The notes under the pieces: model-generated
Database searches by the model: none
What the model saw: the letters and a program-made list of their open reading frames with translations, nothing else
What the model was told of the DNA's origin: nothing
Translations under genes and position numbers: made by a program
Source of the DNA: Cenococcum geophilum
Lineage: Eukaryota
DNA: 64,000 nucleotides
NCBI GenBank assembly: GCA_050273025.1
Contig: CP158635.1
Span: forward strand, 7,502,001-7,566,000
Reading direction: 5' to 3'
Shown here: one piece after another, positions 1 to 64,000 of the stretch
How positions within the stretch are numbered: position 1 is the stretch's first letter
Layout of the letters: every line of letters starts with the position of its first letter

Positions 1-369
1 GGGGAAAAGATAACGTAACGCTGTGTTTTTATTTCCACCCATTTTGCTATAGAAAAAGACTATTAATAATATCTATTAAGATAGTTTCGGAAGTTTATCT
101 ACTAAGTACCAGAAATAACTAATATCGCTAATTATAAGGCTATTAGAGCCGGCAATCTATAGCTACGAGATATAATTATAGAGAGATATACTTATTATAG
201 ATAAAGAGAAAACTAGAATATTTAATATATATATAGTAGGGATAGTAGTTTTGGGTAAAAATAGAAACTACTTATAGTAACAGCATCCTTAATAGGGCCT
301 CTTACCCTCTAAAGAAAACCCCAACAGGCTATAGATAATTTAGATAATAATTACTATAATTTCTATAAT

Positions 370-622
370 GGACAAGGATATTACTATAGTTTTACTAAAG
401 TCCGTCTAGAAAATCTAGCCGTTAAAGGGCTAGAAGTTTGCCCTACTTAAACCGTAAATAACAACTATATATAGTATCTTATCGATATATTTTATATAGA
501 GGGCTATAATAATCTTAATTTAAAGAACCGGGTAAAAGCCTTAATTTATAATAAAGATATTAATAATATCTTATAGGCGTTAGAGATAACAATAGAAGAA
601 TTTATGCAGTATATTAATATAC
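370..622 (+). pseudogene. N-terminal part of RIP-degraded DUF3723-like gene (split by Copia)
   Basis: Manual translation FTKVRLENL...YLIDIFYIEGYNNLNLKNRVKALI resembles the DUF3723-family N-terminus (AKVxL...RLxxIFxxEGCxxLDPxNxVxALI) after reversing RIP changes. Confidence 0.55.
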
Positions 623-3600
623 TGTTGGTTATATAAGGTAATATTACGTAGCTACGGTTCGTAGATAGTATAATAATTGTTATTATATATATTCATCTTG
701 CTTAAGGAAGGGCGAGGAGCTTAGGGCTCCTTGCTACGCTAATACCGCGGCGATATATAACGGCAACTTGCCTCGCATGACGGCAACTTACCTATATTCC
801 CAACACTAGCAACTCTTCTTTTATGGTTGCCATCTATATATATATACCTCTCGACAAGCGTAATAAATATTAATCCTTTTTACTTACCATTGCCATTATA
901 ATATAAGTCTCGCTGTCCTAAAATTTGCCTCTTAGTATATAGTGCTTTTTTACTTAGGAGTCGCAGGTAGATATCTTGTTAGGAGGGCCGCTAAGGCGCT
1001 AGTAGTAAGCGAGCTAATAGCGATTTTCTATCCCGGGGATAGAAAATCCTAATTAGCTAATTTAAGTTAGGGTTTGCAGAATATTATACTCCTACTCCCT
1101 TTTAACCTAACCTTTAACTTATATATATAGAGTATTTATATTAATAAACGTCTCTAGTGCCTTATTTAGGATCGCCTTCGTTATTACATCTACTAGGTTA
1201 TCTTAGCCGTTAATCTATTAAATCTTAAGGAGTTCTTAACGCTTATAGGATTGCTAAAGTGCTATAATATCAATTATAAGGCGCTTCTCCTTTATAGTAC
1301 TAAGCTTAACTAAATACTTATAGAGGGATTATAAGTTGGTATATACAATTATAGGGATAATAAGAAGTTTAAGTCGATCTATAATTATTTTTAGGGTAGT
1401 TCTAATTACAATTGCTATATTAACTCCGCTAACTATTTTATATATCTTTAACACTAGAACGCTTTAAGTAATATACTTATTCTTAGTTAAGCTCTAATAG
1501 ATAAGGTTACCGTAGATTATAAAGTTATTCTCTCTAGTAAATTCGTTTATAATAATAATCTTATATCTTAACTAAGAGCTAAAATCTTTATTATTTATAA
1601 ACGATCTATTAACAAATATAAAGAGCTTAGCGGTGGGAAGATTAATAGGCACGTAGAGTAATCCCTAATTAAGGTGGTTTATTTACTAGAAAAGACGCTT
1701 ATTTAGGGTAAGGATATTATCCTTAGTTAGTTCCTAGTGTTAAGCCGCAATAAAGAGATTAAATAAAGCCTTAGGTTAATAAATAGAAGTAATATAAGCT
1801 TCGCAAGCACGTTGCTCTACATATCCTTGCTTTAGAGAATTAACGTTAATAATATTAATCTTCTTACCTTAACCCTTCTAGCGTAAAGCAATGGAATCCT
1901 TATTTAGGGAGAGAATATATTTATTAAAGAGTAATAGTATTATTAAATTAAGCTTTTCTTTTAGCTTTGCTATAAGATTTGCCTTTACTAGCTTATCTTC
2001 TTTAAGAGCTAAGAATTGGTTATCTCCTAAGATAATTATATTATTAGTTTATATGCCAATAATTCTAAATAGAGTTTCTATAGTTATAATAAGGAAGTAG
2101 GGATTAAATATAGATGTAGTTATTAAAAGCTTCTCTTTATAGTGCTTGCTATAGGTAGTCTACTAATAAGTTCCTGCCTCTGCGATTCTGTATAATGGCT
2201 TAAGCATAACTATAATTATATCTTTAGGATATTAGTAGCGAATTTGCTCTGGAAGGTATACTAATATTAAGCGCTAAAGGTACATCTCTAATTAAGTATA
2301 GGCCTAGGTAATATCTTATAAATAAACTGCTATTTTATTCTTTATTAAGGAGGGAGCTAATATAATAATAACTTGTTAACTAGCTTGTTAAATTATAAAA
2401 AATTGCGTAAGAATTATCTCCTTACTATTGTTGTTATAACCTTAAATAATAAGCCTTAATTTCTTAAATAGGGCATTAGTAGCCTTACCCTTAATTTTAT
2501 TAACTATCCTTAACTTAAAAATACGAACTTTATTAAACTTAGTAGGGTTATACTTCTTAAATTTAAAAACTCTTCTTATAATAAGACCGTCGATCTCCTA
2601 CTTATTAAATGCTTAAAAAGGAGCTCCTAAGGTTATAATATAACCTTCCTTTTAAAGCTGTTTTGCGAGCTTAAAGTTAGCCTTCTCTTTAGCTATTATA
2701 AAAGCCATTAATAACTTAACTCTATTCTTAATGGCGGCAATAAATTATTCTTTAAAATTAATAAGATATTAACGATTTTGTAATCCCTTTGGGTAACCTT
2801 TACCGCGTTATAGTTATAGCGTATCTACTATAATTATATTAGAATTATAGTCGCCTTCTAAAGTACATTAATTATAGTTCTCCTTTAGGGCACCTTTTAG
2901 GGTATCCTATAAAGGCTTAGAATTATTATCTTTATAGTAAGGCTTAATAATAGTTAAATAGAATTAAGTAGGTCTATAAGGCATTTAAATAGTATAAGTT
3001 TAACTATTAATTATAATAAGTTGGTATAGGCCTAACTATCCTCCCTTTTTACGCTATATATATACTTTAGACTAGAGTAGTAGATTAAGTATAGTTAAGG
3101 TATTTAGGCCATTTCTTATTCCTAATATGTTATTAACCTAGCGTATAGTATAAAGATGTTATACCTTCTTTATTGCCTTATAAATAGCCTTAGCTTATTA
3201 TATAATAGAGGGAAATAGTAAAAAATAATTAGTTATTTAAAGGTAGGCGCTAAAGACTAGTAACATAGGTATAAGTCTATTTAGGCCAGCGGAATTATTA
3301 ATAGCTTTAATAGCTATTTATAAGGTAAGTTCTTTACTAGCATCCTTTAGTTCTAAAGAGATAATCTTATATACGCGGCGTAATAGCGCGTAATATTACT
3401 CTACTTTTTTAATACTATTATATGCCTTAACGGGGACTTCCTTAACCTTAATTGCTATTACCTTTATTTATTATTAGAACTCTATAGATAAAAAGTTCTT
3501 TCCTATATTATAGATAATTTAATTAAGGGGTCCTAAATAGATATTAATCTAGTATAACTAAAGGGTATCCTATACGTTTCTAGCTAATATATCTTTTAAA

Positions 3601-5304
3601 AAATGCGCGGCTTAAAAGGAGGTTAAGAAGTTAATAACTTAAAGTACTAATTTGCCGCTAAAATATATAACATTAATAATAATATAGAAGTTAAAGTTAT
3701 AGTTATTCTTAAGGGTGAACTTAAATCGGCCAGGGGACTTCTAGTTTATTTAGTAGTAATAATAATACTTTATAAGATGCTTAATTACCTTAACCTTAAC
3801 TTTATAGCCTACTTACTAAAAAACCTTAAGCAATTAATAAATAGATAGGTGGCTAAAATAATAGTGTAGTTGGCGTAATTCTAACTTAATTAAGTAGCTT
3901 TAAGTAATACTCTTTTCTAGTTAATAAAGGAGTAACTAGGGGTAACCCTATTTACGCATAATAGGTACCTAATTATTTTTCTAAATAAGTATATTCTTAA
4001 GGTTATTAAGCCTAACGCCTAATTTATTTATATTTTTAATGTAAAATAGAAACGGAGTGTTTGTAGGAATAATATAGAAAGTAATATATCCTAAGGGGGT
4101 TTAGACCCTAATTATGCCGAAAAAGATTATAGTACCTTTACTAAAGCAAATTGTATATTAGCCTACTGTTAATTAATTAATCTAAATAGAGCTATTAAGC
4201 TGCTAAAGAGCTTAAACTTAAGGTTCTCCTACTATAGATACTTTTACGGCTTCTATATCCAGTATAATACTATAAAAGACGTACGCTAAGTATCTATTAT
4301 TAAAGGAAAACGTAAAACTCTCCTTTAGCTTATTAAAGATATTTAATTTTGTAATAAAATGGAGCGTAGATTAATTATTAAGAATAGCAACGGTTTATAT
4401 GCCATCTACCTTACTATACTTAGTAAAGTATTAGTTAGGGGAGTAGTCTTTAATTTCTATATTTATAAGGAGCTGTTTAACCTTATTAACCTTACCCTTA
4501 AGATCTTCTACGCCTTTATATTAAACTAGGAAGCTTTAGAAGTAGGCTATAGTAACCTTATAATTTTTAATATTTCTTATACTTTAACGGAACTTATTAT
4601 ATACCTCTTTTCGCTTATTAAGGGAGTGTTTAGTTAACTAGTAATTTAGCTTTTTATAAATATAGTACTTCGTCTAGCAATTATTTTAAAATAAACCTCT
4701 ATAAGGACCTCTATAATTACCTTATAGTTAATATTAATTATACCCTCTTCCGTATTCCCTACTACGGCCACTATATATTTAATTAGTTTAGTTATAATTA
4801 TATTAGTTAGGAATACTTAGTTAGGTAAGGTTTTTAGTATAGAACTATTAAGATTTTTATATTTATATTATAGTACCTACAGTAGAGCGTAGCTTAGTAT
4901 ATACTCCTTTAAACGTATCTATAGGTTTATATAGCGCTAAGTTGCACTTAGGAACGCTATAGCATGTTAAGATAACCTAGTCCCTTAGGCTGTTCTTATT
5001 TTAGTAAGTTTTAGTAAGTCCACGTTAGATTTTCTAAAGTTTATTAAAGAAGAGTTAAAGGTACTCTAAATAAGTCTTTATTGGGTTAGAAGCAATAACT
5101 CTTTAAAATATAGTTTCTTGCTATTTAGATATATAAAGTTAGTAATTCTTATTAGTTTTAAAGTAGGCTTTAATAAGCTAAAGTATTATATTAAAGCTAT
5201 AGTTTTTACCTGTAATATAGTTGTAATGGAATATTACTACCCGTCTCTTTAATATAATAGAGAAAGCGTAGTAGTACTAGTGGCATTAAATTTTAACCTT
5301 ATTA

Positions 5305-6250
5305 GTAGTAGATTTAATTTACCGTCCGACCCGGTCCCCCTAATGGGTCCACGCAGACTAATTCCTATAGGAAAAGCTCATATTACACTGAGAAAACCCA
5401 TTTTTTGGGTGAATAAAAAACCTCTAAGGGAAACGTGAGAGGTAATACTTCCAGATAGCATCCGTACTACATTAACGGGAGGAGAAAAACACCATCAGGT
5501 TGCTGCTTTGAGACTCCCCTTGCGCGAAAGTATCTAAAATGCCTATCTTGCCCTTATCTACCATTTAAACCATTTTTGCCACGTCTATATATTGCCTGTA
5601 TAAAGTTGTGTGCCTATCCCTAGCTCCTTTTCTAAGTCTTCTGTAAATATCTCCTGATAATAATAACGCTTGCGCTCCGCCCGGGCCTGCATACTAAGGT
5701 CTCTTATCCATTCCTTTATTAAAAGGTTTCTATAATGAGGTGTATATAACTTAGTATCGCTTTTGCCCTAGGTCCTAACCCTAGGCCCTTATACCTATTT
5801 GTGAGGTATAGGAGGACGCTCTAGTATTTAATAGGGGTGACTAGTCCCTATAACTAGATACCCAGATTACCAGGTAATATTAAAATAGGGGGCTTCTGCT
5901 ACGCTTAGGGCGCGGATTGTTTGCGTATGTATGTGGTTGCTGTATAGTGTATATAGTATTTATAGGAGGGAGGGGGTACGCCGGAGGGATAATTGCTTGT
6001 TAATTTGAATGACCGAACGTATATAATAGACGTAGTAGCTATATTTAAACTTTTTGCTAGGGCTCACCCCCTAGTGAAAAAATTTCACACCACCACCACC
6101 ACGTTGCTGTGTAGGCGCTGCGCAGCCGTATATACGTCTCTGCGTTTGCTCTAGTAGTCTATTGACACGATTTAAATGGAATATCAATAGTAGCTGCCAG
6201 GTTCCCGGGCTCCACCGCGTGGAGGTGCAGAGGCTGATTTCATCGAGCCC
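5305..6250 (-). mobile_element. 946-bp non-autonomous non-LTR (SINE-like) element with 5' HDV-like ribozyme, inserted in Copia copy 1
   Basis: 12-bp TSD TTAACCTTATTA at 5293-5304 and 6251-6262. The site is empty in Copia copy 2 (~49755-49770). Short (CTA)n tail and LINE-like 3' stem-loop at 5305-5360. Confidence 0.9.
6136..6250 (-). ncRNA. HDV-like self-cleaving ribozyme (predicted)
   Basis: Minus strand reads: P1 GGGCUC/GAGCCC, P2 CUCUGC/GCAGAG, P3 ACC/GGU, L3 UCCACGC, GG for P1.1, long P4 (CUGGCAG..CUAUUGAUA / UGUCAAUAG..CUACUAG), J4/2 GCAAAC. G1 at 6250 abuts the TSD. Confidence 0.82.
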
Positions 6251-7514
6251 TTAACCTTATTATAACAGTTATAAAAGACCTATAGTTTTACTCTAAGTAT
6301 ATTATATAATTCTCCTCTAAACTCCTTCTCTTTATCCAAATATACCTTTATTAGATTTATAACTTCTTATAGTAGAGGGTTACTAGTTAGCTAAAGTAGA
6401 GGAGCTAGAGGTAGCGGAGGTAGAAAAAGAGTACCTTTAGGTAAAAGAGCACCTCTAGGTAGAAGAGTAGCGTTCTAGGGGTTTTATTCCAAATTAAAGT
6501 TACCTTTTAAAAAATATAGGTTAGTTTTAGGTTTCTATAGTTAATATATAATCTTAGCTTCCGTCTATACTAGTTCTTCTATACTAGTAATAACAGCCTA
6601 AATATTACTAGTAATTAGGTTACCGTTCTTAGTAATATATACCCCGTTCCTATAGAGGAAGTCTTAAAAATCCTAAATAATATTAACATTACTAAGTGCC
6701 TAGGTGTTAGCGGTCTATCCTATAAAATCCTCCCTAAAATATTCCTACAGCTATAAATCGGCGTAGTGTTTACTTTAGTAGAATATAATACGGTGTAGAA
6801 AAAACCTATTAACTTATTTTACGGTATGAGTTATTATATTAAAGGTAAATTCGTCCTAATTTTTATTAATAAGTTTCGCGTATAAAGCTACCCCTAGTAG
6901 TAAGAAGTCTTCCCAGTCGTTTAAAGTAGGCATAGCTATATTTTTAGAGGGAGGGAAGTGTTATTAGTATAGGGATTGTCGTTTAGTACGCGTTTGTAAT
7001 ATGTATTTATTATTTAGTATATATTTATAACATGTATTTGCGATTATAGGGCTTAAAACTAGTTCTAGCCTTAAATCGCGAAGACTTATAAAGTATATTA
7101 TTCTGCGTAATAAACGCAAGAATCTATAATCTGGGAAAGGCTTAGGACCAGTTCTGGCCTTTAGATCCTTAGATTTATAGAAGAGTTCTATTTAAGATTT
7201 AGGACCAGTTTTAACCTTAAAAGATAGCTTCCTCTAGTATAAGTAGCACTAGTATAGTAGCTTGTCTCTTCTTGGTAGAATACCTAGCTGTTCTATAGTA
7301 TAATAGTAAAGTTAACTACTAATTAGTGTTGGTTATATAAGGTAATATTACATAGCTACGGTTTGTAGAGAGTATAATGATTGTTATTATATATATTCTT
7401 CTTGCTTAAGGAAGAGTAAGGAGCTTAGGGCTCCTTGCTACGCTAGTGCCGCGGTAACACATAATGGCAACTTACCTCGCGTGACGGCAACTTGCCTATA
7501 TTCCTAACATATAC

Positions 7515-8763
7515 TAAAGACACTTTCCTATAGAGATAGATTATTTATTTATCTAGAAGGTAGACACTAAATTAAGGCGGCGAAGCGATTTTTTAATACC
7601 GATAAGAGGTAGTAGGTAGCAGACTTCTATTTTTTTAGTTAGTTCTTAAATAATAACAAAAAAATATCTAACTAGGTATAGATCTCCCTAATGTCTATAA
7701 AGACGCTTTTTAAACCAACTATTCCTATTCCCGTACCTTCTATAATAGCGATATTTATTATAACTTACGCTATTATAAGTCTTGTAATAATACATAGTAT
7801 AATATTTAGATTAATCGGCTTTTACTAAGTAAGAGAAAAGATATACAAACATTAACTAAAAGGAAGGATAAGTTATTAAGGCGAGCTTTTAATAATCTAA
7901 TAAAGTTTATTGGCCTTTAGGTAATGTTTAAAATAGATACCTTATACTATATCCTAACAATAAAATACAATAAGGTATTAGGTATTTTCTATATAGCTAA
8001 ACGCTAGCTAATCTATATTAGGAGTTTGTCTATTATCTAGAACATATTTAAATAACTTAGTTAGAGATCCTTAGGGAACTTTACCCTTATTATCTAGACT
8101 TTAAAACTATTTATATAATATAACTACTAGCTCCTATATACTTAAACTATAACTAGAAAGAGATTAAATTACAAATAAAAAACGGTTAGTTATTTCCTAC
8201 GGTAAGAGATAAATATAGTAGAAGAGGAATATACTAACGCGCTATAAATATTAAGGGACGCATTCCTTCGCTCCTATTATTTATAAAAAAAATACTAAGT
8301 ATTTAGAGGCTCTAGTAAAGGCTTTAAAGTCCCTATTTTTTATAAATATTAATAAAACTCTCTAGTCCAGTATATATAAAAGCTATTTATATAATATTAG
8401 GGTAAAAATTAAGCTTGCCAAAGGCTCTTTTTACACCATTAAAGTATCTTAAACTATTACACTTTCTATTATAAATAAAACGATATAGCTAGCTACTATG
8501 AGTTACTCTTCGTAGTTAACTAGAATCCCCTACCTTAGGGATAAAAAAGAGTTAAAACTAAAGGTAGTTATTAGCGAATATATATAGTCTTTATTTACCA
8601 GTTTTGCATCTAAGTAAGATTATATATTACTAAAGATAATTAAACTTTAAAAAGAGAGTCCTAACTAGCAGCTTATTTATTATTTTCTTAAAACCTACTT
8701 CCTAGAAAAGCGCTATCGCATTAAGCTATAAATTAAAGTTATTAAATAAAAAATTTGTAATAC
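7515..8763 (+). pseudogene. Core of RIP-degraded DUF3723-like gene (probably continues past 10770)
   Basis: Translated motifs YLEGRH*IKAAKRF..DKR**VADFY, FYNSDIYYNLRYY, AFNNLIKFIGL*...TLYYILTIKYNK and TKYLEALVKALK match recalled DUF3723 motifs (CLxGRHRIxAA..WWxVDLY, FSDGxIY, AFDxL..PGLW, KYLEP) with RIP-type substitutions. Confidence 0.72.
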
Positions 8764-8889
8764 TACATCAGCAAAATGTTTGTGCCTCCTGACAGTACTG
8801 ACAGCTCCTGACAGCTCCTGTCAGGGCTGTCAGGAGCTCCAGGAGACACTCACACTCGGCATCCTGTCAGGAACCTGTCAGGAGGTCGC

Positions 8890-9003
8890 CTGGACCACCA
8901 GGACCACCAGGACCTCCAGGACCTCCAGGACCTCCAGGACCTCCAGGACCTCCAGAACCTCCAGGACCTCCAGGACCATCAGGACCATCAGGACCATCAG
9001 GAC
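8890..9003 (+). repeat. 9-bp tandem repeat (GGACCTCCA/GGACCATCA)n
   Basis: Directly visible, about 12 copies. Confidence 0.95.
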
Positions 9004-9629
9004 AACAATAAAAATTCTAGATTTAAAAATAAGATATATTAACACTCCAGTATTTGCAGCTAGTCAAAAAATATAAAATTAATTTAATTATATAATCTAA
9101 ATAATCCAAATCAATCTTTCCTGTCTACCGCCTGTGTCTGTCATAGAGCTCTACGATCGCTCGGGCGTCGGGCGATCGACTGAGGAGCCTCTCGCGGAGG
9201 CTCCAAATCGTCGATCGGCGGTGTTCCCGATGATCTGCCGGCCGTGTGCTGATTTCCTAACTAGGCCTAGTGCCTGCCTGCCTGCCTACCTGTCTGCCTG
9301 TCCTACCTGTCTGTGCCTGCCTGTCTATGCCTACCTGTCTGTATCTGTAATTCGGGGGAGAGGTCGGCCCGATCGAAGGCTCTGTTTAATTCGATTGCGA
9401 TTGATTGTATTAATTCGAATCGTTCTCTATGGGCGTTCGTTAGCTGTACGTTTGAACGGTGGTCGTCTGGGGTGCCTCCCTAGGAGGCCTTGATTCGATT
9501 TGATTCGGTAATAGGCTAATATCGGGGCTCTGGTTCGATTCGATCGATCGGTCGAATCGATCGTGGTGTTCGCTGGCTGGTCGTTCGAACGATTATCGTC
9601 TGGTTCTGACGACGGTCCTCTCCTACTTG

Positions 9630-9736
9630 CCTGCCTACCTGCCTGCCTACCTACCTACCTACCTACCTACCTACCTACCTACCTACCTACCTACCTACCT
9701 ACCTACCTACCTACCTACCTACCTACCTGCCTGCCT
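9630..9736 (+). repeat. (CCTA/CCTG)n microsatellite
   Basis: Directly visible tetranucleotide run. Confidence 0.95.
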
Positions 9737-9960
9737 GTGTCAGTATCTGATTTAATTCGGGGGAGAGGTCGGCCCGATCGAAGGCTCTAATTAATCCAGG
9801 TCGTTCTCTATGGCCGTTCGCTAGCTGTACATTCGAACGGTAGTCGTCTAGGGTGCCTCCCTAGGAGGCCTTGCTTCGATTCGGTAATGGGCCAATATCA
9901 AATTCGATTAATCGATCAATTGAATCGTTCGTGGTCTTCGCTAGCTGGTTATTCGAAAGG

Positions 9961-10184
9961 TCGTCGTCTAGTTCTGGTAAGGTCGTCTGGTTCTGGCGAC
10001 GGTCGTCTGGTTCTGGCGACGGTCGTCTAGTTCTGGCGACGGTCGTCTGGTTCTGGCGACGGTCGTCTGGTTCTGGCGACGGTCGTCTGGTTCTGGCGAC
10101 GGTCGTCTGGTTCTGGCGACAGTCGTCTGGTTCTGGCGACGGTCGTCTGGTTTTGGCGACGGTCGTCTGGTTTTGGCGACGGTC
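9961..10184 (+). repeat. 20-bp minisatellite (GGTTCTGGCGACGGTCGTCT)n
   Basis: About 11 head-to-tail copies with no spacers. Confidence 0.95.
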
Positions 10185-10979
10185 CTCTGCTAGCTGCCAT
10201 TCTAGTGCCTCCTAAGGGAGGATGTAAGGAAGGGTAAAGAATGGGGTGACTGTAAAGGGGGTAACTTGGCAGAGGCACGTGTAGGCTATCGGGAATATAG
10301 CGGGGACCCGATAGCACTGTGTGTTGCGCGCACGCGCACATAGGGTCGTGTCGCATTAGGGGGGAGGCATCCCATTGGGGGGGGTATCATAGTGGGGAGG
10401 GTGTCGCATTGGGGGGGTGTCTTGAGGGGTGTGCATAGGTGTCGCTTTGGGGGGGGGGGGGTTTAGGAGGAGTGTCGCTTAGGGGTATCCTGTCAGGAAC
10501 CTAACAGGACGATCAGGAAAATTAAGATCCTGCCAGGAGCCTGTCAGGAACAATCAGGAAATACTAGTTTCCTATCAGGACCCTAACAGGATCGTAAGAG
10601 GACGATCAGGAAATCAAAGATCCTACCAGGAGCCTGTCAGGACAACCAGGACGATCAGGAAAATCAAAATCCTGCCAGGAGCCTACCAGGACGATCAGGA
10701 CCTCCAAGAAAGTCAAAATCCTATCAGGAGGCCTCCAGGATCTTAGCACCCCAACAAAATGCTGATGTATAAAGGATATTACAGCCCGTAATATACAGAA
10801 ACCCCTTTTATTACTTACTTAAGATATATAAAAGTACCCTATAACTTACCTTTATAGACACCCTTTTAATAAATCTTATTAAATTAATCAAGAATATCTT
10901 TATTTAAAATTTATTCATTTACTAGTAAAAAGGGAGCCAGAGTTATATATTAGCTTATTTGTAGTTAAAAGAGATATTT

Positions 10980-11596
10980 ATTTCTTCTTCTTTAGCTACC
11001 TAACGGTAGAGGTAGAATTTCTTACGTTATTCTTAGAACTTTTTAGTAATACCAATATAAATATAGTTTCTCTATTATATTTATCCTTTAAAGTCTCTAA
11101 TACTTTCTCTAATTTACTATCTATCTCTAGCTTACTCTAGCTTACTTTACCTAACTTAGGCAAACTAGAGTAGATACTAGAGTAAGAGTAAAAATAGGTA
11201 CTAGAGCTAGAGCTAGAGCTAAAGTAGGCGCTAGAGCTAGAGTAAGAGTAAAAGTAGGCGCTAGAGCTAAAGTAAAAGTAAAAGTAGGTACTAAAGCTAG
11301 AGTAAAAATAAGAGCAGGCACTAAAGCTAGAGTAAGAGTAAGAGTAGGTGCTAGAGCTAGAGCAAAAGCAGGCGCTAAAGCTAAAGTAAGAGTAAGAGCG
11401 GGTGCTAGGGCCGTAGTAGGGGCGGGTGCTAGACTAACTGGGTTATTATTACGGCAGCTAAGATACCCTTTAGAGATATAGGATATTGCTAATCTATTAG
11501 AATAAGAAGTAACCTATAGGTCTTTCCCGTTCCTATAACCAAATTAATAAAATAATTTAGTAAAAGCTATCTAGCTATTTTCCATCATTTTCTATT
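10980..11596 (-). pseudogene. 3' part of unidentified RIP-degraded gene with Ala/Pro-repeat region, interrupted by the LINE
   Basis: Minus-strand reading SLAPAPTTALAPALTLTLALAP... (RIP-eroded APAPAP), followed by a charged tail ending KKKK*. The flank resumes after the LINE TSD at 34941. Confidence 0.4.
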
Positions 11597-11902
11597 TATA
11601 GAAAAGAAATAATAATAATAATTCATTGCTTAACGTCCGATTTGGATCCCTATTAGGCCTATGCGGACTACTCCTTATTTACATATAGGGAGAAAACTCT
11701 ATTTAAGAAAAATAAGAAAACCCCGTAATCCATCTCCCCGCCTTTTAGGACTCGCCTACTTAACGCCTATAAGTCGCCTATAGTGCTCTACTACCTTACT
11801 ATTTAACCTTTTTAGGAACCACTACTGCCGTAACAAGCCTATGGACGCGCTAGTATTATAAACTATTACTCTACTACTATAGAGTTACTAGGGGGCACCT
11901 AC

Positions 11903-14900
11903 TGTTAGCGACTCAGTCAATCGAGACATAAGTACGGCAAAATGGTCGCGCAAGCCTGTACGATTGGATTGTCTATAAACGAGAATCTAAAGCTAAAGAA
12001 AGGAAAGGAGAAGAAGGGGAGCGCCGCTCGAAGCTATATACGATCTTCGCGTCATATAACCACAATATGCGGTAATCTGTGGCAACTTGCTGGTGCGTAG
12101 TTTTGCTAAGTTCTGCCAGTGCTATAACATTACCCCCCCCTCTAAAAAAGCCTGCCCTTAGGCTTTGCCGCTAAAAGTCTTAGCAAGAGAATCTAACTAA
12201 TTAGACAACTTTAACCGCCGGTTAAAGTTCCTAGACATCTTAACACCTTACGTAATTAAGAAATTTCTGGGGCGTTTTTATCCTTATATTCTTCTAGTAG
12301 CTTATTATCTTTATTATACTAGCACTCTATCTACTTATCTAGATACTTTAGCGGTCCGGGTTTATTAGGGTAACGGCTATAAAACTCCTAAAGCTTATAG
12401 GGGCTACCTATAAAGTTCTATATAGGGTACTAAGTGGGATCCAGGTTATATCCTTTCCAACTAACACGATACTTTAACGTTCCCTTTATAAGTTTACAGG
12501 CCAGTATTTCTTTAATTTTCTATTTATTATTGTTATTAACTTAAATTAGTAGGGGAGGTTTATTCTTTTATCTAGGCAGTAGGTTATTTATAGCTTTCTA
12601 TAGCTTGTCCAGTAAGAAGATAGGGTAGACTTTAATTAAGTCTAGGAGCTTAACCTTATACGAGTTGCCTACTTTATTAAGAATCTTATATAGTCCTATT
12701 ATCTTATAGTTTAGCTTACAGCTAGGCCGTTCTATCTTTTAGTTCTTTATTGTAACCTAGACCATATCGCCTATAGTAAAGTTAGGCTTGCGCCTATGCT
12801 TATTTACCTACTATTCCATTAATTTTTGGGCCTTTTTTAGGTTTGTACGGGCTACTTTCTAAGCTTCTTTTAAGCGCTTAGCGTACTACTAGGCTTCCTT
12901 ATAAGATAGTTTTTCGCGTATGGTCTAGGGCCCTTCTAGTCTTTCCCAGTTAAAGCTTATACGGGGTAGGTAACCTATTTCTAGTTAAATAGGGGCAAAT
13001 CCAGTAAAGTTGTGGGGTAGGGTTGCTTGGGCGTAGTCTATTAAGGGCAATAGTTTGGCCTAGTTATCCTAGAAGTAGTTAATAAAAGGCCAGAGTCTCT
13101 AGTCTAAGTATTAATTTATAATCTCCGTTTAACCGTCTATCTAGGGGTAATATACCGTAAAAAGCTTTAGCTTAATGCCTAGGATCTAGGTAAACTTATT
13201 CTAAAAGGCTAATATAAACTATGGCCTATAGTTAGATATAATAGTGTCTAATAGTCCGTAAATTTAGTAGACGTAGTAGATATACAGTTAGGCTGCCTCT
13301 TTAGCATTAATATTTTTGTAACAGGGAATTAAGAACAGGTGCTTACTAAAGCGGTTAACTAGGATTATAACTATATTATATCCGTCACGGTCTAGAGGTA
13401 GCTTATAAAAGTCTATAGAGATATATTGCCAAGGGCAGTTGGGTATTAGAAGGGGTTTTAATAGTCCTAGGGTCTTATCTCGTGGGATTATAGACCTACG
13501 GCAGTCGTTGCAGTTCTATATATAGTAGTTGATATCTATAACTATTCTAGGCCAGTAATAGCGGTTACTAATAATCCTACGGGTCTTATTCTTTTTAGGG
13601 TAGGCCGTAGAGACCTAGGTATGTGCTTTAGCAATAAGCCGAGTCTATAAGTTTTATTCCTCTGCCACTACCAGCCATTCCTAATGCTTAAGTAATCCAT
13701 TTTTAAGGGACTATGGGCTAGTAACGTTCTTTACCTTTTCACGGTACTCCTATAGAGAAGGGGCCGTACGGTTTATCTACAGCAATTTGTCAATTAAGTC
13801 AAGTCCTAAAGGGTTACTAGAATACATCTCGGCGCCTAAGGGGTCTGTACTTAGTTCTGCTTATATCCAGAGGTTAAGGTGCTTTGGTTATAGTAGCGTC
13901 TAGGTCTGTAATAAGATCTTTACAGCCGTATAGTTACCTAGGTCTTATTTGCACCTAGTAAGAGTATCCGTATAGTTTGCAGCGCCTAGTTTATACATAA
14001 TTAAAAAGTTAAACTAAGATAGGACGTCCGCCTAGCGTGCCTACCGGGCTATAAGGGCCTTAGTTGTTATAAAGTATTCTAGGGCCTTATAATCTAACAC
14101 TACTTTAATAGGTTTAGGGGTCCCCTCTAGCTATACACGCCAGTGCTAAAAGCTAGAGATAATAGCTAGCATTTCTTTATTATGGATATAGTAGTTTAGT
14201 TTAGCATCTATTATAGTCTTTAAATAGTATACAATAGGGTGCTATTCTCCATCTAGTTGCTTCTAGGAAAAAACACCGGCTATCACGCCGTTTAAGGTAT
14301 TAGTTTCTAGCATTAAGGGCCATTCCGAGTTAAAGTGGATAAGTAGGGGGGCCAACACTAGCCGTTTTTTAAGCTTATTAAAGGCCTGCATATATATGGC
14401 GTTAAAGTAAAAGGGCTGGTCTTTCCTAGTAAGGCGGTTAAGAGGCTAGGCGATCCTGCTATAGTTCTTAATAAAGTATTAGTAGAAGTTATAGAAACCT
14501 AAAAACAATTACACCCCCTTTACGGTCCAAGGGGGCGTCCACTAATTAATTGCGGTTATTTTCTCTAGGTTGGCCTTAATTCCGTCCGTACTAATAATAA
14601 AACCTAGGTACTTTATACGCTTAACACTAAATTCCGACTTCTTAATATTGGCCTGGAGGCCAGCTTCGCAAAGCCGTTATAGAACTTTATAGATATGCTC
14701 CTTATATTCCAGTTCGTTCTCTAAATAGATTATAATATTATCTAGATAGGCCGTATAGAAGTCGTTAAGGTAGTTAAAGAGTACATTATTTATATACCGC
14801 TGGTACGTAGCTAGTCCGTTAGTTAGTCCAAAAGGAAGTACCTTATATTTATACGTCCTATAACGGGTCCGGAATATAATAAAATCCTTAGACCCGGGGT

Positions 14901-17882
14901 CTATCCTAATTTAGTAAAAGGCCTAGCGGATATTAAGCTTTATAAAAACCTTAGCTCTACTTATTTAGGTAAGAGTCTTATTAGGTAAGGGCAGTGGGTA
15001 GCGGTCCTTGCGGGTTATATTATTTAGCTTATAGTAGTTAATACAGAAGCGCAGTCCTCTATTTGGCTTTTTAATAAAGAGAATAGGGGAGTTAAAAGGG
15101 GCTTAGCTAGGCTTAATAAAGCCCTTATTTAGGTTATTAATAAGGTACTACTTTATAGCCTATAATTTGGCAATAGACTGTAGGTAGAGAGGGCTAAAGC
15201 TAAGGGTACTTCCCTTGTCTTGCTTAATCTTAATCTTATAGTTATACGGTTAGTAGGGTGGAAGTATATTAGACGCTACCTTAGAGAATATATCCTTAAA
15301 TTTCCGGTGTTAATCGGGTAGTTTTTACTCCACTAGTTCTTTATCTATAAGCCCGCTTTTTTATCCACTAAGCTTACTTTCTTTTTCCTTAATTATTTAG
15401 TTAATTTTATATAGGCTAGTTATAAAGGTAACGGTATTAGGCTAAACCAGGTTCTAGTAAAATCCTATAGCGCCAATATAGCAGATATTAACTAGTGGGA
15501 GGTCCGTAAGTTTCTTTAGCGTCCGTTAGGCCGTGGTTTGCGGTATAAGGTTTATAGTCTTCCTTAGCTCACGTTCTATTTTCTATAAGTTGTCCTTTCT
15601 ATCTATTAGTTTAGTATAGCGTCCAATATCCTTAGCTTTCCTTTATGGCTTTGTAGGGTTCTTTATAGGGAACTTAGTTAGGTCATTACCGACTTCCTAG
15701 GTCTTTAGTGCGGGTGGCGTAATATAGGTAGTCTGGGGGCGGCGTAGTATACGGATCCGTTATAGGTTAAGCTGTACGTTCTTCTTAAAGGCCTAGTCTC
15801 TACGCATAGTATTGGCCTAGTAAATAGTATTGATCCAGGGCCGTATAAGGTTTTCTATTATAATGCTAATTTCTTTTATAAAGGAAGGGGTTAGGGGTAG
15901 AGTTTTAGGCCAGATAAGCCGTCTACTCCGTACTTTAAGCTGTAAGCCTAAATAGGCTAGCCATTTTCTTCCTAAGATTATATTGTGGCTTCCTAAGTCC
16001 GTAATAAGAAAGGGGGCGTTATACTACCTTTGTCCGTTAACGCGGAGGTAGATCCACAAGATAGTTATAATAGGTGGCCCTATTTGTCCGTTATAACCGC
16101 AAATAGGGATTGGTTTAGGTAGTTCTTTAAGGGGTATATTTAAAAAGTTAGCTAGTTTTACAGCGCACTTTATGTTAATTAAGGTAAAGGTATTTACTCC
16201 TAAGTTAGCTAAAGCAGAGGTTAAAACTTAATATCTATTGCGAAATAAAGTATAAGGGATAGTGCAGCTTCTTTTACCAACTAGCTGACCTAGATCGATA
16301 TGTAATATATTAATCCCTTTTAACCCTAGAGAGGAGTCTTCCTTTAAGGTTCCTCTTTTTTTAGCTCTGTACTATCCTCCTAAATTAATAGGACCTTATT
16401 TGTCCTTACCTTTATTAGGCAGTTCCTTATAGGGTGGCCTATTTAACCGTATAAGAAGCAAGCTCCTTAATTGCTAAGGGCCTATATATAGGGGTCGCTA
16501 TATATAGGCCGGGTGTATACCAGGCCTATAGTAGGGGTAGCTGCGCGGCTAGCTGCTAGGTTAGCTATAGGAGTTACCAATTATGCCAGGGCACTATGGG
16601 CCGTACTTGTAGTACTTGCGGCCTAGTTTATAAGGTTTCTAGTTTTTAGCTGGTTAGCGCGTGCCTTAATTTAATAAAGGCCTTAGTTAATAGCTAGGCA
16701 ATAGTCCATAAGTTCCTTTAACGTTTATACCGTAGTATAAGCTAGTAATATGGCCCGCTGTAGGTCTAGGGTAAGCTTGTTAAAGAGGTCTAGTAGTAGG
16801 TCTTTCTGGGGGATCTAGGCCTGTCCGGCTAGGTATAGAAAGCGGGTTTAGAAGGCTAAAAAGGTCTCCGTTGTTTTTATATTTAGGCTTTTATAGCTAA
16901 GGCGGGCGTTTTATACTTTAAAAGGGTCCTTATAAATAGAAGATAAGTATTTAATTATTTCTTTTTTAGAGATAAAGGGGTCTGCTAAGTCTTCAGTGTA
17001 TCGCGGACGTAAATGCGTCTAGGCGTCTCCGCTAGTACGGCCAAAGACGTAGGCTATTCTAGCTTGGGCGTTAAGGAAGTGGTCTATATTAACTTTAAGC
17101 TTGTCCCATAATTGGAGCTTCTAATTATTAAATATAGGGTCGGTTCCGTTTATGAGTAGTAGGGGGTCCGTGACCTTTGTTGACCGCTTTGGTGCTATAT
17201 AGGCCTTAGTAGATCTACTAAGGTACTAGGATAGGGCCTAAAGGACTATAGTAAGTCTTTAGTTGTTTAATAATGACTTATTATTAGATATAGGGGTATC
17301 TCTGGCTTTAAGCAGCTCTTGTAATTATTTAATTTTGGTATTAGTAGCCGCAAGCTCCGCCTAGGGGGTTAAAACGTTAATTATTTCTTTATTTAAAGTA
17401 TTTAAGGGTCCTATAGCTACTTTACCTACTGCTATGGTTTGTGGCATAGTGGTAGGGGTATTAGGTAATTCTGGGTAATTTCTTTAGGGGTTCTAGTCTA
17501 TGCGTATCTTGTAGGTCCTTTCCTTAGGGTTCTGTTCTTTTCTTTTAGGTCCTATCCTTATGGTCCTAGTAATGTCCTTAGGGTCCTATTCTATGTTCTC
17601 GTAGATATATTTAAGTTCCTTCTCAGGAAGAAAGAGTAGAGTAAGCTTTAGATAATGTTAGCGACTTAGTTAATTAAGACATAAGTACGGCAAAATGGTC
17701 GCGTAAGCCTGTACGATTAGATTGTCTATAAACGAGAATCTAAAGCTAAAGAAAGGAAAGGAGAAGAAGGGGAGCGCCGCTCGAAGCTATATACGATCTT
17801 CGCGTCACGTGACCGCAATATGCGGCAATCTGTGGCAACTTGCCGGTGCGTAGTTCTGCCAAGTTCTGCCAGTGCCGTAATA
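11903..17882 (-). mobile_element. Ty3/Gypsy (chromovirus-type) LTR retrotransposon A
   Basis: 227-bp LTRs at 11903-12129 and 17656-17882. TSD CCTAC. PPT (C-run at 12134-12140). RT motif TAYLDNII ~14730-14755. Order gag-PR-RT-RH-IN. Confidence 0.95.
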
Positions 17883-20880
17883 CCTACTACTCGCCCCCTT
17901 GCCTTCTATTACCATTTCCCTTATAACCCAGAACTAATTTAGCACATTTTAACTAATAAGCCACTAGGTGACCGCCTTAAGGCCTTTTTATATTAAGAGC
18001 AGTATATTATAGTTCTCTATACTAGCTACTAAGAGCATTATTTCTCAATTAGTGCGTAGGGGGCATAGTAGTATTACGTGTTTTAGTGTCTATCTTAGCT
18101 AGCCATATTCGCATCTTAGGCTACCTACTAGGACACCCACCCAGTAAAGCCAATCTTTTAGTCCTATTATTCCTGTTCTTAAGAGTGTTACTATTATATT
18201 TTCTGCCTTTATTAGGCCTTCTCGGAGCCCTTAGGTATTTACCCCCTATAGCGTTAACTATACTATAGCTTAGGTTTATCTTGCCTAAGTTAGCCTCTAT
18301 ACCTTTAACTCCTATTCGCCTCTCCAGCGTTAGTCTAACCAGTATTGTATTGCGATAGATAGTTTCCCGGCGTTCTTATATATTCTACTTTAGCTCCTTT
18401 CTCTATCTTGCTGTTATCTTTACTAACCTCTTATGCGTCTCCTTTCCTCCTCTATATAGGCCTAGGCCCTAAAGCGGCACTATTCTTCTTCTACTTTCTT
18501 TACCTATTTCTTTAATATCTCTTCCCTACTTTAGGGTTGTTGGTTTATTCTCCTACAGGGCACCCTAGGGTCCCTCTATAGTTTACTTAGGCGTATCTTA
18601 ATATACTTTATAACATTAGAGTTACGTTTATTTTGCGTCCTTTATATTATAGCGGCTTTAATATATAACTATAGGGGGGGAATATTAGATTCCTTCTTAA
18701 GCAGTACTGTAGCCGTTCGCTTATACCCACCTATAATACTCTAAAGGCAAGCTGTCTGGACCTTTTGAAGTAGTTTAAGGAGTAATTTAGGGGGGCCCTT
18801 CTTAGTTTCTCTAATGGCCTAAATACTAGATCTATATATTATGGTTAGCCGGACAACTACTATATATAGTAGGCGTAACCTCTAGAAGCATAAACCCTAT
18901 ATAAAGTTAACAATCCTAGATAAAGCGATAAACTATACTTAGCCTTTGCGGGCCGCTTATACCATATATACGCTTCACTAGAGCTTACTATCTACCCATA
19001 CTCCTAATACCCTTAGGCCCTAAACTAGTTAACCCCTAAAGCCTTAGATGCGAATTATATACTAAAGATCTACAGATTAGTTGCGTTTTCTTATAAAATA
19101 GATTAGCTGGTATTTCTCTAGTAAGAATTAGACTCTATAACGTTTTGCCTATTCTATATAAGTGTTATAGGCTTTCTCTAGTGTTCTGCAATTCTTTACG
19201 GCTATTAGCCCATATATAATTAGGTTTGTATTGTTAACAAAGCCTATCCCCTAGGTCGCCCCTTCCTTAAAGAAGTCAAGTAGGTTGCTTATAAAGAAAA
19301 GGAAAAGTATAGGCGAAAGGGGTAATCCTTATAGTATTTCTATTATAACTGCAATAGGGGGGCTCTGGTATCTACTAAAGACCAATAATATTTCTTTCTG
19401 GCCTATAAACCCTTAGATAAATTATATAATCTATTCTAGAAAGCCCTTTACCCTAAGGATATATAGAAGACGCTTGTGGGGTATATTATTATAGGCACCA
19501 CTAATATCTAGGCTAAGTATTAATACTATAAAGTCCTTTCGCATCGCCTATGCAGATTTAATAGTGGCAGCGAGTAGCATAAGTGCTAATAGTGTTAAGC
19601 GGTTCTTTCTTACCCCTATTTAGCTTTATAGTAGTAGGGCGTATTCCTCTACCGTATCTACTATACGTTCCGCTATTACCCTTTCTAAGATCTTACTAAG
19701 GGTATTTTCTAAGGCAATAGGGCGGTAGCTTCCTGGGATTAAGTAATCTGCTTTACCTTTTTTTCGTAGGATAACCGTCATTATAGATCTTCTAAGTCGC
19801 GGGTAGTAGCCTATAGCAAAGTATGCTCTAGCTACATCTGTAAGCTAAGGTGCTATAAGTAGCCCACAGGTTTTTAGGGCCTTATTTAGAATCCTATCTA
19901 GTCCTAGTACTATATTATTTAAAAGGCGGCTAATAGTTCTAGCTATTTCCTCTATTATTATATCGCTGTTAACCCGCAGGCAAGTTACCGGTGTTTCGCC
20001 TGTAATATTACTAAGGTCTACTAAAGCCGGTTAGGGGAAGAACCTTTCTATAAGGATCTTTACCTTCTTATCGTTGTCGTTTATAGCCTATAATTCTCCT
20101 ACTCTTTATAGGGGTGGTAGGTGTAGGTCTTCTGCTAAGCGCCCTACCTTTTTCTTTACCCATTTCGCTATAGCCTAAAGGCCCTTATTATAGGGGAGGC
20201 TCGGGTTAAAAGTATGCTTATTTATAAACCGTCTCTAGTTATTCCTTACTTCTTTTTTTAGGGTATTCTTTAACCGGTTTCTTATATCTTTATATTATCT
20301 CTTATCTTTAGGGTCGTGGCTACTTATATATTTCCTTCTTACTTATTATTAGCTAGTAACCAGAACTGCGTATTATATAGACTATACGTGTCGCGTATAG
20401 GGGCCTAGTTTTAAAATCGGGCAGTGCTCTTCCAGCCCATTTTTAATCGCTACCTAGATCCTTTCTAGTCTTCGGTCGATTTCCTTAGGGGTGGCTAATA
20501 AGCCTCGCTCGTTTGGTATTAGGTGGATTTCTTCTAGGTTTTAGAGTTATTATTTAACTATATTAAGGAAACTATCTGTCTTAAGCTTCCTTATTGCGTA
20601 TCTTTTTCTATTTAGTTACGCTTTAGTATCTAGGTCTAGCTATATCTAAATAGGGATATAGTCTAGGGTAAGTGCCTATTCTTCTTTAGGGTTGCACCTT
20701 TTAAGTCTCTAGTATAGGCCTTCGTCTATAAATATAAGGTCAATTATACTTCTAGCAGTACCTCATTACCATATAATTGCTCCTAGGAAAGTAGCTAGCT
20801 TAAAGCCCCAGATATCTATAGCTTTTAGTAGGCACTCTAACTATTAATCTGCAGCAATATAGATACCCTTCCACCACGGG

Positions 20881-23800
20881 TATAACGGAACCTTGTAGCA
20901 AGAACTACGATAGGCTCGTCAATAGGCTAGGTGTGTAGGAAATGCAAGTATAAAAGTCAACAACGTAATAACAACTGGTGGAGTGGTTGCCCAACAGATT
21001 AACTCTAATTATATTCTGAGAATTACTATAAGGAAGGAACTATCTAGGTAGGGACTAAGGGTCCTTAAATACACAACCGTACTCCTATAAAATCCTTCTT
21101 ATACGTAATATACGTATACTCTATCTACTCTGTTATAAATCCTATAGATTATATAGATTACACAAATTATATTATATAACCTTAGTTACTATTCCTTATT
21201 ATATAATTCTATCGGCTCCATCCTAAACTATACCTAAATTAACCAACTAGCTTCTTCCGTCTCTTTTTTAAGTAGTCGTAATATTATACTTAAAGCGTCC
21301 GTAACACCATCTCCCTCCTCTTTATCTTCGTCCTTAAAGATTCAAAATATCTCTAAGTCGTTTACTAGAGGTATAATATCCGTTTAATTAATTTAGTTAA
21401 TATTATTGCTTATTATACCTAAAGCAATTTCTTCTTCCTTAACTGCTCGTCGTGCTCGCACTATCGCTGCAATATTATCTCTTAGTAAGATTATACCGTC
21501 TCCGTATTCTCACTACTTAAAAGAGGGGTTAGTTTATATTACGTTAGCAAACCTATCTTCGCGATAACCGTCCTCTTATTTAGAGTATACTAAAGTAAAT
21601 ATTTATTTGTCCTATAACGTTCGCTCTACTTCTAATGCTAAATATGCGCGACCTATTACCCTTAATAGTCGTCTAGTTCCCTAATTAATTTATCTTAGGG
21701 TCTTATATTTAATCTGCTGCTATATAGCTAGATAATAAACTATCTATTGCTCTTGCTAAATTGCGCTAATCTTAGGATGCTAAATAGGAAGCTGCCGATG
21801 CTCAGCAACGGGCTCTTAAGTCTTATTTAGCGGCGTCTACTTAGTTAATCCGTCTTAAGAAGGTACATAAGAAGGTTTATTTTAAGGAGTAGAAACTTAT
21901 AAAACAAGGTCTATAGGAACTGGGTAATAAAAGAACGGATTTTCTTTTAATAGAGAAGGAAACAGATCTAAGTAGTTTAGCAACTACTCTTTTTAGGTCC
22001 CCCTTAGGTAACTTATTCTTTAGCGATCCTTCTTTATTAATACTGTCTAACCTAATTTCTTCTAATACTCCTATACCTTTTCTATAGCGTTCTTTAGATT
22101 CTCTAATAGTTCCTAGGTAGTCTTAGTATAGCCTATCCACTTAACCTTATACTATATTTTGTCGTTAATATCCTTATAATTAACAATCTTTAAAACTTAC
22201 TATTCGTCTTCTTCTTATCCTCTATATATGTCTACTTTATAAACCGGTGGCTTAATATTCCTATGTGCTAGCTCTAGTATTACAATATACTATATAGGGT
22301 AGATCTTTATTTTGGCTGGTAGGTTTAACTTAAACATAACTAGTAAAATCCTCTATATAACTTTAAAAGGTCCTAGTCTAACATGGTCTAATTTCTTACT
22401 TAGTCGTTAACTCTTAAAATTTTTATATAGTAGCTATACTTTATCTCCCTCCTTAAGATCTGGTCCCTTAGATCTCTTAGCGTTATAGTACTTTTTTATT
22501 CTCTCTTATACTTTCTTTACTAATTCCATAAAGTCTATATAAAGATTTATTAAATCCTTTATTCTCTTTTTAGCTATACTACTTATTTTCTTTACTTATT
22601 ATAGTAACAACAATATTCTTAGCTTATATCCGTAATTTGCCTTAAATAGTAATATACCTATTCCTTCTTAAGGTGTTACATTATATGCAAACTATATAAC
22701 TAGTAATAGTAATACCTAATTATTCTATGCATAATTAATATAATGCCTTAGATACTACTCTAGCGTCTAATTTAATCTTTCCATTTAGCTATCTATCTGT
22801 AAATAATATATAGTGGAAGTTACTACTTAAACTCCTTACTCTGCTAAGAACACTTCCTAGAATACTACTATAAATCTTAGATCCCTATCCGATATAATCT
22901 TACTTAGTGCTCTATATCTTATAAACACTTCTTTAACATAAATTCTAGCGACATCTTCCGCTAAGATTTCTTCTGTATATGCTATAAAGTATCCCCACTT
23001 TATAAGCTTATCTACTATTACTAAGATCGCGTTATAATCTTATCTAGTAATAGGATCTCTTAATTTTGGCAACTTAATAATAAAGTCCTATAATATAACC
23101 TCCTATAGTCTCTCTAGTATTTTAACAGGTTATAGCCCTCCATATAGCTTATACCTTATTAGTTTATTTCTTTAGCAATCTAGATATTCCTTTATAACTT
23201 TTCTAGCTATCCTTTAGATTCCGTTAATAATATATTCCTCCTAGAGTCTTAATACTAAGCTTATAATTCCATTATATCCTTAAGTTAGTCCCTTATAGAA
23301 GTCTTCCACGAACTATTCTGCTATACTCTTTAGGATATACTTTACTTCTTGATTTTCGTATATATCCGCCTATAAATCTTCTAGCTATGCTTTTAGAATT
23401 CTTTATGCCTAAAAGCTTTCTAGTATCTTATAGACTTTCTCTAGTTTATCTTAAGTTACTATAATTTTCGGATAATTATACCTAATTAATCCGTCTATAT
23501 CTTTTCGTAATAAAGCCCCTAATAGCTTTTCCTTATTTTATAGTTTAGCTTTACGGCTTAGAATATCTGCCCGTATATTATCTATACCTTTAGTATACTA
23601 AATCTTAAAATAGTATTCCGTAAGCATCTCTACCTATCTAACCTATCTTTAGTTAAGTTCCTTTATTATTAGGAATCCTATTAGGTTTTTATAATCTGTC
23701 TTAACTATAAATGGTTTCTCTATGCCTTATAAGAATGCTCTTTATTTCTTTAATGCTATAACTATACCTAATAACTCCTTATTATAGATGTTATAGTTTA

Positions 23801-26800
23801 ACTTTAGTAGTATTATCTTCCAACTATAGTATGCTACTGGGTGCTATTTATCTTAATATCTTTATATAAAGCACGCCCCTAATATATAGTCTAATACATT
23901 TATCTTTATAACCATCTCTAGTTTTAGTTAATAGATCTTAAGAACTGGCTCCTAGGTAAATAACTCTTTAACTTTCTTAAAGAGTTCTCTTTACTCCTCT
24001 CCCTATACCTATAGTTCTTCTTTCTTTATTAACCGCGTAAATAGCTTAATGTCCTTTAACCACTGCGCTATAAACCTTCTATAGTAATTGCAAAACCCTA
24101 AAAACAATCTTAACTATATAACGTTCTCTAGTTCCTACTAATTTACTATAGCCTTAATCTTCTTTAAATCTATACTAAGTTGGCCTAGTTCAATAATAAA
24201 TCTAACAAAATTGGTCTTCCTGGTAAAGAACTCGTATTTCTTAATTACTACTAGCATCTATTCTTCTTATAGTCTCTTTAAAACCCATTTAACGTGTTCC
24301 CTATACTCTTCCTTAGTTATTAAGTAGATAATAATATTATTAAGATATACTATAATAAATTTATTTAAGTATTCCCTTAATATATTATTAATACGCTTCT
24401 AGAACGTTGCTAGTGCGTTTATAAGCCTAAATTATATAACTAATAGTTTGTATAGTCCTTCCTTTAACCTAAAGGCTGCCTTCTATTTATCGCCTTCCTT
24501 AATCCTAATCTAATGGTACGCCTATCTCAGATCTATCTTCGTAAAAATTTGCGTATTACCTATCCTATCTTAGATTTCGCTAATTAAGGGTAAAAGATAC
24601 CTATTCTTCCTAGTAATACTATTTAACTGTTTGTAGTTAATATACAGCCTTAGTTTACCGTTTTTCTTTAGTACAAATAATACTGGATAACCCGCTAATA
24701 ACTACAATAGTCTAATATATCCCTTTTATAGATTTTCCTAAATAAACTCTTTTAACGCTCTACCTTCTTCTTCGGTAAGCTTATAGATTAGAAAAAACTT
24801 TAGACTTATTCCTAGTTCTAACTCTATCTTATAGTCCCATACTGCATATTTTAATAGCTTTTTACTTTCTGGTAACTATAGTTTCTTACCGTACTTATAG
24901 TATTTTTTTAGTATATAACTTAGTCCTTTTTCTATTTCTTTATAGGTTGCTCCTACTTAGTACTATACTAACTTAGCTTGTTGTCGCATCTTATAGCATT
25001 AAGTATCTCTTATATTAACCTAACCTGTAATCTAATTAATCCTTAGATTATATTCCTGTAACCAAGGCATACCTAATATTACCTTATCCCGTCCTATTAG
25101 TAGGATATTAAAAGATATCTTAATTTATCTTCCTTTAATAGTTAGCTAAATAGGTCCTATTTTAAGATTAATAATCCCTCCTCTATAGGTTATTAGATCT
25201 CCTAAAATCGTAACTAATAGGTAAGGTTGCTCCTTTTATCTATAAGGTAGTCCCATTCTCTTAACTACTGCTAGTAAGATATAGTTTCGCGTTACTTTAC
25301 TATCTATTAGCGCTTTAAACTGCTAATCTTGCCACTTAATTTGTAAATTTAGGTATTATCCTTAAATTCCTTTAAGGGTCTAAGGCTCTACTACTAGCTC
25401 CCTCTAGTCCTGTAGGCCTCTACTTTTCCTAACTATTAGCTACTTAATTCTTATATACTTAGCTTATTCTTTGGCTAATACCTAGTTCGCTTTTTATCTT
25501 TAATATACTATAGACACATATTTTTTAGGTATTCCCACTACTATTGTCTATCTAAGCATTCTTCCGTAAGGAATCTTCCTGGTTAAAGTACTAAACTTTC
25601 TTCCTCTTGGACCTCTGCTAGATGCCATTTATATATATATTTAGCATTCTTATACTATTGCTTATCCGTTATTTAGTATATCCTCATAGGGTATTTCCGA
25701 TTCTTTTTCTTTAAATTCTTATATATATTATATATGTCGTCTACGCACGCAATCTATAATAACATATGGTGTACTAGGTGCTTTAGGTTAACTCTTAGCT
25801 TGTCTTTATCCCTAAGTTTAAACCTTTATCTTACTAATCTAAACGTTGTAACTTTATTTATAGGTACTAAAACGCGTCTCTTACTTCTCTAGTCCTCTAA
25901 ACGTTCCTCTAGATCCTTTAATATTATAATTAAGGCTCCTTTAATATGCGTTATAGCCTTCTCTGTAATTAGGTGGTCCTAAATAACCTTTTCGTCCAAC
26001 TATATATAGAAATCTTCCCACTTATTATTGTGCCTTTGCCTATACCACTTTTAGTATAATTACTAGAGTGTATATAGTCTATCCATAAGGAAGTATCTTC
26101 TTATTACTGTATTATAATAGCCCTTTATATATCATTCTTTAAACCTAGTTAGAATCCCTAGATCCTCTTTATTTTCTAGTTTAGTAAGCTACTTAGCTCT
26201 TAGTATACCTGCTCTTAGCCTATTAGTAATTCTTTATACTAGTACTCTGTCCTTTATACGTCCTAATGTACTAAATCTTTTATCTAGTTTCTATTCTTAC
26301 TATACAATAATTCTTTATCTAAACTCTTTTATAGTTTCCTTTAGTTTGCGCCTTACGCTCTAATTCTTAAAGTTATCTTACTTCTTAATCCTAGTATTAA
26401 ACTTTTAATCTTTAGGCTAAACACTATATTCTTCTAGTAAGTCTTCTAGGTCTATATATCTATCTCCTAATTTAACTGCTGTTTATATTGCAGATTCTCT
26501 AATCTATAAAGAAGCTCCTTACCTCTTATTTATAGGTATCCTTATTTATTCTCCGAAATCTTAGTCCCTTAAATTCTTTAATCCTAAGCTTGCTTCTAAC
26601 TTAAGCTTAACTCCTACCTTAGTCTAACTAGGCGTCCGTAGTGTTCTTATCTCGTCTTAAGAGTCTTAAATCTTACTTATCTTGTCTTAAGAGTCTTATA
26701 CCTATAGGAAACTCTATCCTAAGCTTATTTGTATATTTCTAAACTAAGCTACTACCCTACTTTATCGGTTTTCGTCCATTGTGGGTCCTTAGGTGTGCCT

Positions 26801-28848
26801 TATCTTATTTTAAGAATCTTAGTCGTCTCTTATCTTATCCTAAAAATCTTAAGTCTTTAGCCTTTTGCCTTTATTAAGTGCCGAAGTAGTTCACTATCCT
26901 ACTTCTCTTGCGTCTCGCGAAGTGATAGACATTATGTCTAGTGGGGTTTTAATCCCTACTAATATTCCCTGTTCTATAGTAGAATTATCCTCTGCCTCTA
27001 GTATAACATCTCTAAGGTTTACTTACTCCTAGTAAGCGGCCCTTATTACCTTATCATTACGGAATGTTTCGCCTACATTAAATTTATCGTCCTTAATATC
27101 CGATCTACAAACTGGTTTATTAGTTTCTCTATATCCTATAGGTGCTAGCTCTTATAGCCAATAGCTTACGCCATACTTAGCGTCCTTATAAATTTGGTAT
27201 GCGTTATTATAACAAAACGTAAAACTTCTAATTGAATATTCCTTTATTCCTTATAGTATATTGTCGTCCCTCTATATATATATATCGTCTGCTAGTCTTA
27301 TACCCTTTACTATATAGTAACTCTGCCCACTTCTATAGTCTTTAACGTAATAACCCTATTTTCCGCAATTTATATAAGCTCCTTCTTTAAACTATTTCTC
27401 TTACTATAGAGTCCGCCTAAATGTCTTCTACTATTAAGATCCCTAATTCGGCCTCTACTCCTTAGACCTTTAATTACTTAATCCTTATCCTCTAGGTTTC
27501 TATAGTTTGCTCTATTTTTTATAAGCTTCTTTAGTACCGCTTAGGTCTATTAGCTCTGCGCTATACTATATTTTTTAACTTAGCTTTTATCGTTGCGTAC
27601 TTTACGCCTTATATAACTATAAAACTCTATCCTAGCCTCTTTTAGCCTATTCCCTTTAGAAGATCCTATTATTAATCTTAATCGCTTAATCTATTAGTTC
27701 CCTTAGGGTGTCCATATCTTCTATTAGGATAATTACGTCCTAGACTTTAGCCTTAAGTCCCTATTTATACTATGCCATAAGCGCCCTATTATTCCACTCT
27801 ACTTATATTGCTAGTATCTGGAATTATATCGTATACTTAATTACTAAAGTTCGTTATATAAAGTTCTAGAGTTTTCTTTTCGCTATAGTTGTTTCTTCCG
27901 GGTCTCTAAATATCTGCGTAAGTTGTTCTACAAATTCTTCCTAACTTAAGAACATAAATCGCACGTCTTAGTTAGTGGTCGTCATTCCATTTGCCTATAT
28001 CTCTATAAGGTAAGGTTTAAACCACTTAAGTGCTTTTCCTAATAAGAATAGTCCTGCGTAGGCTATCCGATCTATAGGTATAGGTAACTTTACTCCTTCC
28101 TATAAGACCTTAAAGTATATCTATGTAAGGAATCCTTTAAGCTTTAACCTCTCTCCTGTAAATCTCTTAATTGATAGTAGCTTAATCTTTACTACTCCTA
28201 TCCCGTTAAGTCTTTCTTCCAATACTATATTATTAGCTATTAGCTAGTTAACTATTTCCTATAGCTGTCCAACCGTTATAGGTTACTATAAGTTAGTATC
28301 TGCTATACTGGTATCACCTCCTGTCCTTAAAGTAGTTGCTGCCGTTGATGGCGTTATAGTGGCTGCTTTTAGTGGCATATTATTCGACTTCTTATATTAA
28401 TACCGTAACTGGGTAGTAATTATATAACGGAACCTTGTAGCAAAAACTATAATAGGCTCATTAATAGGCTAGGTGTGTAGGAAATATAAGTATAAAAGTT
28501 AACAACGTAATAACAACTAGTGGAGTGGTTGCCTAACAAATTAACTCTAATTATATTCTGAGAATTACTACAAGGAAGGAACTATCTAGGTAGGGACTAA
28601 GGGTCCTTAAATACACAACCGTACTCCTATAAAATCCTTTTTGTATATAATATACGTGTGCTCTGTCTACTCTGTTATAGATCCTATAGATTACACAGAT
28701 TACATAGATCACATCATATGACCTCGGTTACTATTCCTCGTCACATGGTTCTATCAGCTCTATTCTAGACCGTGCCTAAATTAACCAACTAGCTTCTTCC
28801 GTCTCTTCTTTAAGTAGTCGTAACATCGTACTTAAAGCGTCTGTAATA
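20881..28848 (-). mobile_element. Ty3/Gypsy LTR retrotransposon B with long gag extension
   Basis: 426-bp LTRs at 20881-21306 and 28423-28848. TSD ACGGG/ATGGG. PPT at 21307-21322. Protease ALIDSK(G)VTRNYI ~25280-25315. RT VYLNNII ~24330-24350. Gag CCHC ~27335-27380. Confidence 0.94.
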
Positions 28849-29028
28849 ATGGGTAGTAGAGGTTTATGTTTCCTAGTAGAATAAACTCTATACCTTTGGT
28901 TTCTAGTAAGCTTATTACTAATATAATATTCTCTATTTATAGGACCCCTTCAACCCTAGGGTTATATACATTAATAATTTATACCGGTCTCCTATATATT
29001 TGGATTATTATAACTGCAATATCTAGGT

Positions 29029-30681
29029 CAGCGTGGTTTTCAATAAGCGAAATTCCAGCCAATAAAATATTGACATTTGCCAATATTTACAGTGTCAATA
29101 TTTAAATATTGGCAATAATTTAGATAAAATTATTATAATAGAAATATACTTATTCTAGAATAAAGATTATATAAATTATTGGCATAGATTGGCAGTTTTA
29201 TAATATATTCTCGCGTGTAGAAATATTTATATACTATAAAATGTCTTAGTACACGCTCCCTTACCAAAATTAAATATTAACTACCCCTAATTATACCACA
29301 ACTATACGCAATTAAAGCTCTATATCTCTAATATAGCCTCTTTACTCTACTATCTACGTTATTTATAAGTAGCTAGTTATATAATAGCTTTATGGTGGCG
29401 CAGTAGAAGGGTAGTTAGACTTTTTGCGACCGTACGCGTACCAAAGCTCTGCAAAAGCCCTGCACGAAGCTCTGCTCGGAGCTCTACTCAGAGCTCTACT
29501 CGAAGCTCCGCTTAAAGCCCTATATAGAGCTCTAAAGCTCTACTAACACGCAGCACTAATATACTACAATCGGCCGTACGAACGCCCATATGACTAGTCG
29601 CTATACGATCGTCTCTACGAACGACTCTATAAATATCGCACGATTGCCCGTACAAACACCTATACAATTAATCGATCGATTAATTAATTACCTATATAAA
29701 CGCCCGTACGAACGCCTATATAATCGTCTATACGAACGTCTCTATAAACGTCTCTATAAATGTCTACACGAACGCCTGTACGAACGCCTATATAAGCCCT
29801 TTACAAGGCCTTTAAAAACAAGCCTAAATGCAAGGTCTACATAGAGAAGCTCTATCAAAGCTCTAACCAAGCTCTGCTCGAAACTCTGCTCAAAGCTCTG
29901 CTCGAAGCTCTGCTCGAAGCTCTATCGAAGCTCTGCTCAAAGCTCTGCACAAGGCTCTACTTAAAGCTCTATCAAAGCTCCACTTGAGGGTCTGCTCGAA
30001 GCTCTGCTCGAAGCTCTATCAAGGCTCTGCACGGAGCTCTTCTCAAGCTCTGCTCAAAAGCTCTACGCGAGGCTCTGCTCGAAGCTCTACACGACACTCT
30101 ACTCAAAGCTCTACTAATATGCAGCACTAATATACTAGAAGACTCTATAATCGTCTATACGAACGGCTCTACAATTAATTGATTTATCGATTAATTGCCT
30201 GCACGAACGCCTATACGAACGTCTGCACGTCTACACATCTATACGTCTACACGCCTGCACGCCGCACGTGGCTCTGCATAAGGCTCTGCGCGAACCTCTG
30301 CACGAAGCTCTACTAAAGCTCTACACGAGGCTCTGCCTAAAGCTTACCCCCTGCTGCGAAGCACAACGGAGGGATAGCATTTGCGAAGCAAATCCCTACC
30401 AACTAGTATCTATAGGTTAAAAGTCTTCTTTTACTAGCAGTTTAATAACTCTTCTATATTAAGGGAGTCTAATATAGGTATAAAAAGTAATAAGTCTGCT
30501 TTAGAAGCTATAATATTTAATAATTTATCCGTACAATGTTAAAGTTAATAAATTTTGATGGGGTGCCAAGAAGATCTGCAAATATTACAAATATCGCCAA
30601 TACTCGCCAATACTCGCCAATATTGATTAGTGCCAATATTGATCAATCTAATTGGCAATATTGATATTGAAAACCACGCTG
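29029..30681. mobile_element. Non-autonomous hAT-type element (1.65 kb)
   Basis: 17-bp TIR CAGCGTGGTTTTCAATA. 8-bp TSD ATCTAGGT at 29021-29028 and 30682-30689. Subterminal GCCAATA repeats; internal GAAGCTCTGCTC and CGAACGCCT arrays. Confidence 0.9.
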
Positions 30682-30797
30682 ATCTAGGTTAACTGCCTAC
30701 TATAACCATAAGGACAGGCTAATAGCCTTACTAATTATAAAGCATACGTGTGTAGCTGCTTTTGGTTTATATAGGAGCTAGAATCTTTAGGGGCAGT

Positions 30798-32929
30798 TTT
30801 TTTTTTTTTTTTTATCCATTGTATTATACTACGTACAATACTGCGCATGCAGCCTCTGGGCTATGGCGCTATAGTTCTATATACATAAATCCTTTTTAGG
30901 GCAGCTTAATATGTACTAGTAGCTATATCCTAGTAGTTTATAAACCCCTAAATTAGGAGTTTATAGTTTCCTAGTAAAAATACTAAGATACTATAACTAC
31001 TAGGGAATGAGAAAATGGTAAGAAAAACTGTAAGAAATCCTAACCCCTGTCCCTGTCCTTTTGCAATTTATTTCTGTCCTTTTGCTCTCTACTGTCTTTT
31101 AACCTAAAAGCCTAGTAGGAGTTACCTCCTTCTAGACTTCTATTAATTTTATTCTTCCATAGAGTCTTCTACGCTAGTACTATGTACTAATTTAGCTGCT
31201 CTAAGATTCTCGCAGTCTCTACTATTAGCAAAGTGTTTTTCTTTACAATTAATGCAAAGAGGGGTGGTATGCTTGCAAGGCCTACCGCTTATTAAGCAGG
31301 TAGGACAGCAGTGGTCTTTAGATAGATGTGCAGCCGCATAATATCTACAGGCCCTAGTAGAGCATCTGTCTCCTGTATGGCCAAATTTTTGGCAGCTATT
31401 ACACTGCGTAGTAGGAGAGACTTTAAGGTACTTTACTACCTTAGTAGCTGTACCTGCAATTGATATCTCTTTTTGCTTGAGGATTTCTTGTCTTTTTTCT
31501 TCGTTCTTTATAGTAAAAACTATAGAGCCAAATCTGGTCTGTGGATTGTGTCTTTTTTCGCTAGATAAGATCCATCTAGGTAGTCCTTGTATCCTTATAG
31601 GATTAAAGGTCTTAATCTCTTCTTTTAGAAGCTTAGAGCCTCCTTCTCCTAGGAAAGGTAGGGTAGGAACCCTATGGGCTATAATTTGAACCCATGGTTC
31701 TAGTTTTTGTTCTCTTTAAAAGGTAAAGCAGTTATGCCAGATCTCCTTATATTTAACTAGGAAATCTATATTATACTCTTCTATAGTTATAAGGAGAATA
31801 TTTTGTTTTCCTTTAGTTCTAGCTATAGATGCTAGAACTGGCTTTTTTACTTGCAGTTTTGATGCAAATAGTTGATTGACTTTATTTCGTATAGAGAAGG
31901 TATCTAGAGGTTGGTCCTTTTCGTCTGTAATTAGGACTAGTTTCCTTTCTTATAGCTGCTTTTTCTTACTTCTAGTAGAAGTAGAACCCCTACTAGAAGA
32001 AGAAGGGGCAGAAGGTAGTGGTGGTAATAGTAAGGAGGGTAGGGAGGACGAAAAAGAAGGGAGGTCCTTCTTCAGTCTCTCTGCGTAAGTATTTTTAGTA
32101 GAAGCTACCTCCTTATGGAGAGCTTTTACTTCTTTTACTAGTCCTTCTAGGACCTCTTTTGCCTCTTCTTCTTCTTCTTCTTTTGCAAAGGGGTTTTTTC
32201 CTATTAGGATATTGTGTGTATAGTCCACTAGCTATCCAACTTATTCTTCTTATTCTTCTCCTTCTAGCCCTCTATAGGCCTGGATTAGGCTTCTTAAAGC
32301 CTCGTGTAGATGTTCTTCTGGAGAAAGGGAAGACGGAGGTATACTAGGCATACTATCCGTAGTAGTTGTTGGTTTTATTATCTTTTTTGCAGGTTTTTGG
32401 TTTTCTTTTTCAGGAGAAGACTAAGGATGTTCTCTTTTTTCTCCTGTCCTAAACGGGCCAGGAGAAGGAGAAGGGGGAGAAAAAGTAGATGTAGAATCTT
32501 CATCACTTATTTCTATAGGAGGTTTTTTTTTAGACCTATTAGGCCTTGGCATTTTATATCTTATAGGGGGGTTTCTAGTTTTTACTATCTTTATACCCTT
32601 TCTCCTTACTAATCCTACTAGAAGATTTCTGGGGAGATTAGGCTAAAAGGTAGTAGAAAGACTAGCCCCTATTAGTATTCGTAGTAGTAGTTATAGTTTT
32701 GGTGTTCCTGTCCGTGCCTCGCTTATAAGCTAGGACCACCCCTAAGAAGAATTTTCTGCTGGGGAAAAGGGGGTAAAACGACAAATAAATCCACCTCTAG
32801 CTCGCTAGGCAGTGAGAATTAGGTCTTAAAAGTTAGGAAATCGATTGTTTTTGATGGTAAGATGGGTATGCGTAAGTTTTGAAGTGCGGCGCCACCTTTT
32901 GGTAAGGTTGCATGTGTGGTAAAAGGTCT
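30798..32929 (-). mobile_element. 2.1-kb polyA-tailed non-LTR element encoding only an ORF1/gag-like protein
   Basis: TSD TTTAGGGGCAGT at 30786-30797 and 32930-32941; polyT 30797-30813. A single ORF1-like frame; no room for EN or RT. Confidence 0.88.
31149..32694 (-). pseudogene. LINE ORF1-like protein (~515 codons, RIP stops) with triple zinc knuckle
   Basis: C-terminus TTQCNSCQKFGHTGDRCSTRACRYYAAAHLSKDHCCPTC...LCINCKEKHFANSRDCENLRAAK...EDSMEE*. ORF-track fragment 31950..32228 belongs to it. Confidence 0.85.
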
Positions 32930-35900
32930 TTTAGGGGCAGTATATTAATTATATAAAGGTATTATAATACGGTTCTTATATAGCAAGGATATAATATTTC
33001 TCTAGGTCTAGACTGTCTAGTAGGGGCCTTATAAGGCGGTAGTTTATATTGCCGCAGTTATACTATATAATAGATAGGTGGCGGACCCCCAGCGAGGGTC
33101 CTTTAACTCTCCTTCGTTCCTTACTTCTTCTATTTCCATTTTCTCTAGGATATTTAGAGCTTCTATCTCTTATATCTATACCCTAGTTACTACTTATTTT
33201 ATATAGAGCTTTCCATTCCCATATCTTATGTTCCTATTAGCGCTTCTATATCTAAATCTGTTATTATTACCGGTTCTTCCCCTATTCTTACTAGTCGGCT
33301 ATATGCCCTTTATAAGTCGGCTGCGAATATTATATTTGCCGCATTAAGTCTAATTCTTAATTATCCTGGTCTTAAGCCTACTGTCACTATCCATAGGGGT
33401 CTTCCTATAGGGCGTCCTCTCCCTTATGTCCCCTATAACCCTTATATCCCTAATCGGTCTAGTAATATTACACGGCGTCGCTTTTAGCCCGTTAAGGCTT
33501 AGGATAGCTAGCCTAGCCCTCTAGTATTAAAAGTAGGAAACGCTAGAAAGGCGCCTACGTCCCCCTAGCTTATCGCCTATTATTTCCATTTGTATAACCT
33601 AGCGTACAGTTATTCCCGCAGCTATTAAGCCCTTACCTTCCGTCTCCTGTATTTAATGCAGTCTTTTCTCTCCTACACCTTATATATGCTTCGGTGGTAG
33701 TTCGCGCATTTTGTTTAGTCTTAATTTAAAAATGTCTTATATTATAGGGGCCTACATAGTGGCCGCAGCACACCTATGCTACGCATATAGATTAGGTGTG
33801 TCCCCATTATACACAGCAATAGCATTATTCTAGGCGTAGTCTGTGGTTATAGAGCCTTATATTATATATAAGGCCATTTATAATTATTCCTTTTTAGATA
33901 AGAAGTTTTTGTATTCCTAGTATATATATGCTGACGATAAGGGAGCTATGCGTTCGTCCGGCGTCTCCCTAGCGAGTCTCTAGCGACCCTCGTGTCCTCT
34001 TATTGTTTTTATTATATGCTTAGTTTATATTTTCCTGTTAAAGCTATTAAATTCGGGTGATTTCAAGTCCTAGTATAAGGCGTTCCGTTTATCTTACTAT
34101 CTCCTATATAATTGCTATGTTGTCCACCTAGCGTCCCTTTTCTACCCTAAGGCTTATAAGAACCGCTAGGACTTTAACTAGGTAATCCTTGTGGAGTACT
34201 TTTATACTAATACGTTCTCCTAGCCTATCCTTTACCCTTACGACTTATTCCTTTGCCTATTAGTCCTTTAGGGTAACTTTAATGTCTCCGCTCTTAAGGT
34301 GTCGGACTATAATAGTATCGTAGACCTCTTTATATATCTTTATAAGGACTTCTGTTTCTAATTATCCCTTAAGCCCCTCTACTTATTCTATGTTTGGTTA
34401 TATTATAATTATATACCTGGTTATTAACTTAAGGGGGGTAGGTTCCCTATACTGTAAAAGCGCAGCTATAGTAGCCTAGGTGCGGTTCGCCGGTAAGGGG
34501 GGGTTATACTTATTTTTAATTTTACTTAGCCGTTAGAGGATTTAATTAAGGGTTTGCTAAAGGGGCGCCTAAGGTTCGCTAGACTAGCGGAGCTATTCTA
34601 CTAGCTATATTAGTTCGTTATAGCTAACAGTTACTTCCCTATAATTTTGGATACTAGACGCGTCTAATAGGCTTTATATTTTATTAGATGCCTTCTTAAT
34701 AGAGGTATTTCCGCTTTATAGTGCGGTATTCGCCCGTCTTTATTATAGAGGGCTATTGCTAGGCGTAGTTCTAGCGGTTACGCGCAAGTGCGAGCCACCG
34801 TCGTTTGATGTGTGCCTTCCCTGCGATATATGCATTTCAAGGGGATTCTCTAGGTGTTTTTCAGGGTTCTTTTGGTTGGTTTTGGTCTTTTTGGGCCAGG
34901 TATAGCAAGAGCTCCTTTTATCGGCTATAGAAAAGAAATATTTATCTTTTTTTAAATAATAAAGGTATAAAAAATATAGCACTTCCTTATATGCTTTCCA
35001 CGCTTAATTATAAATATTTCTTTACCCTAATAAAAAGGGATAGAGTTAATACTATAGATACTAAAAGGATATATACGCTAGAATATAGAATAGTCTTATT
35101 TAGTCCTATAGGTAGTATAGTATATTTAATTAATATAGCTAAGAAGAGAAAAGAGGTTAAATCCCCATTAGACTATCTTGGTACTTATAACCTTATAAGC
35201 TTTATATAATTTTAAATAGTTAACCCTATAATAGAATTAAAGTAAAAAAGTAGTCTTATTATAAAATATATAAAGTATATACTTTTTAATATATTCTATA
35301 ATTTAGAGTTTAAATATAATTATGTAATATCTACTATTGGTCTTATAAGGTAATATCACGTAGCTACGGTTCGTAGATAGTATAATAATTGTTATTATTC
35401 TATTCTTAATAAGGGAGGGCGAGGAGCTTAAGGCTCCTCGCCACGCTAGTGCCGCGGCGGCACGTAACGGCAACTTGCCGTACGTAATGGCAACTTACCA
35501 CACATAATAGCAATATACCTTATATAGTAACCACTTGCCTTTATTCCTAACACTAGTAACTCTTCTTTTATAGTTACCATCTATATATATATACCGCTTA
35601 ACTATCGGAACAAATATCAATCCTCCTTACTTACTATTGCTATTATAATATAAGTCTCGCTATCCCAAAATTTGCCTCTTAGCACATAGTGCTTTCTTAC
35701 TTATAAGTTATAGGTAGGTATCAGAGGTCCAGGTTAGGCTTAGCATAACCTCAGATTACGCACAACCCCCTAAGGTCCGCAACATATCGTCCAAATATTA
35801 CCCCCCCCCTTTAGTGGTGGCCCCTACTTTTTAGACGCGTTTTTAAGGCCTAGGTTAGTACTAGGTTAGTATAAAGGGCCTTAGCGCGCCTTTAACCTCA

Positions 35901-35942
35901 CTGTCACCTCGACAATACATTTTCCAACCCTCTCCTATCCTT

Positions 35943-38900
35943 ATGCCCGCGCTAGCTCGCGTAGGGCTTCTAATTTTATATAGAAAGGCCTACCGTAATT
36001 CTAATTATATAATATAGAGCCCTCTTCTTCTTCTCCTTTAATATTTACGCGTTCGGTAACTTTATTTACCTACACCGCGCTTACGTGTCTCCCCCTTACC
36101 TCTTACGGATATAAAATCCTTTAAGAATCTCCTTACCCTATAGTCCACTTTACGGTCAATAGAAGCCCCCCTAGGCCCCTTACCCTATAGCCTTTAGAGC
36201 GAATTTAAGGCCCAGATAGTACGGCTATAGAATATTTATAAGGCCTAGCGCTTAAAAAATACTATAAGGGCGTATAAGCTAAAGCAGAAAAAGTAGGAAG
36301 ACTAGTGCGTAAGATTAGAAGGCAATACAGACGGCGCCCAGGTAATAAAAGATAAGCTTTGCTTATTTTTAGAGCAGCAAGTTATTAACTAAAAATCGCG
36401 GGCCGCTGGCTATCAAAAACGGAAGTCAAAACGGAAAGAGATATAGAAAGATAGCGAGCAGGTAAAGAAGAGGTAGAAGACGGCCGGCCGGCCAAGAGGG
36501 CAGCTAGGGGGAAGGGCAGCCGTAGGGGCAGTTATAGGGGCAGCTATAGCCGTAGAGGAAGCTATAAAGGATGAAGAGGAGATATGGGATAAGGACGCCC
36601 TAGACGCCCTATTTAACAAGACGGTCTAATACTTAGTTATAAATAGCTACGTCTCTACTATTACTAAGCTTTACGCGTAGTAGTTAGAAGGCAAGGCCTT
36701 ATAGCCGCTGTAGGGGGCAAAGCTCTTAGCGATACTAGACAGTGTCCGCCGCGATAAGGACCGTATTTAATATATTAACTTTATTAATTGGGGCCTATTT
36801 ACAATTACTAGCGGCTACAACGTTAAAGGGCTTAAAAAGGTAATTACTTAGTACTAGGAGACGGGCTCTAAGATACCGGGTTTAGTTGAGTCTTACCTTT
36901 AAACTGCGGCTAAGCATTTATTAGGTTTGTATCCGGTCTATATAGCTACCGTTTTCTAACCCGTTTGTTAGGCTATAGTACTATTACCTACGGTAAAAGT
37001 AGACGGGACATTTAGCTTACTAACCTTATCCTTATTAAACTAGAAAACAAAGGGCCTAAACTAGATAAGCTAGCGCCGTATATAATTATATTAATAATAT
37101 AGGGGAAGTAGAATTAATATAACAAGGTTAAGTATATAGGCTATATGCGCAATACTAACCCTATCCTCTGCCCTCTCTCCGTAATAGCCTTTTACTTCTT
37201 TAACTGCTGGGGTAAAGACGGCGCCGAGAGCTTCCTATCCTTTCGGCAGCTAGAGGACTACTATAACCTATATATCTTCCCTAGTAGCATTAAAGTACCG
37301 CAACAGCCGTTAAGCTATTATACGCAGTTTAAATAGAATAAGAAGATGTTCTAGGGGGTAGGAATTCACTTAAAGGAGAAGACCTATAGCGCTCGTAAGT
37401 AGAGCGTCCGGCATGCTAAGCTTAGCGGCGTTAAGGAAACCTAAATTAGACGGGCCGGACGCTAGAATATAGACGCAATAACGGGAGCCTACCTTAGCTA
37501 TCTACCCTATGCGTTTATATGGTTAATCACCGGCTTCCCAAAGGAGGGAAAAGGCTACTTTCTTCCCTGCGCGCAAGAGATGCCGGAGAAAGCCCTTTGC
37601 TTAAAGATATGGCCTAAGACTAACGTCTGGCTAAAACACATAGAGACCTACTACCTAGAGAGGGCCGATAATAAGGTTGTACGGCTTAACCTTATAGGCT
37701 TAGAATTTCTACGCCTCCTTTATACGCTTAGGGTAATCCTATTATAGGACTTAGTAATCCTACATAAGCAGTTCCCGCTCTACCCCCTATAAAAGGACTC
37801 CCTCTTTAGCTATAAGGAGTATTAGAGGTTCGCTACGCGGGTAAAAAGCTCACTAGCCAGCATAGTTACGCTAGACGAGATAATAATGCGGAAATACTGG
37901 CCCGCCTATAAGGCCGTAGCTAAGCTAAGATATAAGGCCGCAATCTTAGAAATAAAGGGGGTTTAATTACGCGTGCAGATGATCTTAGAACGCCTTAGCG
38001 AAATAGAAAGGTTATTAGTATTATTTATACCTATATAGATCTAGTAAGGGAAAACGGGTATCTAGATAGGGCCTACGGAGTCTATACGGCCGTCTTTAGA
38101 CGGCCCCGTACCCTTGCCTTTGCCTATACTTATACTTATACCTATACCCGCGTCTGTTCCTAAACGCGTTAACGGCTAGATTCCATCTTTAGATAAACCC
38201 TCTCCCGTATATCTAACCCCTAGGGAGATACTAAGGGGTCCTTAACTATCTACTGCCGTAGAGCCTGCTTAGCCGTCTACTATAACATCTATTATACCCC
38301 CGCAGCAGCTGCCGTAAGCTTTTACTATACCCCCGCCATAGCTACCGCAAGCTAACACTTAACCTCTCCCATTTATCCTTAACCTGTAGGCACCGCTAAG
38401 GAAATATAAGATACTTTAGGGCGGTAATTCGGTATTCTAGCTTTAGGCTGAGTAAACTTTAGGGCTAGCGGGTAGGCCGTTAATTAATGCTCTTAATTAC
38501 TGCTAGGGGGCGCACTAGCGGGTTAATAGCGAGGCTATATTCTATAGCGGTCGCTATAGGATAATTAAGGATATAAGACGGCGTATAGAAGATAGTACGG
38601 TAAGAGATAAGAGATAGGCTATTAACCAGCTAAAACAGCTACGGTGTAACGGCGCTATCGCACGTTACCTGCCAAATTCTGCCATATTCTGCCGACCTGC
38701 GATTGGCCCGCCTAAAGCTAGCGCCTTGGCGGCTTACCCTATATATTTGTTTACATCGGTTCTGGCGACCCCTTTTTCTTCTTTTTAGCTTAGTATCTTT
38801 GTAATACAGTATTCGTTTAAGCTTCGGTTTAGAGGCATTTATTTAAGCCGTGATATTATACTAAGCTCTCCCTATCTTGCCTAGGAAGGCCTTAATAATA

Positions 38901-41900
38901 TCCCACTCTAAAGAAACTTCGTCTATAACGACGCATTAACGCGCTATACTTAGACACTAAAACAACTCTATATTGCCTGGGAAGGCCTAGATAATATCCT
39001 ACCTTATAAGCCAGACAGGACTGGACCTGTACCCCCGGAATTAAAACTAAAGCGTACAATACTAACGAACCTTGGGAAGTTAATAATGGCACCTAAAGTA
39101 AGCTTATTTAAGAGAGCTGCCTCTACTTAAGAGGAACCTAAGATCTAATTGGGATCAGAAATCGAAGATAATGATAATATTGTAGATATACGCGAGCAGA
39201 TTCGCGCCCTTGCAGCTAGCTAGGAAGCCAATTATCTTAAAGCAAGAAATATATAAGAGACCCTATAAGAGATCCTAGAAAGCCTTGCGGCCCTATAAAA
39301 TAGCCCGGCTTCCCCTTCTTAAAGCCCTAGCTGACCTATTTACTCTACTAAATGTGATACACCAGGGAGTACGGATATAATAACGAAGTAATTAAAGTCC
39401 GTTAAGCTCCTTAACCCCCTACTACTATCTAACGGGATAGACCCTACCTTTAAGAATTGGAGGATTTAAGTATAAGGAAAGCTCTGCGTTAACTATAACT
39501 ATTTCCTTTCCAAAGAAGCTAAAATGCTCTACCTCTTTAATTAAACCACTAGGGACGCCTAACGGCACCTTTAAGCTAAGTTTGAGGACAACTCCCCTAT
39601 CTAATTTATATCTGTTAATAAGATAATACGGCACCTAGCGGCTATTTATATTAACCCGAATAAAGTACAGAATGCCCGTTATAACTATAATTACCTAATA
39701 ATAAAACCAAACTAACCCTTTGCCAAATTTTAGATTTAATTCCTATACCTTACAGGAGAAGGCCAGGTTCCCCTTAAGAACTACCGATTAGACCTATATA
39801 ATAAGCTAATAATCCGGCTATAAGAAAAGATCCCTATAACCTTAGATAACCTACTAACCTATAAAAGACTCGCAGCTTATTGCCTATTATTAAACTTAGA
39901 ACTAAAGCGGATTAACGCCCGCCCTAATTGGTAGAAGCAACTCCATAACAATTAGAACTCGCTAGCTATACTTATAAGAGCTAGAGTAGGAAGACAAGTT
40001 ACAACTGCTCTTATACTAAAGGCGGTTATAACTACGCACTAGTGAGCCTCGCCTGACTAGTTACGTACCACGCTATTAACTAGTATTCGCTATAATACTT
40101 TAATTAACCCTGCCTTGGCTACGTGCTTTAACTGCAATAAATAAGGTTACTTTACTTTGTCCTACCCGGAGCTAAAGGATATAGGTGATATTAAGGAGAT
40201 AGAGGAAGGAGAAATGTCCGATAAGTTAGGAAAAGAAGAACCCTAGGGAAAGACTCCCCCCTAGGGTACCCTATTGATCTTAAAGAGATTAATTTTAGTT
40301 AGTTAATAGGTGGAAAGTATTTTACGGTTCTATGTATAGTATCTTAAAATGGATATAGAGTTAATATAACTGCCCTTATTAACACTAGAGTAAATAGCTT
40401 CGCCTTTATAAATACTACCTATACGAATAATATTGCTAAGTTTCTAAATGCAGAAGCCATCTAACTAGAGAAGCCTGTTTAGGTAAAGGGCTATAACGGC
40501 TAAGCCGGTTAGCCCGTTACCTACGTCTTAAAGTTATATATTACTTTTAACGGATAACGCTAATACGGTATCCCCTTTTGTATCCTAGACCTAGGGTCCC
40601 ACAATATAATCCTTAGACGAAAATAGATGTCCTATTTTAATATTTAGTTAAACGTATAAAAAAGACGGTTTATCTAGCTGGAGGATAGACTAAGGTTGCC
40701 CTTCTTTATTAGGGAGATCCAAACCAATCGCAAGACACTAGCCGTAAGGGGTAACCCTACCTACTAGTAGGATGTCTAGGCCCGTGACCTAGCCTTTGCC
40801 TAAGAGGACGCCCACTATAAAGCTAGAAAGAACTCCGTACTAATAAAGATACTCTCCTAAAGCGCTATGTTTAAAGAGGACTCTACATACGGAAGCGGGA
40901 TAGATAATAATATAGATAATGTTTAAATCGTATAGATCTAACTGTTATGGAAAAGAACGTATTAATAGGATATAAGGGATAACCTCTAAAAGATGTAATA
41001 GGAGCTAAAAGGAGTAATGATGACACTAGTACCCTAGAAGTCCCTAAAGTTATATACGCCCCTATTGTTAGTTAACCCCCCTACCGTAAATATTGCCGTA
41101 ATTAGCGCTATAGCGTTCTACTTTAATATATACCGGAAGGATAATAAGGTCTTTATAACGAGCCTATATAAGATTAACTAAATTATTAATAATAGAGAGG
41201 AAAGGCTAGATAAGGAAACTAACGAGGAACTAGTTAAACGCCTCCTTTTTACTATTTATATAGGCTATAAGGATATATTCTTAAAGGCGGCCTTAAATAA
41301 GTTACCCCCCTACCGGACGTATAATTATAAGATTTAATTAAAGGCCAATAACTCGCTAGGCTATAGCCCCCTTTACTATTAATTAATAGATAAGCTAAAA
41401 GTAATAAAGTAGTATTTAATTAATAACCTGGATAAAGGGTTTATCGAGCTAAGTTAAGCCCCTTTTACTTCCCCTATCCTATTTATAAAAAAGCCTAATA
41501 GAGGCCTTTATTTTTATATTGACTATTAGAAGCTAAACGCTATTACTTAAAAGGACTAGTATCCTATTTCTTTAATTAACAAGACCCTTATATATCTAAG
41601 CTAGGCAAAGATCTTTACTAAACTTAATATCCGCCAAGCTTTCTACCGAATTAGGATAGACCCTATATCTAAAGATTTAACAACGTTCTGTACCCGCTAT
41701 AGTTTCTATAAATATAAAGTTCTTCCTTTTAGACTAATAAACGGACCGGCTACGTACCAAAGGTATATAAATAACGTTCTTTTTAATTACCTTAATAAAT
41801 TCTACACGGTATACCTAGACGACATTCTTATATACTTAGACAACAAACTTAAGTATTAAGTTTATGTTAAAAAGGTCCTAAAGAGGCTACGGAACGCGGG

Positions 41901-44877
41901 CTTATAAGTCGATATTAAGAAATGCGAGTTTGGGGTAAAATGTATAAAATACCTTAGGTTTATCGTAACTATAAAAGGAATTAAGGTTAACCCTAAGAAG
42001 GTAGAGGTAATCCGTAACTGGAAGCCCCCTTATATAGTAAAAGGAATCTAGTCCTTCCTTAGTTTTTATAATTTCTACCACTAGTTTATCTATGACTATA
42101 GAATTATAGCAAAACCTCTTATATAACTAACCAGGAAGGATACGCCTTTTGTTTTTAATGATAGCTATATAGAGGCCTTTAAAGAGGTAAAGGATCGGCT
42201 TATCTCTTCCCTAATCCTTTGTTACTATAACCTAGACCTTAAATTAATGCTAGAAATAAACGCCTCTAATGGGGTTGTAGCGGGAATTCTATTATAGTTA
42301 TATCTAGACGGCGAATGGTACCCTATGGCTTTCTTCTTAAAGATAATAGACCTGGCTGAGTGTAACTATAAAGTATACAATAAAGAAATACTAGCTATTA
42401 TTTAATTACTCTCCTAATAGCGCGTAGAGCTTAAAGGTACGAACTCCCGGATTAAGATATATATAGATTATAAAGCCCTAGAGTACTTTATAACTATAAA
42501 GCAGCTTATAGGGCGATAAGCCCAGTGGGCCAAAATACTCTCCTAATTCTTCTTTACGATTATATATCGTTTTAGTAAGCAAAACTCTAAGGCTAATGCC
42601 CTAACCTAAAGAGAATAAGATATAGGACCCTAGGATAAGCTAAAGACCCAATATCGGACGCGCGCCCTCCTCTATCCAGAATAGCTTAACCCGCGGATCC
42701 TTAAGGAGCTAGACTCCTAGTAAAATGAGCTAGCACCAATAAAGGAGTCCTTAAATGAGCTAATAGGGCTAATTAACCGCCTTCTAACTGCAAACCGCAT
42801 GGCTGACGCCCTAAGGGCCCTCCGCGAATAAGCTATAAAAAGAAACCCCGATTTTAAAACGGAGGAAGGATTGCTTCTATACTAGGAGCGGCTTATAGTC
42901 CCTAACGTTAATAATCTACGGACCGAACTAATCCGCGAAGCTTATTGCTAAGTCTTTATAGTATACCCTGGTAAGAATAAGACCCATAAAATTATTAACT
43001 GCTACTACTACTAGCTAAGAATAGTTGTAGATATTAATTAATATATACGGAACTGCGAAGACTGCTAGAGAGCTATAATCCTATAGGATAAGACCCTAGG
43101 ACTACTTAAGCCACTTTTAATACCAGAGCGCCCTTAGCAGTATATCTTTATAGACTTCTATAAACTACCTAGGGACCGTAACGGATACAATATAGTTATA
43201 GTTATAGTTAACCACTTTAGTAAACGCCCGTTTTTAATTCTATGTTATAAGAATATCGATGCTAAAGAGGCAGCCCAGCTATATATCTATTACGTCTACT
43301 AAATCTACAGACTACTAGATACTATTATGTCCGATTATAGGCTATAGTTTATATTAGCCTTCTAGAATAAGTTTACCTAGATTCTAGGTATTAAGCTAAA
43401 GCTTTCTACGGCTTATTACCCCCAGATAGACGGTTAGATAGAGATTGTAAATCAGTACCTAGACCAGAGGCTTAGGCCCTTCGTTAACTATTTCTAGGAT
43501 AACTAGTCTAAATTACTACCCTTAATAGACTACGCGCAAGCAACCCTACCCTATAACTCTATAGGGTTTGCCCCAATTTAGCTAGAAATAGAATACTTAC
43601 CCCGCATAAGCTTTAACTAGAAAAGGCTAAAAGAACCCTAGACTATATAAGAGAAGCTATCCTATGCTAAGGCCTAATAGTACGCTAAACGATTGGAGGA
43701 GGCCTAGACGGTAGCCTGTGAGAACCTGGAAAAAGCTTAAAGGTTAATAAAACAGTAGGCGAACAAATACCGTCAAGAGCCCGATTTTGCCCCTGGCGAT
43801 ATAGTCTGGGTTATAATAAGGAATTGGAGGACCGAACGACCTAGCCGTAAGCTAGACTACTAGATAGTAGGACCGTATAAGGTTTTTAAGAAGATAGGTA
43901 ACTTGTATAAGATAAAGCTCCTAAACTTAATTAGGGTTCACCCTATCTTCTTGCTAGATAAGTTACGGAAAGCTACGAATAACCTATTGCCTAGATAAAA
44001 GAATAAGCCTCCCCTACTAGTTTAAGTAAATAGTGATAATAAATAGGAGGTTAATAAAATATTGGCCTGTAAGATAGTACGGGGAGCGCTAAAATACCGT
44101 GTCTAATAGAAGGGCTACAATCCTGACTTAACCTAGTACCCTATATGGAACTTTATAGGCTGCCCCCAGAAGCTTAAAGAATTCTATAACTAATACCCTA
44201 ATGCGCTTAAACCCCTAAAGTACTTAGACGAATGGATGGAATGCTAGTATAATAAAGACGATAAGTTACCGGAAGAATATAGGGACAAAAACGCCCTAAA
44301 GCCCTAATACAGCTGTCTGCCAAATTCTGCCATATTCTGCCGTTTTCTGCCAGTACCGTAAAATTTCAGATATCTAGGAACTTTGACCGCCGGTTAAAGT
44401 TATCTAATTAGTTAGATCCGTGCTAAGACTTTTAGCGGCTACTCTTTCTAGCCTAGTGCTTCTACTTAGCCCACAATCGCCCTTTATACTTAGTTAGGAC
44501 GGACTTATATCCCCTTTATCTCCTTATCTTATATTTTTATAATCCTACGTTTATAAGCCTAGTGCTACCCTATTTTTTCTAACTAAGCCTAAGGGCAGGC
44601 TTTCTTTTAAAGGGGGGGGTGATGTAACGGCGCTATTGCATGTTACCTGCCAAATTCTGCCATATTCTGCCAACCTGTAATTAGCCCGCCTAAAGCTAGC
44701 GCCTTGGCGGCTTACCCTATATATTTGTTTATATCGGTCCTAGCGACCCCTTTTCCTTCTCTTTAGCTTAGTATCTTCGTAATATAGCATTCGTTCAAGC
44801 TTCGGTTTAGAGGTATTTGTTTAAGCCGTGACATATAGGGTCGGCATTCTTTAGATTGGCTTTATAAGAATATCTAA
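35943..44877 (+). pseudogene. Crypton tyrosine recombinase with Ndc10-like YR domain and GCR1_C-like C-terminus, split by Gypsy C
   Basis: Motifs MRNTNPILCPLSVIAFYFF (37145) and KTYSARK*SVRHAKLSGVKET*IRRAGR*NIDAITGAYLSYLP (~37380-37510). C-terminus ...AINQLKQLR|GRHSLDWLYKNI*. Candidate intron 36925-36971 (GTTTGT..CTAAC..TAG). Confidence 0.85.
38645..44833 (+). mobile_element. Ty3/Gypsy (chromovirus-type) LTR retrotransposon C
   Basis: 211-bp LTRs at 38645-38855 and 44623-44833. TSD TACGG/TATAG (RIP-diverged). PPT at 44610-44620. RT VYLDDILIY ~41809-41835. GPY and chromodomain-like end ~43870-44200. Confidence 0.95.
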
Positions 44878-44894
44878 ATAGTTATTTTACTGTA

Positions 44895-45103
44895 GTAACT
44901 AAGACGCCTTAATGTACAACTACACCAGTAACTAAGACGCCTTAATATATAACTGCACTATAGTAACCAAGACGCCTTAATATAGGACTACGGTAACTAA
45001 GACGCCTCGATATAGGACTGCAGTAACTATAGTGCAGTCCTATATTAAGACGTCTTAGTTACTAGAGTATGGTCCTATATTAAGGCGTCTCGGTCACTAT
45101 AGT
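44895..45103. repeat. Crypton 3' array: four direct plus two inverted copies of GTAACYAAGACGCCTTAATATAGGACT
   Basis: Directly visible; orientation flips near 45025-45035. Confidence 0.85.
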
Positions 45104-48100
45104 ATAAGTGTTTTAAATTTAGAGCAACATTACGCAACCGCCCAGAAGTATCGATTAAACTCAAATTATATACCTTTTCGCCCAAAATCGCGTGCGAAAA
45201 TACTTGGGGGCAGTTGCTGCGCGACCTCGTATAGGGTTCGGGGGCGTTATCAATAGGGGTAGCCCTAACCTCATATTAACCCAGGTCGTAACCGCGCCAA
45301 ATAACCCCCCTAAATATGTGATAGGTATCTTGTTTAGAGGGCCGCTAAGGCGCTAGTAGTAAGCGAGCTAATAGCGATTTTCTATCCCAGAGATGGAAAA
45401 TCCTAATTAGCTAGGTTAAGTTAGGGTCTATAAAATGTTATACTCCCCCCTCTAAAAAAGTCTTAGTAAGAGAATCTAACTAATTAGACAACTTTAACCG
45501 CCGGTTAAAGTTCCTAGATATCTTAAGACCTTACGTGACTAAGAAATTTCTAGGGACTCCCTTTTAACCTAACCTTTAACTCGTATACGTAAAGTATTTA
45601 TATTAATAAACGTCTCTAGTGCCTTATTTGGGTTCGCCTTTATTATCGCATCTACTAGGTTATCTTAGCTATTAATTTATTAAATCTTAAAGAGTTTTTA
45701 ATGCTTATAGGATTACTAAAGTGCTATAATATTAATTATAAGGCGCTTCTCCTTTGTGGTACTAAGCTTAACTAAATACTTATAGAGGGAATATAAGTTA
45801 GTGTATACGATTATAGAGATAATAGGAAGTTTAAGTCGATCTATGATTATCTTTAGGGTAGTTCCAATTGCAATTGCTATATTAACTCCGCTAACCATTT
45901 TATATATCTCTAACGCTAAAACGCTTTAAGTAATACGCTTACTCTTAGTTAAGCTCTAATAGATAAGGTTGTCGTAGATTATAAAGTTATTCTCTTTAGT
46001 AGATTTGTTTATAATAATAATCTTATATCCTAACTAGGAGCTAAAATCTTTATTATTTATAAACGATCTATTAATAAATATAAAGAGCTTAGCGGTAGGA
46101 AGATTAATAGGTATATAGAGTAGTTCCTAATTAAGATGGTTTATTTGCTAGGAAAGACGCTTATTTAGAGCAAGAATATTATCCTTAGTTAGTTTTTAGT
46201 GTTAAGCCGTAATAAAGAGATTAAATAAAGCCTTAAGTTAACAGATAGAAGTAATATAAGCTCCGCGAGTACGTTACTCCGCGTATCCTTACTTTAGAGA
46301 ATTAACGTTAATAATGTTAATCTTCTTACCTTAACCCTTCTAGCGTAAAGCAATGGAATTCTTATTTAGGGAGAGGATGCATTTATTAAGGAGTAATGGT
46401 ATTATTAAATTAAGCTTTTCTTTTAGCTTTACTATAAGATTTACCTTTACTAGCTCATCTTCTTTAAGAGCTAAGAATTGGTCGTCTTCTAAGATAATTA
46501 TATTATTAGTTTATATACCAACGATTTTAAACGGAGTTCCTATAGTTATAATAAGAAAGCAAAAATTAAATATAGATATAGTTATTAAAAGCTTCTCTTT
46601 ATAGTGCTTACTATAGGTAGCCTACTAATAAGTTCCTACCTCTGCGATTCCGTATAATGGCTTAAGCATAACTATAATCATATCTTTGGGATATTGGTGG
46701 CGAATTTACTCTAAAAGGTGTGCTAATATTAAGCGCTAAAGGTGCATCTCTAATTGGGTATAGGCCTAGGTAATATCTCGTAAATAGACCGCTATTTTAT
46801 TCTTTATTAAGGAGGGAGCTAATATAACAATAACTTGTTAACTAGCTCGTTAAATTATAGGAGCTTATATAAGAATTATCTCCTTACTATTATTATTATA
46901 ACCTTAGATAACAAGCCTTAATTTCTTAAATAGGGCGTTAGTAGCCTTGCCCTTAATCTTATTAACTATCCTAGACTTAAAGATACGAACTTTATTAAAC
47001 TTAGTAGGGTTATACTTCTTAAATTTAAAGACTTCTCTTGCAATAAGACCGTTAATCTCCTGCTTATTAGATGCTTAGAAAGGAGCTCCTAGGGTTATAA
47101 TATAACCTTCCTTTTAGAGCTGTTTTGCAAGCTTAAAGTTAGCCTTCTCCTTAGCTGTTATAAAGGCCATTAATAACTTAACTCTATTCTTAATGGCGGC
47201 AACAAATTGTTCTTTAAAATTAATAAAATGTTAGCGATTTTGTAATCCCTTTAGGCGACCTCTACCGCGTTATAGTTATAGCGTATCTACTATAATTATA
47301 TTAGGATCGTAGTCACCTTTTAGAGCATGTTAATTGTAGTTCTCCTTTAGGGTATCTTTTAGGGCATCCTACAAAGGCTTAGAATTATTATCTTTATAGT
47401 AAAGCTTAATAACAGTTAAATGGAATTAAGTGGGTCTGTAAGGCATCTAAATAGTATAAGTTTAACTATTAATTATAATAAGTTAGTATGGGCCTAACTA
47501 TTCTCCCTTTTTACGCTATACGCGTACTTTAGACTAGAGTGGCAGATTAAGTGTAGTTAAGGTATTTAGGCCATTTTTTATTCCTAGTACATTATTAACC
47601 TAGTATATGGCGTAGAAACGTTATACCTCCTTTATTACCTTGCGAATAGCCTTAGCTTATTATATAATAGAGGGAAATAGTAAAGAATTATTAGTTATTT
47701 AAGGATAGGCGCTAAAGACTAGTAATATAGGTATAAGTCCATCCGGGCTAGCGGAATCGTTAATAGCTTTAATAGCCATTTATAAGGTAAGTTCTTCGTT
47801 AATATCCTTTAGTTTTAAAGAGATAATCTTATATACGCGGCGTAATAGCGCGTAATATTACTCTACTTTTCTAATATTATTATATACCTTAACGGGGACT
47901 TCCTTAACCTTAACTGCTATTGCCTTTATCTATTATTGGAACTCTATAGATAAGAAATTCTTTTCTATATTATAGATAATTTAATTAGGGGGTCTTAAAT
48001 AGATATTAATCTAGTATAACTAAAGGGTATCCTATACGTTTCTGGCTAATATATCTTTTAAAAAACGCGCGGCTTAGAAGGAGATTAAGAAGTTAATAAC

Positions 48101-51095
48101 TTAAAGTACTAGCTTACCACTAAGATATATAACATTAACAATAATATAGAAGTTAAAGTTATAGTTATCTTTAAGGGTAAACTTAAATCGGCTAGGGGAC
48201 TTCTAGTTTATTTAGTAGTAATAGTAATACTTTATAAGATACTTAATTACCTTAACCTTAACTTTATAGCCTACTTGCTAAAGAACCGTAAGTAATTAAT
48301 AAACGGATAGGTAGCTAAAATAATAGTATAGTTAGCGTAACTCTAACTTAGTTAAGTAGCTTTAAGTAATACTCTTTTCTAGTTAATAAAGGAGCAACTA
48401 GGGGTAACCCTACTTGCGTATAACGGGCACCCAATTATCTCCTTAGATAAGTATATTCTTAAGGTTATTAAGCTTAACGCCTAATTTATCTATATCTCTA
48501 ATACAAAATAAAAATGGGGTATTTGTGGGAATAATGTAAAAAGTAATATACCCTAAGGGGGTTTAAACCCTAATTATGCTAAAAGAGATTATAGTACCTT
48601 TACTAAAGCAAATTGTATATTAGCCGCCGTTAATTAGTTAATCTAAATAGAGCTATTAAGCTACTAAAGAGCTTAAACTTAAGGTTCTCCTACTATAGAT
48701 ACTCCTACGGCTTCTATATTTAGTATAATACTATAAAAGACGTTTGCCAAGTATTTGTTATTAAAGGAAAACGCAAAACTCTCCTTTAGCTCGTTAAAGA
48801 TATCTAACTTCGTAATAGAATGGAGCGTAAATTAGTTATTAAGAACAGCAACAGTTTATATACTATTTACCTTACTATACTTAGTAAAGTATTAGTTAGG
48901 AGAGTAGTTCTTAATTTTTATATCTATAAGGAGCTATTTAGTCTTATTAACCTTACCCTTAAGATCTTCTACGCCTTTATATTAAACTAGGAAGCTTTAA
49001 AAGTAGGCCATAGTAACCTTATAATTTTTAACGTTTTTTATACTCTAACAGAACTTATTATATGCCTCCTTTTATTTATTAAGGGAGTGTCTATTTAACT
49101 AGTAATTTAGCTTCTTATAAATATAGTACTTTATCTAGCAATTACTTTAAAATAAACCTCTATAAGGACCTCTATAATTACCTTATAGTTAATATTAATT
49201 ATACCCTCTTCTATATTCCCTACTACGGCTACTATATATTTAATTAGTCTAGTTATAATTATGTTAGTTAGGAATACTTAGTTAGGTAGGGTTTTTGGTA
49301 TAGAACTATTAAGATTCTTATATTTATATCGCAGTACCTATAGCAAAGTGTAGCTTAGCATATACTCCTTTAAACGTATCCATAGGTTTATATAGCGCTA
49401 AGTTATACTTAAAAACGCTATAGCATGCTAAGATAACCTAGTCCCTTAGGCTGTTCTTATTTTAGTAAGTTTTAGTAAGGCCATATTAGATTTTCTAGAG
49501 TTTATTAAAGAGTAGTTAAAGGCACTCTAAATAAGTTTTTATTGAGTTAAAAGCAATAACTCTTTAGAATATAGTCTCCCGCTATTTAGACATATAAAGT
49601 TAGCAATTTTTATTAGTCTTAAAGTGGGCTCTAGTAAACTAAAGCATTATATTAAAGTTATAGTTTTTACCCGTAATATAGTTATAATAGAATATTACCG
49701 CCCGTCCCTTTAACATAATAGAGAAAGCGTAATAGTACTAATAGCGTTAAATTCTAACCTTATTGCAACAGTTATAAAAGACCTATAGTTTTACTCCGAG
49801 TATATTATATAGTTCTCCTTTAAACTTCTTCTTTTTGTCTAAATATACCTTTATTAAATTTATAACTTCTTATAATAAAGGCTTACCGGTTAGCTAGAGT
49901 AGAGGAGGTAAAAGCAAAGCAACTCTAAGTAGGAGAGCACCTCTAGGTAGGAGAGTAGCTTTAGGTAAAAGGTTAGCGTTCTAGGGGTTTTAATATAAAT
50001 TAAAGTTACCTTCCAAAGAATATAGGTTGTTTTTAGGTTTCCGTAGTTAATATATAATCTTAGCTTCCGTCTATATTAGTTCTTTTATACTAATAATAAC
50101 GGCCTAAATATTGCTAGCAATTAGGTTACCGTTCTTAGTAATATATACCCTATTCCTACGGAGAAAGTCTTAAAAATCCTAAATAATATTAATGTTACTA
50201 AGTGCCTAGGTATCGGCAGTCTATCCTATAAAATCCTCCCTAAAATACTCCTATAGTTATAAATCGGCGTAATATCTATTTCGGTAGAATATAATATAGT
50301 ATAAAAGAAAGCCGTTAACTTATTTTGTGGTATAAGTTGTTATATTAAAGGCGAATTCATCCTAATCTTTATTAATAAGTTTTATGTGCTTAGCTACCCC
50401 TAGTAGTAAGGAGTCTTTCTAGTTATTTAAAGTAGGCATAGCCATATTTTCGGAGGGAGGGAAGTATTATTAGTATAGGGATTGTCGTTTAGTACGCGTT
50501 TATAATATGTATTTATCGTTTAGTACGCGTTTATAACGTATATTTGCGGTTATAGGGCTTAGGACTAGTTCTAGCCTTAAAACGCGAAGACTTATAAAGT
50601 GTGTTATTCTATATAATAGACGCAAGAATCTATAATCTTAAAAAGGCCTAGGACTAGTTCTAGCCTTTAGATCCTTAGATTTGTAGAAGAGTTTTATTTA
50701 AGGTTTAGGACTAGTTCTAGCCTTAAAAGACAGCCTCCTCTAGCACAAGTAGCACTAGTATAGTAGCTTATCTTTTCTTAGTGGAATACCTAGCTGCTCT
50801 ATAGTATAACAGTGAAGTTAACTACTAATTAGTGTTGGTCTTATAAGGTGATATCACGTAGCTACGGTTCGTAGATAGTATAATAATAATTATTATTATA
50901 TTCTTAATAAGGGAGGGCGAGGAGCTTAAGGCTCCTCGCTATGCTAGTGCCGCGGCGGCACGTAACGGCAACTTGCCGTACGTAACGGCAACTTGCTATA
51001 TATGACGGCAATATGCCTTATATGGTAACCACTTGCCTTTATTCCCAACATCTACTAAGGGAGTAATAATAATCTGGTATTTGTATTACCTTAAT

Positions 51096-51616
51096 TATTA
51101 CAGCACTAGTAGAAACCGGCAGAACTTAATAAATAGCTATAGTTATATAACTGGAAGATTATATCTCTTAACCCATTAACTTAGACACGTAGGTTATTAA
51201 TAAGAGCCCACCAATTAGATTAATAGGATTTAGTAGCTATACTTAGGAATATAAAATTCGGAGAGTAGCTAAGGCTTTAAGGTTTTTTTTTTGCTATCTT
51301 ATTTAGGGGAATCTTATATTAAGTCTTTTAAATAAGGTCTGTATTAAGTCTAGCGTAATTAAAAGGCATAGTGGTGGTATATTTAATAGTTAAATTCTAA
51401 CTTATACGTTGTTTTAATTCTGGTGTTTACGTATAGGCCTTTCCTCTACTTACCCTAACGGGTTAAGGGATAAGACTTTAAGCGGCGCTGTTTGTCTAAG
51501 GTCCTTTCCTTTCCTTTTCTCTAGCTTTAGATCCTTATTTATAGAAAATCCAATTATATAGGCTTATATACGTCCTTCTTACTATACCTATACCTCGATT
51601 AACTAAGTCGCTAATA
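51096..51616 (+). mobile_element. Solo LTR (521 bp) related to the Gypsy A LTR
   Basis: Ends TATTACAGCACTAG... and ...CTAAGTCGCTAATA match the reverse complement of the Gypsy A LTR termini. TSD TTAAT at 51091-51095 and 51617-51621. Confidence 0.8.
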
Positions 51617-53721
51617 TTAATTATATATCTAGAAATATTATTATTAATAAGATTAAAAAATGGAAAGAGATTTGGAAATAATTAATTTAATAAAGGACCC
51701 TTATATTATAATTTAAATACTAAGAAAATTTAAGTAAAACTTATTTAATTATATTGCTAATAGTTATAAACTATCCGTAGCGAAGCCTTTTTTATCTTAT
51801 TCCCAGACCTTTATCTAAGGTTTAACCGCGCATTAAACCATTTTGGGTTAAACCCTTAGAAGGATATAGGCCTATATAATTAGAATATTTATTAATAAAG
51901 ATCTAAAGCTAGAGAAAGAAGGAGAAGAATAGTAATATTATTACCCTATTCCAGGTGCCTATTACCCTATCTCTACTTTAATCCCTACTCCTCTCCCAAG
52001 ACAATTCTTAAATAAGTTTTTATAGCGCACGGCTTATACTATAGCTCTATTAAAAAGGTATATAATTTAAAAGTTTTAAGACACTCTACTTTTATAAATA
52101 TATATTTAGGGAATTTTGCCTAGTAGAGGAGGGGTATCCACTAAGGCGTAATAATAGTACGTATTAATGTGCATTAGCGTACTTATATTAAACTATATTT
52201 TTATACTATTAATTTTAACACTATCCTCTTTTTAGAATATATTTTAGCATTATTATAGCGCATATAATCTCTTCCTCGCTTTCTATTATTAAATGTTTTA
52301 AATATTAACTACCACCTTAAAACCTTCTAAGACGTCTATAAATATTTATTAAATTATACTACAAGAGCACGGTAAATAAGATATACCACTATATATCTTT
52401 TCCTAAAAAGTATGCATATAACTATATAGTTAACTATACGATCTAGGACTATTACCTAAACGTACTAAATAGCAAAACTCCTTACTTAGACTAAAAGCCG
52501 ATAAAGGGTAAAAAATAAAGCAATTATGCAATTAGGTAGTTCCTTAGCGAAAGGAAATTGCCCTAACTATACCTAATAGTATATTTAACGTTAAGTATGC
52601 TTATTAACGTGCTAATCTCTAAACCTATAAGACCGCCATAAGTAACCTAAATACCAATATTATAAAGGCTAATGCTGCTATTTTAAAGGGGTCGAAGGAT
52701 TTAGGAGTAATTTAACGGCTCTTTAGACTTATTATTAGTAATAAAGTTTTTAGGGAAAATAATATACCTTTAAATTTTTCCGTAATTTTATCTGTACTGT
52801 AGTAACTTCCTTACTAGCAGTTTATAATAATATAGCCTATAAGACCTAAGTATTCTATATTAGGGAATTAATAGCTTTTAAATAACTCTTTAATCTTTTT
52901 ATTAGTCCAACTATTAAAAGAAGTCTAGCTACTTGCTACCTTTTTTTTTTTTTTTTTTTTATATCCATTGTATTATACTACGTACAATACTGCGCATGCA
53001 GCCTCTAGGCTATGGCGCTATAGTTCTATATACATGAATCCTTCCTAGGCAGCTTAACATGTACTAGTAGCTAAGTGGACACTCCGGCCCGTTTTTAAAT
53101 ACTAGGGGAGTCCTAGCCTATTGGTGTTTTGTCCTGATATTTTGCTTACTATGGTCCAGTTTACACCAAGAAAATCACACGAAAATCCTGGCTCTTTTAT
53201 CTATTTCTGCCGTATTCTGCCGTTCCTAGAGTAGAAAAAGCGCTCTAAAAGGTAGATTTTTAACGTAGTTTTGTATATAAGAATAAGAGAAACCATATAG
53301 CTTACTAGCTTGAAAGTAGCTACCAATTACCCCCATACGACTGTTTAATTCTGTACCCTATTCCTTCTCCTTGCTAAAGAAATGGGTAGGGAATTAGTAA
53401 TTAGTAGGTACTCTCCCCAAAAGTAACCTACTAATCCTAGATTTACGCTCTAGAAAACGGGTATTTTATAAGGGCGAACCTCGTTACGTAAACCCACTCC
53501 CATAGGAAAATTTTCACGAGGTTGTCTTGTATAGGGTATAAACACCAATTCGCCTATACACCTTATATTTAACGTGCTAAAGTAACACGGGCCGGCCCCC
53601 TTCCCCTATCCCCTACTATAGCTACCCTAGCAGTGCATCGTCTGCGGTACGCCTGCGGTGCGCCTGCGGTACGCCTGCGGTCCTCTATAGTTTAATTACC
53701 TATAGCGCGACAGCCGTGGAC

Positions 53722-54150
53722 CGGTTGCAGTAGAGGTCGTCTGCTCTGCAGCAGACTGGTTATAGAGGAGGTCGTCTGCCCTACAGCAGACTGGTTGTAG
53801 AGGAGGTCGTCTGCCCTGCGGCAGACGGGTTGTAGAGGAGGTCGTCTGCCCTGCAGCAGACGGGTTGTAGAGGAGGTCGTCTGCCCTGCAGCAGACGGGT
53901 TGTAGAGGAGGTCGTCTGCCCTGCAGCAGACGGGTTGTAGTGGAGGTCGTCTGCCATGCAGCAGACGGGTTGTAGTGGAGGTCGTCTGCCCTGCAGCAGA
54001 CGGGTTGTAGTGGAGGTCGTCTGCCCTGCGGCAGACGGGTTGTAGAGGAGGTCGTCTGCCCTGCGGCAGACGGGTTGTAGAGGAGGTCGTCTGCCCTGCG
54101 GCAGACTGGTTGTAGTGGAGGTCGTCTGCTCTGTGGCAGACCGGTTGTGG
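53722..54150 (+). repeat. 35-bp minisatellite (CGGGTTGTAGAGGAGGTCGTCTGCCCTGCAGCAGA)n
   Basis: About 12 head-to-tail copies. Confidence 0.95.
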
Positions 54151-54227
54151 TGGAATCGTTGGTTGTGGTGGCTAGCGTCGTGGTGACGTGTCTTTAGGGG
54201 GTATACAACCGGCGGCGCCCTTGCGAC

Positions 54228-54363
54228 GACGGACGGAGGAGCAAAGGGGAGGCGACGGACGGAGGAGCAAAGGGGAGGCGACGGACGGAGGAGCAAAGGG
54301 GAGGCGACGGACGGAGGAGCAAAGGGGAGGCGACGGACGGAGGAGCAAAGGGGAGGCGACGGA
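54228..54363 (+). repeat. 26-bp tandem repeat (GACGGACGGAGGAGCAAAGGGGAGGC)x5 at the element 5' end
   Basis: Five perfect copies ending at the TSD. Confidence 0.95.
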
Positions 54364-56627
54364 CTACTTGCTACCTTATATAGGGTAGATCTAAGGGCGA
54401 AAATATCTGCTTATACCGACAGTAGCTTTCTAGGGTATTAATAACTATAAGCTATAGTAATAAGGAGAGCAGAGCTATCTAAAGATAAGCTATTAAAGTT
54501 AGCGACTTTTATATGCAAATCTTAGTCTAAGAGAATATTACAGCATTATAAGTCTCTATAGATTACGCCGTTTAAATAAATAAAAGCGACTATATCCGCA
54601 ATTTCTTGTCCCTATTAAAGCCGCTATTCTAAAGTAACGTTGTCCTTATAATCCCAAAGATAAGCTCGGAGATTATAATTACTTATAAAATTAAGCCAAA
54701 TACTAGTATTATAATGCCCTCAATATTATAAAAGCCCTATATTACCGCCACGTTTATTAAAGCGCTTATATATAGCTCTTTTAATAAGAATTGCATCGTC
54801 GTTTTTAAAGTAAGGGATCTTAATAATACTCTCTAATAAGGCGTCCAGACAAACAAAGCTAAAGTTTCCTTAGTTTACTAAATTATCTCTTATATAGCCC
54901 TTTAGCTATCTAATTTACATTTCTAGGGGTTCTCGAACCGCGGTATTATATAGAAGACATTAGGTGGAATATAAATTAAGTAGAGTTATGCGGTTATTTA
55001 TTACTAAGAGGTGGCTTATACTGCCGTTTTAGGTTCTTAGCCATATTTTAGCAAAGTGCTTCGCCATATTAGCGCCGTTAAATCACGTAATAAGGAATCA
55101 ACTTTATAGTTAAGTCTCCCTATTTATAGCTAATTTATATTAACTTATACCTAAACAATAAGCACTATCCGCAGAGATTGCGATAGTAGGTAGATTTTTC
55201 TAAGAAACTAGAGACGTTCTTTAACTAGGTTTATTAAACCTTTATCTAGCTTCTAAACCGCCTCTATAGCTATTTAACCCTCTCCTATATATTAAAGTGC
55301 TCGGTCCTAAGCTATGCAATTAACCGTTTACTAGCGAGCTTAATATATAACAGTACTAGCGGCCTATAGTCAAGCAGCTAGTTATAAGCAAGTGCTAGAG
55401 AGATAGCCTACTAACTATATATTCCATTAGACACTATAAAGTAAAAAAGTTAAGATGCCTCCAGCGTTAAAGTTTAAGAGAAAGCTACACTCCACAATTG
55501 TTCAGCTTATAATAACGGTAGAGTAGAAAGGCCATATATGCGGAAAGTAAGGTTATATAGGATAACGACTTATTTAATAAAGACTCGCATAATAAATAGA
55601 CACCAAGTAAGCCCAGCCGCGTATTATTAGCATAATTGACTTTGTCCGAAAGTATAACCTTAATCTTGGTGTATAGATTGTATATATATTGCTAATATTA
55701 TAGGGTAGAGAAGTGACCAACCTAGCATGCTTGCCTTATTTTAGTAAAGAGGTCAAATAGCTAGTATATAATATCCGCGTTTAAAAAGTCCCATATAATA
55801 ACGTATGGGGCCCTAATATTCTCTAGAACGCTAAGTGGTTATAATTAATACTAATAGATTTAGGTACTTTGCTATTATTAGTATTAATAGGGACTTAATT
55901 AGGGCTAGCCACTATAAGAGATATCTTTAAACTGGAAGAGAAAGTAAATAGCTATAAGTAATATATATCTGGGACAGATACAGTTTACTAATAGCTAGCG
56001 GTTATTAGCTATAAATAACCTATTAAAATACCTCTTTGTAAGCAACTTTACTAAAAAAGGTAGCTTAAGCGGCCGTTTAATTAACTATATTATTAAAATA
56101 AAATACCTTACACAAACTGTTTAAGACTAAAATTTCTTTATAGCATAATATACTGCCTTAAAATTTCTTTTAGAGTTAACCTATATAGCGCTAAGGATGG
56201 CTTTAACTATTAAAGCGAGTGAAGTTTTTAGCTCCTCGCCTCTTTATAAGGGATTTTCCTTTAAATATTTTCTTAGATTCCAATCCTTCGCTATTCCGTA
56301 CAATTTTTTATTTATACTAATATCCCTTACTAGTTTATCCCTACTTTTTATATTTTGTTAGGAATATATTACCTATCTTATTATATTTATACCTATATCT
56401 ATTCCGCTTAGGTACTATTTATTAAGTATATAAAGGCGTAGAATGGCGTTACTAAGAAGTATAAGACGTTTGTTTCCTTCCATTAGCCCTTTAATATTAG
56501 ACTATAATTTAAAAGTACTTACTATAAGGAAAACCTAGTTTAGCAAAGCTAGGTTTTTAAAGTAATAATTAATTATGTCTTGTAATAAGTTATAGTTTAA
56601 TATTACTACTTTCTGCTAAAGGATATA

Positions 56628-57052
56628 ACGTATTCTACTAGCGAGCCGGCCACCCCACCGAGCCGGCCACTTCAAAACATACCAAAAAGCCGATATTTGA
56701 ATCTTAAATATCTTAACCACTACTTAATAATATTTTCTGAAAATTTAAATATAAGCTCTTATATACCTATTTTAGTGTATATTATAATACTAAAGTATAT
56801 AGCTTGGTGGTTATTATAATATAGAGTTTAGGGGTTAAAATAAGAGATATTTTTTAAATATTTTAACAACTACTAGAGCGTATACTCTTATATTGTAATA
56901 AGTACTAAAATAGGTATATAAAAGCTTATATTTAAATTTTTAGAAAATATTATTAAGTAGTTATTGAGATATTTAAGATTTAAATATCGGCTTTTTGGTG
57001 TGTTTTGAAGTGGCCAGCTCGGTGGGGTGGCCGGCTCGCTGGTAGAATACGT
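56628..57052. mobile_element. pogo/Fot1-type MITE (425 bp)
   Basis: About 145-bp TIRs beginning ACGTATTCTACYAGCGAGCCGGCCACCCCACCGAG. TA TSD at 56626-56627 and 57053-57054. Confidence 0.92.
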
Positions 57053-58941
57053 TAGGGTAAATAGGTTATAAAAATCCGTAACTTATATATATATAACGGG
57101 AAACGTAATATACCGACTCTGTTAACCTTAAATTTTGTAAATATTACGTTAGGTTTTATAGCGGTGGTAGGGGATAATAAGTAGGATAGTGCAAGCCGGA
57201 AGTATAGGAGCGGTATAAATTAAAACGGTCGCTATAAAGAAAACCTACTTTCTTGCCTTAATAGCTATAGCGTTAATAATAATTCTCGGTTTTAATAGAG
57301 GTAGTTTTTACAACAATAATAAGGGGGCTTAATCGCCACTATATTACTTAGCGCTATCCAACAGTAAAAATAACGCCTTTATATGTATGTATAAATATTC
57401 CGCTATTTTAATTAGCGAGTCTACCTTCTTAGGTTAAAGAATAAAGAAAGAAAAGGATATAGCTATTATAGTTAGCATTAAAACCAACAGTTATAGGCGT
57501 AACGTTATAGTAGTAAAGCACTACCGTATCCTTGCTGCTTAGTTATTAGCGTGGTACGGCTAACCAGTTCTCTACCATGGTATAGCGTATAGATATTTAC
57601 GTTATACGCTTACTTAAAAGAACATAAGCATATTATACCTCCTTTACGCATTCCCTACTACTACTGTGAGCTATACCTTTAATATAAATAGCTTTATTAA
57701 GCTAAGCTTTCGTTACGTAGCACCTCCTTCTTTATATACTTTTAGGGTGTAGTTAACCTAATAGCCATAAATTAATATATAAAGAAAAGAGACTATTTAT
57801 ATATAAAGGAGTAGACTAGGTTAGTGACCGAGTCGGTAACCAAGTTATAGGTAGGACCCCCCCTATAAAACTCTTAAACTAAGCCGCATTTAGCGTCTAA
57901 TATATAGCGTCGTACTTATAAAGGTGTTAAAACGGTCTCTAATTAGCAGACCTATTAAGATATAGAGGTTAGGGCTAGGTACAAGCCTTAATCTCCCTTA
58001 TTAAATCCTTCTTTACGTTATATTTTATATATAGATCACGGTTCTTGTCCGCGGTAGAAAGCTCTACGTTCTTATAAAATCCTTAAAAGTATAATATCAA
58101 TTTAGCTTAACTCTAGGGCTAGTTTAACTTATCTATATTACTAACTAATTACTTAATATTCTATAGTTCTACCTTAAAGCAAATCCCTTCTACTATATAT
58201 AGACTTTGGTTTATCTAAAAGCAGCTATAATTATTCCTTCCGCATTTTAAATATATATAGTAAACGCTTTATATTTCTTAATCCTAACTTAGAAACCTAG
58301 GATTCCTTCTATATAACATAATAGTCTTTACCTTATAGAGTAAGTCTTTCCTTAATAATATTCTCTATTTCCTACTTTTGCTTATCCTAAAGCTAAGGCA
58401 AATATAATACAATACCTTCTTAGTAATATGCTATATATTTATTAGCAGGTTAGTAGATAATAGGTATTATACCTAATATTAAGCAATCTTCCTTCTATTA
58501 GCTATTAAACTACTAGATATTAAAATCCTACCTAAGCTGCTATCACTACTTAGATTATAGTAATCTTTAATAATCTCATTAAGGAAGTCGTCTATACTTT
58601 AAAAACTATTTAGATCTAAGCTAGTGGCTGCTTTAGAGTAAATATAAGGTTAAGAATATCTTTAAAAAAGCTTATTCTCTTCTAGGACAAGCTAAAGAGG
58701 TAGAAATTTTAGATTTCTTAGGGGATAAGGAGTTTTTAGATAACCCATTAAAGGTAGTAGACTTAAAGTAGAAGAAATGCGTAAGTTAAGTAGATATTAT
58801 AAATAGAAAAAAGGGCTTTTATTTTTATTAGCATATTCTAATAATATATTTCTATTTTTAAACTTATATAGTATATAATTTAAAATAGAACAGTTTAGGG
58901 AGCAGTTAATTAGGAAGGTAACTAATAAGGTATATATATTA

Positions 58942-61900
58942 TTATTATTATTATTTATTCTATTTATTGCCCGATTTAGTCCCTTTTCAAGTCTATACAG
59001 GCTACTACCTATCTATGTAGGAAAAGAATCCCTATAAGGGGAAAAACCTAGGTATTTCCTTTTAGCTAGTCTTACGCGCTCCGCCTTCGCCTAGCTAGTG
59101 TGTCCTTATGTCTTATAGTCTACCTTACGTACCATACTTCCTGGGTATATCGGAAGATCTAGGGGGAGGGAGTAGTGGGAGGGTCTAGCGATTTGCTAGT
59201 GTGCCGCCTATGGCTAGGCGGGGGGTAACCAGTCGCTGAGGGGCTGGAAAGGGGTGTATCCTATAGTGTCCTCCTGTTGGATCTCATGTGCTGTTTGGAA
59301 CTGCTAGAGGATTCCTTATCCTATAAGCCATTTTGCTACTACGTGTAGGCCCCTCTTTATAGAGAGCATCTGGGTAATATTATTTATGCCTGCGCTAGTA
59401 AGTAGCTAGTCCCTTACTGAGCGGTAGCTGCAGAATAGCAGTATATGGCGTACTGACTGAGTGGGCCATCCGCATGTATATTGAGGTGTAGTATTTGGAA
59501 CATAGATGCTTGCGAGCCATGCGTTTAGGCCTAGGACCTCTGTCCGTAGTAGGAAGGCGGCTATAGATTCTGCCTTTATTAGTCCTTTATATAGGGGGAG
59601 GGTTGGTGTCGATTATGGGGTGTTCCATATAGCTATGTCTTGTGTTTTCGCTGCCTCCTTCCATTATCGCTTCTATTTAAGGTCTGCCCATCTTGCAATT
59701 AGTGTAGTAGATCTCCATCTATGCTGGTAACCTCCTGTCCTCTGTTACCGTTGTGGCGCTCTACTGGTGTGGCGGCGGGTCTTAGCCTAGTGGGCTAGTA
59801 GTTCCTATATTTCCTTTTCTCTCTCTACCGCTTGTAGGTAGAGAGCTTCCTAGCTAGTATGCTTGGGCGCGGCTCTCCTTTGAGGGGCCCTTACTCCTTA
59901 TATGAGTCTCGTTCCTCGTATACGTTTTAGTATATAGCGTATTTTTTCTTCTACTGGGTGGCCTTGTACTGTAGCTGCTCTCTATATAGTAGTTATGTCG
60001 ATATATATATCTAGTAGTAAAACTGCCGCTTCGCGTTCTAGTGCGGCGCGCGGTATTCTCTTATAGGCTCCTATAGTTCTATGTAGGCATTGGTTTTAGA
60101 GCTTAGCTAGTGACGCTAGGGAGCTTTTTACTAGCACCTTGCCGCCTAGTCCTAGGCCCCATACCTAGGAGCCGTATAGCATTGTTGGCCTTACAACTGC
60201 TGTGTATAGTAGACGTGTAAGTCTAAAAGAGGGTCCCCATGTTAAGGTAGTAATTCGTAATGCTGCCAAGAGTGCAGCTGCTCCCCTGTGGGTCGCCTAT
60301 GTAATATACTCGTTCCAGTTTAGTCTGGAGTCTACCCAGACCCCTAGGATCTTAAGGGTAGCTTCTAGTTTTACTACACAGCCCTAGATATTTACTGTTG
60401 AGGCTAGGTCGTTGCCTGCCCTTCTTTTCCTTATAAAGTGGATAAGCTAGTATTTATCTGGTGCAAATTTGGCACCGTGTTGTTTTGCCTATACGATGTA
60501 CCTATTGTGCGCCTAGTTTAGCCTAATGCAGTTTTCTACTACTATATTTCCCCATAAGATTAGGTTCGTGTCGTTGACGAATCCTAGGGCTATTGTATCC
60601 TAGCTATTATTAAATGTCTCTAGTAGTTTGGATATAAAGAAGAGGAATAGGATTGGTAAGAGGGGTGAACCCTATAGGATACTTATAGGTGTTGGTATTG
60701 ACTCGCTTTCGTATCCCTCAATTATAATTTTCGTGGTACGTCCTGTTAGAAAGGCTTAGACAAACTTAATTATCTAGTTTAGTAGGCCCTTGTTTCTTAG
60801 GATCTATAGGAGTCTCTTATATAATACGTTGTCGAAGGCTCCGCTTAGGTCTAGGCTTAGCATAGATACGGTGCATCCTAGGTGCGCTTACCATACCGCG
60901 TAGCAGGTAGTTATATAGTAGAGTTCGACATACCTGCTTATCCAGGCCTCTACCTCAGTTTTTAAGTAGTTTTCCCTTACTAAGCCTAAGGGCCTGGGGC
61001 TTTCTATAAGCAGTTAGCTGCCACCACCAATAGCATGGGGAATTTCACCAGTTCTCTCGGGTATCTTATAAATACTAGTCTGCCCCCCAGCAGTCTATAT
61101 AAGAGTTCCCTCCTAAAGTTAGTACGCTTTCGCACGGCTTAGAAGCCTTCCATAGCCTCTAGTTTCACGCCTCTCTTTATCATTTCCGCCGGTACGGGCA
61201 TAGGCTACCATTTGCAGGGGTCGCAACTCCTATCTTACGCGCCTACTAACGTAGTCCTATAAGGGCGTCGTGGCTATATCCTGCAATGTAGAAGCCTTAG
61301 GTACCTTCTACGGTCGAGGCCCAGCCAAAAGCCTCTCCCGCCTAAGTAACTCCTGTTTACTCCTTAAGCGTACCTCACCAGCGTACTGCCCTAGCGAGCA
61401 GTCCTATCTATTAGTACACCAACACGCGCATCCGTTCTCTCAAGCCACGTAGTAGTCTCTCCGGCCAGGATGTGATCCTACCTGCCTACCAGGTGCACTA
61501 GGGGTCAGAGCCTAGCTAAGGGGTAAGGTCCCTAGAGCCAGCAGTGGCTACCACACACTACGCCCCACGGGAGGTTTTAATTCCCGTTTCGCGTTACCTA
61601 TAAGAGTCTCCTTATAATAGGCCGACCGTGTCTTATAGAATAGGTTATAGACTAAATCCCGTGCTAGGCGACCTACCCTACCCTATTCTACTAACCAAGC
61701 TTATATCCCCCCTTATTATAAGCTGGCCTGTGTCTCTAACTATTAAGTCCTCGTACAACTGGCCTGTGTTTCCTTAGAGCCTCCCCCATATATATATGTT
61801 AGGTTACGTGCACTACGCCTATTAAGACCCTCCTGTGAGTCACCTGTAGGTCAAACGCCATAAAGCCGTCAAAGCTGGCCTGTGTTTCCGCTACCTAGAG

Positions 61901-62616
61901 CTTTGCCCGTGTTTCCACCTCGTTAAGCCGTCTGGTCGCCGTCACGTCGCTGTTACGTCGCTATCGCGTCTCTGTCGTCTAGGTCGCGCGCACCACGCCT
62001 ATTAAGACCCTCTTCTAAGTCACCTAGGTGTACCGGATACCAAATAGGCCCTCGCAGAGGGGCCTTAATAAGTTCTCTAGGCAGGGCCTTAACAAGTTCT
62101 TCGCGGTGGCCTTAGGGCCTTAACAAGTTTCGTATAAGGTATCTGCGACACATTAACCTTAACAAGTTCTTATAAAAAAGAGGTTCCCTACGCCCTCGCC
62201 GCGTTCCTTTGCGATCTCAGAGCTAGTGCAAGCCCAAGGGTGTCCTGTCGTACGCCTAGGACGCGTCCGCATCCGCTAGCTTGATAAGGCCAGTTTCGGC
62301 CCTAGCTACGAGCTAGGTAGTCGTACGTCGGGTGGTTTTCGTATCCCAGTTTCCCTTGATTGATTGCCTCCCTAGATGGTAGAGCGGAAGCCTCAAGCGG
62401 AGGCAGTGAGGCTCCTGGTGATGTTAGGGGCGATGCTTTGTACGATGCTTTGTACGCGTCGCGAGCTCAACACCACAGAACCGCGACGACAGCGCGCTGC
62501 ACGCGCTGCGACGGCTCTCTTCCATCGCCTCTGCACTTGGCCATCGTAAGGAAGGGTTTTCCTAATAATGTTTCCACCCGCGGCGACGTGGACGCGTGCA
62601 GTAGGGCTTCGCGGGC
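58942..62616 (-). mobile_element. 3.7-kb chimeric non-LTR element: HDV-like ribozyme + ~1.6 kb unknown module + 3' half of a Tad1-like ORF2
   Basis: 14-bp TSD AGGTATATATATTA at 58928-58941 and 62617-62630; (TAA)n tail. RT motifs SLDLSGAFDNV (~60826-60858), GSPLLPILF (~60645-60672), GFVNDTNL (~60560-60585). No EN, ORF1 or YRPI motif seen upstream. Confidence 0.88.
62531..62616 (-). ncRNA. HDV-like self-cleaving ribozyme (predicted)
   Basis: GCCCGCG-AAGCCCUA-CUGCAC-GCG-UCCACGU-CGC-CGCGGGU-GG-AAA-CAUUAUUAGGAA-AACCC-UUCCUUACGAUG-GCCAA-GUGCAG. This gives a 7-bp P1 with G1.U wobble, P2, P3, canonical L3, P1.1, P4 and a J4/2 carrying the catalytic C. Confidence 0.92.
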
Positions 62617-62859
62617 AGGTATATATATTAACTTAGAATATAACTTAAAATGGAACTTATACAACTTAAAAATAAGTATATATTTAATATAATAGTAAAT
62701 ATTACTCTTACTCTAGGTCTATACTTTAGGTTATTAATTAAATATAAAACCAGTTCTCTTTCTATTATTACTCTCGCTAGCAAGTTATAATATTAACCTT
62801 AAATTCTAAGTTAATAGAGATATAGAGAATTTAATTAATATTAAGTTAAAATTTAAGTT

Positions 62860-64000
62860 GGTTAGAGCTATCTAATCCAATCCACAGAGCAATTAGCCGG
62901 CGCTCTCTTAGATTAGCCTAATATTAATTACAGTAGCTCCATCTAGAACGCTAATGCTAATTACTTCCCCCGCTACGCAGAGCGTCTCGGCACTTATAAA
63001 TACGCAAGCTATTATATTAGAAATCACCTCCTAAATAGTCGTAACCTCTTAAACGGCTACTTTAAAAGCTTAGATAATATCTAAAATATAGGTAATAGGA
63101 CTAAGCGTTCCTAATACGCTAGTTACGCTAGCAAGGAGCCCTTTACTTATCGTTATAGCTTTAACTAGATTCCTTTTATAAACGTCCTCTATAAGCTAGC
63201 CTTTAGCTATATATTTAGTTTAAGTTAAAGCGCGTAGCGACTTACTATTCTTACTAAATAATCTTTCTATAAACATTAGAGATATTCTAAAGTTCCAATT
63301 TCTCGCATTAAATTACACCTTAATATAATTAACATTTAAGCAGCCTTATATAGCTATAAATTCATTTAATATAGATTTTATTCACTTTAATCTATTAAAT
63401 TATATTAATAATACTCTCTTTTTTCTTATCCAAAATATAAATCCCTAGTAGTTTTACTATAAGTAATATATACCTATATCCTACTGCTCTACTAAAATAG
63501 TATTTATATTAAATCCTAGAAACTAAATAGAGTAGTTTATTTAAAATATAGTAATGCCTATATTTATACTACTAAGTTTAATTTCCATAACACTAATAGC
63601 CTTATTAATTATAGCATCTCTATCTTTATTAAGTACTATATTATTAGGATTACTAGTAAGCATATCTAGCTTAGAATCTGCTTTAGATATATCTACCGCC
63701 TTACTATCTTCCACAGCCGCGTTATCTACTATAGTATTACTAAATATAGTTAACTTTATATTATCCTTAGTAGGTATATTTATCTTAGTATCTAGTTCTA
63801 TAGTATCTAATACTCTACAGTCTACTAGCCCTATTAGTTTAGGCTCTATATCTAGTATATCTTCCGTCTTTCTCTCTTTAAGTATAACTCTAATTTCTGC
63901 TATAATTATTTCACAAAGTCAAAATTCCTTAGTAATACCCTCTATTATTAGTAAAGCAATAAAACATAGGGCATTACACCAGAGTACTACAATTTTACTT
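62860..64000 (-). pseudogene. Unidentified RIP-degraded coding sequence
   Basis: Long minus-strand frames broken mainly by TAA/TAG. No family recognised. Confidence 0.3.

What the first reader, a model, noticed from the sequence alone, without database searches (positions are those of the whole stretch)
5305..6250. Ribozyme-headed SINE-like element: HDV-like head plus LINE-type tail in 946 bp
Seen: 12-bp TSD, an empty homologous site in Copia copy 2, a 3' (CTA)n tail with stem-loop, and a second HDV-like fold at 6136-6250 whose G1 abuts the TSD. Its stems differ in sequence from the 62531-62616 ribozyme while topology and L3 (UCCACGY) are kept, which amounts to natural covariation. Most stem mismatches (P2, P4) are G>A/C>T, as expected from RIP; P1 has 6 pairs and J4/2 is one base longer than usual. 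No tRNA-like head, RT or EN is visible. Inference: a short non-autonomous retroelement using a self-cleaving ribozyme instead of a Pol III head, analogous to R2-derived SIDEs, possibly an undescribed fungal class.
Basis: partly seen in the sequence, partly recalled or inferred. Interest (0 to 1): 0.9.

Follow-up and report, generated by a model that had tools for sequence, protein, structure and literature searches.

The report
Ribozyme-headed short fungal retroposon family
This 946-base insert is one copy of a large family of short, non-coding jumping elements, apparently fungal, that begin with a hepatitis-delta-like self-cleaving RNA fold and end with a tail borrowed from longer elements, a design known in animals and trypanosomes that my literature searches did not find described for fungi.

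Summary
The insert at 5305-6250 lies on the minus strand. It is flanked by a 12-bp target-site duplication, and a paralogous copy of the host repeat has the empty site (49754-49765). Its first 113 nt (6250-6138) form a complete HDV-like nested double pseudoknot.

It is not single-copy. All 112 usable upstream flanks differ, and homology starts exactly at G1. In 25 of 34 sufficiently long loci a conserved 3' module follows 524-1153 nt downstream. In 18 of 27 testable copies a different duplication of 12 nt or more abuts G1. P4 shows compensatory changes: 96% of cells are paired, against 28-43% in slid controls.

The 3' stem-loop and simple-repeat tail are shared with two LINE-type elements in the window (nhmmer E about 1e-6). 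No ORF, tRNA-like head, RT or endonuclease is present.

Best reading: a LINE-dependent, non-autonomous retroposon whose 5' end is set by ribozyme self-cleavage. This works like NARTc/L1Tc and R2 SIDEs.

Cleavage itself is untested, and no autonomous partner with the same head was found. It is a new member of a known kind.

The parts
5305..6250 (-). Whole 946-nt non-autonomous retroposon copy (subfamily A). The 5' end G1 is at 6250 and the 3' end is at 5305.
   Evidence: Bounded by the TSD. Aligns end to end (1-945/946, 77-93% identity) with 10 of the 40 metagenome loci that hold at least 946 nt downstream of G1. The family-A profile matches 6250-5306 with score 1086.
5293..5304 (.). Target-site duplication, copy next to the element's 3' end (TTAACCTTATTA)
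   Evidence: Identical to 6251-6262.
6251..6262 (.). Target-site duplication, copy abutting G1
49754..49765 (.). Empty (uninserted) homologous target site in the second copy of the host repeat
   Evidence: Flank alignments meet here with a TSD-length overlap. One Logan DNA contig of run X1 also joins 5292 to 6251 (table 5).
6138..6250 (-). HDV-like ribozyme fold: P1 6250-6245 with 6212-6207; P2 6232-6227 with 6143-6138; P3 6226-6224 with 6216-6214; L3 6223-6217; P1.1 6222-6221 with 6206-6205; P4 about 6201-6149; J4/2 with candidate catalytic C at 6148
   Evidence: Descriptor hit. In 82 distinct heads, 96.1% of 2824 cells are paired and 9 pairs change on both sides, against 28-43% paired in slid controls. 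C103 is at least 90% conserved and G102 is invariant. The only Rfam hit at E<=10 in a 127-nt scan is the HDV-like drz-agam-1, at 11.9 bits and E 4.4, far below gathering.
6028..6137 (-). Conserved extension of the head, up to about nt 136-223 of the element. It is shared by all subfamilies, and relatives have a G+C-rich palindrome here.
   Evidence: Head alignments in 120 of 120 loci reach nt 50-230 or the end of the contig. Loose-end consensus at 6114-6116.
5312..5441 (-). Conserved 3' module shared by subfamilies A and B
   Evidence: A profile of 30 tails matches here with E 1.1e-36.
5324..5358 (-). 3' terminal stem-loop, shared with LINE 3' ends. Presumed recognition site for the reverse transcriptase.
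   Evidence: RNAalifold and RNAfold. In 29 distinct rows, 92.2% of cells are paired and 5 pairs change on both sides (4 of 500 shuffles reach this), against 30-55% paired in slid controls.
5305..5311 (-). Remnant of the (CTA)n simple-repeat tail (CTACTAC)
   Evidence: Relatives carry (CTA)3-5 or RIP-type CTATTAT.
58948..62616 (-). Related 3.67-kb ribozyme-headed unit with its own TSD, an RT C-terminal half and a (TAA)n tail. Not part of the insert; it shows the same design and the same 3' end.
   Evidence: AATATATATACCT stands both upstream of G1 (62617-62629) and after the tail. RVT_1 hit. Intact LINE proteins align only from about aa 556 on. The tail profile hits 59049-58958 with E 8.9e-7.
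62531..62616 (-). Second HDV-like ribozyme, canonical (7-bp P1 with G1.U, J4/2 CCAA)
   Evidence: Descriptor hit. Rfam small-space scan: HDV-F-prausnitzii 25.9 bits, E 0.0018, and HDV_ribozyme 21.1 bits, E 0.18. Both span the full model and both are below gathering.
11611..11718 (-). 3' end of a second, APE+RT-coding LINE (body 20882-17883, then 11901-11612), with the same stem-loop and a (TTA)n tail
   Evidence: Tail profile E 5.1e-7. Continuity across the interruption is shown by L001. P0001 aa 142-1105 align at 35% identity. Sequence.

Best explanation
The insert is a copy of a family of non-coding, LINE-dependent (non-autonomous) non-LTR retroposons of about 0.8-1.15 kb. Most likely mechanism:
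1. A copy has no recognisable promoter of its own and is transcribed as part of a longer transcript from whatever lies upstream (inferred).
2. The HDV-like ribozyme that forms its first 113 nt cleaves immediately 5' of G1. This frees an RNA whose 5' end is exactly the element's first base (inferred from fold and position).
3. The reverse transcriptase of an APE-type LINE binds the 3' stem-loop plus (CTA)n/(TAA)n repeat, which the element shares with LINEs in the same genome (the sharing is shown; the binding is inferred).
4. Target-primed reverse transcription at an A+T-rich site copies the RNA to its very 5' end and leaves a duplication of about 12-14 bp (TSDs and full-length 5' ends are shown).
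The copy in the window later took RIP-type G>A/C>T changes.
For: Family:
- All 120 align to the head.
- Logan contigs of two organisms cover the whole insert at many-fold summed depth, with mostly transition differences.

Mobility:
- All 112 usable upstream flanks are different, out of 120 loci.
- Column identity jumps from at most 0.54 at -1 to 0.95-1.0 at +1..+5.
- 18 of 27 testable copies have a flank match of 12 nt or more abutting G1, each one different.
- The empty site exists.

Short and non-coding:
- 25 of 34 loci with at least 1250 nt downstream have the tail 524-1153 nt from G1.
- No LINE ORF follows the head in those 34 loci, from tblastn with 5 intact LINE proteins of which only the P0001 rows were listed.
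- No consistent open frame and no Pfam hit.

Ribozyme: full topology and covariation. Only HDV-class Rfam families appear as weak hits.

LINE dependence:
- The tail profile hits two LINE 3' ends at E 5e-7 and 9e-7.
- The stem shows compensatory changes between short elements and LINEs.
- LINE relatives encode APE+RT.

Transcription: raw RNA reads of run X21 lie almost only with the first mate on + (for example 812 against 15 at 6105-6169). In most stranded libraries that means RNA of the element's own strand.
Against: - No cleavage has been shown. The RNA run gave no place where many molecules begin at G1 (table 6), and most of its reads come from diverged copies (1897 of 2014 laid only partly).
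- Rfam's curated thresholds are not reached.
- The nested MFE of the 113 nt is not unusual, z -1.38.
- This subfamily has a 6-bp P1 with a G.G mismatch and a 5-nt J4/2, either of which could lower activity.
- The core of P1 (3' strand), P3 and P1.1 was fixed by my search pattern, so their invariance carries no information.
- No autonomous LINE with this head was found. The window's ribozyme-headed 3.67-kb unit lacks APE and the RT N-terminus, and L074 is a mosaic.
- 9 of 27 copies gave no clean TSD.
- 103 of the 120 loci come from three record series, so they may represent few genomes.
Confidence: 0.8

Rival explanations
1. It is a SIDE-type element: a plain internal-deletion derivative of a ribozyme-headed autonomous LINE. 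On this reading the head, body and tail are all LINE UTR sequence, and it is not an independently assembled SINE-like lineage.
For: The 3' ~90 nt are homologous to LINE 3' ends. The window holds a 3.67-kb ribozyme-headed, TSD-flanked unit that looks like an internally rearranged LINE, so such derivatives do arise here. R2 SIDEs set the precedent (PMC3414825, abstract).
Against: Profiles of the whole element (subfamilies A, A2, B) match nothing in the window except the insert and the last ~60-100 nt of the two LINE 3' ends. No LINE coding sequence follows this head in any of the 34 long loci. The two ribozymes in the window share no detectable sequence similarity. The test is incomplete, because no intact full-length LINE DNA could be fetched.
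Confidence: 0.2
2. The conserved 5' structure is not a working self-cleaving ribozyme. It would be a structured RNA kept for another role, such as RT or 5'-end binding, an internal promoter or DPE as in Pr77, or translation or stability. The 5' end would then be set by transcription initiation.
For: No cleavage data and no sharp RNA start. Below Rfam thresholds. P1 is shortened and J4/2 lengthened in this subfamily. Pr77 of L1Tc is both promoter and ribozyme (PMC3383444, abstract).
Against: Every element of the HDV fold is present, with the candidate catalytic C at least 90% conserved. The fold starts at the element's first base in 112 of 112 usable copies. A second, sequence-unrelated HDV-like fold sits at the first base of another TSD-flanked unit. 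Fungal HDV-type variants cleave in vitro (PMC5640933, passages read).
Confidence: 0.12
3. It is a classical Pol III SINE with a tRNA-, 5S- or 7SL-derived head, and the ribozyme-like fold is incidental.
For: Its size and LINE-type tail resemble long SINEs.
Against: ARAGORN finds no tRNA-like gene in 5200-6350. Rfam gives no tRNA, 5S or 7SL match at gathering in the window or at E<=10 in 5000-6600. The first 113 nt are fully taken up by the HDV-like fold.
Confidence: 0.02
4. It is a one-off insertion, or a chance fold in a unique sequence.
For: There is only one copy in the 64-kb window. My descriptor gives 0.43 chance hits per shuffled window.
Against: 120 or more related loci with distinct flanks. 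20 of the 24 runs listed, from 14 studies, hold the stretch or part of it. Covariation supports the fold.
Confidence: 0.01

Closest known systems
NARTc / L1Tc of Trypanosoma cruzi (Pr77 / L1TcRz; also RIME/ingi, SIDER)
   Same: A short, non-coding, dispersed non-LTR element whose first nucleotides form an HDV-like ribozyme cleaving at +1, mobilised by a LINE and flanked by TSDs (PMC3185411, passages read; PMC4035085 and PMC3383444, abstracts).
   Different: NARTc shares its first 77 nt almost identically with its LINE and ends in poly(A). Here no LINE with the same head was found, the two ribozymes in the window are unrelated in sequence, the tail is a stem-loop plus (CTA)n/(TAA)n, the body is about 700 nt of unrelated sequence, and the host appears to be a fungus with RIP.
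R2 SIDEs (short internally deleted elements) of Drosophila
   Same: Ribozyme head plus the 3' end needed for TPRT, no ORF, and dependence on the parent's protein (PMC3414825, abstract; PMC6765202, passages read).
   Different: SIDEs are site-specific in 28S rDNA, co-transcribed by Pol I, and demonstrably internal deletions of R2. Here the insertions are dispersed (112 different flanks) and the body has no detectable LINE homology.
Fungal HDV self-cleaving ribozyme variants (Li & Breaker 2017, PMC5640933)
   Same: HDV-class ribozymes in ascomycete genomes with a G-C pair at the cleavage site. That paper reports 230 representatives in 26 species, shown to cleave in vitro, with 'widely variable gene associations', which is what dispersed repeats would give.
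   Different: That paper does not link them to mobile elements: the words transpos-, repeat and retrotransposon do not occur in its main text. Its alignments (.sto supplements) could not be read, so I could not test whether this ribozyme belongs to that variant (E-loop in P4, extra nucleotide between P2 and P3).
HDV-like ribozymes at the 5' ends of RTE and baggins LINEs (Ruminski et al. 2011)
   Same: Promoter-less APE-type LINEs processed from read-through transcripts by a 5' HDV-like ribozyme. The LINE relatives here are single-ORF APE+RT proteins of about 1100-1160 aa.
   Different: Known to me only through the review PMC6765202 (passages read), because the primary paper is not held. Those are autonomous animal elements. 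The clade of the fungal LINEs here was not determined.
Stringent-type LINE/SINE pairs that share a 3' stem-loop and short-repeat tail (for example eel UnaL2/UnaSINE1; recalled, not from a call)
   Same: The non-autonomous partner carries the LINE's 3' terminal stem-loop followed by a short tandem repeat.
   Different: Those SINEs have Pol III tRNA-derived heads. This one has a ribozyme head.

Membership tests
HDV-like self-cleaving ribozyme | Nested double pseudoknot with P1, P1.1, P2, P3 and P4 in the canonical order | tested here: met
   Descriptor hit at 6250-6138. On 82 heads 96.1% of cells are paired, against 28-43% in slid controls. P3, P1.1 and the 3' strand of P1 were fixed by the search pattern and so say nothing.
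HDV-like self-cleaving ribozyme | Helices supported by compensatory changes | tested here: met
   9 of 35 pairs change on both sides in 80 cells (0 of 500 shuffles reach this), mostly in P4, for example A-U 44 / G-C 30 at one pair. The P1, P2 and P3 sequences differ between the two ribozymes of the window while the topology is kept.
HDV-like self-cleaving ribozyme | Conserved catalytic cytosine at the start of J4/2, and two L3 cytosines pairing with GG (P1.1) | tested here: met
   C103 is at least 90% conserved and G102 is invariant. L3 is TCCACGC with CC/GG. J4/2 is CAAAC, one base longer than in the second ribozyme (CCAA).
HDV-like self-cleaving ribozyme | Match to a curated HDV-class covariance model at its gathering score | tested here: not met
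   0 matches at gathering in the window. In small-space scans drz-agam-1 scores 11.9 bits (gathering 37) for this ribozyme, and HDV-F-prausnitzii scores 25.9 bits (gathering 44) for the second one.
HDV-like self-cleaving ribozyme | Site-specific self-cleavage 5' of the first P1 nucleotide | not testable with these tools
   Only positional evidence: homology in 112 of 112 usable copies begins at G1. The RNA reads show no sharp start.
Non-autonomous non-LTR retroposon (LINE-dependent) | Many copies at different sites with TSDs of variable sequence | tested here: met
   112 distinct upstream flanks. 18 of 27 copies have a flank match of 12 nt or more abutting G1. Empty site.
Non-autonomous non-LTR retroposon (LINE-dependent) | No coding capacity for RT or endonuclease | tested here: met
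   No Pfam family in six frames at E<=1. Open frames differ in frame and extent between copies.
Non-autonomous non-LTR retroposon (LINE-dependent) | 3' end shared with a LINE of the same genome | tested here: met
   The tail profile hits LINE 3' ends at 59049-58958 (E 8.9e-7) and 11718-11626 (E 5.1e-7). The stem-loop is conserved with compensatory changes.
Classical SINE | Head derived from tRNA, 5S or 7SL RNA with an internal Pol III promoter | tested here: not met
   ARAGORN finds 0 genes. No Rfam match of that kind. It should therefore be called SINE-like, not a SINE.
SIDE (short internally deleted element) | Whole sequence collinear with the 5' and 3' parts of a full-length autonomous element | tested here: inconclusive
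   Only the last ~90 nt match LINE sequence in the window. No intact ribozyme-headed LINE DNA was available to compare.
Fungal HDV ribozyme variant of Li & Breaker 2017 | E-loop replacing part of P4, and an extra nucleotide (usually C) between P2 and P3 | not testable with these tools
   Their alignments cannot be read here. C24 could be that extra nucleotide or could pair with G108. G1-C44 fits their cleavage-site pair.

The most novel reading that the evidence does not exclude
On this reading the element represents a widespread, so far unrecognised class of fungal retroposons. They would be promoter-less, Pol II read-through, ribozyme-processed SINE-like elements whose heads evolve independently of their LINE partners. 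The hundreds of 'orphan' HDV-type ribozymes reported in ascomycete genomes with 'widely variable gene associations' would be the 5' ends of such elements and of their LINEs. That would give fungal HDV ribozymes their biological function.
Probability: 0.35. Interest if true: 0.72.

Novelty: new member of a known kind. Interest (0 to 1): 0.6.

Why it matters
- It gives a concrete biological setting, 5'-end definition of retroposon RNA, for HDV-type ribozymes in fungi. These were shown to be active but were left without a function (PMC5640933).
- It adds to fungal repeats a non-Pol III, SINE-like design that repeat annotators would miss or label 'unknown'. This matters most in RIP-degraded, repeat-rich genomes.
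- The family offers many natural variants, with covarying P4, 6- or 7-bp P1 and 4- or 5-nt J4/2, for testing what the HDV fold tolerates.
- It offers a matched set of short elements and LINEs that share a 3' stem-loop, for studying template choice by a fungal LINE reverse transcriptase.
- The kind of element is already known from trypanosomatids and insects, so this extends an existing idea and does not add a new one.

Tried and rejected
- Whole genome: none is held for this window.
- Extending metagenome loci, for example L074, to reach a full LINE: the records are not held. No second metagenome scan was allowed.
- Earlier findings of this scan: three look-ups returned nothing.
- blastn of the insert against the window: no second copy.
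- nhmmer with the head profile: it finds only the insert and not the second ribozyme, so the two heads are not alignable by sequence.
- Pfam on the sequence downstream of the L074 head and on the LINE-like L075 flank: 0 families.
- Pfam on six frames of the host repeat, 1-5304: 0 families, so the 'Copia' label is unverified.
- L074 as 'the autonomous LINE with the same head': rejected. Its LINE-like stretch matches only the non-LINE-protein part (nt 842-1548) of the 3.67-kb unit, ends after about 740 nt, and is followed by another repeat.
- The 3.67-kb unit at 62616-58948 as autonomous partner: rejected. Sixty-six hits from the 85 LINE proteins searched all begin at about aa 411-600 and align from element nt ~1694 on, with no APE or RT N-terminus.
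- Coding potential of the short elements: stop-free stretches of 100-196 codons occur, but in different frames and places from copy to copy.
- Nested MFE folding: z -1.38. This is uninformative for a pseudoknot.
- RNA 5' end at G1: the one raw-read RNA run listed no such place.
- Primary papers Ruminski 2011, Webb & Luptak 2011 and Webb 2009: not held.
- Ribozyme sequences of Li & Breaker: absent from the readable supplements.
- Literature searches for a fungal ribozyme-headed retroposon found none. The library lacks most subscription journals, and Repbase-type catalogues were not searchable.
Full report
**What is at the site**

The insert 5305-6250 is bounded by a perfect 12-bp direct repeat, TTAACCTTATTA, at 5293-5304 and 6251-6262. 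The surrounding repeat occurs a second time in the window. The left flank aligns to 47767-49764 and the right flank to 49755-51001, and the two alignments overlap by the length of the duplication. The second copy therefore has one uninterrupted target at 49754-49765. One DNA contig of run X1 also joins 5292 directly to 6251.

The element reads 5' to 3' on the minus strand. G1 at 6250 follows the duplication without any extra base, and the 3' end is ...AAATCTACTAC at 5305. I could not confirm that the host repeat is a Copia element, because Pfam found nothing in six frames of 1-5304.

**The 5' fold**

Positions 1-113 of the element (6250-6138) can be written as a complete HDV-type nested double pseudoknot:
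- P1: GGGCTC/GAGCCC.
- J1/2: 12 nt.
- P2: CTCTGC/GCAGAG.
- P3: ACC/GGT, closing L3 TCCACGC.
- P1.1: two L3 cytosines pair with the GG that follows P1.
- P4: long.
- J4/2: CAAAC, whose first C is the candidate catalytic residue.

A descriptor I wrote for this topology finds exactly two places in both strands of the window: this one and 62616-62531. Shuffled windows give 0.43 hits on average, so the descriptor alone is weak evidence.

Rfam gives nothing at its curated thresholds. When only the ribozyme is scanned, the sole hit among 4227 families is the HDV-like drz-agam-1 (11.9 bits, E 4.4). For the second ribozyme the hits are HDV-F-prausnitzii (25.9 bits, E 0.0018), HDV_ribozyme (21.1 bits, E 0.18) and drz-agam-2-2. 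All are sub-threshold, and the search space was chosen after the fact. Still, only HDV-class models appear.

**It is a family**

The window holds a single copy and no genome is held.
- Public runs: 20 of the 24 runs listed, from 14 studies, hold the stretch or part of it.
- Logan DNA contigs of two organisms: they cover the whole insert at a summed depth of about 5,000-40,000 in X1, against 80,000-350,000 for the host repeat. The differences are overwhelmingly transitions.
103 of them come from three record series and the rest from about a dozen others.
- All 120 loci align to the head of the insert.
- Ten of the 40 loci with at least 946 nt downstream align over the whole 946 nt at 77-93% identity, and an eleventh has an internal deletion.
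- Other loci share the head (nt 1 to about 136-223) and the 3' region (about 630-945, or 697-836) around a different middle.
- A profile of this second subfamily (B) still aligns along the whole insert, E 4.5e-121.
- Of 34 loci with at least 1250 nt downstream of G1, 25 carry the conserved tail on the same strand 524-1153 nt from G1. Nine do not, because of nested or interrupted copies or for unknown reasons.

**It moved by target-primed reverse transcription, always full length**

- Of the 120 loci, 112 could be used. Six lacked a recognisable P1 5' strand and two had too little upstream sequence.
- All 112 upstream 30-mers are different.
- The share of the commonest base is at most 0.54 at position -1 and 0.95-1.0 at +1 to +5. 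GGG starts 104 of the 112.
- Of 30 loci with head and tail, one lacks the 5' end and two lack a flank. Of the 27 tested, 18 have a match of 12 nt or more (at most 2 RIP-type transitions) between the sequence abutting G1 and the sequence after the tail, different in every copy. Nine gave no clean match.
- Positions -14/-13 show a TA preference (0.65/0.78). This fits a fairly fixed duplication of about 12-14 bp that starts where the target can pair with the (CTA)n or (TAA)n tail.

**Covariation**

On 82 distinct heads the proposed structure has 96.1% of 2824 cells paired, against 28-43% when partners are slid by 1-3 columns. Nine of 35 pairs change on both sides, in 80 cells, and none of 500 shuffles reaches either figure.

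The support sits mainly in P4, for example one pair with A-U 44 / G-C 30 and another with G-C 44 / A-U 25. P3, P1.1 and the 3' strand of P1 were fixed by my search pattern and say nothing.

The family consensus has a canonical 7-bp P1 (GGGCTCC/GGAGCCC). The subfamily of the window copy has G at position 7, hence 6 bp plus a G.G mismatch.

The second ribozyme in the window keeps the topology with different P1, P2 and P3 sequences, a G1.U pair and a 4-nt J4/2. The head profile does not detect it.

**State of this copy**

Against the majority of ten full-length relatives the insert differs at 86 positions. Sixty-six of these are G>A or C>T, and 38 of those lie in CpA/TpG contexts. Within the ribozyme only A16, A69, A78, A79 and T98 differ. 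They convert G.U to A-U or G-C to G.U, or lie in loops, so the fold is intact.

**What it lacks**

- No tRNA-like gene.
- No Rfam small-RNA head.
- No Pfam family in six frames.
- No open frame that is kept between copies.

**The 3' end is LINE-like**

A profile of 30 tails hits three places in the window:
- the insert (E 1e-36);
- 59049-58958 (E 8.9e-7);
- 11718-11626 (E 5.1e-7).

The second hit is the 3' end of the 3.67-kb unit headed by the other ribozyme. That unit has its own 13-bp duplication, AATATATATACCT.

The third hit is the 3' end of a LINE whose body is 20882-17883 and continues, after an interruption of about 6 kb, at 11901-11612. Locus L001 shows the uninterrupted form. An intact LINE protein aligns to this LINE from aa 142 to 1105.

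All of these ends share a stem-loop. In 29 distinct rows 92.2% of cells are paired, and 5 pairs change on both sides, including U-A to C-G changes between short elements and LINEs. Slid controls give 30-55%. The stem-loop is followed by about 12 nt and a short tandem repeat: (CTA)n in subfamily A, (TAA)n in subfamily B and the 3.67-kb unit, and (TTA)n in the second LINE.

Relatives of the LINE RT are single-ORF proteins of about 1100-1160 aa with APE and RT domains.

**What I could not establish**

No autonomous LINE with the same head was found.
- None of the 34 long loci shows LINE coding sequence downstream of the head, from tblastn with 5 intact LINE proteins of which only the P0001 rows were listed.
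- L074, which at first looked like one, is a mosaic.
- The 3.67-kb unit itself lacks the APE and the N-terminal part of the RT. All 66 hits from the 85 LINE proteins searched begin at element nt ~1694.
- Metagenome records could not be extended.

Whole-element profiles find no LINE homology outside the last ~60-100 nt. This speaks against a simple internal-deletion origin but does not exclude one.

**Expression**

In the one raw-read RNA run almost all reads lie with the first mate on the + strand. In most stranded libraries this means RNA of the element's own strand. Most of those reads come from diverged copies, and no sharp start at G1 was listed. Three contigs of a metatranscriptome run on past 6247 into unrelated sequence (table 7). 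That is compatible with read-through precursors or with DNA in the library.

**Comparison with what is known**

- HDV-like ribozymes at the first base of LINEs and of their non-autonomous partners are established for L1Tc/NARTc (PMC3185411, passages read) and R2/SIDEs (PMC3414825, abstract).
- In fungi, 230 HDV-type variants from 26 species were reported and shown to cleave, with 'widely variable gene associations'. The words transpos-, repeat and retrotransposon do not occur in that paper's main text (PMC5640933). Its alignments were unreadable here.
- Six literature searches found no fungal ribozyme-headed retroposon. The library lacks most subscription journals and repeat catalogues.

**Verdict**

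The element is a new, apparently fungal member of a known kind. Self-cleavage and the identity of the autonomous partner remain the open points.

Noticed in passing
window 58948-62616 (-): A 3.67-kb unit with its own 13-bp TSD (AATATATATACCT) starts with the second HDV-like ribozyme. It carries about 1.7 kb with no similarity to LINE proteins, then an RT from about motif 3 to the C-terminus, and a (TAA)n tail. It looks like a non-autonomous, internally rearranged LINE derivative that transposed as one piece.
   Followed up: partly
window 17883-20882 and 11612-11901 (-): An APE+RT LINE (35% identical to P0001 over aa 142-1105) is split by an insertion of about 6 kb. Locus L001 shows the uninterrupted junction. 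Its 3' end carries the family stem-loop and a (TTA)n tail. No ribozyme was found at its 5' side.
   Followed up: partly
positions -14/-13 upstream of G1 in 112 loci; window 6263-6264: There is a TA preference (0.65/0.78) about 13-14 nt upstream of the element's first base. This suggests a fixed nick spacing and pairing of the target with the repeat tail during priming.
   Followed up: no
window 32934-34156 (-); L075:1-974: A fragment matching aa 4-51 of the LINE protein lies at 33077-32934. It is preceded by about 1 kb that in L075 lies directly next to sequence homologous to nt 980-1704 of the 3.67-kb unit. This may be a long LINE 5' UTR and hence a clue to the full-length parent.
   Followed up: no
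window 61800-61845 and 61980-62025: A 46-nt direct repeat (85% identical) lies inside the 5' part of the 3.67-kb unit.
   Followed up: no
L072 (second head about 243 nt after the first copy's end); L049 (inverted copy): Short elements sit close together or nested in some contigs. L075, L091, L106 and L120 show copies that abut or lie close beside LINE sequence.
   Followed up: no
window 6028-6137 (-) and relatives: Directly after the ribozyme, relatives carry a G+C-rich palindrome (loose-end consensus at 6114-6116) that RIP has degraded in the window copy. Its role is unknown; it could be a promoter element, a protein-binding site or a folding aid.
   Followed up: no
It is so RIP-degraded that Pfam finds no domain. 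Its summed depth in Logan contigs is about 10-fold that of the insert.
   Followed up: partly

What the first reader, a model, noticed from the sequence alone, without database searches (positions are those of the whole stretch)
62531..62616. Canonical HDV-like ribozyme at the exact 5' end of a fungal non-LTR insertion
Seen: a complete nested double-pseudoknot pattern (P1 GCCCGCG/CGCGGGU with G.U wobble at position 1, P2 CUGCAC/GUGCAG, P3 GCG/CGC, L3 UCCACGU, GG partner for P1.1, P4 hairpin, J4/2 GCCAA). The predicted cleavage-site G (62616) is directly adjacent to the 14-bp TSD. Established: HDV-like ribozymes process the 5' ends of R2, L1Tc and some other LINEs. Inference: this element is cut out of read-through transcripts by self-cleavage and needs no promoter of its own. 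I do not know of this being a described feature of fungal Tad1-type non-autonomous elements.
Basis: partly seen in the sequence, partly recalled or inferred. Interest (0 to 1): 0.92.

Follow-up and report, generated by a model that had tools for sequence, protein, structure and literature searches.

The report
Ribozyme-capped chimeric fungal retroelement
A self-cutting RNA motif of the hepatitis-delta type forms the first 86 bases of a non-coding leader that is found fused, always from its first base, onto truncated copies of a fungal jumping gene; this would explain how these promoter-less chimeras get an exact start, although the cutting itself has not been tested.

Summary
Window 62616-62531 (minus strand) fits the full HDV-like double pseudoknot, and the predicted cleavage-site G62616 abuts a 14-bp target-site duplication. 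A structure-only descriptor expects 0.025 hits per shuffled window. Rfam's HDV models are the best matches but stay below their thresholds. A metagenome scan returned more than 120 copies. 116 have distinct flanks, and similarity starts exactly at G1. 20 of 49 testable copies carry duplications abutting G1, against 0-2 of 49 in shifted controls.

The interpretation needs revision. The ribozyme does not belong to the LINE. It heads a non-coding 1.4-1.85 kb module with a constant 3' end (...AACTACCTG). That module is fused to different partners: 3' parts of at least two LINE families truncated at 14 different sites, a SINE-like element, and other sequences. Full-length LINE copies have their own ribozyme-free 5' end; one has a 16-bp duplication and a fragment lies in this window.

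This is the architecture of Magnaporthe MINE (WEIRD ncRNA + MGL LINE). The window copy is a RIP-degraded chimera. Self-cleavage is inferred, not shown, and a few RNA reads span the site. I rate it a new variant of a known kind.

The parts
62617..62630 (-). 5' copy of the 14-bp target-site duplication TAATATATATACCT
   Evidence: Read directly; matched to 58928-58941.
62531..62616 (-). 86-nt HDV-like ribozyme candidate. In window coordinates: P1 62616-62610 / 62582-62576; P2 62601-62596 / 62536-62531; P3 62595-62593 / 62585-62583; L3 62592-62586; P1.1 partners G 62575-62574; P4 62570-62542; predicted catalytic C at 62540; J4/2 62540-62537. Predicted cut is 5' of G62616.
   Evidence: Own covariance model R1 gives 102.9 bits, the only hit in the window.
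60904..62616 (-). 5' module: ribozyme plus about 1.6 kb of non-coding sequence, ending in the conserved ...CAGGTATGTCGAACTCTACTATATAACTACCTG terminal motif (a possible 6-bp CAGGTA/TACCTG stem)
   Evidence: Shared by all family copies at 73-90% identity. The end motif is followed by a different sequence in every copy. No ORF longer than 86 codons in the majority consensus of 24 modules.
58942..60903 (-). 5'-truncated 3' part of an APE+RT LINE ('LINE-b'), RIP-degraded with many stops; it joins the module at a point equal to position about 2412 of the L031 LINE part
   Evidence: 84% identical to L031 4088-6032. L031 carries Exo_endo_phos_2 and RVT_1. Junction mapped.
60366..60866 (-). Remnant of the reverse-transcriptase domain (motifs LDLSGAFDNV ... 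FVNDTNL); only profile positions 69-194 of 205 are present
   Evidence: Pfam RVT_1, E=1.1e-4, 22.4 bits, below the 29.6 cut-off; translation.
58942..58990 (-). LINE 3' tail (...AAAGGGACTAAATCGGGCAATAAATAGAATAAATAATAATAATAA)
   Evidence: Read directly. The same tail type is found in L031 and L052.
58928..58941 (-). 3' copy of the target-site duplication

Best explanation
The window holds one dead, RIP-mutated copy of a chimeric retroelement of the MINE type.

Its 5' part is a full-length copy of a non-coding RNA module of about 1.7 kb. The first 86 nt of that module fold as an HDV-like self-cleaving ribozyme. Its 3' part is the last 1.96 kb of a LINE.

Proposed mechanism (inferred):
1. Any transcript that runs into a module copy is cut by the ribozyme just 5' of G1. 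HDV-type ribozymes need no upstream sequence, so this gives a module RNA, or a whole chimera RNA, with an exact 5'-OH end.
2. During target-primed reverse transcription of a LINE or SINE-like RNA, the LINE reverse transcriptase jumps from a broken or finished template onto the module RNA's fixed 3' end (...ACCUG, usually followed by CC). It then copies the module to its very first base.
3. The chimera integrates with a 12-18 bp target-site duplication, and the ribozyme is regenerated in each new copy.

Shown here: the fold, the family-wide identity of the predicted cut site with the first inserted base, the constant module ends, the variable partners, and the duplications around whole chimeras.

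Inferred: catalysis, template jumping, and independence from an own promoter.
For: Fold and chance:
- Full descriptor match, against 0.025 expected per shuffled window.
- The two best Rfam matches on a less mutated copy are both HDV-type models aligned over their full length: RF02682 E=2.7e-4 and RF00094 E=0.018. For the window copy, RF00094 scores 25 bits.

Cut site equals insertion start:
- There are 122 family matches in 121 metagenome loci.
- 116 distinct copies have at least 40 nt of upstream flank. Mean pairwise identity is 0.33 over the 30 nt upstream and 0.965 over the first 30 nt of the element.
- The first base is G in 110 of 116 copies, and 104 of 116 start GCCCGCG.
- 20 of 49 testable copies have a duplication abutting G1, against 0-2 of 49 in shifted controls.
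- All four sequencing runs show loose ends at 62616 with low-agreement consensus (0.51-0.78), which means many different flanks.

Conservation pattern expected of HDV-like ribozymes:
- Divergence per 10 nt is 0.017-0.058 over nt 1-50 and 0.029 over nt 81-90.
- It is 0.165-0.205 in distal P4 and about 0.07-0.25 in the following 230 nt.
- In the runs, which are not biased by my search pattern, the best-supported variants inside the ribozyme all lie in P4. Most copies have C50 and U71, which restore the C50-G72 and A51-U71 pairs.

Chimera architecture:
- 22 module ends were examined and each is followed by a different sequence.
- 14 of them map to 14 different positions of LINE references from two families. 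2 are the references themselves. 6 have no LINE match near the junction, including 2 fused to a SINE-like element.
- Short copies consist of the module plus the last 0.5-1.25 kb of long copies.
- Whole chimeras of 2.26-7.04 kb are flanked by duplications.

The LINE's own start:
- Six copies begin at ...GGAGCTCTTGCTGCACCCGGCC after unrelated flanks.
- L057 is a 5.58-kb copy with a 16-bp duplication.
- No ribozyme is detected there by the descriptor, Rfam or model R1.

Published parallel (Gogvadze et al. 2007, PMC2104539; section 4 read whole). MINE is a full-length 1.1-kb ncRNA called WEIRD fused to 5'-truncated MGL LINE at 28 sites. It also forms WEIRD-MgSINE chimeras, has 10-20 bp direct repeats, has no known solo WEIRD gene, and shows a GCC motif at its junctions.
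Against: - No Rfam model reaches its gathering score.
- Folding-energy z-scores are not significant.
- Within the family, 90.6% of pair cells are paired, but the structure was derived from these sequences. The 27 double-sided changes are mostly G-C to A-U transitions, which RIP can produce without selection. The middle of P4 (pairs 52/72, 53/71, 54/70) is mostly unpaired.
- My metagenome pattern fixed L3, U41-G43, A45-U49, A73-C77 and A79-A80. Invariance at those positions, including the catalytic C, is by construction, and 5'-truncated copies could not be retrieved.
- In the raw-read RNA run X24, 6 reads continue upstream across 62616 and no pile-up of ends is reported, at a depth of about 7. 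So uncleaved co-transcripts, or contaminating DNA, exist, and cleaved ends are not demonstrated.
- A precise 5' end could equally come from a transcription start, as with U6 in U6-L1 chimeras (recalled).
- How the module RNA gets its fixed 3' end is unexplained.
- No cleavage assay exists.
Confidence: 0.72

Rival explanations
1. SIDE-like reading, close to the first reader's. The module is the LINE's own long 5' UTR with a 5' ribozyme, as in R2 or L1Tc. The window copy and the short copies are internally deleted, non-autonomous derivatives that keep the 5' ribozyme and the 3' tail.
For: The window copy equals L031 minus about 2.4 kb. L031 holds a CCHC knuckle, APE and RT downstream of the module. 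In L038 the module sits right in front of a near-complete LINE. R2 SIDEs and NARTc have this design (PMC6765202 passages; PMC3185411 passages).
Against: Six LINE copies start at their own 5' end after unrelated flanks without the module, and one has a 16-bp duplication. The left breakpoint is always the same base while the right one differs in 14 of 14 mapped cases. Partners include two LINE families only about 65% identical in the RT core, a SINE-like element, and poly(A)-ended non-LINE sequence.
Confidence: 0.12
2. The module is an ordinary non-coding RNA whose 5' end at G1 is a transcription start. The HDV-like fold is a non-catalytic structure or a relic. Chimeras begin at G1 only because the reverse transcriptase runs off the RNA's natural end.
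For: Template-switch chimeras start at the acceptor RNA's natural 5' end whatever made it (WEIRD, U6: PMC2104539). There is no biochemical data. Rfam scores are sub-threshold. RNA reads cross the site.
Against: A start site would have to coincide to the base with the cleavage site that an independent structural descriptor predicts. The core helices and J4/2 are much better kept than distal P4 or the following UTR. Copies sit behind unrelated flanks, so a start site would need a wholly internal promoter.
Confidence: 0.12
3. Dual function as in L1Tc Pr77. The first ~86 nt act both as an internal promoter (as DNA) and as a ribozyme (as RNA) that trims read-through or imprecisely started transcripts.
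For: Precedent in L1Tc/NARTc (PMC3185411, passages read). Sense-strand reads over the family are seen in run X24: first mate on + in 37 versus 5 at 62000-62026.
Against: Nothing here tests promoter activity. The strand convention of the library is assumed.
Confidence: 0.15
4. Chance resemblance to the HDV fold in a GC-rich leader.
For: One all-A/T descriptor hit next door (62713-62626) shows that the descriptor can fire by chance in real sequence.
Against: 0.025 hits are expected per shuffled window. HDV models are the top Rfam matches. The predicted cut site is exactly the element start in 116 copies.
Confidence: 0.03

Closest known systems
MINE chimeric retroelements of Magnaporthe grisea (WEIRD ncRNA + MGL LINE; Gogvadze et al. 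2007, PMC2104539; Fudal et al. 2005, recalled and not read)
   Same: A full-length non-coding RNA at the 5' side with constant ends, fused directly to 5'-truncated LINE parts of very different lengths. Chimeras with a SINE-like element also occur. 10-20 bp direct repeats flank the whole chimera. Junctions are C-rich (GCC in MINE; here G followed mostly by CC). The host is a filamentous ascomycete.
   Different: The module here is 1.4-1.85 kb rather than 1.1 kb. Sequence relatedness to WEIRD could not be tested: the supplements are unreadable and no fungal genome collection was available. The MINE papers I read do not mention a ribozyme (0 occurrences in PMC2104539 and PMC3978060). Here the module starts with an HDV-like fold.
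L1Tc / NARTc Pr77 HDV-like ribozyme of Trypanosoma cruzi (Sanchez-Luque et al. 2011, PMC3185411)
   Same: An HDV-like ribozyme forms the first ~77-86 nt of dispersed, duplication-flanked, APE-LINE-dependent elements. It is shared by coding and non-coding elements, and cleavage at +1 defines the RNA 5' end.
   Different: There the ribozyme is the LINE's own 5' end and also a promoter, and cleavage was shown in vitro. Here the autonomous LINE lacks it and nothing has been assayed.
R2 5' HDV-like ribozyme and R2 SIDEs (Eickbush & Eickbush 2010, 2012; seen as cited in PMC6765202 and as search-listing abstracts)
   Same: A 5' HDV-like ribozyme releases the element from a co-transcript. Non-coding derivatives keep the ribozyme and the 3' end.
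   Different: R2 is site-specific in rDNA, has a restriction-like endonuclease and makes no duplication of this kind. SIDEs are deletions of R2 itself, not fusions with a foreign leader.
U6-L1 and other template-switch chimeric retrogenes of mammals (as described in PMC2104539)
   Same: A small RNA copied to its exact 5' end is fused to a 5'-truncated LINE, with duplications around the whole.
   Different: The U6 5' end is a Pol III start, there is no ribozyme, and the acceptor RNAs are cellular housekeeping RNAs.

Membership tests
HDV-like self-cleaving ribozymes | Nested double pseudoknot: 7-bp P1, P2, 3-bp P3, 2-bp P1.1 between L3 and the bases after P1, and P4 | tested here: met
   Direct reading. 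Own descriptor hit. P1, P3 and P4 appear in the MFE fold. 90.6% of pair cells are paired over 96 distinct copies, against 33-54% when slid, with the caveat that the structure was derived from these sequences.
HDV-like self-cleaving ribozymes | Cleavage site immediately 5' of P1 nucleotide 1 (G1 in a G.U wobble), with no upstream sequence requirement | tested here: met
   G1.U41 is found in 90 of 96 aligned copies and A-U in 4. G1 is the first base after unrelated flanks in 110 of 116 copies. Actual cleavage was not tested.
HDV-like self-cleaving ribozymes | Catalytic cytosine in J4/2 (C75 equivalent) followed by purines | tested here: met
   C77-C78-A79-A80 aligns with GGCuAA of RF00094. Invariance across the metagenome copies is by construction of my search pattern.
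HDV-like self-cleaving ribozymes | Score above a curated Rfam HDV-type model's threshold | tested here: not met
   RF00094 scores 25 bits and 29.2 bits against a threshold of 50. RF02682 scores 31.8 bits against 44. These models are built from narrow seeds and cannot score P2 or P1.1 (general knowledge of covariance models).
HDV-like self-cleaving ribozymes | Compensatory covariation in the helices | tested here: inconclusive
   10 pairs show double-sided changes, against a shuffled mean of 6.1; 11 of 500 shuffles reach the observed value. Most are RIP-type transitions. One transversion pair occurs (A58-U64 to U-A in L117 and L118). Independent ribozymes with the same loops but different helices (L018, L088) and the 'type B' candidate fit the fold, but they are not shown to be relatives.
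HDV-like self-cleaving ribozymes | Mg2+-dependent self-scission giving 2',3'-cyclic phosphate and 5'-OH | not testable with these tools
   Needs an in vitro assay. The RNA reads are too few to show ends.
MINE-type template-switch chimeric retroelement | 5' part is a full-length copy of one non-coding RNA with constant 5' and 3' ends | tested here: met
   5' end. 3' end motif ...AACTCTACTATATAACTACCT found in 26 of the 51 copies that have more than 2.3 kb of sequence, using a strict regular expression. No long ORF.
MINE-type template-switch chimeric retroelement | 3' part is a 5'-truncated LINE (or SINE) of variable length, fused directly | tested here: met
   14 junctions fall at 14 different LINE positions, and 2 copies are fused to a SINE-like element.
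MINE-type template-switch chimeric retroelement | Target-site duplication around the whole chimera, none between the parts | tested here: met
   Window: 14 bp. 20 of 49 copies against 0-2 of 49 in controls. Junctions were read directly.
MINE-type template-switch chimeric retroelement | Autonomous LINE has its own, different 5' end | tested here: met
MINE-type template-switch chimeric retroelement | Sequence homology of the module to WEIRD, and of the LINE to MGL | not testable with these tools
   No WEIRD or MGL sequence is held. The supplements of PMC2104539 are old .doc files that cannot be read.
LINE with its own 5' HDV-like ribozyme (R2, RTE, Baggins, L1Tc type) | The ribozyme is the native 5' end of the autonomous, protein-coding element | tested here: not met
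   Full-length LINE-a (L057, 16-bp duplication) and five other copies start with another sequence. That sequence gives no hit with the descriptor, Rfam or R1.
Tad1 clade of non-LTR retrotransposons | RT phylogeny with Tad1, MGL and CgT1; APE-RT(-RNase H) ORF2; ORF1 with CCHC knuckle | tested here: inconclusive
   APE and RVT_1 are present and a CCHC-like knuckle is seen in L031. Close intact relatives (37-71% identity to P0001) carry APE+RT only. More distant named relatives, from Exserohilum, Colletotrichum, Parastagonospora, Aspergillus, Penicillium and Fusarium, carry RNase H as well. No clade reference was available, so no tree was made.

The most novel reading that the evidence does not exclude
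The enigmatic 'WEIRD-type' leaders of fungal chimeric retroelements may be ribozyme-capped RNAs.

An HDV-like ribozyme at the first base would let a promoter-less, non-coding module be regenerated from any read-through transcript of any chimera. That would explain why no solo gene for such leaders is found. It would also supply an uncapped 5'-OH RNA that LINE reverse transcriptase uses again and again as a template-jump acceptor.

The module would then be a new kind of genomic parasite. It spreads at the 5' end of other elements' cDNAs, rather than through a LINE-like 3' end of its own. A second, diverged ribozyme heading a SINE-like element in the same genomes (type B) hints that ribozyme capping is a general strategy in this fungal retroelement community.
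Probability: 0.35. Interest if true: 0.82.

Novelty: new variant of a known kind. Interest (0 to 1): 0.68.

Why it matters
HDV-like ribozymes are known at the 5' ends of R2, RTE, Baggins and L1Tc elements of animals and trypanosomes. A November 2026 paper still describes the retrotransposon link as one 'across plant and metazoan genomes' (PMC13725137, introduction passage).

I ran eight full-text searches. None found a paper describing such a ribozyme in a fungal retroelement. The only hint is a 2011 remark about unpublished 'laboratory data' on an HDV-compatible fold in Penicillium chrysogenum (PMC3185411). Webb 2009 and Ruminski 2011 could not be read, so they may hold fungal hits I cannot see.

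If the ribozyme is active, three things would follow:
- The 5'-ribozyme strategy would extend to fungi.
- It would show that strategy serving a template-switch 'hitch-hiker' RNA rather than the LINE itself.
- It would offer a testable answer to where MINE/WEIRD-type leaders come from and why they always appear full length.

Tried and rejected
- Whole-genome route: no genome is held for this window.
- Earlier findings of this scan: nothing on this genome or sequence.
- Other copies in the window: none by BLAST, by pattern or by model R1.
- Intact ORFs downstream of 45 copies with at least 3 kb of sequence: only 4 stop-free stretches of 200 codons or more, none a complete LINE ORF. All copies are degraded.
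- Splicing as the cause of the constant left breakpoint: rejected. The sequence retained up to ...ACCTG includes the only GTATGT, and the mapped right junctions are not preceded by AG.
- RIP-resistance of the ribozyme core: by my own count on the sequences, CpA/TpG sites are about as frequent in nt 1-49 as downstream. I dropped the idea.
- Model R1 does not find the type B candidate at E up to 10. Type B therefore rests on the descriptor and a weak RF02682 match of 16.5 bits, E=0.83.
- Rfam at gathering thresholds on 11 loci (127 kb): 0 hits, so no known RNA explains the module's 3' end.
- RNA evidence for cleavage: run X24 has too little depth. The X15 RNA contigs only show junction-spanning pieces.
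- The all-A/T descriptor hit at 62713-62626 was set aside as low-complexity chance.
- Supplements of the MINE paper: unreadable.
Full report
**1. The observation**

Read on the minus strand from G62616, the sequence fits the HDV-like plan base for base:
- P1 GCCCGCG/CGCGGGU with G1.U41
- J1/2 AAGCCCUA
- P2 CUGCAC/GUGCAG
- P3 GCG/CGC
- L3 UCCACGU, whose C26 and C27 can pair with G42 and G43 (P1.1)
- a P4 hairpin
- J4/2 CCAA

It ends at 62531.

The 14-mer TAATATATATACCT lies directly 5' of G62616 (62617-62630). It occurs again at 58928-58941, right behind an (AAT)n-type tail. The insertion therefore runs 62616 to 58942 and is 3675 nt long.

Rfam finds nothing at gathering thresholds. In E-value mode the best structured match is RF00094 HDV_ribozyme. 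It is aligned over its whole length with P1, P3, P4, the L3 UCC-CG motif and AUGGC-AA in register, at 25 bits against a threshold of 50 and E=0.17.

I wrote a descriptor that uses only structural rules. It hits this site and one all-A/T stretch next to it. Forty dinucleotide shuffles of the window gave one hit in all.

Nested MFE folding returns P1, P3 and P4, but the energies are not better than those of shuffles.

**2. Other copies**

No genome is held, and the window has only this copy.

Public runs hold related sequence. I laid four of them on 62000-62800.
- In the two DNA runs, summed word depth falls from 44,294 to 291 and from 4,285 to 13 between the bins ending at 62620 and starting at 62621.
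- All four runs have loose ends exactly at 62616 with poorly agreeing consensus (0.51-0.78). This means many copies with different flanks.
- The best-supported variants within the ribozyme lie in P4. Most copies have C at nt 50 and 53 where the window has U (CpA to TpA, RIP-like), and U at nt 71. This restores the C50-G72 and A51-U71 pairs.

I then scanned metagenome contigs with a pattern made of L3, the GG-AACAU stretch and AUGGCYAA. Of 124 matches, 122 belong to the window's family.

Among the 116 distinct copies with at least 40 nt of flank:
- The 30 nt upstream are 33% identical on average, with only 1 of 6670 pairs at 70% or more.
- The first 30 nt of the element are 96.5% identical.
- The first base is G in 110 copies, A in 4, T in 1 and C in 1.

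Of 49 distinct copies with enough sequence on both sides, 20 have the 11-mer that abuts G1 repeated downstream. 18 of those repeats lie directly after a recognisable 3' tail. Six shifted control 11-mers gave 1, 2, 0, 0, 0 and 2 matches. Element lengths run from 2.26 to 7.04 kb.

**3. How good is the ribozyme evidence?**

For:
- The predicted cut site is the family-wide first base.
- On a less mutated copy, the two best Rfam matches are both HDV-type models: RF02682 at 31.8 bits and E=2.7e-4, and RF00094 at 29.2 bits and E=0.018.
- The core diverges 0.017-0.058 per site, against 0.165-0.205 for distal P4 and about 0.07-0.25 for the next 230 nt. This is the pattern expected when P4 is dispensable (general knowledge of HDV-like ribozymes).

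Against, or neutral:
- Every Rfam score is sub-threshold.
- My pattern fixed 23 positions, so their invariance proves nothing.
- Pair counts (90.6% paired; 10 pairs with double-sided changes against 6.1 in shuffles) are inflated by deriving the structure from the family. They are dominated by transitions that RIP makes without selection.
- The mutation spectrum is RIP-like: C>T 909 and G>A 737 against 21-130 for each transversion type. The window has TpA/ApT 1.68 and (CpA+TpG)/(ApC+GpT) 0.51. The usual RIP thresholds for these indices are recalled, not computed.
- In the only raw-read RNA run, 6 reads continue upstream across the site, and no accumulation of ends is reported, at a depth of about 7.

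Two unrelated metagenome contigs caught by the same pattern (L018, L088) have the same loops but entirely different, fully paired P1, P2, P3 and P4. This shows that the pattern picks genuine HDV-type architectures.

**4. What the element is**

Only the C-terminal part of an RT domain is left in the window copy (RVT_1 profile positions 69-194).

Comparison with the loci shows that every copy shares the first 1.4-1.85 kb. That shared part always ends in ...AACTCTACTATATAACTACCT. After it, every copy continues differently.

I examined 22 junctions.
- 14 map to 14 different positions of LINE references. 12 are on 'LINE-a' and 2 on 'LINE-b', the window's among the latter.
- 2 are the references themselves.
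- 6 have no LINE match near the junction.

Of those six, two (L023, L006) continue into a 1.02-kb SINE-like element. Others end in poly(A) (L005, L015, L047).

Short copies are the module plus the last 0.5-1.25 kb of long ones. The first base after ...ACCT is G or A in all 22 copies listed. The partner's sequence then mostly starts with CC or CY.

The module has no ORF above 86 codons in a majority consensus of 24 copies.

L031, the longest LINE-b chimera, carries Exo_endo_phos_2 (E=5e-10) and RVT_1. Intact relatives are ORF2 proteins of about 1100 aa with APE+RT. The named, more distant relatives are from Pezizomycotina.

LINE-a has a 5' end of its own. Six copies begin at ...GGAGCTCTTGCTGCACCCGGCC after unrelated flanks. 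One of them is in this window at 34915-32931. L057 is a 5.58-kb copy between 16-bp duplications. That 5' end gives no ribozyme signal with the descriptor, Rfam or my model.

So the ribozyme belongs to the module, not to the LINE.

**5. Comparison with what is known**

This is the architecture published for MINE in Magnaporthe grisea. A full-length 1.1-kb non-coding RNA, WEIRD, is fused to MGL LINE truncated at 28 different sites. There is a WEIRD-MgSINE chimera, 10-20 bp direct repeats flank the chimeras, no solo WEIRD gene is known, and junctions show a GCC motif. The authors explain all this by template jumps of the LINE reverse transcriptase (PMC2104539; section 4 read whole).

That paper and PMC3978060 do not mention ribozymes.

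HDV-like ribozymes at retroelement 5' ends are established for R2 and L1Tc/NARTc and reported for RTE and Baggins (PMC6765202 passages; PMC3185411 passages). In those cases the ribozyme is the LINE's own start.

**6. Mechanism proposed**

Self-cleavage 5' of G1 frees a module RNA, or a chimera RNA, from any co-transcript. The LINE reverse transcriptase jumps from LINE or SINE templates to the module's 3' end and runs off at G1. Integration then duplicates 12-18 bp of target.

The genomic anatomy is shown. Catalysis, the jump, and the way the module's 3' end is made are inferred.

**7. A second candidate**

The stand-alone SINE-like element in L042 (minus strand 6557-6641) starts, right after an AT-rich flank, with another descriptor hit:
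- P1 GGCCGUC/GACGGCU
- P3 ACC/GGU
- L3 UGUACGU, with P1.1 GU/AC
- an 8-bp P4
- J4/2 CCAAC
- P2 CUCUGC/GCAGAG

RF02682 is its best Rfam match, at 16.5 bits and E=0.83. Model R1 does not detect it. Only three copies are held, so it is a lead.

**8. Verdict**

The finding is best described as an HDV-like ribozyme capping the leader of a MINE-type chimeric retroelement in a RIP-active ascomycete.

Noticed in passing
window 32931-34915 (minus strand): The 5' two kilobases of the autonomous 'LINE-a' (83% identical to the L038 LINE part, positions 13-1999). It begins after an unrelated AT-rich flank with ...GGAGCTCTTGCTATACCTGGCC and has no ribozyme in front.
   Followed up: partly
L042 minus strand 6557-6641; internal copies in L023 about 8799-8885 (+) and L006 about 5259-5175 (-): 'Type B' HDV-like candidate at the first base of a 1.02-kb SINE-like element that ends in a LINE-like tail (...GGATCCGTATTAGACGTTAATCAAG...). 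All helices differ from type A. In L023 and L006 it sits directly behind the type A module, with T instead of G at position 1.
   Followed up: partly
L088 minus strand about 210-284; L018 minus strand about 35-110: Two unrelated, well-formed HDV-like ribozymes from other metagenome contigs. The one in L088 lies in an AT-rich spacer between two tandem paralogous gene starts (ATGYCTGATTYAAATTGTYCAAAT). The context of L018 is unknown because the contig ends about 40 nt downstream.
   Followed up: partly
window 62626-62713 (minus strand): An all-A/T match to my structural HDV descriptor lies directly upstream of the element and overlaps the target-site duplication. I take it as a low-complexity false positive. 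It shows that the descriptor is less specific in RIP-ravaged DNA than whole-window shuffles suggest.
   Followed up: no
positions -12/-11 relative to G1 in 116 copies; window 62627-62628: A is enriched at -12 (0.59) and T at -11 (0.51), and many flanks have TATA-like runs there. This is the far edge of the duplication, so it probably marks the endonuclease's preferred nick site.
   Followed up: no
window about 62070-62190 and 61800-62025 (minus strand): Repeats inside the module: four spaced copies of (A/G)AACTT(G/A)TTAAGG within about 120 nt, and two 46-nt copies (85% identical) of CCTAGGTGACTTAGAAGAGGGTCTTAATAGGCGTGGTG... 180 nt apart.
   Followed up: no
window 25537-27537: Another dispersed repeat, about 79% identical to sequence in L042, L019, L015 and other loci. 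It is the element into or beside which the stand-alone type B element of L042 is inserted. It was not classified.
   Followed up: no
module 3' end, window about 60904-60940: The last bases of the module can form a CAGGTA...TACCTG stem that includes the G after ...ACCT. No known RNA family or processing signal explains how a module RNA would get this fixed 3' end.
   Followed up: partly
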